Source: Mobula birostris (taxonomy: Eukaryota). Taken from it: 64,000 nt of DNA. The notes beneath the pieces are model-generated. The model was not told the DNA's origin, searched no databases, and saw only the letters and a program-made list of their open reading frames with translations. Below, piece after piece: positions 1-64,000 of this stretch. How positions within the stretch are numbered: position 1 is the first letter of the stretch; the number at the start of each line of letters is the position of its first letter. The stretch is from the NCBI RefSeq assembly GCF_030028105.1, contig NW_027278339.1, forward strand, positions 62,001 to 126,000. The letters are read 5' to 3'. Both the position numbers and the translations under genes were made by a program.

Positions 1-789
1 ATGGTGCAGTTCGCATGCATGCAATCCAGCCTGTCATTCCACTGATTGAACACTGAAGGGCAGCACCGACAGGAGAGGCCAGCCCCCAACTGAGCATGGA
101 AACCACGCTACACCGCCTGTAGCGCCTCCTCTCCCAGTCTGCAGCAGCAGGCAAGCCCGCAGCTTGAGGCCTAGTCCTCACTACATCCGATGCCACACAG
201 CTCCCCCGCCGTCTGTCGCACCACCAAACAATGGAGGCAGGCCTGCGGCATTCTATATCATCAGTGTCCAACAGGGTCTTGCATTCGCAAGTGAAACGTC
301 CGAGACAGTTACACTGCACACCGCCTTGGATATCTTTCTGTAGCCGGCACCAAGTCCAGATCCTCCGCCAACGAGCAGCTCACTGATGGGGCGGACCTGC
401 AGTACCCAAAGTTCTTGGAGTCCAGCACTGTCTTGTGATCATAAAAAAACCACCTTTGGTTGGCCTGAGAACCCTCTGCACCCGAATGTGCTGCCATCTT
501 AGCGGAAGATTGTGCCATCCGCAAACTTAACAGCTCACCCTTTTGGTTCTTCATCCAAGTCATTTATAAAAATCACAAAGAGCAGGGGTCCGAGAACAGA
601 TTGCTGAAGAACACCACCATTCACTGACCTCCAGGCAGAACGTCTTCCATACACTACCACCTTTTGCATTCTGCGTGCAAGCCGATATTGAACCCATGCA
701 GCCCAGGTACCCTGGGTCCCATGCCTCCTGACTTTCTGGGTCAGCCCACCATGGTGAACTCCTTCCCAAAACCCATGTACACCACATCC

Positions 790-1181
790 ATCACTCTAAC
801 TTCAATTTGATTGGTCAGTTTTATCAAAAGTGCCCATGCTGACCATCTCTAATCAGACTATACTTCTCCGAATCCTCGAAAATCCTGCCTCGAAGAATCC
901 TCTCCAACAGCTTGCTCAGCTCACTGGTCTGTAATTCCCAGGATTATCTCGATTACCTTTCCTGAACATAGGAATAACATTTGCCTGCCTCCAATGTTCC
1001 GGTACTACTCTGGTGGCCAGTGAGGACCCAAAGATGGTCACCAAAGGCGATGGTCAGGTGTGTGTCTCATATACACAGCACATGTCTCTCACGGGTACCC
1101 CATGTCAGAAACACAAACCCCCACCCCCGAATTTCACACCTACATACACACACTCTCCCCATGTCCCATGCAGACAATGAA

Positions 1182-1213
<32 letters not shown>

Positions 1214-2465
1214 TCCCCCCAGTCCCACACACAGACAGACATGCACTCACACACATCATTTGGCCCATCAAGTCTTCTCCACCATTTCATCATGGCTGAT
1301 CCATTTTCCCTCTCAGCCCCAATCTCCTGCCTTCTCTCCATATCCCTTCAAGCCCTGACCAATCAAGAATCTATCAATCTCTGCCTGAAGTATTCCTAAA
1401 GACTTGGTCTCCACAGCTGCCTGTGGCAGCGAATTCCAGATTCACCATTCACTGGCTAAAGAAATTCCTCCTCGTCTCCGTTCCAAAAGGATGCCCCTCT
1501 ATTCTGAGGCTGTGTCCTCTGGTCTTAGACTCTCCCCCCATAGGAAACATCCTCTCTAGATCTGTCTGTCTCTCATACACACACAAGGAGAAGACCCAGC
1601 ACAGATCCCTGTGGAATACCACTGTCACTGATTTCCAGGCAGAATACGTACCATCTGTAATGCCCTGGTTCACATCTTCACTGTAATGCTGTATGCATTT
1701 TATTTAGCAGTTCTGTGAGAGCAGGCTGTTCTGCTTTCAGCCTGTTTGGGTTACTGCCGAAGATAAGGAATGATGAGGAGTGTGTGCCATCCAATTAGGA
1801 CGGTGGAATGGGGGTGGGGGGGGGAGGTTTTTTTTTGGTGAGGGACACTAAGGTTGGTCTTGAGTCTTTTGTTCGGCGGGAGATGAAGAGACAAGACGCT
1901 GGGGAGAACCGGTTGTAGGATACAACCCGTTTGTTCGAGACGGATTGCGAGCGACAATCGGAAGGTGGTGCGGACATTCACGTTGACCCAGGGCCCAGCG
2001 CGTGAGTGACAGAGAAGTTCGAGATGAAATCCAACTTGTGCACATTTGACTGTTTAACTATAATGGGCCGTTTTTTTTGCTAACCCTTAAGCTAAGATTC
2101 ATAAATATAATTCTTTTAATCGTATGCAGCGTGCTGTCTGTTATTTCTTGGCACTGAGCTGTAACAGGGTAGCAAATGACACAGCACCTGCACAAACCGG
2201 GGTTTGAGGTGGGAGAGCCGTCTCAATCTCATGGATTTGGCGGAACCAGAGAGTGTCTTCCCTATACTTAAGCAGCCAAGGACACACCTAATGCCAGCCC
2301 CTGCCTTCTATAGGCAAACCAACATCGCATTCATGCAGCCAAATTTCCCTGGATCCCAAGTGTCCTGACTCTCTGAATGAGCCTACCACGGGGAACCTCG
2401 CTGCACACTTTACTAAAATCTATGTACACCACATCCAGTGCCCAACCTTATTCAATTTGTTTTGT
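790..2465 (-). mobile_element. CR1 LINE fragments (RT region and 3' end) interrupted by other insertions
   Basis: MFPMGGESKTRGHSLRIEGHPFGTETRRNFFSQ is typical of the CR1 ORF2 C-terminus. Confidence 0.8.
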
Positions 2466-2532
2466 CTCAGACAGACAGACACCCTCACCCACCCCATCCA
2501 CACAACACCCCTACCCCTGGAACTTGGCACAC

Positions 2533-2746
2533 CTGTGGGGGGAAGAGCTTGCCCAGGCTGGGGTCAGTGCCCACACTGGGAGTGAGGGGTTTGTCGGACC
2601 CCTGGCCATCCAGGGGCAGAACTGGGCCAGTGTCCAGGCAGCTGTCGATCTCGTAGTGCACGTACTTGCAGGTGTCCATGTGGAAGCAGGTGTTGAGGAA
2701 GGAGCAGTCACCCAGAGACTCATCCGTGTGCTTGTTGATGATGCGC
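2533..2746 (-). CDS. METTL3: METTL3 (m6A methyltransferase catalytic subunit), internal exon encoding CCCH zinc finger 2 and linker; gene partial in window
   Basis: Translates (R)RIINKHTDESLGDCSFLNTCFHMDTCKYVHYEIDSC...KLFPPQ, matching vertebrate METTL3. Acceptor ttccacag| at 2747, donor CAG|gtgtgc at 2532; starts in phase 2, fitting the upstream ...KLHF-AG exon end. Confidence 0.96.
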
Positions 2747-3799
2747 CTGTGGAAGCAAGAGGTCAGGCCCAGAGGAGCAACAGGTACCCCCTGGAGAGAG
2801 GGATCCCCCACCCTGGAGAGGGATCTCCTGCCTAGAGAGAGAGAGGGAAAGAGGGAGCCTACAGCCAGGAGAGGGATACCCCACCCACAGAGAGAGGGAT
2901 TCTACAGCCAGGGGAGGGATCCCCTGCCTAGCGAGAGAGGGATCTCCCAGCCCAGAGAGAGGGGGATTCTCCTGCCGAGAGAGAAAGATCCTCACCCAGA
3001 GAGAGGGATCCCTTGCCCCGGAGGAAACTGCCAACTGAAGCAAGGAACCCCCCCCCCCACAAAAAACCCATCCAGGGAGGCGGGTTCCCCACCTGGACAG
3101 ACCCCCCCCCCCCAATTGAAGCAAAGGATACCCATTAGAGAGTGCCATCCCCACTGGAGAAAAGGAGCCCCACTAGGGAGACTCCCCCCCATGAGTGAGG
3201 TATCCCGCTGGAATGAGAGAAGGATCCCCACCCAAAGGGCTCCTCTACAGCGGTGAGGGATTGCCAACCCCGAGGGATCACCCATCAGGAAGAGATCCAA
3301 CCATGCTGAGTAAATAATCACCCCCCCCACCTAAAAGAAAGATCATTTACCCTAATCCAAACATGTCGATCGAGGGATCTCCCCCACACCAGTGAGAGGG
3401 ATCCCCAATCCAACTAAGGGAACAAGCCAGAGCGAGGGATCCCAACCAGAGTGCGAAGGATCTCCAAATGGTTGAGACATCCCTCCCCAACAGGGAGCAC
3501 CAGGGGTGAAAGAACCTCCAACACAAAAGATTCTGGACACTTCATCCACCCCCCCCACACCGCTCCACCAGCCCTAATTCCTACCGCCATTTCCTGCCCC
3601 CCCCCCTTACTCCCACCCACCTGAAGTGAAGCTTGTGGGCAGGGCTGCTCCAGGATCTGGGCTCTCATAAACATCGCCTACTTCAGTCACAATCCCGCAG
3701 TCCTCCTGTTCCCTTGTCCTGCCTCTCCCACCCCCGCCCTCTCTTCCTTCAGCCCCTCACTATGTCACCCCCGTCACCACCTGGGCGGCAGGACCCCCC

Positions 3800-4550
3800 T
3801 CCAACAGGCCCTGGGCCCTCGTATACACTTCCCCTCTCTCCCTCACCCCCCCCTCCATCACTCCCCGACCACACTGCCCCCACCTGAAGTGGAGTTTGCG
3901 GCAGGGCCGCTCCAGGTCCTGGGCCCTCGTATACACTTCCCCTCTCTCCCTCACCCCCCCCCCTCCATCACTCCCCGACCACACTGCCCCCACCTGAAGT
4001 GGAGTTTGCGGCAGGGCCGCTCCAGGTCCTGGGCCCTCGTATACACTTCCCCTCTCTCCCTCACCACCCCCCCCTCCATCACTCCCCGACCACACTGCCC
4101 CCACCTGGAGTGGAGTTTGCGGCAGGGCCGCTCCAGGTCCTGGGCCCTCGTATACACTTCCCCTCTCTCCCTCACCCCCCCCCTCCATCACTCCCCGACC
4201 ACACTGCCCCCACCTGGAGTGGAGTTTGCGGCAGGGCCGCTCCAGGTCCTGGGCCCTCGTATACACTTCCCCTCTCTCCCTCACCCCCCCCCCCCATCAC
4301 TCCCCGACCACACTGCCCCCACCTGAAGTGGAGTTTGCGGCAGGGCCGCTCCAGGTCCTGGGCCCTCGTATACACTTCCCCTCTCTCCCTCACCCCCCCC
4401 CCATCACTCCCCGACCACACTGCCCCCACCTGAAGTGGAGTTTGCGGCAGGGCCGCTCCAGGTCTGGGCCCTCGTATACACTTCCCCTCTCTCCCTCACC
4501 CCCCCCCCCCTCCATCACTCCCCCGACCACACTGCCCCCACCTGAAGTGG
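3800..4550 (-). repeat. ~110-bp tandem repeat containing the 3' end of the METTL3 ZnF1 exon (TRAQDLERPCRKLHFR) plus its GT donor
   Basis: Donor-like AG|GTGGGG junctions at 3884, 3994, 4105, 4214, 4323, 4430 and 4542; the array runs into the N gap. Confidence 0.9.
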
Positions 4551-5050
4551 NNNNNNNNNNNNNNNNNNNNNNNNNNNNNNNNNNNNNNNNNNNNNNNNNN
4601 NNNNNNNNNNNNNNNNNNNNNNNNNNNNNNNNNNNNNNNNNNNNNNNNNNNNNNNNNNNNNNNNNNNNNNNNNNNNNNNNNNNNNNNNNNNNNNNNNNNN
4701 NNNNNNNNNNNNNNNNNNNNNNNNNNNNNNNNNNNNNNNNNNNNNNNNNNNNNNNNNNNNNNNNNNNNNNNNNNNNNNNNNNNNNNNNNNNNNNNNNNNN
4801 NNNNNNNNNNNNNNNNNNNNNNNNNNNNNNNNNNNNNNNNNNNNNNNNNNNNNNNNNNNNNNNNNNNNNNNNNNNNNNNNNNNNNNNNNNNNNNNNNNNN
4901 NNNNNNNNNNNNNNNNNNNNNNNNNNNNNNNNNNNNNNNNNNNNNNNNNNNNNNNNNNNNNNNNNNNNNNNNNNNNNNNNNNNNNNNNNNNNNNNNNNNN
5001 NNNNNNNNNNNNNNNNNNNNNNNNNNNNNNNNNNNNNNNNNNNNNNNNNN
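4551..5050. other. Assembly gap (500 N)
   Basis: N run; the round size suggests a scaffolding gap of unknown true length. A second gap lies at 5415-5562. Confidence 0.98.
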
Positions 5051-5599
5051 CTCCCGTCTCCACCCCTCCCTCTCCTCACAACCATCACTCCCTCTCACCC
5101 CCTCACAATTACCCCCCTCTCCCTGTCATAATTACCCCCTCCTCCACCACCTCCCCCTTCCCTAACACCTCCCTCCCTCCACACCCTCCCCCTCTCAAAA
5201 TTACCTGCTTCCTTTTCCACACCCTTTCCCCCTCACGCCACCCCAACCCCTTCCCCTTCACGCCCGCCCCCTTCCCCCTCACACCCACCCGCATTCCCCT
5301 CACACTCGCCCCCTCCCCCTCCCTTTCCTCCTCCCCTCCTCTCTCCCTCCTCCCCTCCTCTCCCCCTCCTCCTCCCCTCCCCCTCCCCCCTCCCCCCCTC
5401 CTCTCTCCCTCCTCNNNNNNNNNNNNNNNNNNNNNNNNNNNNNNNNNNNNNNNNNNNNNNNNNNNNNNNNNNNNNNNNNNNNNNNNNNNNNNNNNNNNNN
5501 NNNNNNNNNNNNNNNNNNNNNNNNNNNNNNNNNNNNNNNNNNNNNNNNNNNNNNNNNNNNNNNCTCCTCTCCTCTCTTCCCCCTCTCCTCTCCCCCCTC

Positions 5600-7010
5600 C
5601 TCCCCCCCCTCACGCCGGTCCCCTTTCCCCTCCCTTCCCCCCTCACACCGGCCCCCTTTCCCCTTCTACGCCGGCCCCCTTGCCCCCCTCATGCCGGCCC
5701 CCTTTCCCCTCTCATGCCGGCCCCCTTGCCCCCCTCACGCCGGCCCCCTTTCCCCTCCCTTCCCCCTCACGCCGGCCCCCTTTCCCCTCCCTTCCCCCCT
5801 CACGCCGCCCCCCTTTCCCCTCCCTTCCCCCCTCACGCCGGCCCCCTTTCCCCTCACTCCCCCCCTCACGCCGCCCCCCTTTCCCCTCCCTCCCCCCTCA
5901 CGCCGGCCCCCTTTCCCCTCCCTCCCCCCCCTTACGCCGGCTACGCCGGCCCCCTTGCCCCCTCACGCCGGCCCCCTTTCCCCTCCCTCCCCCCCTCACG
6001 CCGGCCCCCTTTCCCCTCCCTCCCCCCCTCACGCCGGCCCCCTTTCCCCTCCCTCCCCCCCCTTACGCCGGCTACGCCGGCCCCCTTGCCCCCTCACGCC
6101 GGCCCCCTTTCCCCTCCCTCCCCCCCTCACGCCGGCCCCCTTTCCCCTCCCTCCCCCCCTCACGCCGGCCCCCTTTCCCCTCCCTCCCCCCCTCACGCCG
6201 CCCCCCTTTCCCCTCCCTCCCCCCTCACGCCGGCCCCCTTTCCCCTCTCTCCCCCCCCTCGCGCCGGCCCCCTTGCCCCCTCACGCCGGCCCCCTTTCCC
6301 CTCCCTCCCCCCCTCACGCCGGCCCCCTTTCCCCTCCCTCCCCCCCTCACGCCGGCCCCCTTTCCCCTCCCTCCCCCCCTCACGCCGGCCTCCTTTCCCC
6401 TCACTCCCCCCCTCACGCCGCCCCCCTTTCCCCTCCCTCCCCCCTCACGCCGGCCCCCTTTCCCCTCTCTCCCCCCCCTCGCGCCGGCCCCCTTGCCCCC
6501 CTCACACCAGCCCCCTTTCCCCTTCTTCGCCGGCCCCCTTGCCCCCCTCACGCCGGCCCCCTTTCCCCCCCCTCACGCCGGCCCCCTTTCCCCTCCCTCC
6601 CCCCCTCACGCCGGCCCCCTTTCCCCTCCCTCCCCCCGCTCACGCCGGCCCCTTTTCCTTCCCTCCCCCCCCTCACGCCGGCCCCCTTTCCCCCCCCTCA
6701 CGCCGGCCCCCTTTCCCCCCCCCTCACGCCGGCCCCCTTTCCCCTCCCTCCCCCTGCTCACGCCGGCCCCTTTTCCTTCCCTCCCCCCCCTCACGCCGGC
6801 CCCCTTGCCCCCCCCCTCACGCCGGCCCCCTTTCCCCTCCCTCCCCCCCTCACGCCGGCCCCCTTTCCCCTCCCTCCCCCCCTCACGCCGGCCCCCTTTC
6901 CCCTCCCTCCCCCCCTCACGCCGGCCCCCTTTCCCCTCCCTCCCCCCGCTCACGCCGGCCCCCTTTCCCCTCCCTCCTCCCCCTCACGCCGGCCCCTTTT
7001 CCTTCCCTCT
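5600..7010. repeat. C-rich, CpG-containing ~30-bp minisatellite (CCCTCACGCCGGCCCCCTTTCCCCTCCCT)n
   Basis: Direct tandem iteration; explains the three overlapping Pro-rich ORFs. Confidence 0.95.
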
Positions 7011-7059
7011 TACTCTCTCTACCACCTCACGGCTCCCGTTCCCCTTCCTCTGCCGGTTT

Positions 7060-7168
7060 CTGCCAACAGGCGCGCTGCGGCCACCCGGGGCGGGCTGCGC
7101 TCTGATTGGCGGAGCGCGGGGTCCTTCGACCGGGCGTGTGGCGGCGGTAAGATGGCGGCGGTCAGACA
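7060..7168 (+). promoter_or_regulatory. CpG-rich housekeeping-type promoter and first exon for ACIN1
   Basis: GC box GGGGCGGGC 7087-7095, inverted CCAAT (ATTGG) 7105-7109, YY1-type AAGATGGCGGCG 7149-7160 overlapping the ATG. Confidence 0.75.
7152..7168 (+). CDS. ACIN1: ACIN1 candidate first coding exon (MAAVR-Q)
   Basis: ATG in YY1/Kozak context; donor CA|gtgagg in phase 2, matching the phase-2 acceptor at 12914. Confidence 0.65.
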
Positions 7169-10100
7169 GTGAGGGCGACGGACGGAGGGGGAGGGAGCGG
7201 GGTAAGGGGAACGGAGGGTCTGGGGTGTGAGTGGCTCAGTGGGAGAGTCGATGGTTGTGTTGTGGGGTGTGTTCGAGAGAGACGCAGAGTGGGTACGTGT
7301 GGGACCGAGGGGAGCGGGAGGAACGGGGTTGATGTGGAGGGTGGGATGAACAGAAGAAAGGGAGGGGTGAACGGGAAAAGAGAGGGGGAGGTGAATAAGG
7401 AAGGGGAGGAGTTGAGGGGAAAATGGGGATGAAAAGGAAGGGAGGATGCCTGAAGACGGCAGGAGTAAGGTTGAGAGGAAGAGAGGGATGCAGAGTCAGG
7501 TAAATGAGGAATAACGGGGAAGGTGAGAAGGAAAGGGGTTTGGTGGGAGATGGTGACCTGAAAGAGGGAGAAAGGGGAGAAAAGGTGAGGGAGAGTGGAG
7601 GTTAAATGATAGGGTGGAAGAAGGGATGAGTGAAGAAAGAAGGAATGAAGTAGGGTTATAGTGGAAGGAGGGGCGATGATGAGGAAAGGGTGGGGGGGCT
7701 CAGTGGAGATTAAGTTAGAGTGAGAGATGGAGATGGAAGGGAGGACAGGAGATGAAATGGGAGAAGGGGTTAAGGATAGAGTAAGGGGAGGTATGGGGGG
7801 AGAAGGGTGGGATGGTTGGACATGAGATGGGTGAGTGAGAGGAGGAGTTGAGGGGAAGAAGTATTGAAGGAGGGGGCGATGGAAGAAAAAGGGGATGGTG
7901 AGGGGTTTAGGGTGACGGGGAAAATGAGAGAAACCAATGGGGAACATCGGAAAGATGAATTTGAAATTTGTAAATGTGTTTTTGTTGTGACAAAGTGCAA
8001 AACAGTGAAATCATTTTGATTTGCATGCCATACAGAACATTTCTTCACACCAATACATAGGGAAAAAAATAACTGAATGTAGAATAAAGTGTGACAGATA
8101 CAGAGAAAGTGAGGTACAGGCAGACAATGAGGTGCAAAAGTCATGACGGGGTAGATTGTGAGGTCAAGACTCCATCTCATTGTTCAATAATGGGGAGCTT
8201 GAGCCTAGAGGTATGCGCTTTCAGGCTTTTTTATCTTCTACTCAATGGGAGGGGGAGAAGGGAGACTCTCTGGAGTAGGTATTGACTTCGATTTTGCTGG
8301 CTGCTTTACTGAGGCAGTGATGAGTGTAGACAGAGTCCATGGAGGAGGGATGGTTTCTGTGATGTCTCGAGCTGTGTCCACAAGTCGCGGGCAGAGCAGT
8401 TGCTGTAGTAAGACATGATGTATTAGGGTACAATGCTTTCTGTGGTGCACTAATAAATATTGGTAAGCGAGGTGGAGAGTGGCAATATTAGAAAGGGAGA
8501 GAAAACCTAGAACATTACAGCACAGTGTAGCCGCCGGCCGACGAGGTTGTACCTCACTTGACCTGCTCTAAGATCAATCTAACACTTTCCTCCACATAAC
8601 CCTCATTTATGTGACTATTTTAGAGTTTCTTATATATTTCTAATGTTTCTGCCTCTACCACTACCTCTGGTAGGGTGTTCTACTCTCTGTATAAAAAAAG
8701 TCATCTCTGACATGCCCCCTGTACTTTCCTCCAATCACCTTAAAATTGTGCCCTCTTGTATTAGCCACTTCCACCCTGGGGGAGAAAAGTCTCTGGCCGT
8801 CTACTAGATCTGTGGCTCTTCTCATTTTATACGTTCTCTATCAAGTCATTGTTGTTCACTCCAGAGAGAAGAACTGTAGCTTGCTCAACCTGTCTTCTTA
8901 AGACATGCTCACTAATCCAGAAAATTTCTAAAACTTCCACGTCCTTCCAATAATGAGGCAACCGGAACTGAACACACTACTCCAGGAGCGGTCAAGCCAG
9001 GGTTTTACAGAGCTGCAACATACCTCGGGACTCTTGAACTCACTCCCCAAACTAGCGAAAGTTACACCTTCATAACAACCCTATCAACTCGCGCAGCGCC
9101 TCTGAGGGATCAGTGGGCATGGATCCGAAGATCCTTCTGTTCCTCCACACTGTTGAGAATTCTGCCTTCAACTTTGACCTTACTTCACACTTTTCTGGTT
9201 GTACTCCATCTGCCACTTCTGAGCCCAGCTGTGTGTCCATTGTGACCTATGACAGCCTTCTGCACTCTCCACAACTCTGCCAACTTTGGTGTCATTTGCA
9301 AACTTACCAACCCACCCACCCACTTCCATCCAATTCAATTATAAAAATCACAAGGAGCAAAGATCCCAGAACAGAACCCTGCAGTGCACCATTAGCCACC
9401 AACCTCCAGGCAGAATACAACCAGCCTGGACTAGCCACTTCCGAATCTACACAGCCAACTTCCCTGGATCTCACGTCTTCTGATTTTCTGAATGATCCTA
9501 CCATAAGGGGAACCTTATCAAATGTCTTACTAAATTCTGTATACACCACATCTACTGCTCTAACTTCAATGTGCTTTATCACATCCTCAGAGGATTCAGT
9601 CAAGCCTATGAGGTATGACATGCCCTTATACAGCTATACTGACTATCCTTAATCAGACTGTGTTTCTCCAAATGCTCGTAAATCCTGTCTGAGAATCCTC
9701 TCCCATAATTTGCCCACCACGGAAGTAAGGCTCACCAGTCTGTAATTCCCAGGGTTATCCCGACTCCCTTTCTTGAATAAAGGAATAACATTTGCCTCCC
9801 ACCAAACATTTGTACGGGCTCCTGTGGCCAGTGAGAACGCAAAGATCATCGCCAAAGGCGCAGCAATCTTTCCCTTTGCTTCCAAGTAGTATCCTGGGGT
9901 ATATCCTGTACGACTTCAGAGACTTACCTATCCTGATATTTTTCAAAAGTTTCAGCACATCCTCTTTCTTAGCACTGACATGTTCTAGCATATCAGCCTG
10001 TTTTATGCTGTTCTCACATCAGCCAACGTCTCTCCCACTGGTGAATACTGAAGCAAAGTTCATTAAGGATCTTCTGTGACCCCAGGTACCTGTTTCTTCC

Positions 10101-13100
10101 TTTAACCCTATTTGGTCCTACACTCAGTCTAGTCATCCACCTGTTCACGTAAGTATAGAATGCTTTGGGGCTTTCCTTAACCCTACTCACCTAGGCCTTC
10201 TCATGTCCCCTTCTAGTTCTCCTAAGATCATTTTTAAGTTCCCTCCTGGCTACTTTTTAACTCTAGAGCCCTTTCTGGTCCTTGCTTCCTAAACCTTAAG
10301 TAAGCTTCTTTCTTCATCTTGATGAGGTGCTTCACATCTTTTGGCAATCGTGATTTCTTCACCCTATCATCCTTTCCTTAGTTTGATGAGACCCACCTAT
10401 CTAGAACCCAATGCAAATGCTCGCTAAACAACTCTGCATTTCCATTGTGCATTTCCCTGCTCACATAAATAACATCGTAATTGCCCCTCCCCGAATTAAA
10501 TACTTCCCCATACTGTGTGCTCCTAACCCTATCCAAGGTTATGGTAAAGGTTAGGGGAATGGGAAATCAGAGTACGAGAGACAGACAAACAGATGGAGAA
10601 TATCCAAGAGAGAGACGGACAGAGAGGGACAGGCAGACAGATGGGGAATATCAGAGAGAGAGAGAGATAAAGAGTATCAGAGGGACAGGTAGATAGATGG
10701 GGAATATCACAGAGAGAGAGAGACGAAGATAGGAAGTATCGGAGAGAGTGACAGACAAACATGGGGAAAATCAGAGAGAGATGGAGAAAGTCATAGACGG
10801 AGAGTATGAGAGAGAGACGGAGATGGGGAGTATCAGAGACAGAGATGTGCCTCATCTATGGAGATGAGGAGTATCGGAGAGAGATGGAGATGGAAAGAGA
10901 GATGGGGAGTGTTGGAGAGAGAAACTGTCGGAGACAGAGATAGGGAGCATTAGTGGGGGAGATAACATTAGGGAATATCAGAGAAAGGAGGAGAGAGAGG
11001 TATGGGCAATATCAAAGAGACAGGAAAATATATGAGAGGGGAAATACTGAGTGAAGTCCCCATTCCTGTTCCAGAGAAGGTGATCCTCAGTAACTGCAGC
11101 GGCAGAGTAAGGCTTCCTCCTCATCCCATCCTAGTGTCGGCGAAGGATGGATTTGGCAGCTACAGGGTTAACCCTGGCTGAGCCCCTCCCCCTCCCTGTC
11201 TCTCTAAGCCGCACTGCCTTCCTTCGTCATGGCGGGCAGAGCAGAAGAGAGCCTCTGCAGCGTTAAATAATAGAGCGGTGTCGGGCTAGGAGCCTGCCCA
11301 TCCGGGTAGCAGGTGAGGCCATCCATGGGTGCACGGTCCCCTTCCCTCCCCACCCCTGCCCTCCCCCATCCCCTAAAGCCCACACAGCTTACAAAACCCT
11401 CACCGCACAGTGGGCAGATGAATGGGGGAAAGGACAGAATAGGAGCCTCCTGCTGAGCCTGGTGCTGCCAGCGCTCGCACTCTCTCTCTCTCTCTCCTTG
11501 TTTCTCCCTCCAACTCTGTTTTCTTCCTGATTCTTCCTCCCACCTCCCATCTCTGTCCTCACCACCACCCTGTCCTGTCCCATCCAGACCATTCCCCGTT
11601 CTCCATGTCACCCCCTTCCCCTCCCCCTCCCCCTCCCCCTCCCCATCCCCTCTGTCCTTCCCCCCTTTCCTGTCTTCCACTCCTCTCTTTCTGTCCTTGT
11701 CCTTTAACCTCTCACCCATGCCCTCTGTCCTTCCACCTCCCAATGTCCTATTCCCCGTTCCTTCTCCCCTCCCACTACCCTTCCCTCCTTCCTGTGCCCC
11801 TCCATCTTCCCCTCTCCCTCCCTCCCCATTCCCCCTCCCTCTCCATTTACCCCCCCTCCCCATTCCCCTCCCCTTTCCTGATTCCCCCTCCACCCACCCC
11901 CTCCACTCTACCCTCCAACCCATCCCCCACTCCCTCCGCCCCTCCACCCCCACCTTCTCCCCCTCTACCCATCCCCATCCACCCTACCCTCCCCCTCCCC
12001 CTCTCCTCCCTCCCCTCCCCCTCTCCTCCCTCCCCTCCCCCTCTCCTCCCTCCCCTCCCCCTCTCCTTCCTCCCCTCCCCCCCTCTCTCCCCTCCCCCCC
12101 TCTCCCCCCTCCACCCTCCCTCCCCCCTCCCTCTCTCCGCTCTCCCCCTCCCTCTCTCCCCTCTCCCCCTCCCCTCCTCCCCCTCCCCTTCCCTCTCCCC
12201 CTCTCCTCCTCCCCCCTCTCCCACCTCCCCTCCCCCCTGAGGACAGGGTGGGCAATGGTGTGGAAATCTGAATACTAATGTGGTTTCCATGGGGAGGTGG
12301 ACGGGGATTAAGATTTGGACTATCAGCGTATGTGCATTTGTGTCTGTGTGACAAAGTGGGAGGGAGCGGGAGGGAATGAGTGTGTGTGATATGTGTATGT
12401 GTGGGAAAGAGGTGATGGGTGTGTGGGAGAAAGAGATGTGACTGTGTGTATATGTGATCATGCACGAGAGTCAAAATCTCAACATTACTGAACCTGTACA
12501 TCTCAGGACTGTAATGAGGTCTGTATTTCAGGAACATAACAGGGATCTGTATAACTCAGGAGTGTGCCAAGAGTTTGAGTATCTCGGGACTGTAACACTC
12601 TGTGTATCTGAGGAGTGTGACAGGGTCTGTGTATCCCAGGAATGTAACAGGGTCTGTGTATCTGAGGAATGTAACAGGGTCTGTATATCTCGGGAGTGTG
12701 ACAGGGTCTGTGTATCTGAGGAATGTAACAGGGTCTGTGTATCTTGGGAGTGTAACGGAGTCTCTATCTCAGGAGCGTGACGGGGGTCTGCGTATGTCTC
12801 CGGAGTCTATTATCTCCCTGCCGCAGGAGCTGGAGGGGTCGGGGTTTGAATTTGCCTAGATCATGCCATTGACCTAGGTAACCCCCTTAATCTGGCTCTG
12901 CTCTCCCCGACAGAGAACAAAAGCACCCCGCCATGGAGAACGAGCCTGGCGCAGAGTGCGATCCCAGTGCCCTTCCACCCCAGCAGCTGAGTGAAGAGGG
13001 CCTCCCCGAGGGAGACAAGAGAGAGGTAAGGAGGGGGAGCAGCGGGGAGGGCTGTCTGAGGTACGGGCTTGAGGAGATGGGGGTGGGGTCAAAGGTTATG

Positions 13101-16100
13101 GGTGGGTGGGGCGTCATCGTATGTGGGTGGAGGAGTGGGGGTTGGTAGTTAGTGTGGGTGGGTCCAGCAGGCACTGGGTTAATACTGGGTGGGAGGTGGG
13201 TGCCATGCTTCCCCCTCCCCTCCCCTCCACCCAGCTTCCCTCCCCTCCCCTCTCCAAGAGACCTGGTCGTCACAGGTCAGGGAAGGGTTCATGAACTCCA
13301 GTACTTACTTCCAGACCAGTGGTGGTGAGCTCAGAGAGTCTCTCCCACCATTCCTGGGTCATCGGGAGGCTCCTGACGAGCCCCCCTCCCCTGCCCTGTC
13401 CTTAAATCCCCTTCCACTCTCCTCTGTCTCTGCATTCCCCCCCCCGCAACCCTCTACATTCCCTTCATCCCCTGTCCGCGTTTACATCCCCTTCATCTCT
13501 GTCCCCATCTTCATCCCCTTCATCCCCGTCCCCATCTCCGTCTACAACCACTTCATCCCCCGTCCCACTCCACACCCCCTTCATCACCCGTCCCCGTTCC
13601 CATCTTCATCCCCGTCCCCGTCTACACCCCCTTCATCCCCGTCCCCGTCTACATCCACTTCATCCCCGTCCCCACCCCCTTAATCCCCGTCCCTATCTAC
13701 AGCCCCTTCATCCCCGTCCCCGTCTACACCCCCTTCATCCCCTTCATCCCCTTCCCCATCTCCGTCTACAACCACTTCATCCCCCGTCCCACTCCACACC
13801 CCCTTCATCACCCGTCCCTGTTCCCATCTTCATCCCCGTCCCCGTCTACACCCCCTTCATCCCCGTCCCCGTCTACATCCACTTCATCCCCGTCCCCACC
13901 CCCTTAATCCCCGTCCCTATCTACAGCCCCTTCATCCCTGTCCCCGTCTACACCCCCTTAATCCCCGTACCTATCTACAGCCCCTTCATCCCTGTCCCCG
14001 TCTACACCCCCTTCATCCCCTTCCCCATCTCCGTCTACAACCACTTCATCCCCCGTCCCACTCCACACCCCCTTCATCACCCGTCCCCGTTCCCATCTTT
14101 ATCCCCTTTATGCCCATCTTCATCCTCTTCATCCCCGTCCCTGTCTACACCCCCTTCATCCCCGTCCCCACCCCCTTCATCCCCGTCCCCACCCCCTTCA
14201 TCCCCGTCCCCGTCTACACCCCCTTCATCCCCCGTCTACGCCCCCTGAATCCCCATCCCTGTCTACACCCCCTTCATCCCCTTCTTCATCCCCGTCCCCA
14301 TCACCGTCTACAACCACTTCATCCCCTGACCCCCTCCACACCCCCTTCATCATCCGTCCCCGTTCCCATCTTCATCCCCATCCCCGTCCCCGTCTACACC
14401 CCCTTCATCCCCGTCCCCATCTACAACCCCCTGAATCCCCGTCCCCGTCTACACCGCCTTCATCCCCGTCCCCTTCTACACCCCCTGAATCCCCATCCCC
14501 ATCTTCATCCCCGTCCCCATCTTCATCCCCCCTCGCCATCTTCATCCCCCGTCCCCATCTACACCCCCTTCATCCCCGTCCCCATCTTCATCCCCCCTCG
14601 CCATCTTCATTCCCCGTCCCCGTCGACACCCCCTTCATCCTCTGTCCCCACCCCCTTCATCCCCTGTCCCCGTCTACATCTACGTCCCCGTCTACGCCCC
14701 CGTCCCCGTCTACACCCCCTTCATCCCCGTCCCCGTCTACATCCCCTTCATCCCCGTCCCCACCCCCTTCATCCCCGTCCCCATCTACATCCCCTTCATC
14801 CCCGTTCCCGTCTACACCCCCCTTCATCCCCGTCCCCGTCTACTCCCCCTTCATCCCCGTCCCCGTCTACATCCCCTTCATCCCCCGTCTACACCCTCTT
14901 CATCTCTCCATCTCTCCCCACTCTCCTCGATCATCTCCCCTGTCGTTACCATCTCACTATCAGCTAACTCTTACCTATTCCCGCTCCATCACCTGGGCCT
15001 CTCCCTGCCCTTGTGCTTGCCTCTTCCACACAGTAATTCAACTGCGGGGAGCGGTCATTTCAACCCTCCCCCCCCCCCCCCCCCGACACCCCATCTCCTT
15101 CCTTCCCCTTGTCTCAACCAGGTCCGGGGTGGTGAGGAGGGCTTCTGGGTGCTGGCTGGCTGGTCCATCTCTGGCCTGGGACGGTGGTGGGGTGGGGCCA
15201 GGTGGCGGAGGGGTGGAGGGGGTTTGGGGAAGGATGGGAGGTGCAGGGGAGGGGGAGGAGGTGCTGAGCTGATGTGTTGAGTGGGGCTCCTTCAGCTCCA
15301 GAGTGAACCTGTCAACCATGCTGTGTATGCTGTTACCACAATAGCCCCAGATAAGCCCCATGACTACTCCACTGACCATCCTGTTGGACTTGGGCCTAGT
15401 CAGAGCAAAAAGCCTCCGGCACGTGCACAGCGAGAGAGAGGGAGAGAAAGAAAGATGGTGAGAGAGAGAGAGAGTGAGAGAGAGAAAAGGGGGTGTGCGT
15501 GTGCATTCCCCCTGATTCCACCCACACCCCCTCACCCCTGCCCCCCCAGCCCCGCAATAAGCAACACACTGGCCAAGAAGGCCCTCCCACCAGCACCCAG
15601 GAGGAGGAAGGGGGTCAGTCGACGCATCAGAAGCTGTTCGAGAAACCACTCGCCTTCCAGGGGAGGGAACAGACACTGGCCGATGGTCACACGTTGTGGC
15701 AATCTGCCTCTGTGCCTGCGTCGGAGACAGAAACTTCGCTGCCTTCTCCAGCTCCCGGCATCCCACTGCTCGAAGAAGTAGCCGTCCTCCTAAGGAGGAA
15801 GAAGACACTGGCAGATGGTCACACGTTGTGGTGGTCTGCCTTTGTGAGTGCATCAGAGAGAGAGAGAGAGACAAAGATTCTGCCAACTTCTCCAGCCTCC
15901 CCCTGCAGCCCCTTCACCCGCCAGTCGCCTTCCCGGGGAGGGAGCAGACAGATGGTCACACGTTTTTGCAGATTGTGTTCGTGTGCTGATCAGAGACAGA
16001 CTCCACCATCTTCTCCAGCTCCTTCCACCCCACTGCTCGAAGACCAGCCATTTTCTCAAGGAAGGGAGAAGACACCGGCGGATGGTCACACGTTGTGGCG

Positions 16101-19100
16101 ATCTGCTTTTGTGTGTGCACCAGCGACAGAGACTCCCCACCCTCCCTCCAGCCACTGCTCGAAGACCAGCCACCTTCCTGGGGAGGAGGCGGACGGATAG
16201 ATGCACGTTGTGGTGGTGGTGGTCCATTTGTGTGTACGTCATGAAAAGACAGAGACCCCACCATCTTCTCCAGCCTCCCTCCATCCCATTGCTCGGAGAA
16301 TCAACTGTATCCCCTCAGAGGGAGTGGATGGTCACACACTGTGGCAGTCTGCGTCAGAGAGAGACAAGGCTCCGTCACCATCTCCAGCCTCTCCCTGTAC
16401 TCCCTCCATACACTGCTCAAAGAACAAGCCATCTTCCTGGGAAGGGAACAGACTGGCGGACACACGTTGTGGTGGTCTGCCTTTGTGTGTGCATCATGGA
16501 GAGGCAGAGGCTTCCACCTTCTCCAGCCTCCCGCTGCTCAAGGAACTGGCTGTATTCCCGGGGAGGCAGCGGATGATCACAGGTTGTGGCGATCTCCGTC
16601 ATCAACTTCGGCAGAGCGAACTGGGATGCAGGAGGCGCACAGACTGGCAGCTTTTCGAACTGTCGGCGAGGGGAGATGGCTTCGGTGACCGTCTCCTGGT
16701 CCACGGCCCTGTCTTCCTGCCCCGCTCGCACACTGCAACCGTGCGGTGGGGACAGGAGGAATCCCACCAGCGAGGATTGCTGCCCCTGAGCCACGAGCCG
16801 GCAGGCAAAGAGGAAAGCTGCCACACACAGAGTCGCAAGGACAGAGGCTTCCTCCAGTCGGTGAGAGAGATGGACGCAGAGAGAGCAAGAGGGGTGGGGG
16901 GGGTGCCGCAGTCTACACTGACTAACAGACTGACCACCGACCCCCACCTCCAACCAGGAGCCCCCTCCTTCACATCTCCGTCTTTTCCGAGGGAGGCACT
17001 ACCATGGACTCCATCCTGGCCGTTTCAGCCTTCTCAGCCGAATACAAAATTGTGGGACTTTTCAGCAAAAGAAGCGAAGCATTTGGCTGCTCCACCCTCC
17101 CTTCTCCCCACACAGCCCCGTCTCACCCACCTCCTCCTCCTCCGGCCGGAGACTGGACTGGGCACCGAGACTCTCGCTCACCGGAACTGACTCTTTTTCT
17201 CGAGAATGCGTGTGTCACCCTCCCTCACGGAGCGTTAAAACTCACATCTCACTGCACCACTTATCAGTGGGGGCCCCACTCTGTTTGGACTGTTGCCTAT
17301 ACACAGTACACAGGAGTGCGACTGAGTGCCAGCTCAAGGCATTGCACTGAAGACCAGGTGTGAAAGGGTACCTGGAACATTTGTCATTTCATAAGTTCTT
17401 TCTCTTTGATTTTAATCTGTATTTAAAAGCTTATTTTCCATGTTATATCTTAAAGACAAGTAATTCAGCAAAGATTTTAATTTCTTTATTTTATGCCAGA
17501 GAGGCAAAGAAACACCTTATAGTAATTTTTTTTTGTTAAAACAATGGAACGTTTGTTAGTTTAACAGCTGAATGGGCTGGGGTTTTGATGTAAGGGGTGG
17601 TCATGGATGAGGGATTTGGTGTTAGCAGGATGTGGGGGGGTGGTGGTGTTAGGAACTTGGTTGTGGGGTTGGGGAGGTGGGGTCTTGGGGGAGAGAACGG
17701 CACTGGCCCCCTTGTTCCTGGAGGGAGAAGGGTGGGGGAAAGGGGGAGAGAATCATTATTGAGCAAATTAAAGTACAATTTCATAAATGGTCGGCATTCA
17801 CAGGGGATGGAGTTTGGAGGGAATACGGGGCAGGGAGCTGGGGTGAGGGGCTCCCCAGGCTCCGAGGCTCCTCTCCCCTCCCAGAGGAGTGGGGGGGGGG
17901 GTGGTGATCCCTCGAGGAGGGGTGGGGGAGATTAGCAGAGGCTACACCGGGTGTACAGGGAACCAGTGTCGTTCTCCCCCTGGCCAGGGCATTTGAGGGT
18001 GGGGGGGCTGGAGGGTGGGGGTCCGCGAGAAGGGCAGGGGGAGGATGCTGAGGCTGAGCACTAAGCCAGCCTGCCCCTCCCCATGGCCTCACGCACCGTT
18101 CCCCTCCCCCTCCCCTCGGGGGTCTTCTTTCTGTTGCAGAGCACAGTGCCAAAGGCCTTCAAGAGGAAGATCTCGGTGGTTTGTGAGTACCTCGCGTTGT
18201 CTGCTGTCTGTCCTCAACCTCCACCTCATTGTAGCTGAGGCCTCCCAGTCCCACCCAGAGTCTCATCGAGGGGAGGGAGCCGGTTCAGTCTGGGTCCAAG
18301 AAGTGGCAGGTCAAGTGATACTGGGGAAAGGGTTTCAGTGTGACGGGATGTTTTGGAGAGAACTTTATTCTGTGTCTAACCGCAGGAGTGCATGATGGGA
18401 CGGTGTGAGGGAGCTTCACTCTGTTTCTAACTCTAGGATTGTGTGCTGGGACGATGGGGAGGGAGTTTCACTCTGTGTCTGACCCTGGGAGTGTGTGATG
18501 GGACGGTGTGGAGGGAGCTTCACTCTCTGTCCGACCCCGGGAGTGTGTGATGGGACGGTGTGGAGGGAGCTTCACTCTCTGTCTGACCCCGGGAGTGTGT
18601 GATGGGACGGTGTGGAGGGAGATTCACTGTGTATGTGACCCCGGGATTGTGTGATGGGATGATGTGGAGGGAGTTTCACTCTCTGTCCGACCCCGGGAGT
18701 GTGTGATGGGACGGTGTGGAGGGAGCTTCACTCTCTGTCTGACCCCGGGAGTGTGTGATGGGACGGTGTGGAGGGAGATTCACTGTGTATGTGACCCCGG
18801 GATTGTGTGATGGGATGATGTGGAGGGAGTTTCACTCTGTGTCTGACCCCAGGAGTGTGTGATGGGACGGTGTGGAGGGAGCTTCACTCTGTGTCTGACC
18901 CTGGGAGTGTGTGATGGGACAGTGTGGAGGGAGCTTCACTCTGTGTCTGACCCTGGGAGTGTGTGATGGGACGGTGTGGAGGGAGCTTCACTCTGTGTCT
19001 GACCCCGGGAGTGTGTGATGGGACAGTGTGGAGGGAGTTTCACTCTGTGTCTGACCCTGGGAGTGTGTGATGGGACGGTGTGGAGGGAGCCTCATTAGTG

Positions 19101-22100
19101 GCACTCTAGTGAATGCTAGTGCTGTTGGGGAGGATTTCAACTAATATGGTAGGAGAACAGGAATCTCTGCAGAAAGTATGCTAATAGAGTGGAATACAGA
19201 CAAAGGACAGAAAGATTACTGGGTTATAAAAGGACAATGAGTGTAGGTGCGCTCATAGTATTTGAAACAAAGGTCAGTCAGCCCAGCGGTAGAAAGGAGT
19301 AGAACTCATTGGCCCTTTCAAAAAGTATGGTTGCAGGGTGTGGCGGTTTGGAAATTAAATGTTCGAGAGCATCAGGTAAGGGAGGTGGGAGAGTGTTCCT
19401 AACTAATGATGAGACCAGGACTGTCGAGAGAGACGATGTGAGATCCAGCGAGCAGGATGTTTGGTAGAGACGAGGAATGGGAAAAAGGAGGGTAATCACT
19501 GGGGAGAGTGTGAAAAGGGTCACCGAATGAGAATCAGTTTATTATCACTGCTGTATGTGGGGCAAGTTATTTCGTGGCAGTGGCATGGTGCAATAGATTT
19601 AAAAAATTTTGGTGTGTTACAATAAGGAAAAGTGCAAACGAGGAATAGCGAGGTTCATGGAACAATGGGAAATCATTACAGTGATCCAGGCAATAAACCT
19701 GGAAATGCGATGCATTTACAAGTGGAACGGCAGTTGTCATGGTGACTTTAACTTACACATAGATTGAGCAAATCAAGTTGTTCACAACAATCTTACGGAG
19801 AACCTCACGAAATGTAATAACTTTCTTGATCAGCAGTGTTACTGAACCTACAGGGGAAAATGTTATCCTAGATCTGGCTTGTGCAATGACACAGGTTAAA
19901 TTAATCTTGTCATTAGGTTTCCTTTTGGAAAAAGCATCCAAGTGTGACTGAATTTCTCGCACAATGGGAGGATGCGATACCTTAACCTTCAACCAGTGTA
20001 TTATATCTAAAGAAGCGAGACTGCAACAAGATGAGGGAGGATCTAGCTAGCCTAGACTGCGAACACAGACCATGTGATTGGACAATTGAGGAACAGTGGA
20101 AGACGTTCTAAGACCGTTTCCCAACTGGGGTGGGGGGTGGGGGTCCATGGCATAAAAAAAGCTGAGGAACCTCTTTTATAAGAGATTTTTCACAGTGCTC
20201 AACAAAAGTATGTGCCAGCTAAAAGCAAGGACAGTCGGGATTTAGAGAACCCTCGTTCACTCAGGAAATAAAGGAAAGCATCAAATTAGAAGCATACAAA
20301 GTCACCGAGGGTAGCGGGAACCTGGAAGACTGGGGAAACTTGAAGTAATAAAGAAGTGGAAAATAGATTACGAAAGAAAATAAGTCTGAGATCTAAAAAG
20401 AATAACAATTTCTATAATTATAAAAAGCAGATAAGGGTGATTAAACTGAACATAGGTCCCTTGGGGGATGAGAAGAGGGTTTAATATGGGTCATGTGGAA
20501 ATGGCTGAGGAACAAGGGTGGGAGCTTCAGTACATGGAAATACAATGTTGTGGCCATTACAGAGACTTGGCTCTCACGAGGGCAGGAATGGCTGCTGGAT
20601 TTTTTGAGGTTTAGATGTTTCAAAAGGGATGGAGAGGGAGCTAAAAGAGGTGGAGGAGTGGTATTGCTAATCAGGGATAGTATCACAGCTGCAGAAAGGG
20701 AGGACGTCAGCTGAGTCAGTGTGGGAGGAAGACAATAAGACATGGAATTAGACTATTCACCCTATTGAGTCTGTCTGCCATTCCATCCTGGCTGATTTAT
20801 TAGTTCCCCTCAATCCCTTCTCCCTGTAACCTTTGACACCTGACTAATCAAGAACCTATCAACCTCCACTTTAAAAATACTCAATGACTTGTTCTCCACA
20901 GCCACCTGTGAAAATGAATTCCAGCAATTCATGACCTGGCTAAGGAAATTCCTCCCCATCTCTGTTCTTAATGGACATCCTTCTAGTTTGAGGCTGTGCC
21001 CTCTGGTCCTAGACTCTCCCAATACCTTAAAGCCGCTAGTCCTCTTCAAATGTATGCGAACCTTGCAATTGCCGCCTTTACCACTAATTCAACCTGCAAG
21101 TTAATCTTCCAGAAACCCTACACAAGGACTCCCTAGTCCATTTACACCTCTGATTTTTGAATTTTCTTTTCATTTAAAAAATATTCTACTCCTTATTCCT
21201 TCTGCCACTTCTGCCCGTTCTGCCCATTCTTCCAACTTGTCTGAATCTATCTGTAGACTCCCTGCTTCCTCAACACAATTTATCCCTCCATCTATCTTCA
21301 TACCATCCACAGACTTGGCCAATTATGTCATCAAAGTCATTGATATACAGTGCCTATAAAGTATTCACCCCCTTTGAAAGTTTACATGTTTTATTGTTTT
21401 ACAACATTAAATCACAGTAGATTTAATTTGGGTTTTTTGAAACTGATCAATAGAAAAATACTCTTTCACATCAAAGTGAAAGTAGATTTCTACAAAGTTA
21501 TCTAAAATATTCACAAATATAAAACACAAAATAATTGGGTAAGTATTCACTCCTTTCAAGTCAGTATTTAGTAGATGTACCTTTGGCAGCAATTACAGCC
21601 TTGAGTCTCTATAGATAGGTCTCTATCAGCTTTGCACATCTGGACACTTCAATTCTTCCTCATTCTTCTTTACAAAACTGCTCAAGCTCTGTCAGATTAC
21701 ATGGGGAACATGAATGAGCAGCCTTTTTCAAGTCCAGACACAAATTGAGTTCTGAACTCTGACTTGGCCACTCAAGGACATCAACTGTTCTGTTTTTAAA
21801 GCATTCCTGTGTAGCTTTGGCTCTATGCTGGGGGTCATTGTCTTGCTGGAAACCGAATCTTCTCCCAAGTTGCAGTTCTCTTGCAGACTGCATCAGGATT
21901 TCCCTGTATTTTGCTGCATTCATTTTACCCTCTACCTTCACAAGCCTTCCAGGGCCTGCTGCAGTGAAGCATCCCCACAGCATGAGAAAGCCACCACCAT
22001 GCTTCACGGTAGGGATGGTGTGTTTTTGATGATGTGCAGTGTTCGGCTAATGCTAAACATAGCATTTAGGCTGATGGCCAGAAAGCTCGATTTTGGTTTC

Positions 22101-25100
22101 ATCAGATCATGGAACTTTTTCTAGTTGACTTCAGATTCTCCTACATGCTTTCTGGCAAACCTAGCCAAGATTTCATGTGTGTTTTTTTCAACAGTTGTTT
22201 TCTCTTTGCCACTTGCCCATAAAACTGCGACTGGTGAAGCACCTAGGCAACAGTTGTTGTCTGCGCAGTCTCTCCCATCTCAGCCACTGAAGCTTGTAAC
22301 TCCTCCAGAGTTGTCATAGGTCACTTGGTGGCCTCCCTCACTAGTCCCCTTCTTGCATGGTCACTTAGATTTTGAGGATGACCTGCTCCAGGCAGATTTA
22401 CAGCTGTGCCATATTTCCATTTCTTGATGATTAATTTTATTGTACTCCAAGTGATATTCAGTAACTTGGAATCTTTTGTCTTCATGGTGTAGTTTTTGCC
22501 AGAATACTGACTCATCAGCAGTTGGACCTTCTAGATACAGGTGTATTTTTACTACTGTCAATTGAAACATCTTGACTGCACACAATGATCACCATTTAAC
22601 TAATTATGCATTTTCTAAAATCAGTTGGCTGCACCAGTGATAATTTGGTGTGTTATTATTGTAATTAATTTAGATCACTTTGTAGAGCTCTGTTTTCACT
22701 TTGATACGAAAGATCTTTTTCTGTTGATCAGTGTAAAAAAAAAAGCCAAACTAAATCCACTGTGATTCAATGTTGTAAAATAAAACATGAAAACTTCCAA
22801 GTTGGGAGAGGGCGTGAATACTTTTTATAGGCACTGTAAGACATGAAAAGAAGCGGTCCGAACTCCAGTTCCTGCAGAACACCACTAGTCACCAGCAGCC
22901 AACAGAAAAGGCCACCTTTATTCCCACTCTTTGCCTTCTGTCAGTCAGCCAATCTTCTATTCATGCTAGTATCTTTCCTGTAATACCAGGAGCTGTTATC
23001 TTGTTAAGTAGCCTCATATGCAGTACTTTATCAAAAGCCTTCTGAAAGTCTTAATTAAACAACATCCACTGGCTGTCCTTTGTCTATACTGCCAGTTATT
23101 TCCTCAAAGATTTCCAACAGATTTGTCAGGTAAGATTTCCCCTCAAGGAAGCCATGCTGATTTTGGTCTATTTTATCATGTGCCTCCAAGTACCCTGAAA
23201 CCTCATCCTTAATAATCAACTCTAACATCTTCCCAACCACTGAAGTCAGGTTAACTGGCCTATAAATTATAATTTACTTTCTTCTGCCTCCCTCTTAAAG
23301 AGTGGAGTGACATCCGCAATTTTCCAGTCCTCTGGAACCATTCCAGAATCTAGTGGTTCTTGAAAGATCATTACAAATGCCTCCTCAATCTCTTCAGCCG
23401 CCTCTTTCAGAACCCTGAGGTGTAGTTCATCTGGTCCAGGTGACTTATCTACCTTCAGACCTTTCAGTTTCCCAAATACCTTCTCCTTAGTAATAGCAAC
23501 AACACTCACTGCTGCCCGCTGACACACTCAAATTTCTGGTATTCTGCTAGTGCCTTTCACAGTGAAGACTGATGCAAAATACTTATTAAGTTCCTCCTCT
23601 AGTTCTTTGCCCCTCCCCCAATTACTACCTCTCCAGTTCATTTTCCTGTGGTCAGATATTCACTCCTACCTGCCTTTTACTCTTTATATATTTGAGAACC
23701 AATTTTGGATTATTGACTAGCTTCCCTTCATATTTCATCTTTTCTCCCATCATGGTTTTTTAGTTGCCTTCTGATGGTTTTTAAAACCTTCGCAATCCTC
23801 TAACTTCCCCCTAATTTTTGCTATATCATATGCTCTCTCCTTTGCTTTTATTCTCTCTCTGACTTCCCTTGTCAGACACATCTGCCCTTTAGAATACTTC
23901 TTCATCCTTGGGATGTGTCTGTCCTGTGCCTTCCAAATTGTCCCCAGAAACTACAGCCATTGTTGTTTTGCTGTTATCCCTGCTAGTGTCCCCTTCCAAT
24001 CAACTATGTCCAGCCCCTTCTAATGCCCCTGTAATTCCCTTTACTCCACTGTAATACTGATACATATTTTCTCCATTTCAGGGTGCAGGGTGAATTCTAT
24101 CATATTGTGATCACTGCCTCCTAAGGGTTCCTCTACCACAGGGGTTCCCAACCTATGGGTTCCTTTGCTTAATGGTATTGGTCCATCATTATAAAAAAAG
24201 GTTGGGAACCTTAAGCTGTCTAATCAAATCTCGTTCATTACACAACACCCAATCCAGAATTGCCCTAGTGGGCTCAGCCACAAGCTGCTCTAAAAAGCCA
24301 TCTGGCAGGTGTTCTGCAAATTCTCTCCCTTGGGATCCAGCACCAACCTGATTTTCACAGTCTACCTACGTATTGAAATCCCCTATGACTATCGTACATG
24401 CCTTTTCTGTCTCCCTTTATATCCCACAGGGAAGGAGTAATCACTCTTGGGACTATTTTATAGATCTCCCCAGTAGCAACAGATTAACAGATGGGAGGCA
24501 GATTTTGGAACTGCAAAAATAGAAGGCTTGTTGTCATGGTTGACTTCAAATTCCCTAATGCTGATTAGCACCCCTTTTGTGCAAAAGGTTTAGATGGGGC
24601 AGAATGTATTAAGTCTGTCCAGGAAGGATTTCTGACACAATATGTGGACAGGCCAAGAAGAGGAGAGGCCATACTAGATCTAGTACTAGGCAATGAATCT
24701 GGTCAAGATGATAGATTTTGGTGGGTGAGCATTACAGAGATGGTGATCACAGCTCCTACCCTTACCATGGCATTGGATGGGAATAGGAGCAGACAGTATG
24801 GAAAAATATTTCATTGGGGAGGGCGAATTATGATGTTATTAGGCAGGAACTTGGGAGCGTAAATTGGGAACAGATTTACCCAGGAAAATGCAAAATAGAA
24901 ATGTGAACGTGGCTTAGAGAGCACATGCAGGGGGCTCTGCATATTCTTGTCTCATTGAGGCAGGGAAAGGATGGTAGAGTAATGCATGTTGACAAGAGAA
25001 GTGGAACATTTAGTCAGAAGGAAGAGGTACAGGAAACAAAGATCATTCAGGGCAGGGGTAGCCAGGAAGGAACTTAAGAAGGGACAAGATAGCTAGAAAG

Positions 25101-28100
25101 GGACGGAAGGTGGCCTTGGCAAATAGGATTAGGGAAAAAACCCCAAGGAATTGTAAGTGTATGATAAGAATAGGAGGATGACTAGAGCGAGCATAGTCAG
25201 ATTATGAATAAAAGAGGGAACAGGTGCCTGGAGTTGGTGGAGGTCCTTAAAGAATACTCTGACCTGAGTCACACAGGGGTGCCCAGACCCCTCAGTTAAT
25301 AGTAAGGAGCCTCGACGAATGTGAAGACAGGCTTATATGCAGGAACATTATCAGTGTTGAGAAAGAAGATGTACTGGAACTTTAGGAAAACATTGTTAAG
25401 ATAATTTTCCAGGGTACGGTTGCAAGAAAAAGTTTATGATCCATTTGCATTTACCTGGTTTTCTGCATTAATTACTCATAAAATGTGGTCTGATCTTCAT
25501 CTAAGTCACAATAATAGACAAACACAATCTGCCTAAGCTAAAAACTTTTAACCAACAATTGTACTTTTCATGTCATTATTGTATAGATTGTTTAATCATT
25601 CACAGTCCAGCCTGGAAAAATGTGAACCTTTGTATTTAATAACTGGTAGAACCTCCTTTAGCAGCAATAACCTCCTCTAAGCGTATGCTGTAGCTGATGA
25701 TCAGACTTGTACAACAGCAAGGTTATTGCATTTGCATGTACAGCCCTCTTCAGGTCGTGCCACAGCATTTCAGTTGGGTTAAGCTCTGGACTCTGACTTG
25801 GCCATTCCAAAACATGAATTTTCTTCTTCTTAAACCATTCTGTTGTTGATTAACTCTTGTGTTTCAGATCATTGTCTTGTTGCATCATCCAACTTCTATT
25901 AAGCTTCAGGTGATGGACTGCTACCCTGACGTTCTCCTGTAAAATGTCTTGATACAATTTTGAATTCATTTTTCAATCAACGATTGCAAGTTGATCCGGC
26001 CCTGAGATAGCAAAGCAACCCCAACCCATGATGCTCCTTCCACCATGCTTCACAGTTGGGATGAGGTTTCAGTGTTGGTGTGCGCTTTTTCCTCCAAACA
26101 TGGTGGTGTGCGTTTCTGCGAAAAAGTTCAACTTCTGTCTCATCTGCCAACAGAACATTGTCCCAGGAGCATTGTGGAACATCTGGGCGGTCTTTTGCAA
26201 ACTCAGGACTTGCAGCAATGGTTTTTTTTTGGAGAGCAGTGGTTTCCTCCATGGCGGCCTTCTATGAACACCATTGTTGTTGTGTTTTTCTTATGGTGGA
26301 CACACGAACAGAGACTTAGCAAGTTCTCGAGATTTCTGCAGGTCTTTTGCTGTTAACCTTGGACCAACCATTGCTCTCGGCAAGAAATTTTTACACGGCC
26401 ATAAAACTGCACCGTACTGTAAATGTTTGTAATATGCATACTATGAATATTTCAAAAGAAAATTCAGAACTCACATATTTTTGATTTTATTTATAATTGA
26501 AGGGTATAACGATATATAGTATAACAAAGAAAATATGTCAAGTTTTGTAAGTTTCTCTCTGTCTTATTTACAATCCATTGTCTATAAACACTGTCCAGAC
26601 TAACTTTGCATCAGATGAAAGATGCATCTTAATGCTCATTAGATCATCCACATGCTCCACTTCTAGTCTATTTCTGGATTTACATTTGATTGAGTTCATA
26701 AGACTGAATCCATGTTGGTAGCCAGCATTAGAAGCATGAAATGTTCCAGTGATGTCAGCAAGAATTGGCAGTTCTTCAAATTCTTCATTGCTAAGCACAT
26801 AGTTCAACATATCTGTGGATGTCTTAATTGAACCAGTCTTAACTTTCTCAGAAACAACAGATTTGAAATCACAGTACTGCTGCGATATTTTTGAAGCAGT
26901 GCTTTTGTCGTACATGCAATACTGTGCAAAAGTCTTGGGTGCACACATAGCTGGGTGCTTAAGACATTTGCACAGTACTGTATATTGGTTAAAATAGGAA
27001 GGTGGTTGGGAAACAGAAATAAGAGTACTTAGCTTTGTATTAAATCAGTAGTATTAACTTATTTGGTATCTGAAAAGATATAATATACAGTACTGTGCAA
27101 AAGTCTTAGCCACCCTAGCTGTATATATGTACCTCTGACTTCTGCACAGTATTGTAAAAGGATATTCCAGCTGCGTAGCATTTGTGCATGGGCGCATTTC
27201 GCTTATGCGCGGCCACACACCCGCACATCTTGGAAGGATCAGTGATTCAGAGAAGCATAGTCTGATTAGGGATAGTCAGCTTGGCTTTGTGAGAGGCAGA
27301 TCATGCCTCGCAAGCCTGAATGAATTACTTGAGGAAGTGACAGAGCACGTTGAGGATGGTAGAGCAGTGGATGTTGTGTATCATGTTCCCCATAATAGGC
27401 TCATTCATAAACGATTTAGAAGGGGGACACAGTTGCACAGTGTGTATCTAAGTCTGCTGGTGACACTAAACCGAGTGGAAAAGCAAATTGTGCAGAGGAT
27501 GCAGTGAGTGTAGAATGATAGGTTAAGGTCTGGCAAATGGGGTACAATGTTGCGAGATTATCCACTTTGGAAAGAAAAATAGAGCATCAGATTGTTGTTT
27601 AAATGGTGAAAGAATACAGTATGCTTTTGTGCCGAGAGAATTGGGAGCCCTTGTGCATGAATCACAGAAGACTGGTTTGCAGATGCAAGTTTATCAAGAA
27701 GGCAAATGGAATGTTGGCCTTCATTGCCAGAGCGATTGAATTTCAGAGCTGGGGGAGTTTATTCTGCAACTCCATAGGGTACCGGTGAGGCCACATCTGG
27801 GGCACTGCACGGAGCTCTGCTCTCCTTACTAGAGGAGAGAAATGCTGGCTTTGGAGGGGTGCTGATGAGGTTCATCTGGTTGATTTTGGGAGATGAGAGA
27901 TTGAGTCACCACTTGCTGGGGGGCTATATTAGCATAGAATTTAGCACAACACGATTACACTTCGGGGTGTCGAAGTTTGGAGGTCCGTTCTGACGTCGTC
28001 TGTATGTCTTCCCTGTGGAATATGAGGAGTTTCTCCGGTTTCCTCTCACGGTCCAAAGACATACCGGTTAGAAGGCTAATTGGTCATTGTAAATTGTCCC

Positions 28101-31100
28101 ATGATTAGGCTGGGATTAAATCAGGGGTTGTCGGGCACTGTGACACGAGGGGTTAGAAGGGCCTTTTCGGCATTGTTTCTCTAAAAACAAAATAAACTTC
28201 AGAAGAATGAGAGAACACCTTATAGAGACAGAGTTGATTCTATTTGTAGGTGAGAATAGAACTAGTGAACATAACGTCAAGATGCAGCGGATTAAATTTA
28301 AGAAGAAGATGAGGAAAAACAGCTTTCACCAGATTATAGTGATTCTGGAACTCTCTGCCCAGAGAAGCTGTAGGAGCTACCTTATTATTTATAGCTAACA
28401 CACAGTTAGGTAGATTTCTACATAGGGGAATTACGGGTTATGGGGAAAAGGCAGGGAGGTGTGACCAAGTCCATGGCCAGATCAGTCATGATCTGATTGG
28501 ATGGCCTAGTAATGCTCATATTTCTTATTGTCTTCTGTGTCTGACCATGGAAGTGTGTGATAGGATGGTGGGGAGTGAGATTCGTTCTGTGTCTGTCTCC
28601 GGGAGTGTGTGATGGGACGGTCTGGAGGGAGTTTCACTCTGTCTGTCCCCGGGAGTGTGTGATGGGACGGTGTGGAGGGAGTTGCACTCTGTGTCTGACC
28701 CCGGGGGTGTGTGATGGGACGGTGTGAGGAAACGTTACCCAGTGTGAGCAGTGATGTGTCCCTGTGCCTGAGTAGATACGTTAGGGGTGGGTAATTAGTT
28801 GTGACTGAACTGACTGTGCCTCTATCCCCAGCCGCCAGTAAGGTTGGGCCAGTGAGCAGTGGGGACTCGGATAGCAGCCAGCCCGCCCGCAAACGGCGGT
28901 GGGGATCCAGTACCGTGGCCACACAGAAGAAACCCTCCATCAGCATCACCACAGAGTCCCTGAAGGTGAGGGCTGAATGCTACTGCTGACCTGGTGTCTA
29001 ATGTATGCAAACCCCTCATCTCCCCATTGCCAGTGTCACCATTCGCCCTCACCTCCTCCCTAACCCCTCCCCGCCCAACCCCTCACCTTCATTCACCCCC
29101 AGTCCTCGCGCCTTCCTCTCCCCTCACAAACACTCGCTCGCCCCCCCCCCCCCCCATTACCTTCCTCTCCCACGATGCACCCCAGTCTGTGTGCTGTGCG
29201 TCCGGGCTGGACGGGCATCTCTGACTGTGGGCTCTCTCCAGAACCTGATGCCGGAGATGAAACCGGCGCTGGGGGCCGTGCCCAGCCCGGGCCAGGAAGT
29301 GGTGGTGGAGCTGCACCCAGACGATGCCCGCATCTCCGAGGAAGAGGGCGAGAGGGCCGAGGAAAAGGGCAGCCAGGACCGGGGACTGAAGATACGGCGC
29401 ACTGTTACGCAGGTATCCATGGCCCATCTCCCCTCCCTTCTGCTGATCTTTTCCTCTCCCTCTCCCCATCTCCACTCCTTCTCATCTCCCTCACCAATGT
29501 CCACCTCCCCAAATCACCCTCATCTCCCCTTCCTTCCCCAATCTCCCCCCCTTCCCTTCTCGCCTATCCCTCAATCCCCTCCCTCATTTTCCTGCTTCCC
29601 TACTCCCTACCTCCTCCCCTGCTCTGCTGTTGACTTCTATCACCCCCCCGCCCTACCCGCCGTCTCTCTCACCTCTATCCCTAGCCCTTCCCTCTCCCCG
29701 CCTCCTTCATGGACCTTCCTCTCCCCAGGTGGTGACCGCGGAGGGTCCAGAGAACGGAAAGGATGATGATCGGGATGAGGAGGAGGAAGAGGAAGAGGAG
29801 GAGGAGGAGACACAGGCGAAGGAGCCTGAGGTGCTTCCCCCGGTGGAACCCGAGGTTCCTCCTGCCGTGGAGGTTGAGCTCAAGAAGGGTGAGTGAGCTA
29901 GGTTGGGATGTCCTGGAAATTGGGAACCTGCGGTAACACTTTGTCCTCTCTATGTCCGTGTTGTGACATGCGATCCGTCTGTGACCGCTCCATGTCCCTG
30001 TCAGGACTGTGGTCTATTAGAAAACCGATCTTCGTCCCTGCCTTGCAGTCAGACCTGTTTCTCTACCCTCAGTAACTCCGAGTGAAACAGTCGTGCGGCG
30101 TTCGATAAGCCAACAGAAGACGGGGATGTCGGTGACAATCGATGATCCAGTGCGGCCGGCGCAGAACCCCTCCCCACCCCGAGGGAAGACCAGTCTCATC
30201 GTACACATCTGTAACCTGGTGAGTTCCTGCACAAGTTCCGGTGCCATATCCGTGGGTCGGATCCACACCGGGAGCACCATGCAGTTCCCGTTTCAGTATC
30301 CGTGGGTCAGACCCACACTGCGAACGCCGTGCAGTTCTTTTTTCAGTGTGGGTCAGACTCACACCAGGAACACTGTGCTGTTCCTATTTCAGTATCCATG
30401 GGTCAGACTCACACCAGGAACACCGTGCTGTTCCTATTTCAGTATCCGTGGGTCAGACTCACACCAGGAACACCGTGCTGTTCCTATTTCAGTATCTGTG
30501 GGTCAGACCCACACTGGGAACACCGTGCTGTTCCTATTTCAGTATCTGTGGGTCAGACCCACACTGGGAACACTGTGCTGTTCCTATTTCAGTATCTGTG
30601 GGTCAGACTCACACCAGGAACACCGTGCTGTTCCTATTTCAGTATCCGTGGGTCAGACTCACACCAGGAACACCGTGCTGTTCCTATTTCAGTATCCGTG
30701 GGTCAGACTCACACCAGGAACACCGTGCTGTTCCTATTTCAGTATCTGTGGGTCAGACTCACACCAGGAACACCGTGCTGTTCCTATTTCAGTATCCGTG
30801 GGTCAGACTCACACCAGGAACACCGTGCTGTTCCTATTTCAGTATCCGTGGGTCAGACTCACACCAGGAACACCGTGCTGTTCCTATTTCAGTATCCGTG
30901 GGTCAGACTCACACCAGGAACACCGTGCTGTTCCTATTTCAGTATCCGTGGGTCAGACTCACACCAGGAACACCGTGCTGTTCCTATTTCAGTATCCGTG
31001 GGTCAGACTCACACCAGGAACACCGTGCTGTTCCTATTTCAGTATCCGTGGGTCAGACTCACACCAGGAACACCGTGCTGTTCCTATTTCAGTATCCGTG

Positions 31101-34100
31101 GGTCAGACTCACACCAGGAACACCGTGCTGTTCCTATTTCAGTATCCGTGGGTCAGACCCACACTAGGAACACTGCGCAGTTCCCGTTTCAGTATCCGTG
31201 GGTCGGACCCACACTGGGAACACCGTGCAGTTCCCGTTTCAGTATCCGTGGGTCGGACCCACACTGGGAACACCGTGCAGTTCCCGTTTCAGTTCCTGTT
31301 TCAGTATCCGTGGGTCAGACCCACACCAGGAACACCGTGCAGTTCCCGTTTCAGTATCTGTGGGTCGGACCCACACTGGGAACATCGTGCTGTTCCCGTT
31401 TCAGTATCCGTGGGTCGGACCCACACTGGGAACACCGTGCTGTTCCCGTTTCAGTATCCGTGGGTCAGACCCACACTGGGAACACCGTGCACTTCCCGTT
31501 TCAGTACCTGTGGGTCAGACCCACACTGTCAGTTCCTGTTTCAGTACCTGTGGGTCAGACCCACATTGGGAGCATTGTGCACAGTTCCCATCTCCTTATC
31601 CCTCGTTCCATATGTCAATCCCACTCTGGGTGAAAAAGCTGCTCCTCTGGCCCCCTTTAAATCTCTCCCCTCTCACCTTAAACCTGAACCCCCTGGTTCT
31701 GGACTAACCTACCCTGGGAAAAAGACTTATCTTCCATCTTAATTATACCCCACTATCAGGTCACCACTCAGCCTCCTCGGCGCCAGGGAAAACGATCCCA
31801 GCCTGTTCGATCTCTCCTTATACTTCAAGCGCTCCAGTTCCAGTAACATGCTCATGAATTTTCCCTACATCCTCTCAATTATAATGGCGGCCAGAACTGC
31901 ACACGGTGATCACAGTAGCCTGGCCAACAGCCATTGTGCTAGCTGCAGGGTGGCTGTGACGAGTCAGTCTCCTGTGTGGCAGAGATCTTCCCCTTCAGTA
32001 GCTGGTCCCTGGGGAGGGAGGGATCAGTCATTGCGCCTCACATGCACCACACACAACATTGTCGCCAGGACTCGGACACACCAGGCTGGACCCTCTTCCC
32101 CACAGGTGCGGCCGTTCACCCTGGGGCAGCTCAAGGAGCTGCTGAACCGGACTGGGACCCTGGTGGAAGAAGGATTCTGGATTGACAAGATCAAGTCACA
32201 CTGCTATGCAACGGTAAGTGGACAGAGCAGCAGCAATAATGGAACGTACAGGTAGGTGGGACGTGTGAGAGGGCAAGGCGGAAGGGTGGGGCGAAGGGAA
32301 GAGACGGAATGTGGGGGATGTGGGTGAGAGGGCAAGGTGTGAGGTGAAATGGAAAATGGAGAGTGACGGGGAGAGGGGTAGGAGGGGAGAGGCAGGGGAT
32401 TAGAGAGTGGGTAGAGGTGGGTTAGGAGGAAGAGACAGGAGTGAGAGAGAGGATATGGGGTGAAAGGGGAAACGGGAGATGGTTGAGTAAGGGGGAGAGC
32501 TGAGACAGAGAGTGAGAGGAGATATGAGAAGTGAAACAGAATGAAGGGGGTGTTGAGAGAGGCTTACAGAGAGGGAGAGAGACAGCAGGTTAGGGGGGTT
32601 TGAGATTGGATGTTGGGGAGAGACAGATGGGATTGGAGAGGAGAAGCAGAGTCAGGAGGTTTGCTGGGGGGGGTTAAAGAGAGGACAGATGTGGGGAAAG
32701 AAAGGTTGGGAGGGAGAAGGGTGGTAAGAGAGGAAGATACAGGAAGGAGAGAAGGAGACTGGGGAGGTAGGATAGTCGGTGGGGGAAGGACATGCTTGAG
32801 GGTAGGTGGCGCAGTCGGTGTGAGACACGATGGGTGGGGGAGAAAGGAACTGTGAGACAGAGATGATGCTGAGATACTGCTGCTGGTATGAGTGTGTGCA
32901 ACGATGAGACTTTGGCTTTACCTGTTTCCTTCCCTCCTCCACAGTACTCCTGCATCGAAGAGGCAATTGCCACTAGGAATTCTCTGCACGGAGTGAAGTG
33001 GCCAGCGTCAAATCCCAAATTCCTGGCGGTGGATTATGCAGAGCAGGATGAGGTGTGTATGCTTATCCGATCCTGAGCTGTCTGGTTCTGTGTCTCACCC
33101 CAGGAATGTGATGGGATGGGGTGGAGGTGGCCAGGTTGATTGTGCAGGAAGGCGAGCAGGGAGCAGGTGGGGGTGTTTGGTGGAGGAAGAAGAGGGGGTT
33201 TCATTCCATGGACGGGGACAAGCAGGACAGATGTGGAAAGGGTGAATGGGGGCCCTTGTCTCAGAACAAATGCTGGGTTGGGATCTCTTGACCCAGAATG
33301 GTGAATATCCCTGAAGCTTTGCATTAAACATAGAGCACACGGCAGCACACAACGGACCCTTCAACCCACAGTGTTGTGCACAACTCCCTACACAATGCTC
33401 ATATCCCTCCATTGCTTTCACATTCAGAATCAGAGTCAGGATTACTGTCACAGACGTATCATGAAATTTGTTATAATTTGAAGTAGCGAGTGAGGGACAG
33501 ACATTGTTGCTAGGAGTTTAAAAAGAACAGTAACAAGAATGGGGAGCACAAGTGGAGCAGGCATTGTTGGAGTGGGTCAGAGTTAAGAGTGGCAGGCTTG
33601 GGCAAGCACATGTGAAGGTTCTAAGTACCTATCCAGTGAGCTTTGTTTTTCGCTTCCTTTGTCAACTAGTCGCGTGCTGAGAACAGGTCCAGAGTATATT
33701 CTTTGTGTAAGATGTGGGAACTCTGGGAGACCTCCAGTTTCTGAGCTGCAGCTTCTTAGAGACTGTGTTAAAGTGCTGGAGCTGCAGCTCGATGACCTTC
33801 GACTTACACTGGAGAATGATGAGGTGATAGAGGGGAGCTGCAGGGAGGTAGTCACTCCCAGGGTGACTCAGGAGAGGGAAAGAGCCAGTGCAGAGCACCC
33901 CTTTGGTCATCCTGTCAATAACAAGCACACTGCTTTGTATCGCAAATACCGGTGATTGACCTACTAGGGGGAAGGCTCAGCAGTCAGGTCCCTAGTACTG
34001 AGTCAGACTCAGTGGCTCTTTAGGGAAGGAGGGAATAGGAGTAGGAGGGAGGGAAGAAGTGCAGTGTTGATAGGGGATTTCATAGTTCGAGAAGCAGCCA

Positions 34101-37100
34101 GTAGATTCCGTGGATGTAATAAAGACACCCGGATGGTATGTTGCCTCCCAGGTGCCAGGGTCCGGATGTCTCGGAGCAGATCCACTGTATTCTAAAGGGG
34201 CAGGGCGAACAGCTGGAAGTCGTGGTACATATTGGTATCAATAGCATGGGTTGGGAAAAAGGAGGAGAGGCTGAAGAGGGAATGTAGGGAGTTAGGCAGA
34301 GAGCTGAAAAGCAGGACTTCTAGGGTAGTCACCTCTGGATTGCTGTCTGTGCTTAGTGCCAGTGTGGGTGAGAATGGGATGATTTGGCAGATGAGTGTGC
34401 GGCTGAAGAATTGGTGCAGGTGGCAGGGTTTCAGATTTTTGTATCGTTGGGAATTCTTCTGGAAAATGACCTGGACAAAAGGATATGTTACACCTAAACC
34501 TAAGGGGAACCAGTATCCTTGCCTGACAGGTTTGCTAGAGCTGTTGGGGAGGGGTTAAACTAATTTGGCAAGGGAATGAGAACCGGAGTGGAAGGGCTGA
34601 GGCTGGGGCAGCTCATGTACAAGTAGATGCAGTGAGACTGTGAGGAAGGACAGGCAGGTGATGGAGCAAAAATGCAGTCAGTGGGATGAGTTGGTGTAAC
34701 ATGGGGGTAGAATCGAAAATGGTGATGAACACAGGACTGAAGGTATTATATCTGAATGCACTCAGTATACGGAGTGAGGTAGATGATCTTGTAACACGGT
34801 TAGAGATTGACAGGTATGACTGGGGGCATCACCCAGTCATAGCTGAAAGAAAATCACAGTTGGAAGCGTTACATCAAGGATACATGTTGTATCGAAAGGA
34901 CAGGTGGGTAGGCAGAGGTGGTGGGGTACCTCTGGTGGTTTAAAAAGAATGAAATCAAATCATAAGGAGGAGGTGACATAGGATCGGATGATGTAGAATT
35001 CCTGTGGATAGAGTTAAGAAACTGCAGGCTAAAAGACCCTGATGGGAGTTATATACAGTACAAGTCTCCAAGTAGCTAGGATGGGGGATACAAATTGCAA
35101 TGGCAGATAGAAAAGGCATGTAAAACAGGCAATATGACAATAGTCATGGGGCATTTCAATATTGGGAAAATCAGGTTGGTGCTGATTTTCGATCCCAAGA
35201 GAAGGAATTTATAGAATGCCTATGGGATGACTTTTTAGAGCAGCTTGTGGTTGAGCCCACTAGGGGGAAAGGCAATTCTGGTTTGGGTGTTGTGTAATGA
35301 AGCAAATTTAATTAGAGAGCTTAAGGTAAAAGAGCCCTTAGGAGGCTGTATAGAATTCCCTGCAGTTTGAGACAGAGAAGATAAAGTCAGATATATCAGT
35401 ATTACAGTAAAGTAAAGGGAATTTCAGAGGCATGAGAGAGGAGTTGGCTAACATTGATTGCAAGAGGACACTAGCAGGGATAATGGCAGAACAGCAATGG
35501 CTGGAGTTTTGGGGGCAATTCAGAAGATGTAGGATGGAAGAAGTATTCAAAAGGGAGAATGAAGAAACCATGGCTGACAAGAGAAGTCATAATCAGCATA
35601 AAAGGAACAGTGAGGGCATATAATAGAGCAAAAATTAGGGGGAAGTTAGAGGATCGAGAAGCTTTTAAAATCCAACAGATGGCAACTAAAAACCGATAAG
35701 GAGAGAAAAGATGAAATATGAAGGGTAGCTAACCAGTAATATCAAAGAAGATACCAAAATGCTTTTCAGATATATAAAACGCATAAGAGAGGTGAAAATG
35801 GATATCGGACTACAGGAAAATAATGCTGGAGAGATAGTAATGGGGACAAAGAAATAACAAACAAACTTAATAAGCATTTTGTATTGGTCTTCACTGTGGA
35901 AGACACTAGCACTATGCCCAACGATTGAGAGTATCAGGGGTTAGAAGTGCTATTACCAAGGAGAAGGTGCTTGGGAGGCTGAAAGATCTGAAGGTGGATA
36001 AGTCACCTGGACCAGATGGGTTACACACCAGGGTTACGAAAGATGTGGCTGAAGAGATTGTGGATGTATTAGTAATGATCTTTCAAGAATCACTGGATTC
36101 TGGAATGGTTCTGGAGGGCTAGAAAAATACAAATGTCACTCCACTCTTTAAGAAGGGAGGGAGGCAGAAGAAAGGGAATTTTAAACCAATTAATACACAC
36201 GAAATGCTGGAGGAACTCAGTAGGCCAGGCAGTGGGTGAGGTGCCAGAGGATTGGAGGACAGTTAATGTTGTTCTGTTGTTTAAGAAAGGGTCTAAGAAT
36301 AAGCCAGGAAATTATAGGCCAGTGACCCTGACATCAGCAGTGGGAAAGCTATTGGAAAGTATTCTGAGGGACTGGATATATAAGTACTTGGATAGACTGG
36401 GACTGATTAAGGATAGCCAACATGGATAAGGGTAAACAGACAACTTTTCGGGCCGAGGCCCCTCATCAGGACTGGAAAAGTGAGATTAGAAGTCAGAGTA
36501 AAAAGGTGGGTGCTGGAAAGTACATAGGTGATAGGTGAAACTGGGAGAGGGGGAGGGGTGAAGTAGAGCTGGGAAATCAATCAGCGAAAGAGCTAAAGGA
36601 CTGGAGAAGGTGGGGGGGGGGGGGGTTCTGATAAGAGAGGACAGAAGACCGTGGAAGAACAGGAAGAAGAAGGAGCACCAGAGGGAGGTGATGTGCAGTT
36701 AAGGATATAAGGTGAGATAGGAGAGTGGGGTGGGGGCAGTTACCAGAAGTTTGCAAAATCGATGTTCATGCCATCAGGTTAGAAGCTACTCAGATGGAAT
36801 ATAAGGTTCTGCTCCTCCAGCCTGAGTGTGGCCTCATTGCAGCAGTAGAGGAGGCCGTGGACTGGCATGCTGGAATGGGTATGGGAGATAGACTTGAAAT
36901 GGGTGACTACCAGGAGTTCCCGCTTCTTTCTGGCGAACTGGTAGGTGCTCATCGAAGTGGTCTCCCAATCTATGTCAGGTTTCCTCAATATACAGGAGGC
37001 CACACCGGGATCACCGAATACAGTAAATGACCCCAACAGACTCACAGGTGAAGTATCGCCTCACCTGGAAGGACTGTTTGGGGCCCTGAATGGTAGTGAG

Positions 37101-40100
37101 GGAGGAGGCGTAGGGGCAGGTATGGCACTTGTTCTGCTTGCAAGGATAAGTGCCAGGAGGGAGATCAGTGGAGGGACATGAATAGACAAGGGAGTCGTGT
37201 AAGGAGCAATGCCTGTGGAAAATGGTGTGGGGGAGGTGTATGGGAGAGATGTATTTGGTGGTGGAGCCCCACTGGAAATGATGGAAGTTATGGAGAATTA
37301 TGTGCTGGGCGCAGAATCTGATGGGGTGGTAGGTGAGGATGAGAGGTACCCTGTCCCTGGTGGGGTGGCAGGTAGATGGGCTGACGGTAGACATGCATGA
37401 AGTAGAAGAGATGCGGGTGAGGACAGTGTTGATAGTGGAGGAAGGAAAGCCCCTCTCTTTGAAGAAGGAGGACATCTCATTAGTTCTAGAATGAAAAGCC
37501 TCATCCTGACAACAGATGTTGTAGAGACAGAGGAATTGAGAGAAGGGGATGGCATTTTTACAAGTGACAGGGTGGAAGAGGTATAGTCCAGGTAGCTCAA
37601 AGAATCAGTGGGATAAACTGTCTCCAGAGATCGGGAAGGTGGAGGGGGTGTCGGAAATGGACCATGTAAATTGAGGGCAGGGTGGAAACTGGAGGCAAAG
37701 TTGATGAAGTCGACGAGCTCAGCATGGGTGCAGGAAGCAGCATTAATGCAGTCGCCGATGTAGCGTAGGAAAAGTTGGGGCGTGATGCCAATGTAGGCTT
37801 GAGCATTGACTGTTCTAAACCAGTTAGCCTGACTTCAGTCATTGGGAAGATGTTGGAATTCATAATTAAGGATGAGGCTTTGGGGTACTTGGAGGTGCAT
37901 GATAAAATAGGTTGAAATCAACATGGTTTCCTTAAGGGAAATCTTACCTGACAAAGGAGAGTCAGTGAGTATTTTTTTACTTGGATTTTCAGAAGTTTTT
38001 GACAAAGTACTGCATATGAGGCTGCTTAAATTAAGAGCCCATGGGATTACAGAAAAGATACTAGCATGGATAGAAGATTAACTGACTGGCAGAAGACAAA
38101 GAGTGGGAATAAAGGGAACCTTTTCTGATTGGCTGCTGGTCACTTGTGGTGTTCAGAAGGGGTCAGTGTTGGGACTGCTTTTTGTGTTATATGTCAGTGA
38201 TTTTGATTATGGAATTAATGGCTTTGTGGCCAAGTTTGTAGATGATACAAAGGTCGGTGGAGGGGCAGGTGGTGGTGAGGAAGCAGGGTGTCTGCAGAGG
38301 ACTTGGACAGCTTTGGAGAATGGGCAAAGAAGTGGCAGATTGAACATAGTGGATGGAAGTGTAGGGTCATGCATTTTGGTAGAAGGAATACAGATGTAGA
38401 TTATTTTCTAAACAGAGAAATAATTCAAAAATCAGAGGTGCAAAAGGACTGGAGAGTCCTTGTGCAGGATTCCTTAAAGGTCAACTTTCAAGTTGAGTTG
38501 GTGGTAAGGAAGGCAAATGCACTGGGCGGCATGGTAGTGTAACGGTTAAGTCCGACACAATTACAGCTTGGGAGCTCCGGAGTTTGGAGTTCAGTTCCTG
38601 TGCTGTTCTGTCAGGAGTCTCTGTACGTCCTCCCCATGGAATGTGTGGGTTTTCTCTGGGTGCTCTGGTTTCCTCCCACAGCCCAGAGATGTGCTAGGTA
38701 GGTGAATAGGTCATTGTAAATTGTCCCGTGATTGGATTAGGGTTAATCGGTGGAGGTAAGTCTAAGGCTTTAGACGGCATTGGTGAGACCACATGTAGAG
38801 TATCATGGCTAATTTTGGGCCCCTTATCTAAGAAAAGATGTGCTGGTTTTGGAGAGGGTCCGGAGAAGATTCATGAGAACAATCCCAGGAATGAAAAGGT
38901 TACATATAGAATCACAGAAATAGGCCATTCAGCCCATCTAGTCCATGACAAACCATTAATCTGCTTAGTCCTATCGACCTGCACCTAGACCATAGGCCAC
39001 CATACCTCTGCCGTCCATGAACCTTTCCAAATTAGGCCTCACCAGTGTCTTATACATCTTCAACATAACTTCCCAACTCCTGTACTCAGTACATTGATTT
39101 ATGAAGGCCAATGTACCAAAAGCTTTCTTTACGATGCTCTATACCTGTGGCAGCACTCTCAAGGCATTATGGATCTTTATTCCCAGATCCCTCTAATTTA
39201 CTGCACTTCTACCACTCACTATGTAAGATCTACCCTGGTACCCTGGTTGGTCCACCTGAAGTGTAACACCCCACACTTGTCTGCATTAAATTCCATCTCT
39301 GCCATTTTTCTAGCTGACCCCGATCCCACATCAAGATTTGATAGTCTTCCTCACTGTCCACTCCACCCCCAATCTTGATGTTATCTGCATATTTGCTGAT
39401 CCAGTTTACCACATTATCATCCAGATCGTTGGTAAATATGACAGACAACTACGGGCCCAGCACCGATCCCTGCGACACTCCACTAGTCACAGGCCTTCAG
39501 TCAGAGAAGCAGCCATTTACTATCCTTTGATGGCTTTTCCTGCAAAGCCAATGTCTATCCTGTTTACCACCTCAGCTTGAATGCCAAGCAGCTGGACCTG
39601 CCTGATGAACCACCCATTCAAGCCCTTGTCGACAACATCCACTGCCTTGCCTTTATCACCTTTTCTGGTAACTTCCTCAAAACTTACCTACCACACACAA
39701 AGCCATGTTGAATATCCCTAATCAGTCCCAGGCTATCCAAGTACTTGTATATCCAGTCCCTTAGAATACCTTCCCACTGCTGATGTCAGGCTCACCAGCC
39801 AATAATTTCCTGCCTTATTCTTAGGGCTTTTCTTAAACAACAGAACAACATTAACTGTCCTTCAATCCTCCGGCATCTCACCCATGGCTAAGAATGTTTT
39901 AAATATCTCTGATAGGGCTCTGCAATTTCTGCACCAGTCTCCCATAGGGTTCAAAGGAACACCTTGTCAGGCTTGGTGATCTATTCACCCTAATTTGCCT
40001 CAAGACAGCAAACACCTCCCCCTCTGTAATCTGTGTAAGGTTCATGACTTCATGGTGGCTTTGCCTCAATTCCATAGACTCTGTGTTCATCTCTCGATGC

Positions 40101-43100
40101 AAAAATCCATTTAGAGTCTCCCTCATGTCTTTCAGCTCCGAGCATAGGTTACCACTCTGACCTTCCTAAGACCAGTTTCATCCCTTGCGATCCTTTTGCT
40201 CTTAATATATTTGTAGAAGCCCTTGGGATTTTCCTTCACCTTGTCTGCTGGAGCAACATCACCTGTTCTTTTAGCCATCCTGATTTCCTCCTTGTTAAGA
40301 GGAGCGTTTGATGCCTCTGGGCCTTTACTTGCTGGAGTTTAGAAGGATGAGGGGAATCTCATTAAAACCTATTGAATGTGAAAGGCCTAGAGTGGATGGG
40401 GGGAGGATGTTTTGTATAGTGGGCAAGTCTAGATCCAGAGGGCACAGCCTCGGAATAGAGACACGTCTGTTTAGAACAGAGGGGGAGTTTTTTTAGCCAA
40501 AGGGTGGTGGAGCTGGAATTTATTGCCACGAATGGCCAAGTTGTTGAGTATATTTAAAGTGGAGGTTGATAGGCTCTTAATTAGTCAGGGAGTCAAAGGT
40601 TACAGGGAGAAGGCAGGAGAATGGGGTTGAGAGGGATAATAAATCAGCCATAGTGGAGCAGACGCGATGGGCTGAGTGGCCTCATTCCACTCCTATGTCT
40701 TACAGATTAAATTAAAGTAAGAATATACAAAAACTAATAAACAAACTGGGCAAAAAGCAAAATAGTGCGATAGTGTTGCCAGCTTCATTGACTGTTCAGC
40801 ACCTGATGGCAGAGGGAAAGAAACTGTCCCTAAAATGCTGGGTGTGAGCCTTCAGGCTCCTGTCCCTCCTCCCTGACAGCGGTATTGAGAAGAGGGTATG
40901 TCTCGGATGGTCAGGGGCCTTAGCGATGGATGCCCGCTTTCTGAGGCACCGCCTCGTGAAGATGCCCTCGACGATGGGGAAGGTTGTGCCCAGGATGGAG
41001 CTGGTTGAGTCGACAACCTTCTGCAGCTTTTTCCGACCTTGTGAATTGGAGCCTTCATACAGACGGCGATGCAGGCAGTCAGAATGCTCTCCAATGTACA
41101 TTTGCTGGGGTCTTTGGTGACACGCATATCATGTGCCTATTTAAGAACCCCTTAAATGCCTCTAGTATATCTGCATCCTCCAGTGCATTCACCACTAAGG
41201 CACATCGCTGCAGGCACTCACCGCTCTCTGTGTAAAGAAAAACTTGCCCCACGCATCTGCTTTGAGCTTATCCCCTCTAGTATTAGACATTTCCACCCCG
41301 GGATAAAGATACCGACTGTCAATTCTATCTTACAATCCCATAAACCTCTCTCAGGTCTCCCCTCAGCCTCTGCCGCTCCAGACAAAACAGCCCAGGTTTG
41401 TTTGACCTCTCCTTGTAGCTCCTGCCCTCTTAATTCAGACAGCATCCTGGTGAGCCTCTTCTGCACCCTCTCTTTATCCTTCCTGTGATGGGGTGACCAG
41501 AAATGCACACACATACTCCAGATGTGGCTGAACCAGATTTTTATAAAGCTGCAGTACAACTTCCCGGCACCTGAACTTAGCTCTTCGAGTAATGCTGTAT
41601 GCCTACTTTATCTCGTTGTCAACCTGTGTGGCCATTTTCAGGGAGCAGTAGACTTGGTCCCCAAGATCCCTCTGGACACTAACACTGTTAAGGGTCCAGC
41701 TATTAACTGTACCATACCTTTACATTTGATCTCCCAAAGAGAAACACCTCTCACTTGCCCTCATTAAACTGCATTTTCCTTTTCTCCATCCATATCTGTA
41801 ATCGATCTACACCCACCTGTATCCTTTCAGAGGGATGTGGAGGAGAGGGGCTGAGGAGGGCTGGGTTCTGTCTATGCTGACCGCTGTCTCCTGCCACAGC
41901 TGGATTTCCACAAGGGCCTGAAGGTGGAGAGGCCATTGGAGCCGAAGGCGGAGGAGGCACGCGGCGAACTGCGGGACCATGAGCGGGCAGCCCGCGAGCT
42001 GTGGGCCGAGAGGGAGCGGGAGATGGAGCGGCGGGAGAGGACGCGCTCCGAACGGGAGTGGGACCGCGACAAGGTGCGGGAGTACGAGGCCAAGGAGGGA
42101 GGCAGGGCACGTTCCCGCTCCCGATCCCGGGAACGCCGGCGCAAGGACAGACCGAAGTCCAAGGAGAAGAGGAGCGAGAGGAAAGGTGAGGGCGGCTGGT
42201 TCCCAGCCCATTGCGTTATCCCCCCCATCCGCACCACCCCTTCATTAATCATTTCAACCCTTCATTCCCCCTCACACAGAGAAAGTTCCGGAGGAGCCCC
42301 CAGCCAAACTGCTGGACGACCTGTTCCGTAAAACAAAAGCAGCCCCCTGCATTTACTGGCTCCCGCTGACCGTCGAGCAGGTGAGTGGGCAGGTCAGGGC
42401 AGCTCCCTTTCTGAGGACACTGGACACTGGGGGCTGGGGCAGAGCGAGCAGGGTTCAGTCTCAGGTCTGAGAAGTTGGGGGGTTGCGGGCAATAGTTACA
42501 GAGAGGTGGTAATTCCCACAGTCAGAGACGCTGACAGGGAGCGAGGGGAAGGGGTTCTGGTACAGGGAGAGTGGAGATGGGGGAGCATGGAGGGAGCAGT
42601 GAGGGAGGAGGGAGGGTGGATGGGCGGTCAAGAGGGGCAAATGGAGTTGGGGCGGTGAGAAGCAGCAATAAGGTGGTGAGGGGAAGTGAGGAGGGAGCTC
42701 AGTGCCCCGGGATGCGGGAGGAGACTGGAGCACTCCGGGATCCCACCTGGTCACAGGGAGAATGTGCAAACTCCACACAGGCAGCAGCAGAGGTGGGGAC
42801 CGAACTTAGGTGTCTGGGACTTGGAGGCAGCGGATATACCCACTGAGTTACTCACACCCCTGAAACCAGGTTAGGAGGGAAGATCCGGGATGGTTGTTGA
42901 ATGGATAGGCAGATTGGGAGGGTACAGGGTACTGAACCACTGGTGACTGTGTGTGGGGACCCTTGGGGAAGAGTGATCACTACAAAAGCATGGTTTCTCA
43001 TTGAAAGGTCTGATAACAACAGGATAGGAAGGGGTGTGGGAACAATATGGAGAGGGCAGAGGATTCACCGGGAAGCTAGAGCACAGGGTTAATAGCAGGA

Positions 43101-45510
43101 TTCTTAGCAATGTGGAGGAATAGACAGATCTTGGGGGAAAATTCCATAGATTCCTTGAGGTTGTCATGCAGATTGATGGAGTCGATAGAAGGCTTATGGT
43201 GTTTTGGCTTTTGTTAGGCGGGAGTTGAGTGCAAAAGCCAAGAGGTAATCTTGCAGTTCTGTAAAACTGTGGTTGGACCACGCTTGGAATATTATGTTCA
43301 ATCTTAGTCTTCAGAGAGGGTGCGGGAGAGATTTACCAGGATGCTGCCTAGATTAGAGAGCATCTCTTATGGGGAAAGGTTGAGCAAATTAGGGCTTTTC
43401 TCTTTGGAGTGAAGGAGGATGAGAGGAGACTGACAGAGTGGACAGCCAGGGACCTTTTCGCAGCGTGGAAAAGCTGATACCGGAGAGCATCATTTTAAGG
43501 TGACTGGAGGAGAGCATAGGGGGATGTCAGAGGTAGGTTTTTTACACAGAGAGTGGTGGGTGTGTGGAATGCCCTGCCAGGGGTGACAGTAGAGACCAAT
43601 ACATTAGGGACTCTTAGATAAGTGAAATGGAGGGCTCTGTTGGGGGAGGAAGGGTTAGATTGATCTTTCAGTAGGTCAAAAGGATGACACAACATCGTGG
43701 GCCAAAGAGCCTGGGACTGTGCTATAATGTTCTCAGTTCTATTTTGCCCGGAATGAAGGCTGAACAGGCTGGGATTGTTCTCTGTGGAGTGAAAGAGGCT
43801 GACGTTGCCCTTACAGAGGTGTGTAAAATCACTACGGGCAGAGGTAAACGATGCTCATCGTCTTTCCCCCAAGCTAGTTTGAGTCTAAAACTAGAAGGTG
43901 AGAGGAGAAAGATTTAAAAGGGACCCCCAAGGAGCAACCTTTGCACCCAGAGAGTGGTCCGTATAGGAGTTGGCGGAAGCAGGTACATTAACAATGTTTA
44001 AAAGACCATTGGACAGGTACACAGATAGGAAAGGTTTAGAGGGGAATCTGGGTTGTCAAGAACCAGTTGGCCAAAAGGCCTGTTTCTGTGCTCTGTGACC
44101 CCCTCCCCCACCACCCCGGACCCCTATGAGGCGAAGACAGGGCACTGAGCACAGGGGTTAGGACATTGTGCTGTATTTGTAGGAATACAGTGCATAGCTT
44201 TGGCCGCCCTGTCATAGGAAAGATGTTAAATTAGAAAGTGCTGAAAGGATTTATGAGGATGTTGCCAAAACTAGAGGGCCTGAGAATGCAGGCTATGTCT
44301 TTATTTCGTAGAACATTAGGAGAATGAGGAGTGATCTTGTCAAAATATTGAAAGCGAGAGGATATTGAAAACGTGGTTGATCTTTTCTCCAGTCTGTAAC
44401 AAGCTGCCAGACGAAGTGATTGAAGCAGGCACATTAGGAACATTTAAAAGACACTTGGGCAAGGACGTGGAGTCTCCCAGCTATAGGAATGGTATGATTA
44501 AGCTGGAGAAGGTACAGAAAAGTTCCTGGGACTGGGGAGGGCTGGAGTTACAAGGAGAGACTGGACAGGCTGCGGCTGTCTTCTCTGGGGTGAAGAAGGC
44601 TGAGGGGTGACTTGATACAGGTTTATAAAAATCACAAGGGGCAGAGAGAGGGTAGATAGTCATACAGGTTTAAGGCAAGAGGGGGAAGGTTCAAAGGAGA
44701 AGCTTCTTCCACGTAGAGGGTGATGAGTGCATGGATTAGAAAGGGTTTGAGGGATTTGGGTCAAATGCATGCCCATTAGCAGGAACTGGCTAAATGGGGA
44801 TCTTGGTTATCGTGGAACAGACGGGCTGAAGGGCCGGCATCTCTGCTGCGTGAGAAGTTCACTAGGGTGTAGGAGACTGTATCGAGGTATGTACGCAGGG
44901 GGAATGTGCACAGACCTTTTCCCCAGGTTGGGAAATTAAGAACTGGAAGGCACAGAGGACAGAGGGCAGCAATTTAATAGGAACCTGAGGGGCAGCTTTT
45001 CACCTAGAAGGTGGCCTGTAAATGGAACGAGCTGCTGGAGGAAGTGGTTCAGGCAGGTACAATAACAACATTTAAAAGACACTTAAGACGGGTTCATGCA
45101 CAGGAAAGGTTTAGAGGGATCTGGGCCAAACGCGGGCAGATGGGACGAGCCGAACCGAGGTAACCGTCCTACCCTGGGGACGAGAGGTGGAGGGACGGGG
45201 CAGGAGGGGAGTATCCCTGACCCAGGTGCTGGTGTGTTTGTGCCGGCAGATCGTGCGTAAGGAGATGGAGCGGGCGGACCGCGCCCGAGAGCGGGAGAAG
45301 CGGCGGAAGGAGCAGGAGGAGGAGGAGAGGAAGCGGGAGGAGGAGCGGAAGGAACGAGCCAAGGAGCGGGCCAAGGAACGGGAGAAGGAGGCGGAGCGGG
45401 GCCGCGAGTCCGAGAGGAAGCGGGAGCACAGCCGGGGTCGGGAACGCCGGGAGACCAAGAGACACAGCCGGAGCCGCAGCACGTCCAGGCGAGACCACAG
45501 CCGGCGCTGA
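7152..45510 (+). CDS. ACIN1: ACIN1 (Acinus), short SAP-less isoform model, 12 coding exons, 548 aa
   Basis: join(7152-7168,12914-13025,18140-18182,28832-28965,29242-29412,29729-29888,30073-30218,32106-32213,32945-33052,41900-42185,42280-42380,45250-45510) = 1647 nt; all introns GT-AG with consistent phases. Contains [16 protein letters not shown], the RRM ([19 protein letters not shown]...[12 protein letters not shown]), the DELD caspase site, the RSB motif ([21 protein letters not shown]) and an RS/RE-rich tail. Confidence 0.93.
8500..10550 (-). mobile_element. Decayed CR1 LINE ORF2
   Basis: [29 protein letters not shown]; [17 protein letters not shown]; QGSVLG. Confidence 0.9.
12560..12790. 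repeat. 30-bp minisatellite (CAGGGTCTGTGTATCTGAGGAATGTAA-like)
   Basis: Tandem copies just upstream of the ACIN1 exon at 12914. Confidence 0.85.
12914..13025 (+). CDS. ACIN1: ACIN1 exon ([12 protein letters not shown]...DKRE)
   Basis: Acceptor ccccgacag|, donor GAG|gtaaga; positionally equivalent to the human EEKEEVTMDTS...EEKKE exon; internal gccATGg at 12933. Confidence 0.8.
13460..14900. repeat. C-rich degenerate minisatellite (TTCATCCCCGTCCCCGTCTACACCCCC)n
   Basis: Direct tandem iteration with higher-order duplications. Confidence 0.92.
15640..16610 (+). repeat. Diverged ~130-bp tandem repeat, about 8 copies, core GATGGTCACACGTTGTGG
   Basis: Core recurs near 15682, 15814, 15951, 16081, 16200, 16327, 16460 and 16572. 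Confidence 0.85.
16958..17357 (+). other. Candidate ACIN1 alternative (poison) exon
   Basis: Branch-like TGACTAAC 16919-16926, CAG acceptor 16955-16957, 130 codons open in ACIN1 phase 0, TGA 17348-17350, donor CAG|gtgtga at 17357. Confidence 0.45.
18140..18182 (+). CDS. ACIN1: ACIN1 43-nt exon ([14 protein letters not shown])
   Basis: Matches human [14 protein letters not shown]; ttgcag| and |gtgagt. Confidence 0.93.
18380..19090. repeat. 52-bp minisatellite (GGGAGTGTGTGATGGGACGGTGTGGAGGGAGCTTCACTCTGTGTCTGACCCC)n
   Basis: About 13 tandem copies; same family at 28535-28730 and 48170-48720. Confidence 0.95.
19090..24430. mobile_element. CR1 LINE fragments (plus 19090-20735; minus 20740-24430, split by a Tc1 element)
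   Basis: Endonuclease motif VVAITETWL; RT motifs [13 protein letters not shown] and QHGF; 3' end TRGHSLKL. Confidence 0.85.
21348..22836 (-). mobile_element. Tc1/mariner DNA transposon, both ends present, transposase disrupted
   Basis: TIRs CAGTGCCTATAAA...TTTATAGGCACTG (long, about 200 bp), TA on both sides; transposase motifs [27 protein letters not shown]. Confidence 0.95.
25417..26360 (-). mobile_element. Truncated Tc1-like transposon, second family
   Basis: [15 protein letters not shown] catalytic-region motif; one terminus TACGGTTGCAAGAAAAAGT. Confidence 0.85.
26370..27232 (-). mobile_element. hAT transposon remnant (C-terminal dimerisation domain)
   Basis: [13 protein letters not shown]...[16 protein letters not shown]...DDLMSI resembles the hAT dimerisation motif. 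Confidence 0.75.
27930..28200 (+). mobile_element. V-SINE/HE1-like SINE; related copies at 38522-38755 (+) and 42690-42850 (-)
   Basis: Conserved core TCCGGTTTCCTCCCACAGTCCAAAGAC...TTGGTCATTGTAAATTGTCCC. Confidence 0.75.
28832..28965 (+). CDS. ACIN1: ACIN1 exon (RKRRWGSS...SITTESLK)
   Basis: Conserved Acinus motif, canonical splice sites. Confidence 0.95.
29242..29412 (+). CDS. ACIN1: ACIN1 exon (NLMPEMKP...LKIRRTVTQ)
   Basis: Similarity to Acinus, phase 0-0. Confidence 0.93.
29729..29888 (+). CDS. ACIN1: ACIN1 acidic exon ([10 protein letters not shown]...ELKK)
   Basis: Similarity to Acinus; ccccag| and G|gtgagt. Confidence 0.9.
30073..30218 (+). CDS. ACIN1: ACIN1 exon (RRSISQQK...VHICNL), start of RRM
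   Basis: Near-identical to Acinus, canonical sites. Confidence 0.95.
30240..31570. repeat. Homogeneous 50-bp minisatellite (GGTCAGACTCACACCAGGAACACCGTGCTGTTCCTATTTCAGTATCCGTG)n, about 26 copies
   Basis: Exact 50-bp period at 30601/30651 etc.; begins about 20 nt after an ACIN1 donor. Confidence 0.97.
32106..32213 (+). CDS. ACIN1: ACIN1 RRM exon
   Basis: [36 protein letters not shown]. Confidence 0.97.
32945..33052 (+). CDS. ACIN1: ACIN1 RRM exon
   Basis: [36 protein letters not shown]. Confidence 0.97.
33480..40705 (+). mobile_element. Near full-length decayed CR1 LINE with nested insertions
   Basis: ORF1 esterase-like region near 34070-34550; ORF2 start [13 protein letters not shown]; RT at 35925-36130 and 37815-38900; 3' end resumes at about 40298. 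Confidence 0.85.
36430..37815 (-). mobile_element. Penelope-like retroelement fragment (RT C-terminus and GIY-YIG region)
   Basis: [11 protein letters not shown]...[10 protein letters not shown]...[14 protein letters not shown]...[13 protein letters not shown]; terminal pieces of the same family at 54327-54425 and 63160-63600. Confidence 0.75.
40790..41130 (-). mobile_element. Rex1/Babar-like LINE 3' fragment; similar pieces at 8180-8470, 46340-46680, 55200-55800 and 56380-56930
   Basis: [11 protein letters not shown]...KKLQKVV...[32 protein letters not shown]. Confidence 0.75.
41900..42185 (+). CDS. ACIN1: ACIN1 exon (LDFHKGL...[15 protein letters not shown]...ERK)
   Basis: Conserved Acinus sequence, canonical sites. 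Confidence 0.95.
42280..42380 (+). CDS. ACIN1: ACIN1 RSB-motif exon
   Basis: [30 protein letters not shown]. Confidence 0.97.
42870..45150 (+). mobile_element. Cluster of 5'-truncated CR1 3' ends
   Basis: Repeated CR1 3' motifs, e.g. [20 protein letters not shown]. Confidence 0.75.
45250..45510 (+). CDS. ACIN1: ACIN1 last coding exon (RE/RS-rich), stop TGA
   Basis: ccggcag|ATC GTG CGT...[15 protein letters not shown]. Confidence 0.93.
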   Translation: MVRKEMERADRAREREKRRKEQEEEERKREEERKERAKERAKEREKEAERGRESERKREHSRGRERRETKRHSRSRSTSRRDHSRR

Positions 45511-45943
45511 CCCCCAAGGGCCAAGTGTCTGCCTACCCCACCACTCCACCCTGAGGAGAGGGGACAGGGGGGAGAGAAAATGGGCTCCCATGGCCCTCCC
45601 ACCTGCCCACCGTAGTTTACTTTCTGAGGAGTGTACTGTATCGTTTGGGCCCCCTCCCCATGGTGCCCAGGGAATGGCAGGGTGGGGAAAGGGTCTCACC
45701 GAGGTTGAGGTAACACAGTGATCTGTGGGCTACCCCCACCTCTTCCCCGGTCACAGAGGGCCTGGGAGGGCAGAAGCCTCTCCATGTACTCTGTCAGGTC
45801 GGGGGCCCTGCTGAGCATCCGGAGCGCTCGAGCGCACGGTCCCCGTCCCCTCCCCTTTCTGGTGGTAGAGGGAGAGGGAGGACCTTGGCCCTTCCTGTTC
45901 CCCATATCTGTTTTTACATTCTGCCTTTTCTTTTTCGATGTCA

Positions 45944-45949
45944 AATAAA
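45944..45949 (+). terminator. ACIN1 polyadenylation signal
   Basis: AATAAA about 430 nt after the stop, followed by GT-rich sequence. Confidence 0.75.
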
Positions 45950-47595
45950 ATAGCTTGTTTGGTTTCCTCGTCTGTCAGGCAGGTCTGATTCTCGGCGGGA
46001 CGGGGAAGGACGGGGGACTGAAGGGGACAGCGGCAGAGAGTTTTGTCTGTCAGGCTGGTCTGATTCTCTCTCTGGGTGAGGCAGGGAGGGGAGTAGAGGG
46101 GGAGAGATTTGGCATTCAGGGAGGGAGTAGAGGGAGGGGAGAGTTGGGACACGGAAATTCCAGGGTAGGTGCGTTTTGGGGGTGGATGCAGGTTTACAGG
46201 ATAATTCCAGAGCGGACTTTGGGACAGCGGGGCGCGGGGAGAGTGAGTTGGAATGGGCAGTTCAAGGTGGGGATCATTCTCACACTGAAGTTCACTGGCA
46301 GCAGCATCACAGGCGTCCGGGCACCAGAGCACAACATTCACAAGCACATCATCAACTCAACATAAACTCCACAACCCAGAGTGGAATTAAAACGAAAGCA
46401 GTCCATCATAGTGCAAAGGGTTGCTGAACTGAGGTAGTGATCAACGTGCAGATTGGTTCGAGAACCGAATGATTGAGAACCTGGTGGTGTGTGGGACTTC
46501 AGGTTTGTACCTCCTGCCCGACGGTAACTGTGAGAAGATGGCATGTCCCAGATGGTGAGGATCTTTGATAATACAAAACCCCCCATACGTCGATAGATGG
46601 CGGGGAGGGCTGGGTCTGCTACTCTCTGCACGTCCTTGCATTCCTGCACATTCAAACTACTGTATCGTACCATAATCTAACCACCGGGCAACTTCCACCT
46701 CCACCAGGGAACTGGGCCAGTGACCTGACGGTCAACAATCTGGTAGAGAACTTGGCTTCGGTACCACTGAGACATGTGGGGTATACAGAGGGACCCATGG
46801 GTCCGAGTGCAAGTGCCTGAACAGGTTGATAGGGTGGTAAGGAAAACATTACACTCGCTTGTAATGTTAGTTTAGGCATTGAGTTTGTGTTGCAGCTCTA
46901 TAATATTCTTGTTAGGACACATTCAGTTCCCAGGGCTGAGCAATGGGCTTGGACCCCAAGATCCCTCTGTACACCGACACTGTTAAGGGTCCAGCCATTA
47001 ACTATGTTCTGTCCCTTTACATTTGATCTCCCGAAATGCAACGCCTCACACTTGCCTGGATTTAACTCCATCTGCCATTTCTCCACACTGATCTGTAACC
47101 TGCCAATCCTCTGGCAGATTTCTACACTGTCCAAAACTCTGGCATTCATTGTATTGACTGCAACCTTACTAATCACCCATGTATGCTTTCATCCACATCA
47201 TTTATATCATGACAGCAGAGGTTCCAATGTGGATGCTTGCGGAACCCCACGGGTCACTATCATCCGGCCAGAATAAAAGTCCCATTAATCACGACCCTTT
47301 GTCTTCTGTGAACAAGCCAATTCTGAATCCAAGGGACTACGTCACTGTGAAGACTGTGAATTTTAATCTTCTGGATGAGCCTCCCATGAGGGACCTTGGC
47401 CATGTCCATGTCCATGTAGCTGTCCAGCAGCGTTGCACCCCTTCCTACAGAGCAGAGCTTCTTTGCCATCCCCCCACATTTCCGGCTCACCCTACTGCCC
47501 AAGGTACTCCATCATCACTGCCCTCCCCTCCCCTTGCCCCGGGGTGTGCAGAGGCAGACGGCAGTGAAGCACAAGACAACAGGCAGAACAGGTTC

Positions 47596-47601
47596 TTTAT
47601 T
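47596..47601 (-). terminator. CMTM5-like polyadenylation signal
   Basis: AATAAA on the minus strand about 245 nt after the stop. Confidence 0.7.
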
Positions 47602-47845
47602 ACAACACTGATACAAAACAACGTAGATGTCAGTGGGAGAACAGGGAAGCATGAGGAGGCTGCTGACAGGCTTAGGGTAACACACAAGCATCTCCTACAG
47701 TGAGGGCTCAGTCCGGAGGGCGGCTCAGGGAGAAGAGCAAGCATAAAGGGTGCCAGTGGGGAATTCTCACACACGTGCGCCGCGTGGGCCCTTCCTTGGA
47801 CCCAGGTCAGGAAGCACAGGTCTCCAGGATGTTGAAGACTGTAGC

Positions 47846-50800
47846 TCAGGCACTCTCCTCAGCAGGTTCTGCGGAGAAAGGAAGGGAGATAATTAATCCA
47901 ACACAGACTACATCTGAGAGCACACAATCAGAGTGTGCTGGGGGTGAGGGGCAGTGTGAGGGAGCTGGATTAACGTCAGTGACATGGCACTGGGGGAGAG
48001 CAGTTACTGTCCTGTGTGAATAATTACTCACTGTGAGAGTCTCCCTTACCCTGGCTAGTGGTCTGTTCAGCGAGCACTGTCCTGTACAGATCGTAGGCAT
48101 CATACATCAATACACCCGTCAGAAAGAATCCGAAAACCTGTAATCAAAAATAAATGCTTTTGTCCAACCCTGGGAGTGTGTGATGGACAGTGCAGTGGCA
48201 GATTCACTCTGTGTCCGACCTCGGGAGCATGTGATGGGACGGTGTGGAGGGAGTTTCACTCTGTGTCTGACCCCAGGAGTGTGTGATGGGACGGTGTGGA
48301 GGGAGCCTCACGCTGTGTCTGACCCTGGAAGTGTGTGATGGGAAAGTGTGGAGGGAGCTTCACTGTGTGTCTGACCCCGGGAGTGTGTGATGGGACGGTG
48401 TGGAGGGAGTTTCACTCTGTCTGACCCCGGGAGTGTGTGGTGGGATGGTGTGGAGGGAGTTTCACTCTGTCTGACCCCGGGAGTGTGTGATGGGATGGTG
48501 TGGAGGGAGTTTCACTCTGTGTCTGACCCCGGGAGTGTGTGGAGGGAGCCTCACTGTGTGTTTGACCCCATGAGTGTGCTTTGGGACTGTGACGGAAGCC
48601 TCACTCTGTGTCTGTGGGATGAGACGATGCAGAGGGAGGTTCACTATGTGTCAACCTCAGGAGTGTGTGATTGGGTGGTGGGATGAGCTGGTGTTTTGGG
48701 ACAGTGATGGGAGCCTCACTCTTCCCACTTACTGCAGCCGCTGCCATTCCTGACCCTCCACTCCGAACAGACGAGATGATGGAGAGAATGAGGAAAATGA
48801 GGGCTGAGATGACAGCTCGCACGAAGTCCTGAGGGAGGACAAGAAATTAATGTTAGTTCTGGATCCCGTGTAATCTAACCTTCTAAATCAGCCTGCTGCG
48901 AGGAACCTTGTCGAGTCCATATGGATAATATCAACCACCCTACCCTCCTGGTTCCTTCCTCAAGGAACTCCAAGAGATTTGGTCGGACGCAACTTCCCAC
49001 ACACACAGTTGTGTTGGCTGTCCCAAACCAGGCCCTGTCCATCAGAATCCCCTCTCTCAACTTACCCACCACCAACGTCAGACTCATTGGCCTTCTGTTT
49101 CCTGGCTTGTTTTTGCGACCCTCTTTAAGCAATGGTACCACATTAGCCACTCTCCACTCACCCAGAACCTCACCTGTGGCCAGAGGTGAAGCAAAAATCT
49201 CCACAAGGGTCTCCACGATTTCTTCAGCTTCCCACAAGCCTCGAGAATGCACCAGGTCAGGGCCTGAGGATTTACCCACCTAATAGACTTTAAGGTCTCC
49301 AGTACTTCCTCCCTCCTAATCTGTGTGTACCCAAGATGCCACCCATTCACTCCCTGAGCTTCCATTGTTCTCTCCACAGTAAAAACTGAAGAGAAATGCT
49401 CATTAGAAAATCTCTGCCATGTCCTTCAGTTCCACATGCAGACAGCCATGCTGATCTCTTGAATTTTGCCTCACCTATGCCTGACAGATAAGACCACAAG
49501 ATATAGGATCAGAATTCAGCCATTTAGCCCATCGAGTCTGCTCTGCCATTTTATCATGGTTGATCCAATTCTCCTCTCAGCCCCAATCTCCTGCCTTCTC
49601 CCCATATTCCTTCGTGCCCTGACCAAATGAGAGCCTATCAACCTCTGCCTTAAATATATCCAATGACTTGGCCTCCACAGCTGTCTGTGGCAACGAATTC
49701 CACAGATTCACCAACCTCTGGCTAAAGAAATTCCTCCTCATCTGCATTCTAAATGGACGCCCCTCTACTCTGAGGCTGTGTCCTCTGGTCTTGGAGTCTC
49801 CCACAAAAGGAAACATCCTCTCCACATCTACTATCAAGGCCTTTCACCTTTTGAGAGATTTTAATGAGGTCACCCCTCATTTTTCTGAATTACAGTGAAT
49901 ACAGGCCCAGAGCCATCAAACACTCCTCATAAAGACAAGCCTTTCAATCCTGGAATCATTTTTGTGAAACTCCTTTGAACCTTCTCCAATGTCAGCACAT
50001 CCTTTCTTAGATAAGGGGCCTAAAACTGCTCACCGTACTCCAAGTGAGGCCTCACTAGTGCCTTATAAATCCTCAAAATTACATCCTTGCTTTTATATTC
50101 TAGCCTGGAAACGAATGCTAACATCGCATTATCTTCCTGACCACAGGCTCAACCTGCAAATTAACCTCCAGGGAATCCTGCACAAGGATTCCCAAATCCC
50201 TTTGTACCTCAGATCTTTGTATTTCCTCACCATTTAGAAAATAGTCAACCCTTTCTACCCAGATCCATACCATAGCCTTGTTCTCTCCTAACTTCTCTCC
50301 TCAGTGCACTCCTCCACTTCCTGCAACCATTGAGAGATTCTCTTGACCCAACTACCTCCACCCAACATATGCCTCCTTTTTCCCAACCGGAGCCTCAGTA
50401 TCTCCTGTCAGCTTGGGTTCCCTAAACCTGCCACCCTTGGCCTTCATCCCGCTGGAATACTGTATTCCAGGATTTCAAAAACGCATCTTTAAAAGCCTCC
50501 CACTTTCCAGTCGTACCTTGACCCATAAAGAGTTTAACCCAATTGACCCTGGCAAGATCCTATCCAGTGCTTCTAAAATTGGTCTCAAGTTTAGCGGCTT
50601 AACCTGTGACATTTTAAAATTAATAGAATTGTCATTGGACTCAAAGTAGTTCCTGACTTGCACAACAGATATAGAACATAGAACAGTACAGGCCCTTTGG
50701 CCCACAACGTTGTGCTGACCTTTTAACCCACTCTAAGATCAATTTAACTCTTCCCTGTCACATCATCCTCCGTTTTCCTTTCATCTATGGGCCCATCTAA

Positions 50801-53065
50801 GAGTCCCTTAAATGCCCCTAATTTATCTGCCTCTACCCCCAGCCCTGGCACCGTTCCCACCCACCCATCACTCTCTGGGTACCTACCTGACATTCCTCCC
50901 CCTATACTTTCTTCAATCACATTAAAATTACGTCCTCTCATATTAGGAATTCCCACCCCTGGGAAAGGGCACTGGTTGTCCACTCTATCAATTCCTCTTT
51001 ATCTTGTACTCCTGTACCTTGTCCTCCTCCGCTCTAAAGAGAAAAGCCCTAGCTCGCTCAAACTTAAAACTTGCTCGTTAATCCAGGCAGCGTTCTGGTG
51101 AATCTCCTCTGCACCCTCTCAAAAGCTTCCACGTCCTTCCTATAATGAGGTGGCCAGTCTGAACACAAGTGTGGTCTAACTAGTTTCATAGAGCTGCAAC
51201 ATTAGCTGGTGTCTCTTGAACTCAGTCCCCTGATTACTGAAGGCCAACACACCATATACTTTCTTAACCATCCTGTTAACTTGTGCAGCAACCTTGAGGG
51301 ATCTGTGGACATGGACCCCAAGATCTCTCTGTAGCCTCAGACTAAGAATCCTACTTTTAACCGTAATTTTCTTTCAATTTGAGCTTCCAAAGTGGTTTCA
51401 CTTCACACTTCTCCAGATGGAGTCCAGAACCATATCCAGAGACACTAATAATGCTTTTCTCAGATTCAATCCCTCTCCTTCTGACAGTAACCTCACTCTC
51501 CCTGCGTGGTATCACTGACTGTATTCAGCCCCAGCTCCCTCACACCATCCCTCAGTGACCCCTCTCCCCCAGGGCCCTGTGTCACTGACTGTATCCCCAC
51601 TGTTGTTAATCCAGCTCCCTCACACCATCCCTCAGTGACCCCTCTCCCCCAGTGCCCTGTATCACTGACTGTATCCCCACTGACATTAATCCAGCCCCCT
51701 CACACCATCCCTCAGTGACCCCTCTCCCCCAGTGCCCTGTATCACTGACTGTATCCCCACTGACATTAATCCAGCTCCCTCACACCATCCCTCAGTGACC
51801 CTCTCCCTCAGCACCCTGTGTCACTGACTGTATCCCCACTGACATTAATCCAGCTCCCTCACACCATCCCTCAGTGACCCTCTCCCTCAGCACCCTGTGT
51901 CACTGACTGTATCCCCACTGACATTAATCCAGCTCCCTCAGACCGTCCCTCAGTGACCCCTGTCCCCATGTGCCTTGTCACTGACTGTATCCCCACTGTT
52001 GTTAATCCAGCTCCCTCACACTCTCTGTGACCCCTCTCCCCCAGCGCCGTGTCACTGACTGTATCCCCATTGACATTAATCCAGCTCCCTCCCACTATCC
52101 CTCACTGACCCCTCTCCCCAACGCCGTGTCACTGACTGTATCCCCACTGACATTAATCCAGCTCCCTCAGACAGTCCCTCAGTGACCCCTCTCCGCCAGC
52201 GCCGTGTCACTGACTGTATCCCCACTGATGTTAATCCAGTCCCCTCACACTGTCCCTCAGTGACCCCTCACCCCATGTGCCTTGTCACTGACTGTATCCC
52301 CACTGACATTAATCCAGCTCCCCCACGCCATTCCTCAATGGCTGAGCTCCCCCCTCACTCCCACCCCTCCCCACCAGCTCTCACCGTGGTGGGCCAGCTG
52401 AGGCCAGCGAGTTTTTGGTGGTAGCGGGTGAGATAGACGCAGAGGAAGCAGATGTTGAGGATGAGGAAGAGGAGGGGGGCGGTGAGGAATGCCGTGTCTG
52501 ACGCCGCGTAGCAGACGAACAGCAGAAACAGGAGGATCTGCCGGAGGGAGAGAGGGAGAGAGGTTAGACTTGTCTCTGCGTGCGCAGTCCGATCCCACAG
52601 TACACAGTCTGATCCCAGAGTGCACAGTCTGATCCCACAATGCACAGACTGATCCCAGAGTGCACAGTACAATCCCACAGTGCAGACTGGTGCCAGAGTG
52701 CACAGTCCGATCCCACAGTACACAGACTGGTCCCAGCGTGCACAGTCCGATCCCAGAGTGCGCAGTCCGATCCCACAGTACACAGTCCGATTCCAGGGTC
52801 TCACTGGTAAACAGTTCAATCCCAAGTCCTGCCCCAGGGTAGTCGGATGCGAAACCACCCACCGTAAAAGTCAATCTCAGGGTTAGATGCCCCACCTCCC
52901 TGCACAATCCGATCTCACAGCCACCCACACTCCCCGCACAGACCGATCCTACGCGTTTACCATCTCGACAGCCAGGATGATCCCGCGCCGGGACTTGAGG
53001 AAAACCCCGTGTCGGCGGAGCGTGGAGAGCGGAGAATCCGCCGGCTCCGCCTGAGATCCCGGCAT
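47846..53065 (-). CDS. CMTM5: CMTM5-like CKLF/MARVEL four-transmembrane protein, 5 exons, 154 aa
   Basis: complement(join 52961-53065, 52385-52537, 48733-48828, 48050-48137, 47846-47868): MPGSQ...FLKSRRGIILAVEM/ILLFLLFVCYAAS...LSWPTT/DFVRAVIS...AAAA/VFGFFLTGVLMYDAYDLYRT...SQ/EPAEESA*. Exon structure and motifs are CMTM-type; paralogue assigned from the YDA...YRT tail and proximity to NGDN. Confidence 0.8.
48875..51400 (-). mobile_element. CR1 LINE fragments in CMTM5-like intron 2
   Basis: WRVANVVPLLK; VERMFPFVGDSKTRGHSLRVEGRPF...LWNSLPQ. Confidence 0.85.
51510..52330. repeat. ~80-bp minisatellite; a separate ~19-bp array lies at 52580-52800
   Basis: ATCACTGACTGTATCCCCACTGACATTAATCCAGCTCCCTCACACC... 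recurs with an 80-bp period (51661, 51741). Confidence 0.92.
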
Positions 53066-53650
53066 CTTGGAGCCGGCGGCGAGCCGGACGTCCGGGGTTT
53101 GTGGATTCCCTGAGTTTACAGATCGTCCTGGAGTTTCTGAAACGTCTCGCAGTCTGCGGATTCCCGACGTTTGTGGAGAATTCGTTCACTTTGCGAAGGG
53201 GAGCGTCCACTGTTTGCGGAATGCCGTTAAACTTGCAGAGGGTCGCGGATCGTCCGCGCTCGGCTCCAGCCGGGATCACCGCCCTTTTCCTGGGATGTCC
53301 CGCCGGAGGGAGAGCGGCGAATCAGGAGCAGGAGGGGGAGGGGGCCGTGGGGAAAGGCGAGGGGGTAAGTTGAAGTCTTCTCCGGGACCGATGTAACCCC
53401 GGCTCCCGAATCAGTCCCGTTCCTCCCCCACCCCCTCCGCCGGCCCCTTTAGAGAGCGATGCCGAGCTGTGCCAGCCTCCGCGGAAGGGGGGCGAACAGA
53501 GGCACCATTGATGCTGCGGGCCGGGGAGGGGGGGCCAAGCGAACACTGGAGAAAGGCCCGGCTCAGTCGCAGCAGCGCCGCCCTCTCCGCGGGCAGCCGT
53601 CCCTCACCCACCCCGGCTCCAGGAACCGCTGCGACCCTCCGGGGTCGTGT
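52930..53650 (-). promoter_or_regulatory. CpG island over CMTM5-like exon 1 and promoter
   Basis: High CpG density relative to flanks, surrounding the ATG at 53065. Confidence 0.65.
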
Positions 53651-53679
53651 CTGTGTATCTCTCTGTCTCTGACGGCCGA

Positions 53680-54610
53680 GCACTGAAAACCTGGGCAGTT
53701 CTGGCCGGAGCGTTCACTGAGATTTTTAACCTCTCGCTCCGGCAGCCCGAGGGATCCACCTGCTTCAAACAGGCTTCAGTTACACCGGCGCCGAAGGAGA
53801 ACGCGGTGACCTGCCTCAACGACTATTGTCCACTCGCACTTAAATACACAGTGATTAAGTGCTTTGAGAGGTTGGTGATGAAACACATCAGCTCCTGCCT
53901 GAGAAGCGGCGTGGATCCGCTCCAGTTTGCCTCCCGGAGCAACAGGCCCACAGCAAGTGCCGTCTCACTGGTTCTTCACCCAACCCTGGAACATCTGGAC
54001 AGCAAAGACGCAAAACATCAGGATGCTCTTTATCAGCTACAGCTCAGCATTCAATACCGTCATCCCCTCAAAACTAATCGATAAACTCTCACACGTTGGC
54101 CTCAGCACCTCCCTGTGCAATTGCATCTTGGATTTCCTCACTTGCAGACCTCACTCAGTTGGGATTGGCAACAACGTCTCCTCCACCATCTCCATCAGCA
54201 CAGGTCCACCACCGGGCTGTGTGCTTATCCCCCTGCTCGACTCGCTTTACACCCAAGTGCAGCTCCAACACCATTAACAAGTTGCTGACTACAACACCGC
54301 CTTAGGCCAAATCAAAGGTGGTAAAGCAACACACATCAAAGTTGCTGGTGAACGCAGCAGGCCAAGCAGCATCTGTAGGAAGAGGTGCAGTGGACGTTTC
54401 AGGCCGAGACCTTTCGTCAGGACTACAAAGGTGGTGAAGAATCAGTCTACAGGAAGGAGACTGAAAACCCGGCCGAGTGGTTCCACGACACCCTCTCACT
54501 CAGTGTCAGCAAGGCCAAGGATCTGATCCAAGAGGAGGAAACCAGAGGTGGTGAGGGTCAGCAACTTTAAATTCCTCAGTGGGCCTGACCTGGGCCCAGC
54601 AAGTAAATGC
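53680..54610 (+). mobile_element. Rex1/Babar-like LINE RT fragment
   Basis: LAGAFTEIFNLSL...CFKQASVTPAPK...CLNDYCPLAL...KCFERLV...DPLQFA; [16 protein letters not shown]. Confidence 0.85.
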
Positions 54611-55949
54611 GATTAGATTAGATTATGAGGACTCGCAGTCCTCGTTTATTGTCATTTAGTAATGCATGCATTAAGAAATGATACAATGTTTTTCCAGAAT
54701 GATATCACAGAAACACAAGACAAACCGACTTTAAAAACTAACGATAACCACATAATTATAACATATAGTTACAACAGTGCAAAGCAATACTGTACTTTGA
54801 TAAGAATGGACCATGGGCACGGTAAAAGTCTCTCGAAAGTCCCATCATCTCACGCAGACGGTGAACCTCCAGCGCCGCAGACTTGCCGATGCAGCATCCG
54901 ACCACAGTCCGACTCCGAGTCCGTCTGAAAACTCCGAGCCTCCGACCAGCTCTCCGACACCGAGCACCATCTCTGCCAAGCACTTCAACCTCGGTAACAG
55001 GCAAAGCCGAGGATTTGGGGCCTTCCCCTCCGAGATTCTCGATCACACAGTAGCATCGGCAGCGAAGCAGGCATTTCAGAAGTTACTCCAGCTGTTCCTC
55101 ACGTCTGTCTCCATCAAATCCGGATTGTGCACGGCCCCCTAGTTAACACATATCGATATCAATTCGGAACGGCCGTGCGCGCTGCCATCTTCTCCCTCCG
55201 GGAAAGCACGACAGCACCTTGACTTCGTTAGAAGTTTGCGAAGATTCAGCATGAAATCTAAAACTTTGATAAACTTCTATAGATGTGTGGTGGAGTTTAT
55301 TGACTGGTTGCTTCACGACCTGGCATAGAGACACCAATGCCCTTGAACAGAAAATCCTACAAAAAGAAATTAGTGGATACGGCCTAGTCTGTCACAGGTA
55401 AAGCCCTCCCCACCATTGAGCACGTCTACATGAAGTGTTGTCACAGGAAAGCAGCATCCATCATCAGGGACCCCCAGCACCCAGGACATGCTCTACAGGA
55501 GCCTTAGGACTCACACCACCAGGTTCAGGAACAGTTACTACCCCTCAACCATCAGGCTCTTGCACCAGAGGGGATAACTTCACTCAGCTGTTTCCAAATT
55601 TCACTTTCAAGGCCTCTTCCTCTCACATTCACGATATTTATTTATTCATTTTGTACTAACACAGTCTTTCAGACACCTGTTAACGCCCAAGTTGATGCAG
55701 TTTCTCATCGACTCCGTTTTGGTTATTATTCTATAGATTTATTGAGCGTGCCTGCAAGAAAATGAACCTCAGCGTTGGAAATGGTGACGTATATGTACTT
55801 CGATCTCTCTCTCTCTCCCACCAACCATCCCCGCCATCCATCTGCATTTCCTTCTGCTTTCCTCCCTCTCTCTCCCTGTATATCTGCCTATATCCATGCG
55901 TCCGCACCCCTGTACAATAAACAGGCACCAACTGAGAGTGTGTTAAGAT

Positions 55950-55955
55950 TTTATT
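55950..55955 (-). terminator. NGDN polyadenylation signal
   Basis: AATAAA on the minus strand about 290 nt after the stop. Confidence 0.7.
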
Positions 55956-56247
55956 CCAAAAGAGTGAACGTAGCACACAGAGGTCATGATTCACCCGACG
56001 GTGGGGGCTGGGACAATGGGTAGAAAGGGGAAGGGGGTGGGAATGGGTAGGGAAGTCAGGGTGTAGAGGGTGAGGGAGATCTGGTTGATTGGAGGAAGAG
56101 GCCACAGGGAGATCCCAGCCTGTGAACTGGACGAGTGGGGCGTGGACGGTGATGATCAAACAGGCCCTGCATGCCCCGCTATCCCCCGCACTTCATCCGT
56201 CCGGATCGGGGCTGGTGTCTGCCCACAGTCTCAGTGGTGCCAGCCAG

Positions 56248-59200
56248 TCAGCGTCTGCGGAAGCCTGTGTTGGGAGAGAGAAGGGAGAGGGTGAGCATAG
56301 ACCAATCCCAGAGGCTGGGGCCAGGGAAGAGGAAGGGCAGGTGCCTCAGTCAGCAGAGAGAGAGCCTCAAGTTCCCAGAATGAACATCGAGTACTGTCCT
56401 GGTCCAACCGCGGCCAAGGATGTTTACCGACTTCCTCAGGAGGCTAATGCCCCGTTTGACCCTCACCAGCTCTTTACCAAAACACCACAGAAAGCATCTT
56501 GTCTGGATGAATCACGGCCCCGTCAGGCAGCTGCTCCCCCCGTGGCCGCAAGAAACAGTGGAGTGTGGACACAGCTCAACACATCACAGAAACCAGCCTC
56601 CCTCTTACAGACTCAGCCCACACCTCTCACTGCCTCAGTAAAGCAGCGGCGTTCACAAAGACCCCATCCACCCGGACATCCTCCCGTCTCTCCTCTCCCA
56701 TCCGGCAGAAGATACAAAGCCTGAAAGCACATCCCACCAGGCTCAGGGACAGCTCGTATCCCTCTTCTGTAAGACGATTAAAACGATTCCCCAGTACGAT
56801 ACGGTGGCGTGCGACTTCACACTCTACCTCGTTATGACCTTGCACCTTATTGTCTGCCTGGACCACTGGTAACACTTCATTCTGCTATAGTGTCACCCCA
56901 TCCCACCTCGACGCACCGACAAGCTCTGTGGACGGTACGTGGCCGTTTATCCCTCTACCTCAGGGGTCCCCAACCTTTTTAGCACCACGGACCGGTTTAA
57001 TATCGACAATATTCCTGCGGGGGGGTGTTCGAGTAGGGTTAAACTCACCTCAACATGTCTTTTACAGTTAGGGTTGCCAACTTTCTCACTCCCAAATAAG
57101 GGACAGAAGTAGCAGTCAAATCCCGGGACACTTCATCCCAGGAAAGACTACCATGACCATGAAGCCTTGTGCAGGCATGTATGCGCGTGTGTGTACGTGC
57201 TGATTTTTCTCCCCCACAAATCGGTTTTGCCTTCATCTTCCCGACTACACTGTACAGACTTTATATAGGCTGTGTATTTATCATGTCATTCCTGCTTTTA
57301 CTATATGTTAGTGTTATTTTCGGTTTTATGTGTTATTTGGTATGATTTGTTAGGTTATTTTTTGGGTCTGGGAATGCTCAAAAATTTTTTCCCATATAAA
57401 TTAATGGTAATTGCTTCTTCGCTTCACGCCATTTCGGCACGAAAGGGCTCATAGGAACGCTCTACCTTAGTGGGGGAAATACGGGACAAACCAATTTAGC
57501 CCAATATACGGGATGTCCCGGCAAATACGGGACAGTTGGCAACCCTATGTTCAAGTTCAACAGTGCGTGACGGAATGAGGAAAGGTGCAGCTGACTCGTA
57601 TCGTTTCCTCGCGGCCTGGTAGCACATGCTCTGCGGCCCGGTGGTTGGAGACCGCTGTCCTACCTCAGTACTGGTGACAACTGGCTGGTTAATCGGTAAA
57701 GCCGTACCCACCGGCTGGTTAATCGGTTACCTCGTTGCTTCTTCTTCTTGGTCCTCGCGGTGACTCTCTGCTTCTTTCTGACGGGTTCCGACTCCTGGGG
57801 CAGAGAATTGCAGCAGTTACCTCGCTGGCGAGGTGGGGAGGGGAGGGAAGGGGTGTGGGGGTGTCCAGGCGGGATGGGGTGTGGGTTGAGGGGGGGGGGG
57901 TGCTCACCGTCTCTCCAGTCAGGGCGGCAATGCTGCCGAAGTGGGTGAGGGAGCTGAGCTGGGAGCTCATGGCCAGCGAGCGGCTCTGGCGACGACGCTT
58001 CTCGGACCGCGGGACGTTCAACCGCACCATCATCGCCTCCTCGTACTGCACCCTGGAGGGGGGACAGAGAAAGGGTTAAGGCTTGGTTAAGACACCTGGC
58101 AGTCCCCCCCCACCTCGCTCCCACCCCATGCATCCCTCCCTCGTGACCCACTCTCATCCCCTCCTTCCCATCCGATATTCCTCCCTGTCTGCTCAACAAC
58201 CCAATGAAGACGATGTTAAACTCGTTCCCTGCTCCCTCCTCCTGTCCCCATTCTTCCCCCACCCACACAATGTCTCTCCAGCCACTCCCCAGTCTCTTCC
58301 TCACCCGCGTCAGTTCATTTTAAAACACACACAAAGAGCCGGGCTCTGCAGACGCCGGCGGGAAGAAGGATGCAGCGGGGGAGCGACAGAAGGGAAACGG
58401 GAATAATCCAGGTAATTCAATAGGCAGGTGAGCCTCGCGTCAGCTATTGGGAGAGGACACTGAGGGGCAGGATTTGTGCTCACAGACAGTCAAACGTGAT
58501 CGAGCTTCTCAAGGTGTCAAAGGAGCTCGGGAAGGCCAAGGCAGTGGACATTATCTAAGGTGCCTGACAGGGGTTCAGAAGATAACTCCACAGACTCACC
58601 AACCCCCAGCTGAAGAATTCCTCCTCATCGCAGCTCTAAAGGGTCGTCCCTTTCCCCGAGACTGTGCCCTCTGGTCCTACACTCCTCCACTAAAAGGAAA
58701 CATCCTCGCCACATCCACTCTATCCAGGCCTTTAAGTGTCTGGGAGATTCCACCTTCCTCGGAACTCACAAACAGACCCAGAGCCATCGAACACCCCTCA
58801 TACATCCAGCCTTTCGTTCCCGGAATCATTCACATCAACCTCCTCTGCCCCCTCCCTGGGGCCAGCACGTCCTTCCTCTGAAACAGGGCCCAAATCTTCT
58901 CCCAGTACCGCCTGATGGACACACTATAAAACCCCAGCCCCACCAATACCTCTCCTGTCCTCAGAGCCTGCAGCCAGCCCACCCAATCCCCCACGCCCTG
59001 GGTCCCCTCTCCCCCAAACCCCACCTACCCATCTCTCTCAGCTTCCCCACCCTACCTCCAACCCATCCCTCCATCACTTCCAGCAGCCGGTCAGGTCCTG
59101 GCGGCCCCTGCGCACTTCCCCTCCACCACCACCTTCCACATCTCCTCTAGAGGCATGGGCTAACGTTGCAGCTCTGCAAAACTCTGGTTAGACCACACTT

Positions 59201-62200
59201 GGAATATTGTGTTCCGTTCCGGTCGCCTCACTGAAGGAAGGACCTGGAAGATCCAGATTCGGGGCTCCCAACCTTTTTGTTTTAAACGCCGTGAACCAAT
59301 CGCATTAAGCAAGGAGACTGTGGATCCGGGGTTGGGAACCCCTGCTTGAGAAGGTGCAGAAGAGATCCACCAGGATGCTGCCTGGATTAGAGAGTGAGGA
59401 GAGGCTGAGTGAGCTCTTCGTAGCGAAGGAGGATGAGACACTCGGCAGAGGTAGAGAAGATGATAGAAGGCATCGGTGGGAGTGAATCACCAGCAGCTTT
59501 TCTCAGGGACAGCACTGGCTGAGACGAGGGCCCAGAATTTCAGAGTGATTGGAGGGACGGGGGTGGGGGGAAAATGTCAGAGGCAAGTTTTTTCCCCCTC
59601 TCCTCACAGAAAGTGATGGGTGTGTGGACACTCTACCCTGCTGGTAGAGGCAGATACATTAGGGGCATTAAAGAAAACTCTTAGATAGGCACACGGATGA
59701 TAGAAAAGTGGAGAGTTACGTAGGATGAAAGGGTTCATCCCAACTTCCTTATGCCATGAACCCCCGTCGTTAACTGAGTGATCCGCAGACCGCAGGTTGG
59801 GAAACCCTGGGTGAGACTGATCGAACAGCAAGTTAAATGGTCACAGTGGGCGGAACGGGCTGGACTGCGTTCTACTGTTCCGTCTGGGGCTCGAACCCAG
59901 ACCACGCTACCCTCTTCTCCCCAGCTGTGGCCTGAATGCCACCCCCCCAGCCCTGTCCCCAGTTACCTGTGGGCCTGCTCGCGGTGCTGGCGCATGGCGT
60001 GGTAGTCGTGCCCCTCCCGCAGCTCCTCGGGGGCCTGGCTGTACTGTTCCCGCAGCTCGTGGATCAGAGAGCTGCTGAGAGCCCGGCGCCTGGCCCGCTC
60101 CTGCTGACGGCGTTCGCGCTCTGCCGCCGTCTCATCCCCGTCTGGAGGGAGCACAAGAGTCAGACTGTGTGTCGGCGGGGAGGAGGGGATAGAGAGAGTA
60201 TGAGGGGATGAGGGGATGGGGGGGCAGGGGGGAGGCAGACAGAAATGGGTGGGAGGGGGGCCGTACACTAACCATAGACCATCGGAACCAGGCGAGGCGG
60301 CACGTAGACCTTCTTAGACGATCGGATACTTTCCTTCTTCTGGGGCGTCTCCACCTCTTCCTCCTCCTCCTCCTCGTCCTCCACCTCCCTCTCCTCCTCA
60401 TCGAGCTAAAATCCCAACACAGGCCTGTCAGCAGGGGTCTGCACGGGGAGGGAGGGGAAGAGTGAGGGACAGCGAGGACGGTCAGCGGGGAGGGAGGGAG
60501 GGGAAGAGGGAGGAACAGTGAGGACGGTCAGCGGGGAGGGAGGGAGGGGAAGAGTGAGGGACAGTGAGGACGGTCAGCGGGGAGGGAGGGAGGGGAAGAG
60601 TGAGGGACAGCGAGGACGGTCAGCTGGGAGGGAGGGAGGGGAAGAGTGAGGGACAGTGAGGACAGTCAGCGGGGAGGGAGGGAGGGAGGGGAAGAGTGAG
60701 GGACAGTGAGGACGGTCAGCGGGGAGGGAGGGAGGGAGGGGAAGAGTGAGGGACAGTGAGGACGGTCAGCGGGGAGGGAGGGAGGGAGGGGAAGAGTGAG
60801 GGACAGCGAGGACGGTCAGCGGGGAGGGAGGGAGGGGAAGAGTGAGGGACAGCGAGGATGGTCAGCGGGGAGGGAGGGAGGGAGGGGAAGAGTGAGGGAC
60901 AGTGAGGACGGTCAGCGGGGAGGGAGGGAAAGAGTGAGGGACAGCGAGGACGGTCAGCAGGGAGGGAGGGAGGGGAAGAGTGAGGGACAGTGAGGACGGT
61001 CAGCGGGGAGGGAGGGAGGGAGGGGAAGAGTGAGGGACAGCGAGGACGGTCAGCGGGTAGGGAGGGAGGGGAAGAGTGAGGGACAGTGAGGACGGTCAGC
61101 AGGGAGGGAGGGGAAGGGTGAGGGACAGTGAGGACGGTCAGCGGGGAGGGAGGGAGGGGAAGAGTGAGGGACAGTGAGGACGGTCAGTGGGGAGGGAGGG
61201 AGGGGAAGAGTAAGGGACAGTGAGGACGGTCAGCGGGGAGGGAGGGAGGGAGGGGAAGAGTGGGGAAGAGTGAGGGACAGTGAGGATGGTCAGCGGGGAG
61301 GGAGGGAGGGAGGGGAAGAGTGAGGGACAGCGAGGACGGTCAGCGGGGAGGGAGGGGAAGAGTGAGGGACAGTGAGGACGGTCAGCGGGGAGGGAGGGAG
61401 GGAGGGGAAGAGTGAGGGACAGCGAGGACGGTCAGCGGGGAGGGAGGGAGGGGAAGAGTGAGGGACAGCGAGGACGGTCAGCGGGGAGGGAGGGATGGGA
61501 AGAGTGAGGGACAGCAAGGACGGTCAGCGGGGAGGGAAGGAGGGAGGGGAAGAGTGAGGGACAGCGAGGATGGTCAGCAGGGAGGGAGGGAGGGAGGGGA
61601 AGAGTGAGGGACAGCGAGGATGGTCAGCAGGGAGGGAGGGAGGGGAAGAGTGAGGGACAGTGAGGATGCTCAGCGGGGAGGGAGGGAGGGAGGGGAAGAG
61701 TGAGGGACAGTGAGGACGGTCAGCGGGGAGGGAAGGAGGGAGGGAGGGAGGGGAAGAGTGAGGGACAGCGAGGACGGTCAGCGGGGAGGGAGGGAGGGAG
61801 GGGAAGAGTGAGGGACAGTGAGGACGGTCAGCGGGGAGGGAGGGAGGGAGGGGAAGAGTGAGGGACAGTGAGGACGGTCAGCGGGGAGGGAGGGAGGGGA
61901 AGAGTGAGGGACAGTGAGGACGGTCAGCGGGGAGGGAGGGAAAGAGTGAGGGACAGCGAGGACGGTCAGCGGGGAGGGAGGGAGGGAGGGGAAGAGTGAG
62001 GGACAGCGAGGACGGTCAGCGGGGAGGGAGGGAGGGAGGGGAAGAGTGAGGGACAGTGAGGACGGTCAGCAGGGAGGGAGGGGAAGGGTGAGGGACAGTG
62101 AGGACGGTCAGCGGGGAGGGAGGGGAAGAGTGAGGGACAGTGAGGACGGTCAGCGGGGAGGGAGGGAGGGGAAGAGTGAGGGACAGTGAGGACGGTCAGT

Positions 62201-63781
62201 GGGGAGGGAGGGAGGGGAAGAGTAAGGGACAGTGAGGACGGTCAGCGGGGAGGGAGGGAGGGAGGGGAAGAGTGGGGAAGAGTGAGGGACAGTGAGGATG
62301 GTCAGTGGGGAGGGAGGGAGGGAGGGGAAGAGTGAGGGACAGCGAGGACGGTCAGCGGGGAGGGAGGGGAAGAGTGAGGGACAGCAAGGACGGTCAGCGG
62401 GGAGGGAGGGAGGGAGGGGAAGAGTGAGGGACAGTGAGGATGGTCAGCGGGGAGGGAGGGAGGGAGGGGAAGAGTGAGGGACAGTGAGGATGGTCAGCGG
62501 GGAGGGAGGGGAAGAGTGAGGGACAGCGAGGACGGTCAGCGGGGAGGGAGGGAGGGGAAGAGTGAGGGACAGCGAGGACAGTCAGCGGGGAGGGAGGGAG
62601 GGGAAGAGTGAGGGACAGCGAGGACAGTCAGCGGGGAGGGAGGGAGGGGAAGAGTGAGGGACAGCGAGGACAGTCAGCGGGGAGGGAGGGAGGGGAAGAG
62701 TGAGGGACAGCGAGGACGGTCAGCGGGGAGGGAGGGAGGGGAAGAGTGAGGGACAGCGAGGACGGTCAGCGGGGAGGGAGGGAGGGGAAGAGTGAGGGAC
62801 AGCGAGGACGGTCAGTGGGGAGGGAGGGAGGGAGGGGAAGAGTGAGGGACAGCGAGGACGGTCAGCGGGGAGGGAGGGAGGGGAAGAGTGAGGGACAGTG
62901 AGGACGGTCAGCAGGGAGGGAGGGGAAGGGTGAGGGACAGTGAGGACGGTCAGCGGGGAGGGAGGGAGGGGAAGAGTGAGGGACAGCGAGGACGGTCAGC
63001 GGGGAGGGAGGGAGGGGAAGAGTGATGGACAGTGAGGAGGGGGTCAGCTGTGTTGAAGATTACTCTTACCTTACTGATCAGGTTGCCCGGGTTGGGCTTG
63101 AAGGTCAGGGGGTTTTCCACGCCTGTAGGGGAGAAAGCGAGCGAGGGATTAGAGGGCAAACAACAGGAATTCTGCCGATGCTGGAAATTCAAGCAACACA
63201 CATCAAAGTTGCTGGTGAACACAGCAGGCCAGGCAGCATCTCTAGGAAGCGGTACAGTCGACGTTTCGGGCCGAGCCCCTTCGTCAGGGCTAACTGAAGG
63301 AAGAGTGAGTAAGAGATTTGAAAGTTGGAGGGGGAGGGGGAGATCCAAAATGATAGGAGAAGACAGGAGGGGGAGGGATGGAGCCAAGAGCTGGAGAGGC
63401 GATAGGCAAACGGGATATGAGAGGATCATGGGACAGGAGGTCCAGGGAGAAAGACAAGGGGGGGGGGAACCCAGAGGATGGGCAAGGGGTATATTCAGAG
63501 GGACAGAGGGAGAAGAGAAAGAAAAAAGGGAAACAAACAAATAAATAATGGATGGGGTAAGAAGGGGGGTGGGCATTAACAGAAGTTAGAGAAGTCAATG
63601 TTCTCTGGGGATTAGAGGGGTCAGGAGTGGGGGGGGTGGGGGTGGTGGTGGGGGGGGGAGGGGGAAGTAGGATGTGTCAAGGGGTCTCCCACGTACCCGG
63701 TGTTCCAGTGAGGGCCGTCTTCACCAGCTTATCGATCTGGTATCTCAGCTTCTGCTCGATGGGTCTCATCTTCTCCAGAAC
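56248..63781 (-). CDS. NGDN: NGDN (neuroguidin, Sas10/Utp3/Lcp5 family), last 7 coding exons; 5' part outside window
   Basis: complement(join 63697-63781, 63070-63122, 60273-60405, 59967-60141, 57908-58052, 57731-57794, 56248-56264): VLEKMRPIEQKLRYQIDKLVKTA/NPLTFKPNPGNLISK/KKVYVPPRLVPMVY/RRALSSSLIHELREQYSQAPEE/YEEAMMVRL...LTHFGSIAALTG/KKKKQR/GFRRR*; phases consistent. Confidence 0.95.
56961..57657. mobile_element. Non-autonomous hAT-type element with an internal second TIR element (57069-57547)
   Basis: Outer ends CAGGGGTCCCCAACC / GGTTGGAGACCGCTG with imperfect 8-bp flanks CTCTACCT/TCCTACCT; inner ends TAGGGTTGCCAAC / GTTGGCAACCCTA. Confidence 0.8.
60445..63040. repeat. 2.6-kb purine-rich ~42-50-bp minisatellite filling an NGDN intron
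   Basis: (GGGGAGGGAGGGAGGGGAAGAGTGAGGGACAGTGAGGACGGTCAGC)n, with a variable number of GGGA repeats. Confidence 0.97.
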
Positions 63782-64000
63782 CTGGGAAAGAGGGAAGACA
63801 CCAGCTGTTCCCACCTGGATAAACATTCACCCCACCCCACGCCCCAGGGATCTCTTGTGGCCTGAAGGCACGCGAGCACAATTAGGCCATTTGGCCCATT
63901 GATTCTGTTCCAGCATTCATACATGGCTGACATACTATCGCTCTCATTCCCATTCTCCTGTCTTCTCTCTGAAACCTCTGATGCTCTTACTAATCAAGAA

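Follow-up and report, generated by a model that had tools for sequence, protein, structure and literature searches.

Minisatellites whose first monomer lies across an exon-intron boundary reiterate the splice donor of that boundary, and PMC1557585 gives F7, LMNB2, PDGF, CBS, and 6-16 as genes that carry one. In intron 7 of F7, where a 37-bp unit is present in 5-9 copies, that account describes use of the most upstream donor alone, and the identical pseudo-sites behind it do not compete even if they are strengthened. As summarised in the same source, the authentic donor alone is also used in LMNB2 (100-bp unit, 10-15 copies) and in intron 4 of PDGF (81-bp unit, 16-18 copies), while in intron 13 of CBS (15-20 copies) and intron 2 of the interferon-inducible gene 6-16 (25 pseudo-sites) the nearest two pseudo-donors are used as well. 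The title of a reference within PMC1557585 links the CBS repeat to reduced activity. Splicing-associated tandem repeats in general are described as widespread in humans, in the thousands (PMC10078293), and a route of intron gain by tandem genomic duplication is described that needs an AGGT motif (PMC3443670).

Here we analyze an array of this kind in the myliobatiform ray Mobula birostris, within a 64,000-nt window (contig NW_027278339.1 of assembly GCF_030028105.1, positions 62,001 to 126,000; all coordinates below are window positions). Judged by its sequence, this array in METTL3 is a member of the published junction-spanning minisatellite class. As in F7, the unit holds the exon end and the donor, the intronic pseudo-donors are identical and share one acceptor, and the donor is G-rich with a modest match to the consensus. 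It differs from F7 in having a longer unit, about 110 bp, to which the exon contributes about 53 nt (4 nt in F7), and in being a non-mammalian array known from the sequence of one assembly. LMNB2 and PDGF are nearest in size and likewise reiterate the junction in a long unit, but the METTL3 array has decayed flanking copies, and it is for these two genes that authentic-only donor use is reported. CBS and 6-16 have the same architecture, and their leak into the nearest pseudo-donors is a precedent for an effect on dose, although nearly all distal METTL3 donors would lead to a stop and not to an in-frame product. The AGGT duplication route is related yet a weaker match than the junction-spanning minisatellites: it shares tandem copies of a segment containing AG/GT (PMC3443670; the slash marks the exon-intron junction here and below), but in METTL3 the copied segment is exon plus intron at a pre-existing junction, and the repeated AG appears to be a poor acceptor. 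Among the papers listed by our literature searches, which did not extend to subscription journals and supplements, none dealt with METTL3 together with a ray and nothing specific on autoregulatory splicing of METTL3 came up.

Architecture of the array and identity of the gene

The tandem array and the seven junctions proposed in the first-pass annotation of this DNA are confirmed (Table 1). The array has a period of 109, 6.8 copies, and 97% matches, and consists of head-to-tail, near-identical units, each made of about 57 nt of G-rich intron start and about 53 nt of exon-end-like sequence that codes for RAQDLERPCRKLHFR of ray METTL3. On the minus strand, seven identical donors reading CAG/GTGGGG follow one another about 110 bp apart, 5' of the METTL3 exon at 2746-2533; their last exonic bases are 4542, 4430, 4323, 4214, 4105, 3994, and 3884, giving spacings, in order, of 112, 107, 109, 109, 111, and 110 nt. 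The copies lie within the intron that follows the exon of the first zinc finger (ZnF1), and the acceptor at 2746 is the common target of all the donors. The proposal that the spacings differ only by poly-G length holds for the range of 107-112 nt and fails in detail, as one base is missing from the exon-like part of the unit that ends at 4430, and a second G run in the first unit is longer by one G. A Phe-to-Ser codon change had been noted in two units and is indeed present in those ending at 4214 and 4105. The similarity of the array copies to the exon is not chance: elsewhere in the window the exon-like part scores 30 at best, and a decayed copy at 3621 scores 63.

Table 1. Coordinates of the features around the METTL3 junction
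Feature	Position	Strand	Remark
METTL3 exon, second zinc finger and linker (human 301-372)	2533..2746	minus	acceptor at 2746
Unrelated degenerate repeat, 20-53 bp, same intron	2793..3012	minus	ends 47 nt from acceptor
Decayed copy B	3597..3673	minus	junction 3621
Decayed copy A	3709..3828	minus	continues last partial unit; junction 3781
Junction-bearing tandem array	3805..4550	minus	unit ~110 bp; runs into gap
Assembly gap, 500 N	4551..5050		
Assembly gap, 149 N	5415..5563		

That the gene is METTL3 is borne out by the downstream exon, which aligns with human METTL3 in the PDB over residues 301-372 (E 1.9e-26) and is 100% identical to METTL3 of Hypanus sabinus, a protein that carries the Pfam domain MT-A70. 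Three ray proteins agree with this intact exon at every residue, two of them, from Mobula, over the residues shared, and the acceptor of the exon stands where it had been placed, at 2746. The array region had also been credited with supplying the last two ligands of ZnF1, and this agrees with the ligand set C276, C284, C294, and H298 given in PMC6418081, in which C294 and H298 are those two. According to the same source, the exon junction splits the beta-strand 300-302 that joins ZnF1 and ZnF2, and substitution R300D or R301D brings METTL3 activity down to about 10%. An insertion at this junction would thus be more likely to damage the domain than to retune it.

The authentic ZnF1 exon end is itself unassembled, with perhaps 9 bases before 4542 visible ahead of the 500-N gap. 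Since the array runs into this gap, seven is a number of visible units and not a copy number. When the Hypanus METTL3 protein was compared with the window by tblastn, the only matches were the exon at 2746-2533 and the array copies, and no exon for residues 1-265 or 353-560 was found in the window. The authentic exon end and all METTL3 coding exons upstream of it would be expected where the two gaps stand, but these hold 649 N in total and 842 nt are needed, so the stated gap size is nominal or else the sequences were joined wrongly. In both Mobula birostris and Rhincodon the METTL3 model is incomplete and has no ZnF1 exon, so assembly of this region is apparently difficult in other cartilaginous fishes as well.

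Decayed copies and the loss of reading frame

Two further copies, which the first-pass annotation did not describe, lie at the 3' edge of the array. Copy A matches the exon-like part in 37 of 42 aligned bases, with an insertion of 5 nt and a deletion of 10 nt, and its donor at 3781 is weaker (6 of 9 consensus positions). Copy B is identical to the array unit in 43 of 52 bases, plus an insertion of 1 nt; its score of 63 against the exon-like part compares with a maximum of 33 among shuffles (0 of 1000 shuffles as high), and its donor at 3621 matches the consensus in 8 of 9 positions, one above the array donors. CAG/GT is present at all nine junctions, the seven of the array and those of copies A and B. 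The decayed copies, together with a substitution common to two adjacent units, point to a real duplication history, and the copies themselves argue for an old duplication and against an assembly artefact.

The ray METTL3 proteins read ECMRAQDLERPCRKLHFR at the end of the finger. VYTRAQ is translated in 5 of the 6 fully visible units, and one more base is lost in the sixth; in the array as in copy B, the Cys codon can still be seen but stands off frame by two bases, and an ATG Met codon retained in copy B is ACG in the array. All 6 fully visible units have Thr at the position after the second Cys, a residue found there in none of the 98 named METTL3 proteins whose finger is intact (Met 50, Val 44, Ile 3, Gly 1, Thr 0). 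An intact finger was defined as C-x7-C-x9-C-x3-H, and of 126 records the 107 named ones were used, 19 unnamed ones were excluded, and 9 of those named were unmatched. TRAQ, which had been taken for the reading of the exon, is therefore that of a mutated copy, as the ray proteins read ECMRAQ.

The reading frame fares no better. Only 1 of 6 array unit lengths is divisible by three, and reading on from junction 4542 meets a TGA at codon 17 ahead of each of the 7 distal donors tested. With each of the nine junctions in turn allowed as authentic, 36 donor pairs can be formed, of which 2 (4214 to 3884 and 4105 to 3994) stay open through the next exon and 34 lead to a stop, so that the frameshift or premature stop proposed for distal donor use is what the sequence predicts. 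The donors had also been called phase-compatible with the exon at 2746; this is right inside each copy and breaks down across copies, at the same TGA. Unit length determines the outcome, as 109 nt frameshifts into the next exon, 110 nt stops within the unit, and 111 nt is open, so miscalled G runs could alter individual frame results. Across the six unit lengths and the 36 donor pairs there is no sign of selection for a reading frame. What has been copied amounts to about 17 codons of the exon end, with 2 of the 4 zinc ligands in frame. The array does not fit a coding duplication of a tandem domain or exon, since the frame is not kept and the exon-like part has frameshifts and replacement changes, nor does it fit an exon duplication with its own acceptor, since only the exon end has been copied and no complete domain or exon. 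The visible copies evolve without coding constraint.

Splice site properties of the repeated junction

PMC1557585 gives the donor consensus as MAG/GURAGU. Of its 9 positions, 7 are matched by the array donors and 6-9 by 16 further donors that we called by eye elsewhere in the window. The strength of the array donors is thus ordinary and the pseudo-donors are usable in principle. Considered as acceptors, the junctions have a branch-like motif (yTnAy) within 50 nt in 0 of 8 cases, compared with 14 of 17 called acceptors. Their upstream tract contains 14 pyrimidines in 20 positions, equal to the median of the 17 called acceptors, with a T count of 3-5 versus 4-9 and a longest pyrimidine run of 4 versus a median of 8. 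On these features the repeated AG looks poor as an acceptor.

The intronic half of the unit contains five runs of at least 3 G and has a G4Hunter-type score of 2.0. Predicted RNA folding was no stronger than that of shuffles for two units and copy B (z 0.07, -0.63, and -0.36). Structural masking of the donor was not adopted as an explanation: a predicted stem does hold the donor, but the folding is no better than in shuffles.

Tandem repeats elsewhere in the window

Tandem repeats occupy 11,714 of the 63,351 non-N bases of the window (18.5%), in 12 arrays of at least 200 bp, and of the 11 arrays other than that in METTL3, 7 are found no more than 160 nt from the edge of a called exon. For none of 17 called exons was the end or start found copied in the adjacent 3 kb, in a search whose control recovered 5 copies, so the METTL3 array is the sole exon-containing array in the window. 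A preprint on shark and ray genomes describes the red stingray as having many regions dominated by simple tandem repeats, and repetitive regions as higher in GC (10.1101/2025.06.08.657570), and the instability of GC-rich minisatellites has been linked to G-quadruplex in yeast models (PMC3486850, PMC5491262).

Several of the other arrays stand close to exons. At 60446-63038, a 46-bp minisatellite of about 55 copies fills nearly the entire intron that separates the minus-strand exon 63122-63070 from another at about 60405-60273; its unit resembles a branch-point motif plus pyrimidine tract, reiterated. The host gene is putatively NGDN. A 50-bp array at 30247-31528 starts 29 nt past a donor of a plus-strand gene with an ACIN1-type RSB motif, the only named match when 7 window segments were compared with Pfam, and each of its units ends in a pyrimidine-rich stretch plus CAG, forming a ladder of acceptor-like sites. 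A hydrophobic exon on the minus strand (52537-52385) has a different array on each side, that at 51531-52337 (80-bp unit) 48 nt away and that at 52580-52795 (20/40-bp unit) 43 nt away. One 52-bp unit is common to the arrays at 18338-19094, 28531-28726, and 48167-48578, which indicates a dispersed minisatellite family. A degenerate repeat of about 120-130 bp at 15480-16600, not reported by TRF, lies in long plus-strand open frames in the upstream part of the plus-strand gene and is possibly a repetitive coding or UTR exon.

Nearer to METTL3, a G-rich 33-bp minisatellite of about 40 copies (5632-7009) begins just past a possible minus-strand donor near 7024. Upstream of the minisatellite lies a CpG-rich stretch that has a CCAAT box near 7105, and near 7150 a plus-strand first exon begins, with a short ATG-to-stop frame. 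This arrangement could represent a bidirectional promoter together with a METTL3 first exon that is non-coding, but no coding link was found.

Probable origin and behavior of the array

The best reading, on our analysis, is that the METTL3 array is a G-rich junction-spanning minisatellite whose pseudo-donors would be largely silent and whose leak, where it occurs, would run into premature stops. The founding step would have been one old duplication of the last ~53 nt of the ZnF1 exon and the first ~57 nt of the intron; that a single event was involved is suggested by the 5' edge and the two-base offset, which the array units and copy B have in common. The G-run-rich unit would later have expanded and become homogenised, leaving decayed copies at the 3' edge, and G-quadruplex-linked instability may have driven this expansion. 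By analogy with F7, LMNB2, and PDGF, the spliceosome would then use the most upstream, authentic donor, and rare use of a distal donor would give an in silico predicted premature stop upstream of further introns and so probably nonsense-mediated decay (NMD). We put the probability of this whole account, from founding duplication through G-rich expansion and first-donor selection to NMD of rare errors, at roughly 0.7. The net effect on METTL3 would be little or none and, since this is a known kind of repeat in which the first donor is usually kept, the array is probably harmless and not a regulatory device. Three observations run against such a reading: two of the five human examples, CBS and 6-16, do use their nearest pseudo-donors (as summarised in PMC1557585), array donors of ordinary strength are usable, and an array that alone in its window contains an exon end is less than ordinary.

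Alternatively, the pseudo-donors could take a measurable share of splicing, with the products degraded and array alleles altering the dose of METTL3. The donors are after all identical, with that of copy B slightly better, the predicted products nearly all contain a stop, the CBS repeat is linked to reduced activity in the source cited above, and splicing-associated tandem repeats are widespread in humans (PMC10078293). We nevertheless consider it rather unlikely, since the F7 pseudo-sites stay silent even when strengthened and the LMNB2 and PDGF arrays, similar in size, keep to the authentic donor (PMC1557585), and since reported leaks go to the nearest copies and would not scale with copy number. 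The ladder of competing donors tuned by repeat number that had been proposed for this locus is unlike the best-studied arrays of the kind, as F7 uses its most upstream donor alone (PMC1557585). A stronger version, in which an array that is length-polymorphic in rays diverts a copy-number-dependent share of METTL3 pre-mRNA to NMD and so acts as a heritable dial for the dose of the m6A writer, possibly controlled by G-run-binding proteins or G-quadruplexes, we hold to be distinctly improbable.

An altogether different outcome was also proposed, in which distal donors would add modules of about 37 residues repeating the C-x3-H half-finger and alter target specificity. The 111-nt unit (4105 to 3994) is open, as is 4214 to 3884, and a one-base change in a G run, whose length may be miscalled, would open any unit. 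With one unit in six in frame, the stop past junction 4542, the second Cys lost in frame, and a Phe-to-Ser change in two units, this is nonetheless barely credible, and the protein record agrees. Among the 107 named METTL3 proteins the finger end occurs once in 99 and twice in none, with the same spacing to ZnF2 in all 99 and thus no insertion; the 8 shark and ray proteins that span the junction all lack an insertion (another two, both partial, do not reach across it), and where isoforms are listed for Hypanus, Hemitrygon, and Narcine, they differ at places other than the junction. The sequences are annotated proteins of species that may or may not have the array, a set from which isoforms subject to NMD would be missing. 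A query with the in-frame module (3954-4160) found none in 17 longer-protein candidates at E up to 10, a weak result in that METTL3 itself was unrecovered, and one with Hypanus residues 130-355 gave no extra ray cluster in the best 120 of 1173 matches. The position of the junction in the finger-joining strand, where single substitutions leave about 10% activity (PMC6418081), weighs against added modules as well.

The repeated units might instead be removed as mini-introns or recursive steps, leaving a normal mRNA. The junctions do have the AGGT form that this model requires (PMC3443670) and a pyrimidine content typical of acceptors in the window, but the lack of branch-like motifs, the low T count, and the short pyrimidine runs, along with a duplicated segment that is half intronic, unlike that of the model, make this highly improbable. 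Finally, the array might be wholly or mostly an assembly product of the contig end, or the stretch a misjoined or duplicate fragment and not a working METTL3. The array does adjoin the 500-N gap, its units differ mostly in G-run lengths, and the window contains one complete METTL3 exon, with upstream coding exons that are absent and cannot fit into 649 N. Duplicated reads of the true exon would not, however, yield copies A and B, the substitution in two adjacent units, or changes common to all units yet absent from the proteins, and the exon at 2746-2533 shows no damage and matches three ray proteins without a difference, so we regard an artefact as very unlikely.

Significance

Read as a minisatellite with largely silent pseudo-donors, the most likely case, the array has a modest significance: it would be a further junction-spanning minisatellite, outside mammals, in an essential RNA-modifying gene. 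It accounts for the assembly break in METTL3 and alerts annotators to false exon ends, and with its 110-bp unit it offers a natural test of first-donor selection in a cartilaginous fish. Repeat-dependent splicing itself has precedent. If a copy-number-dependent leak into NMD were true, a cis-acting repeat would set the dose of the m6A writer, which would interest both the m6A and the splicing fields, and the decayed copies would then be traces of repeated re-amplification of this junction during batoid evolution.

Follow-up and report, generated by a model that had tools for sequence, protein, structure and literature searches.

The ACIN1 gene of the ray Mobula birostris carries a stop-containing cassette exon of about 2 kb, alternatively included between two constitutive exons, as contigs with both inclusion junctions and with the skip junction attest. 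We read this cassette, with a probability of about 0.7, as an unproductive-splicing (poison or detained-intron) switch whose RNA would be detained or degraded by nonsense-mediated decay (NMD), probably as a feedback brake on Acinus. The DNA analysed (the window) is a stretch of 64,000 nucleotides that holds the 3′ part of the ray ACIN1 gene; a 44-aa exon in it is identical to stingray protein P0001. The features that frame the cassette are as follows.

7152..7168, + strand: coding part of a putative S-type first exon with its ATG at 7152, placed by sequence and resembling the start of P0001

12914..13025, + strand: upstream ACIN1 coding exon with a phase-0 donor, placed by tblastn of P0001

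13453..14885, + strand: C-rich satellite of 27/54-nt units in the upstream intron, placed by sequence

15345..17367, + strand: giant stop-containing cassette exon, defined by contig junctions

18140..18182, + strand: downstream constitutive ACIN1 exon, defined by transcript contigs

Transcript contigs came from 8 of 22 listed runs, covering six organisms and six studies. The runs are presumed to be RNA, with no RNA record attached; their contigs connect exons that 5- and 10-kb introns separate, and the runs therefore derive from spliced RNA. The junction that skips the cassette (13025>18140) was present in all eight. The inclusion junction (13025>15345) was present in two runs, X1 and X3, both from organism A, whose exon contigs are letter-identical to the window, and one X3 contig spans from the upstream exon through 15345 to 17367. 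The junction that leaves the exon (17367>18140) was found in X1, X9 and X16, from organisms A, C and H, with GT..AG at the joint in X9 and one substituted letter in X16. Loose contig ends at 15343 and 18138 carry the 3′ end of exon 12914-13025. The acceptor is a weak TAG ending at 15344 (15344|15345) and the donor falls at 17367|17368; the exon measures 2023 nt to this distal donor and 2013 nt to a proximal one.

Unspliced flanks appear in contigs of X5, X6, X9, X10, X11 and X16, which cannot separate mature from nascent RNA. X5, X6 and X10 each have one contig crossing both cassette borders, X11 crosses both in separate contigs, X16 crosses the acceptor, and an X9 contig covers the downstream intron from 17451 onward and continues into exon 18140. 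Contig depth over the cassette was 256-349 in X1 and 163 in X3, against 925 and 622 over the shared exon, a rough sign, depth being a poor measure of abundance, that the included form is not rare. The cassette contigs of X1 and X3 stop at the donor, and in X5 and X6 depth falls about tenfold past 17630. A poly(A) site at the contig ends around 17630-17657 was considered and rejected, as the ends coincide with G-rich sequence and 17201-18139 holds no canonical AATAAA.

The host intron, 13026-18139, is single-copy in the genome. The initial annotation had described it as free of recognisable transposons, and a crude blastn comparison against the window plus 60 kb upstream found dispersed-copy matches over 0% of it, against 33-79% of five other ACIN1 introns; the description had, however, passed over a 1.43-kb satellite (13453-14885) and eight repeats. 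Without the satellite, the upstream intron measures 886 nt. The eight repeats, which lie inside the exon, were rejected as a transposon because they have a single match in the genome and no second copy. Elsewhere in the window, a 52-nt tandem repeat family occurs three times (18338-19094, 28531-28726 and 48167-48541), two of its members adjoining ACIN1 exons, and loci L003-L004 (G000:C4338:12001-32000) hold long ORFs that, judged from their translations, resemble a LINE-1-type element.

The 5′ part of the gene yielded further observations. A CCAAT-box promoter with the S-type first exon (ATG 7152) lies at 7070-7168, and a second candidate first exon at about 11230-11315 (window 11230-11320) has an early stop and a GTGAGG donor; the two may be alternative S and S′ starts. 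The SAP-domain 5′ exons of ACIN1 (the L-form) lie on another contig, at G000:C12:16929930-16947421, shortly before a long run of N, while the RRM exon is single-copy and lies on the window's own contig (G000:C4338). No SAP exon was found in the 60 kb upstream of the window, where an exon of amino-acid-permease type (SLC12-like by reading) was seen at L002:1790-2674. Either the assembly has separated the SAP and RRM exons, or ACIN1 has undergone fission in rays. All five batoid cluster members are short (506-623 aa).

Within and around the cassette, the following features bear on how it is spliced and read.

15245..15425, + strand: most conserved block, comprising the acceptor region and the first 81 nt of the cassette, from relatives' contigs

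15459..15461, + strand: premature TGA, codon 39 of the cassette, read from the sequence

15634..16606, + strand: eight degenerate repeats, read from the sequence

16919..16957, + strand: branch point and CAG singled out by the initial annotation, inside the exon, with no acceptor use seen in contigs

17004..17357, + strand: 118-codon ORF from an ATG in strong context, identical to the N-terminus of RefSeq model P0025

17268..17367, + strand: exon end common to turtles, an upstream motif block plus tandem donors, from alignment, contigs and P0025

17368..17638, + strand: U-rich downstream intronic tract, by base composition

The initial annotation had proposed a 400-nt poison exon beginning at 16958 and a productive 51-nt cassette beginning at 17307, two acceptors sharing the donor at 17357. 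The motifs it named are in place: TGACTAAC at 16919-16926, a CAG ending at 16957, 130 open codons, a CAG ending at 17306 and 51 nt from 17357, a TGA at 17348-17350 and CAG|GTGTGA after 17357. It was also right that a conserved, stop-containing alternative exon ends in this donor region, but that exon is 2013 or 2023 nt long rather than 400, and the stretch it flagged is the last fifth of the larger cassette. The acceptor actually used is that of 15345, and the frame has already stopped at codon 39 (15459), well before 17348. Among the contigs listed, neither 16957 nor 17306 coincides with a joint, a loose end or a contig break in any of the eight runs, and none of the junctions 13025>16958, 13025>17307 and 17357>18140 occurs, which leaves the 51-nt form with no junction there. 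Of two neighbouring donors, 17357 is the proximal one and is used by P0025, but no joint or loose end falls on it in the same contigs. Instead of a choice between two acceptors, we saw skipping, inclusion and unspliced forms, plus two donors 10 nt apart. TGACTAAC, a motif picked post hoc, is a good branch-point match (as good in 6 of 500 shuffles), yet the tract before 16957 is very poor in U, its 25 nt including 2 T where the other acceptors examined have 7-10, and no ACIN1 protein examined has a short insert at this junction. We give the two-acceptor model next to no credence; contigs lose rare forms, and its junctions could occur as minor ones. The putative site at 16919-16957 is possibly a decoy. 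Nor did the 130-codon frame hold up as a signal: the + strand of the exon has eight ORFs of at least 130 codons, 375 of 500 shuffles have one (66 of 2000 in a fixed frame), and the frame has no Pfam match and is broken in organism B.

Inclusion adds 38 codons and then the TGA at 15459-15461, in a cassette with eight in-frame stops overall. The distal donor is 1906 nt further on and is followed by at least nine coding exons; this distance far exceeds the >50-55 nt upstream of a later junction that marks an NMD candidate. The stop also lies 206-243 nt after two S-type ATGs, a start-proximal position that may hold for S-type transcripts only, given that L-form exons exist on another contig. In the available text of PMC12477815, stops in exons of at least 1000 nt and start-proximal stops are both classed as partly evading NMD. 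Decay of the included RNA would on both counts be only partial, the stop being within a 2-kb exon and, in S-type transcripts, close to the start, and partial decay would explain the high steady-state signal.

Over the first 200 nt after 17367, the sequence behind the donors is 42% T and 26.5% GC, and at +25 to +100 the T fraction is 0.47-0.50, against 0.12-0.33 after five other donors of the gene, in agreement with the U-rich tract described in the initial annotation. Two more AGs lie 40-50 nt 5′ of the used acceptor (window 15290-15303), within the conserved block, and may be alternative or decoy acceptors. Searches for other kinds of signal were negative. Rfam gave nine weak matches, none near the gathering score; local hairpins had z scores of +2.9 at the acceptor and +0.9 at the donor, the acceptor block folding worse than 200 of 200 shuffles; GAAGAA-like enhancers were not enriched in the cassette (2 observed, with as many in 78 of 500 shuffles); and the ESM Atlas held no usable match to the 38-aa in-frame peptide.

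If the cassette is a switch, ACIN1 transcripts would skip 15345-17367, include it or keep its flanks unspliced; skipping would yield Acinus, and inclusion or stalled flanks would yield RNA without full-length Acinus from the normal start. Included RNA would likely be held in the nucleus or degraded by NMD, and the outcome would probably be a feedback brake on the level of Acinus. Acinus or the ASAP complex may itself favour inclusion, acting on the weak acceptor and on the U-rich tract that follows the donors. The passages available from PMC4986896 report binding of Acinus to weak introns and to T-rich motifs 25-100 nt behind donors, and a need for Acinus in cassette-exon inclusion; with such a tract present here, feedback of Acinus on its own cassette is plausible. 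The ACIN1 passages of that paper contain 0 mentions of autoregulation. Acinus is an essential EJC/ASAP-associated splicing factor whose knockout is embryonic lethal, according to the part of PMC12019242 available. Among the points against the switch, only one organism showed the acceptor junction, weak decay would account for the high steady-state signal as readily as high flux, and Chrysemys models read the insert as 498 open codons.

Among relatives, the acceptor region is 96-99% conserved, whereas the body drifts with frameshifting indels. X11 has one difference in 181 nt of 15245-15425 against 27 in 382 nt of the body and beyond (Fisher p 2.9e-4), X16 has one in 145 nt of the acceptor block against 140 in 1738 (p 2.1e-4), and X10 has 11 in 271 nt (15155-15425) against 167 in 1989 (p 0.011), three tests that are not independent, as the organisms are related. 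The TGA at 15459 sits in a GA repeat skipped in the read comparison, and these figures exclude the stop codon. The body, which differs at 7-8% of positions in these comparisons, is 88-94% identical among relatives with many indels, and over 17048-17638 X11 has 21 differences in 591 nt. Its least conserved part is the repeats, of about 125 nt each at a spacing of 115-137 nt, mostly not a multiple of 3; the relative X9 has an extra duplicated piece in the array. Frameshifting indels occur in organisms B, C, D, E and H. Organism B, about 99% identical, has a 2-nt deletion at 17194 and four further organisms have a 5-nt deletion at 17071-17073, so that both the 130-codon frame and the 118-aa start of P0025 are broken. 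Conservation is thus of a non-coding type, with splice regions kept and frame not kept. An alternative coding exon was rejected on the open frame not being kept among relatives, the eight in-frame stops and the want of a Pfam match to the 130-codon frame. We also rejected an element of the ultraconserved type, as the body is not near-identical and only about 100 nt at the donor can be aligned to turtles.

The exon ends in tandem donors 10 nt apart, CAG|GTGTGA after 17357 and AGG|GTACCT after 17367, the distal one used in contigs and the proximal one in P0025. Of 129 proteins with the short downstream exon, 17 have unusual sequence before it, and nine of these models carry sequence of the cassette end (P0025, four Chrysemys, one Terrapene, two Sceloporus and one Anolis). 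The four Chrysemys models have a 498-aa, repeat-rich insert at exactly this junction. The ends of the Chrysemys and Terrapene models (P0017, P0032) are the same DNA in two frames only at the 10-nt donor offset, where 1 of 63 codons is incompatible, against a median of 23 over 31 offsets. The two frames fix 7 positions of the donor spacer, and ray and turtle DNA agree at 6 of them. When the turtle-derived 100 nt were anchored by their end at 4940 intron positions, the top score, 25, fell at 17367; the best of 4879 distant anchors scored 13, and 0 of 2000 shuffles reached 25. A free local alignment without the donors landed at 17268-17324 (3 of 300 shuffles). This likeness was noticed before it was tested, and the turtle DNA was deduced from two predicted proteins of two species. 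We infer from these sequence comparisons that the donor pair is shared with turtles, and it would therefore be about as old as jawed vertebrates.

In one shared frame, the lizard peptides match those of turtles (0 of 2000 shuffles). No significant match to the ray was found for the 5′ end of the turtle insert or, directly, for the lizard peptide; the turtle insert has internal repeats as well, but they have no similarity to those of the ray; in tblastn, reptile exon ends hit the intron with low-complexity noise only; and a search for relatives of the turtle 498-aa insert returned only itself and one flank match. Among the mammal, amphibian and teleost proteins examined, none has recognisable exon-derived sequence, which is expected for a non-coding exon and is not evidence of its absence. 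The Sceloporus models (P0047, P0148) end the exon at two donors with 33 nt between them; the upstream donor coincides with a motif that reads VRL and is present in the ray near 17318.

The same data could be explained in other ways. The exon-containing RNA might be stable and have a job of its own, as a nuclear-retained RNA with protein-binding repeats or as template for a truncated Acinus-S peptide of about 81 aa, with the lowering of Acinus secondary. Such an RNA would fit the contig depth, roughly between a quarter and a third of that over the shared exon, the applicability of both NMD-escape rules, the single-copy repeat array paralleled by an internally repetitive turtle insert, and the near-invariance of the first 81 nt of the exon, in frame. 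However, conservation is lowest in the repeats that would do the work, where indels and copy changes are numerous, and these repeats are unlike those of turtles; no Rfam family reaches its gathering score; and the conserved block continues for 100 nt on the intron side, as would be expected of splice signals. We consider this explanation improbable.

A coding role would be taken from RefSeq, which predicts a 623-aa Acinus whose new N-terminus stems from the ATG at 17004 and the proximal donor. P0025 matches 17004-17357 at 100% and joins exon 18140, the ORF is in frame with the downstream exons via that donor, the ATG context is strong, and Sceloporus and Anolis models also begin or run in this exon end. 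P0025 is, however, probably an annotation of this very locus, and the frame is not conserved, being broken by the deletions at 17194 in organism B and at 17071-17073 in four more. Turtle models read the same DNA in two different frames, the contigs extend 1.6 kb upstream to the spliced upstream exon, and none of the best 150 HMMER matches has its best stretch before residue 109. An alternative coding start is therefore very unlikely. We put still less faith in splicing noise or nascent RNA, that is, cryptic sites in a transcribed intron whose conservation would simply reflect the closeness of the species compared. Several runs do have unspliced contigs only, and nearby intron also aligns at 90-95%, but noise would sit poorly with precise GT-AG junctions at one donor in three organisms, with the roughly tenfold drop in depth past 17630 (X5, X6) and the X1 and X3 exon contigs that end at the donor, and with a significant peak of conservation at the acceptor together with the turtle match.

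The switch may have a human counterpart. In the sections of PMC4737145 available, which concern intron retention and decoy exons in erythroblasts, introns beside exons with premature termination codons (PTC exons) are retained far more than others (mean 0.21 vs 0.025), the retained introns tested are nuclear, and an 804-nt human ACIN1 intron (chr14:23537881-23538684; Table 2) rises in retention from 0.08 to 0.24 in late erythroblasts. The available supplement of PMC11390650 lists a 142-nt human ACIN1 exon ending at hg38 23069476. As far as these entries go, that exon fits in length the 47-aa exon, the homologous upstream exon. The implied offset is 469,209, which we take to be that between hg19 and hg38. 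Read together, the entries indicate that the donor of the homologous upstream exon is probably where the human retained intron begins, and that this is probably the same intron as the ray's. Its 804 nt resemble the 886 nt left in the ray without the 1.43-kb satellite, which has expanded in the intron 5′ of the cassette; the available part of PMC4737145 lists the retained intron but no adjoining exon. Annotation databases probably already hold the human counterpart. The ACIN1 exons tabulated in the accessible part of PMC11390650 proved to be other events, the portions available of the PMC8091538 and PMC12019242 supplements gave no ACIN1 match, and HNRNPA1 regulates an ACIN1 exon whose identity the passage at hand does not give (PMC5932609). 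The literature searched, mostly outside subscription papers, contained no account of the exon or of ACIN1 autoregulation.

Splicing regulators are known to host poison exons, and what is unusual here is size and architecture. In 2007, Lareau reportedly described conserved poison exons of such regulators, among them SRSF3 exon 4 and SRSF6 exon 3. Exons of this type measure tens to a few hundred nucleotides. The ACIN1 cassette resembles them in its splicing-regulator host, in being a skip-or-include cassette with an early stop, in conservation that peaks at the splice regions and in apparently retained flanking introns. It differs in measuring about 2 kb, with a poorly conserved, repeat-filled body that is not ultraconserved, in its tandem donors, in a stop position that predicts partial escape from NMD and in feedback that is putative. 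ARGLU1 intron 2 combines a detained intron with an NMD cassette that is short and ultraconserved, and its autoregulation has been demonstrated. The three outcomes (spliced, poison-included, retained) appear common to both genes, but the ACIN1 cassette is giant and its feedback putative. SRSF6 exon 3 also appears in section 15 of PMC4737145, in the part available.

A broader account would join all of this, and we regard it as unlikely. A giant poison exon, built unlike the textbook ones, would have throttled Acinus since the origin of jawed vertebrates with only its two ends fixed, around a freely evolving repeat middle long enough to weaken NMD and keep the transcript nuclear; the unchanging pair of donors 10 nt apart would set the frame with the RRM/RSB exons and, through it, whether re-initiation can rescue a short Acinus; and the same unit would lie behind ACIN1 retention in human erythroblasts.

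Should the switch reading be true, the cassette would lend itself to testing, its junctions being exact and the element abundant in ordinary samples, and its size would offer a natural test of how a poison exon acts when the long-exon rule weakens NMD. The odd ACIN1 isoforms of rays, turtles and lizards in RefSeq and Ensembl would then be pieces of one non-coding cassette, read in different frames.
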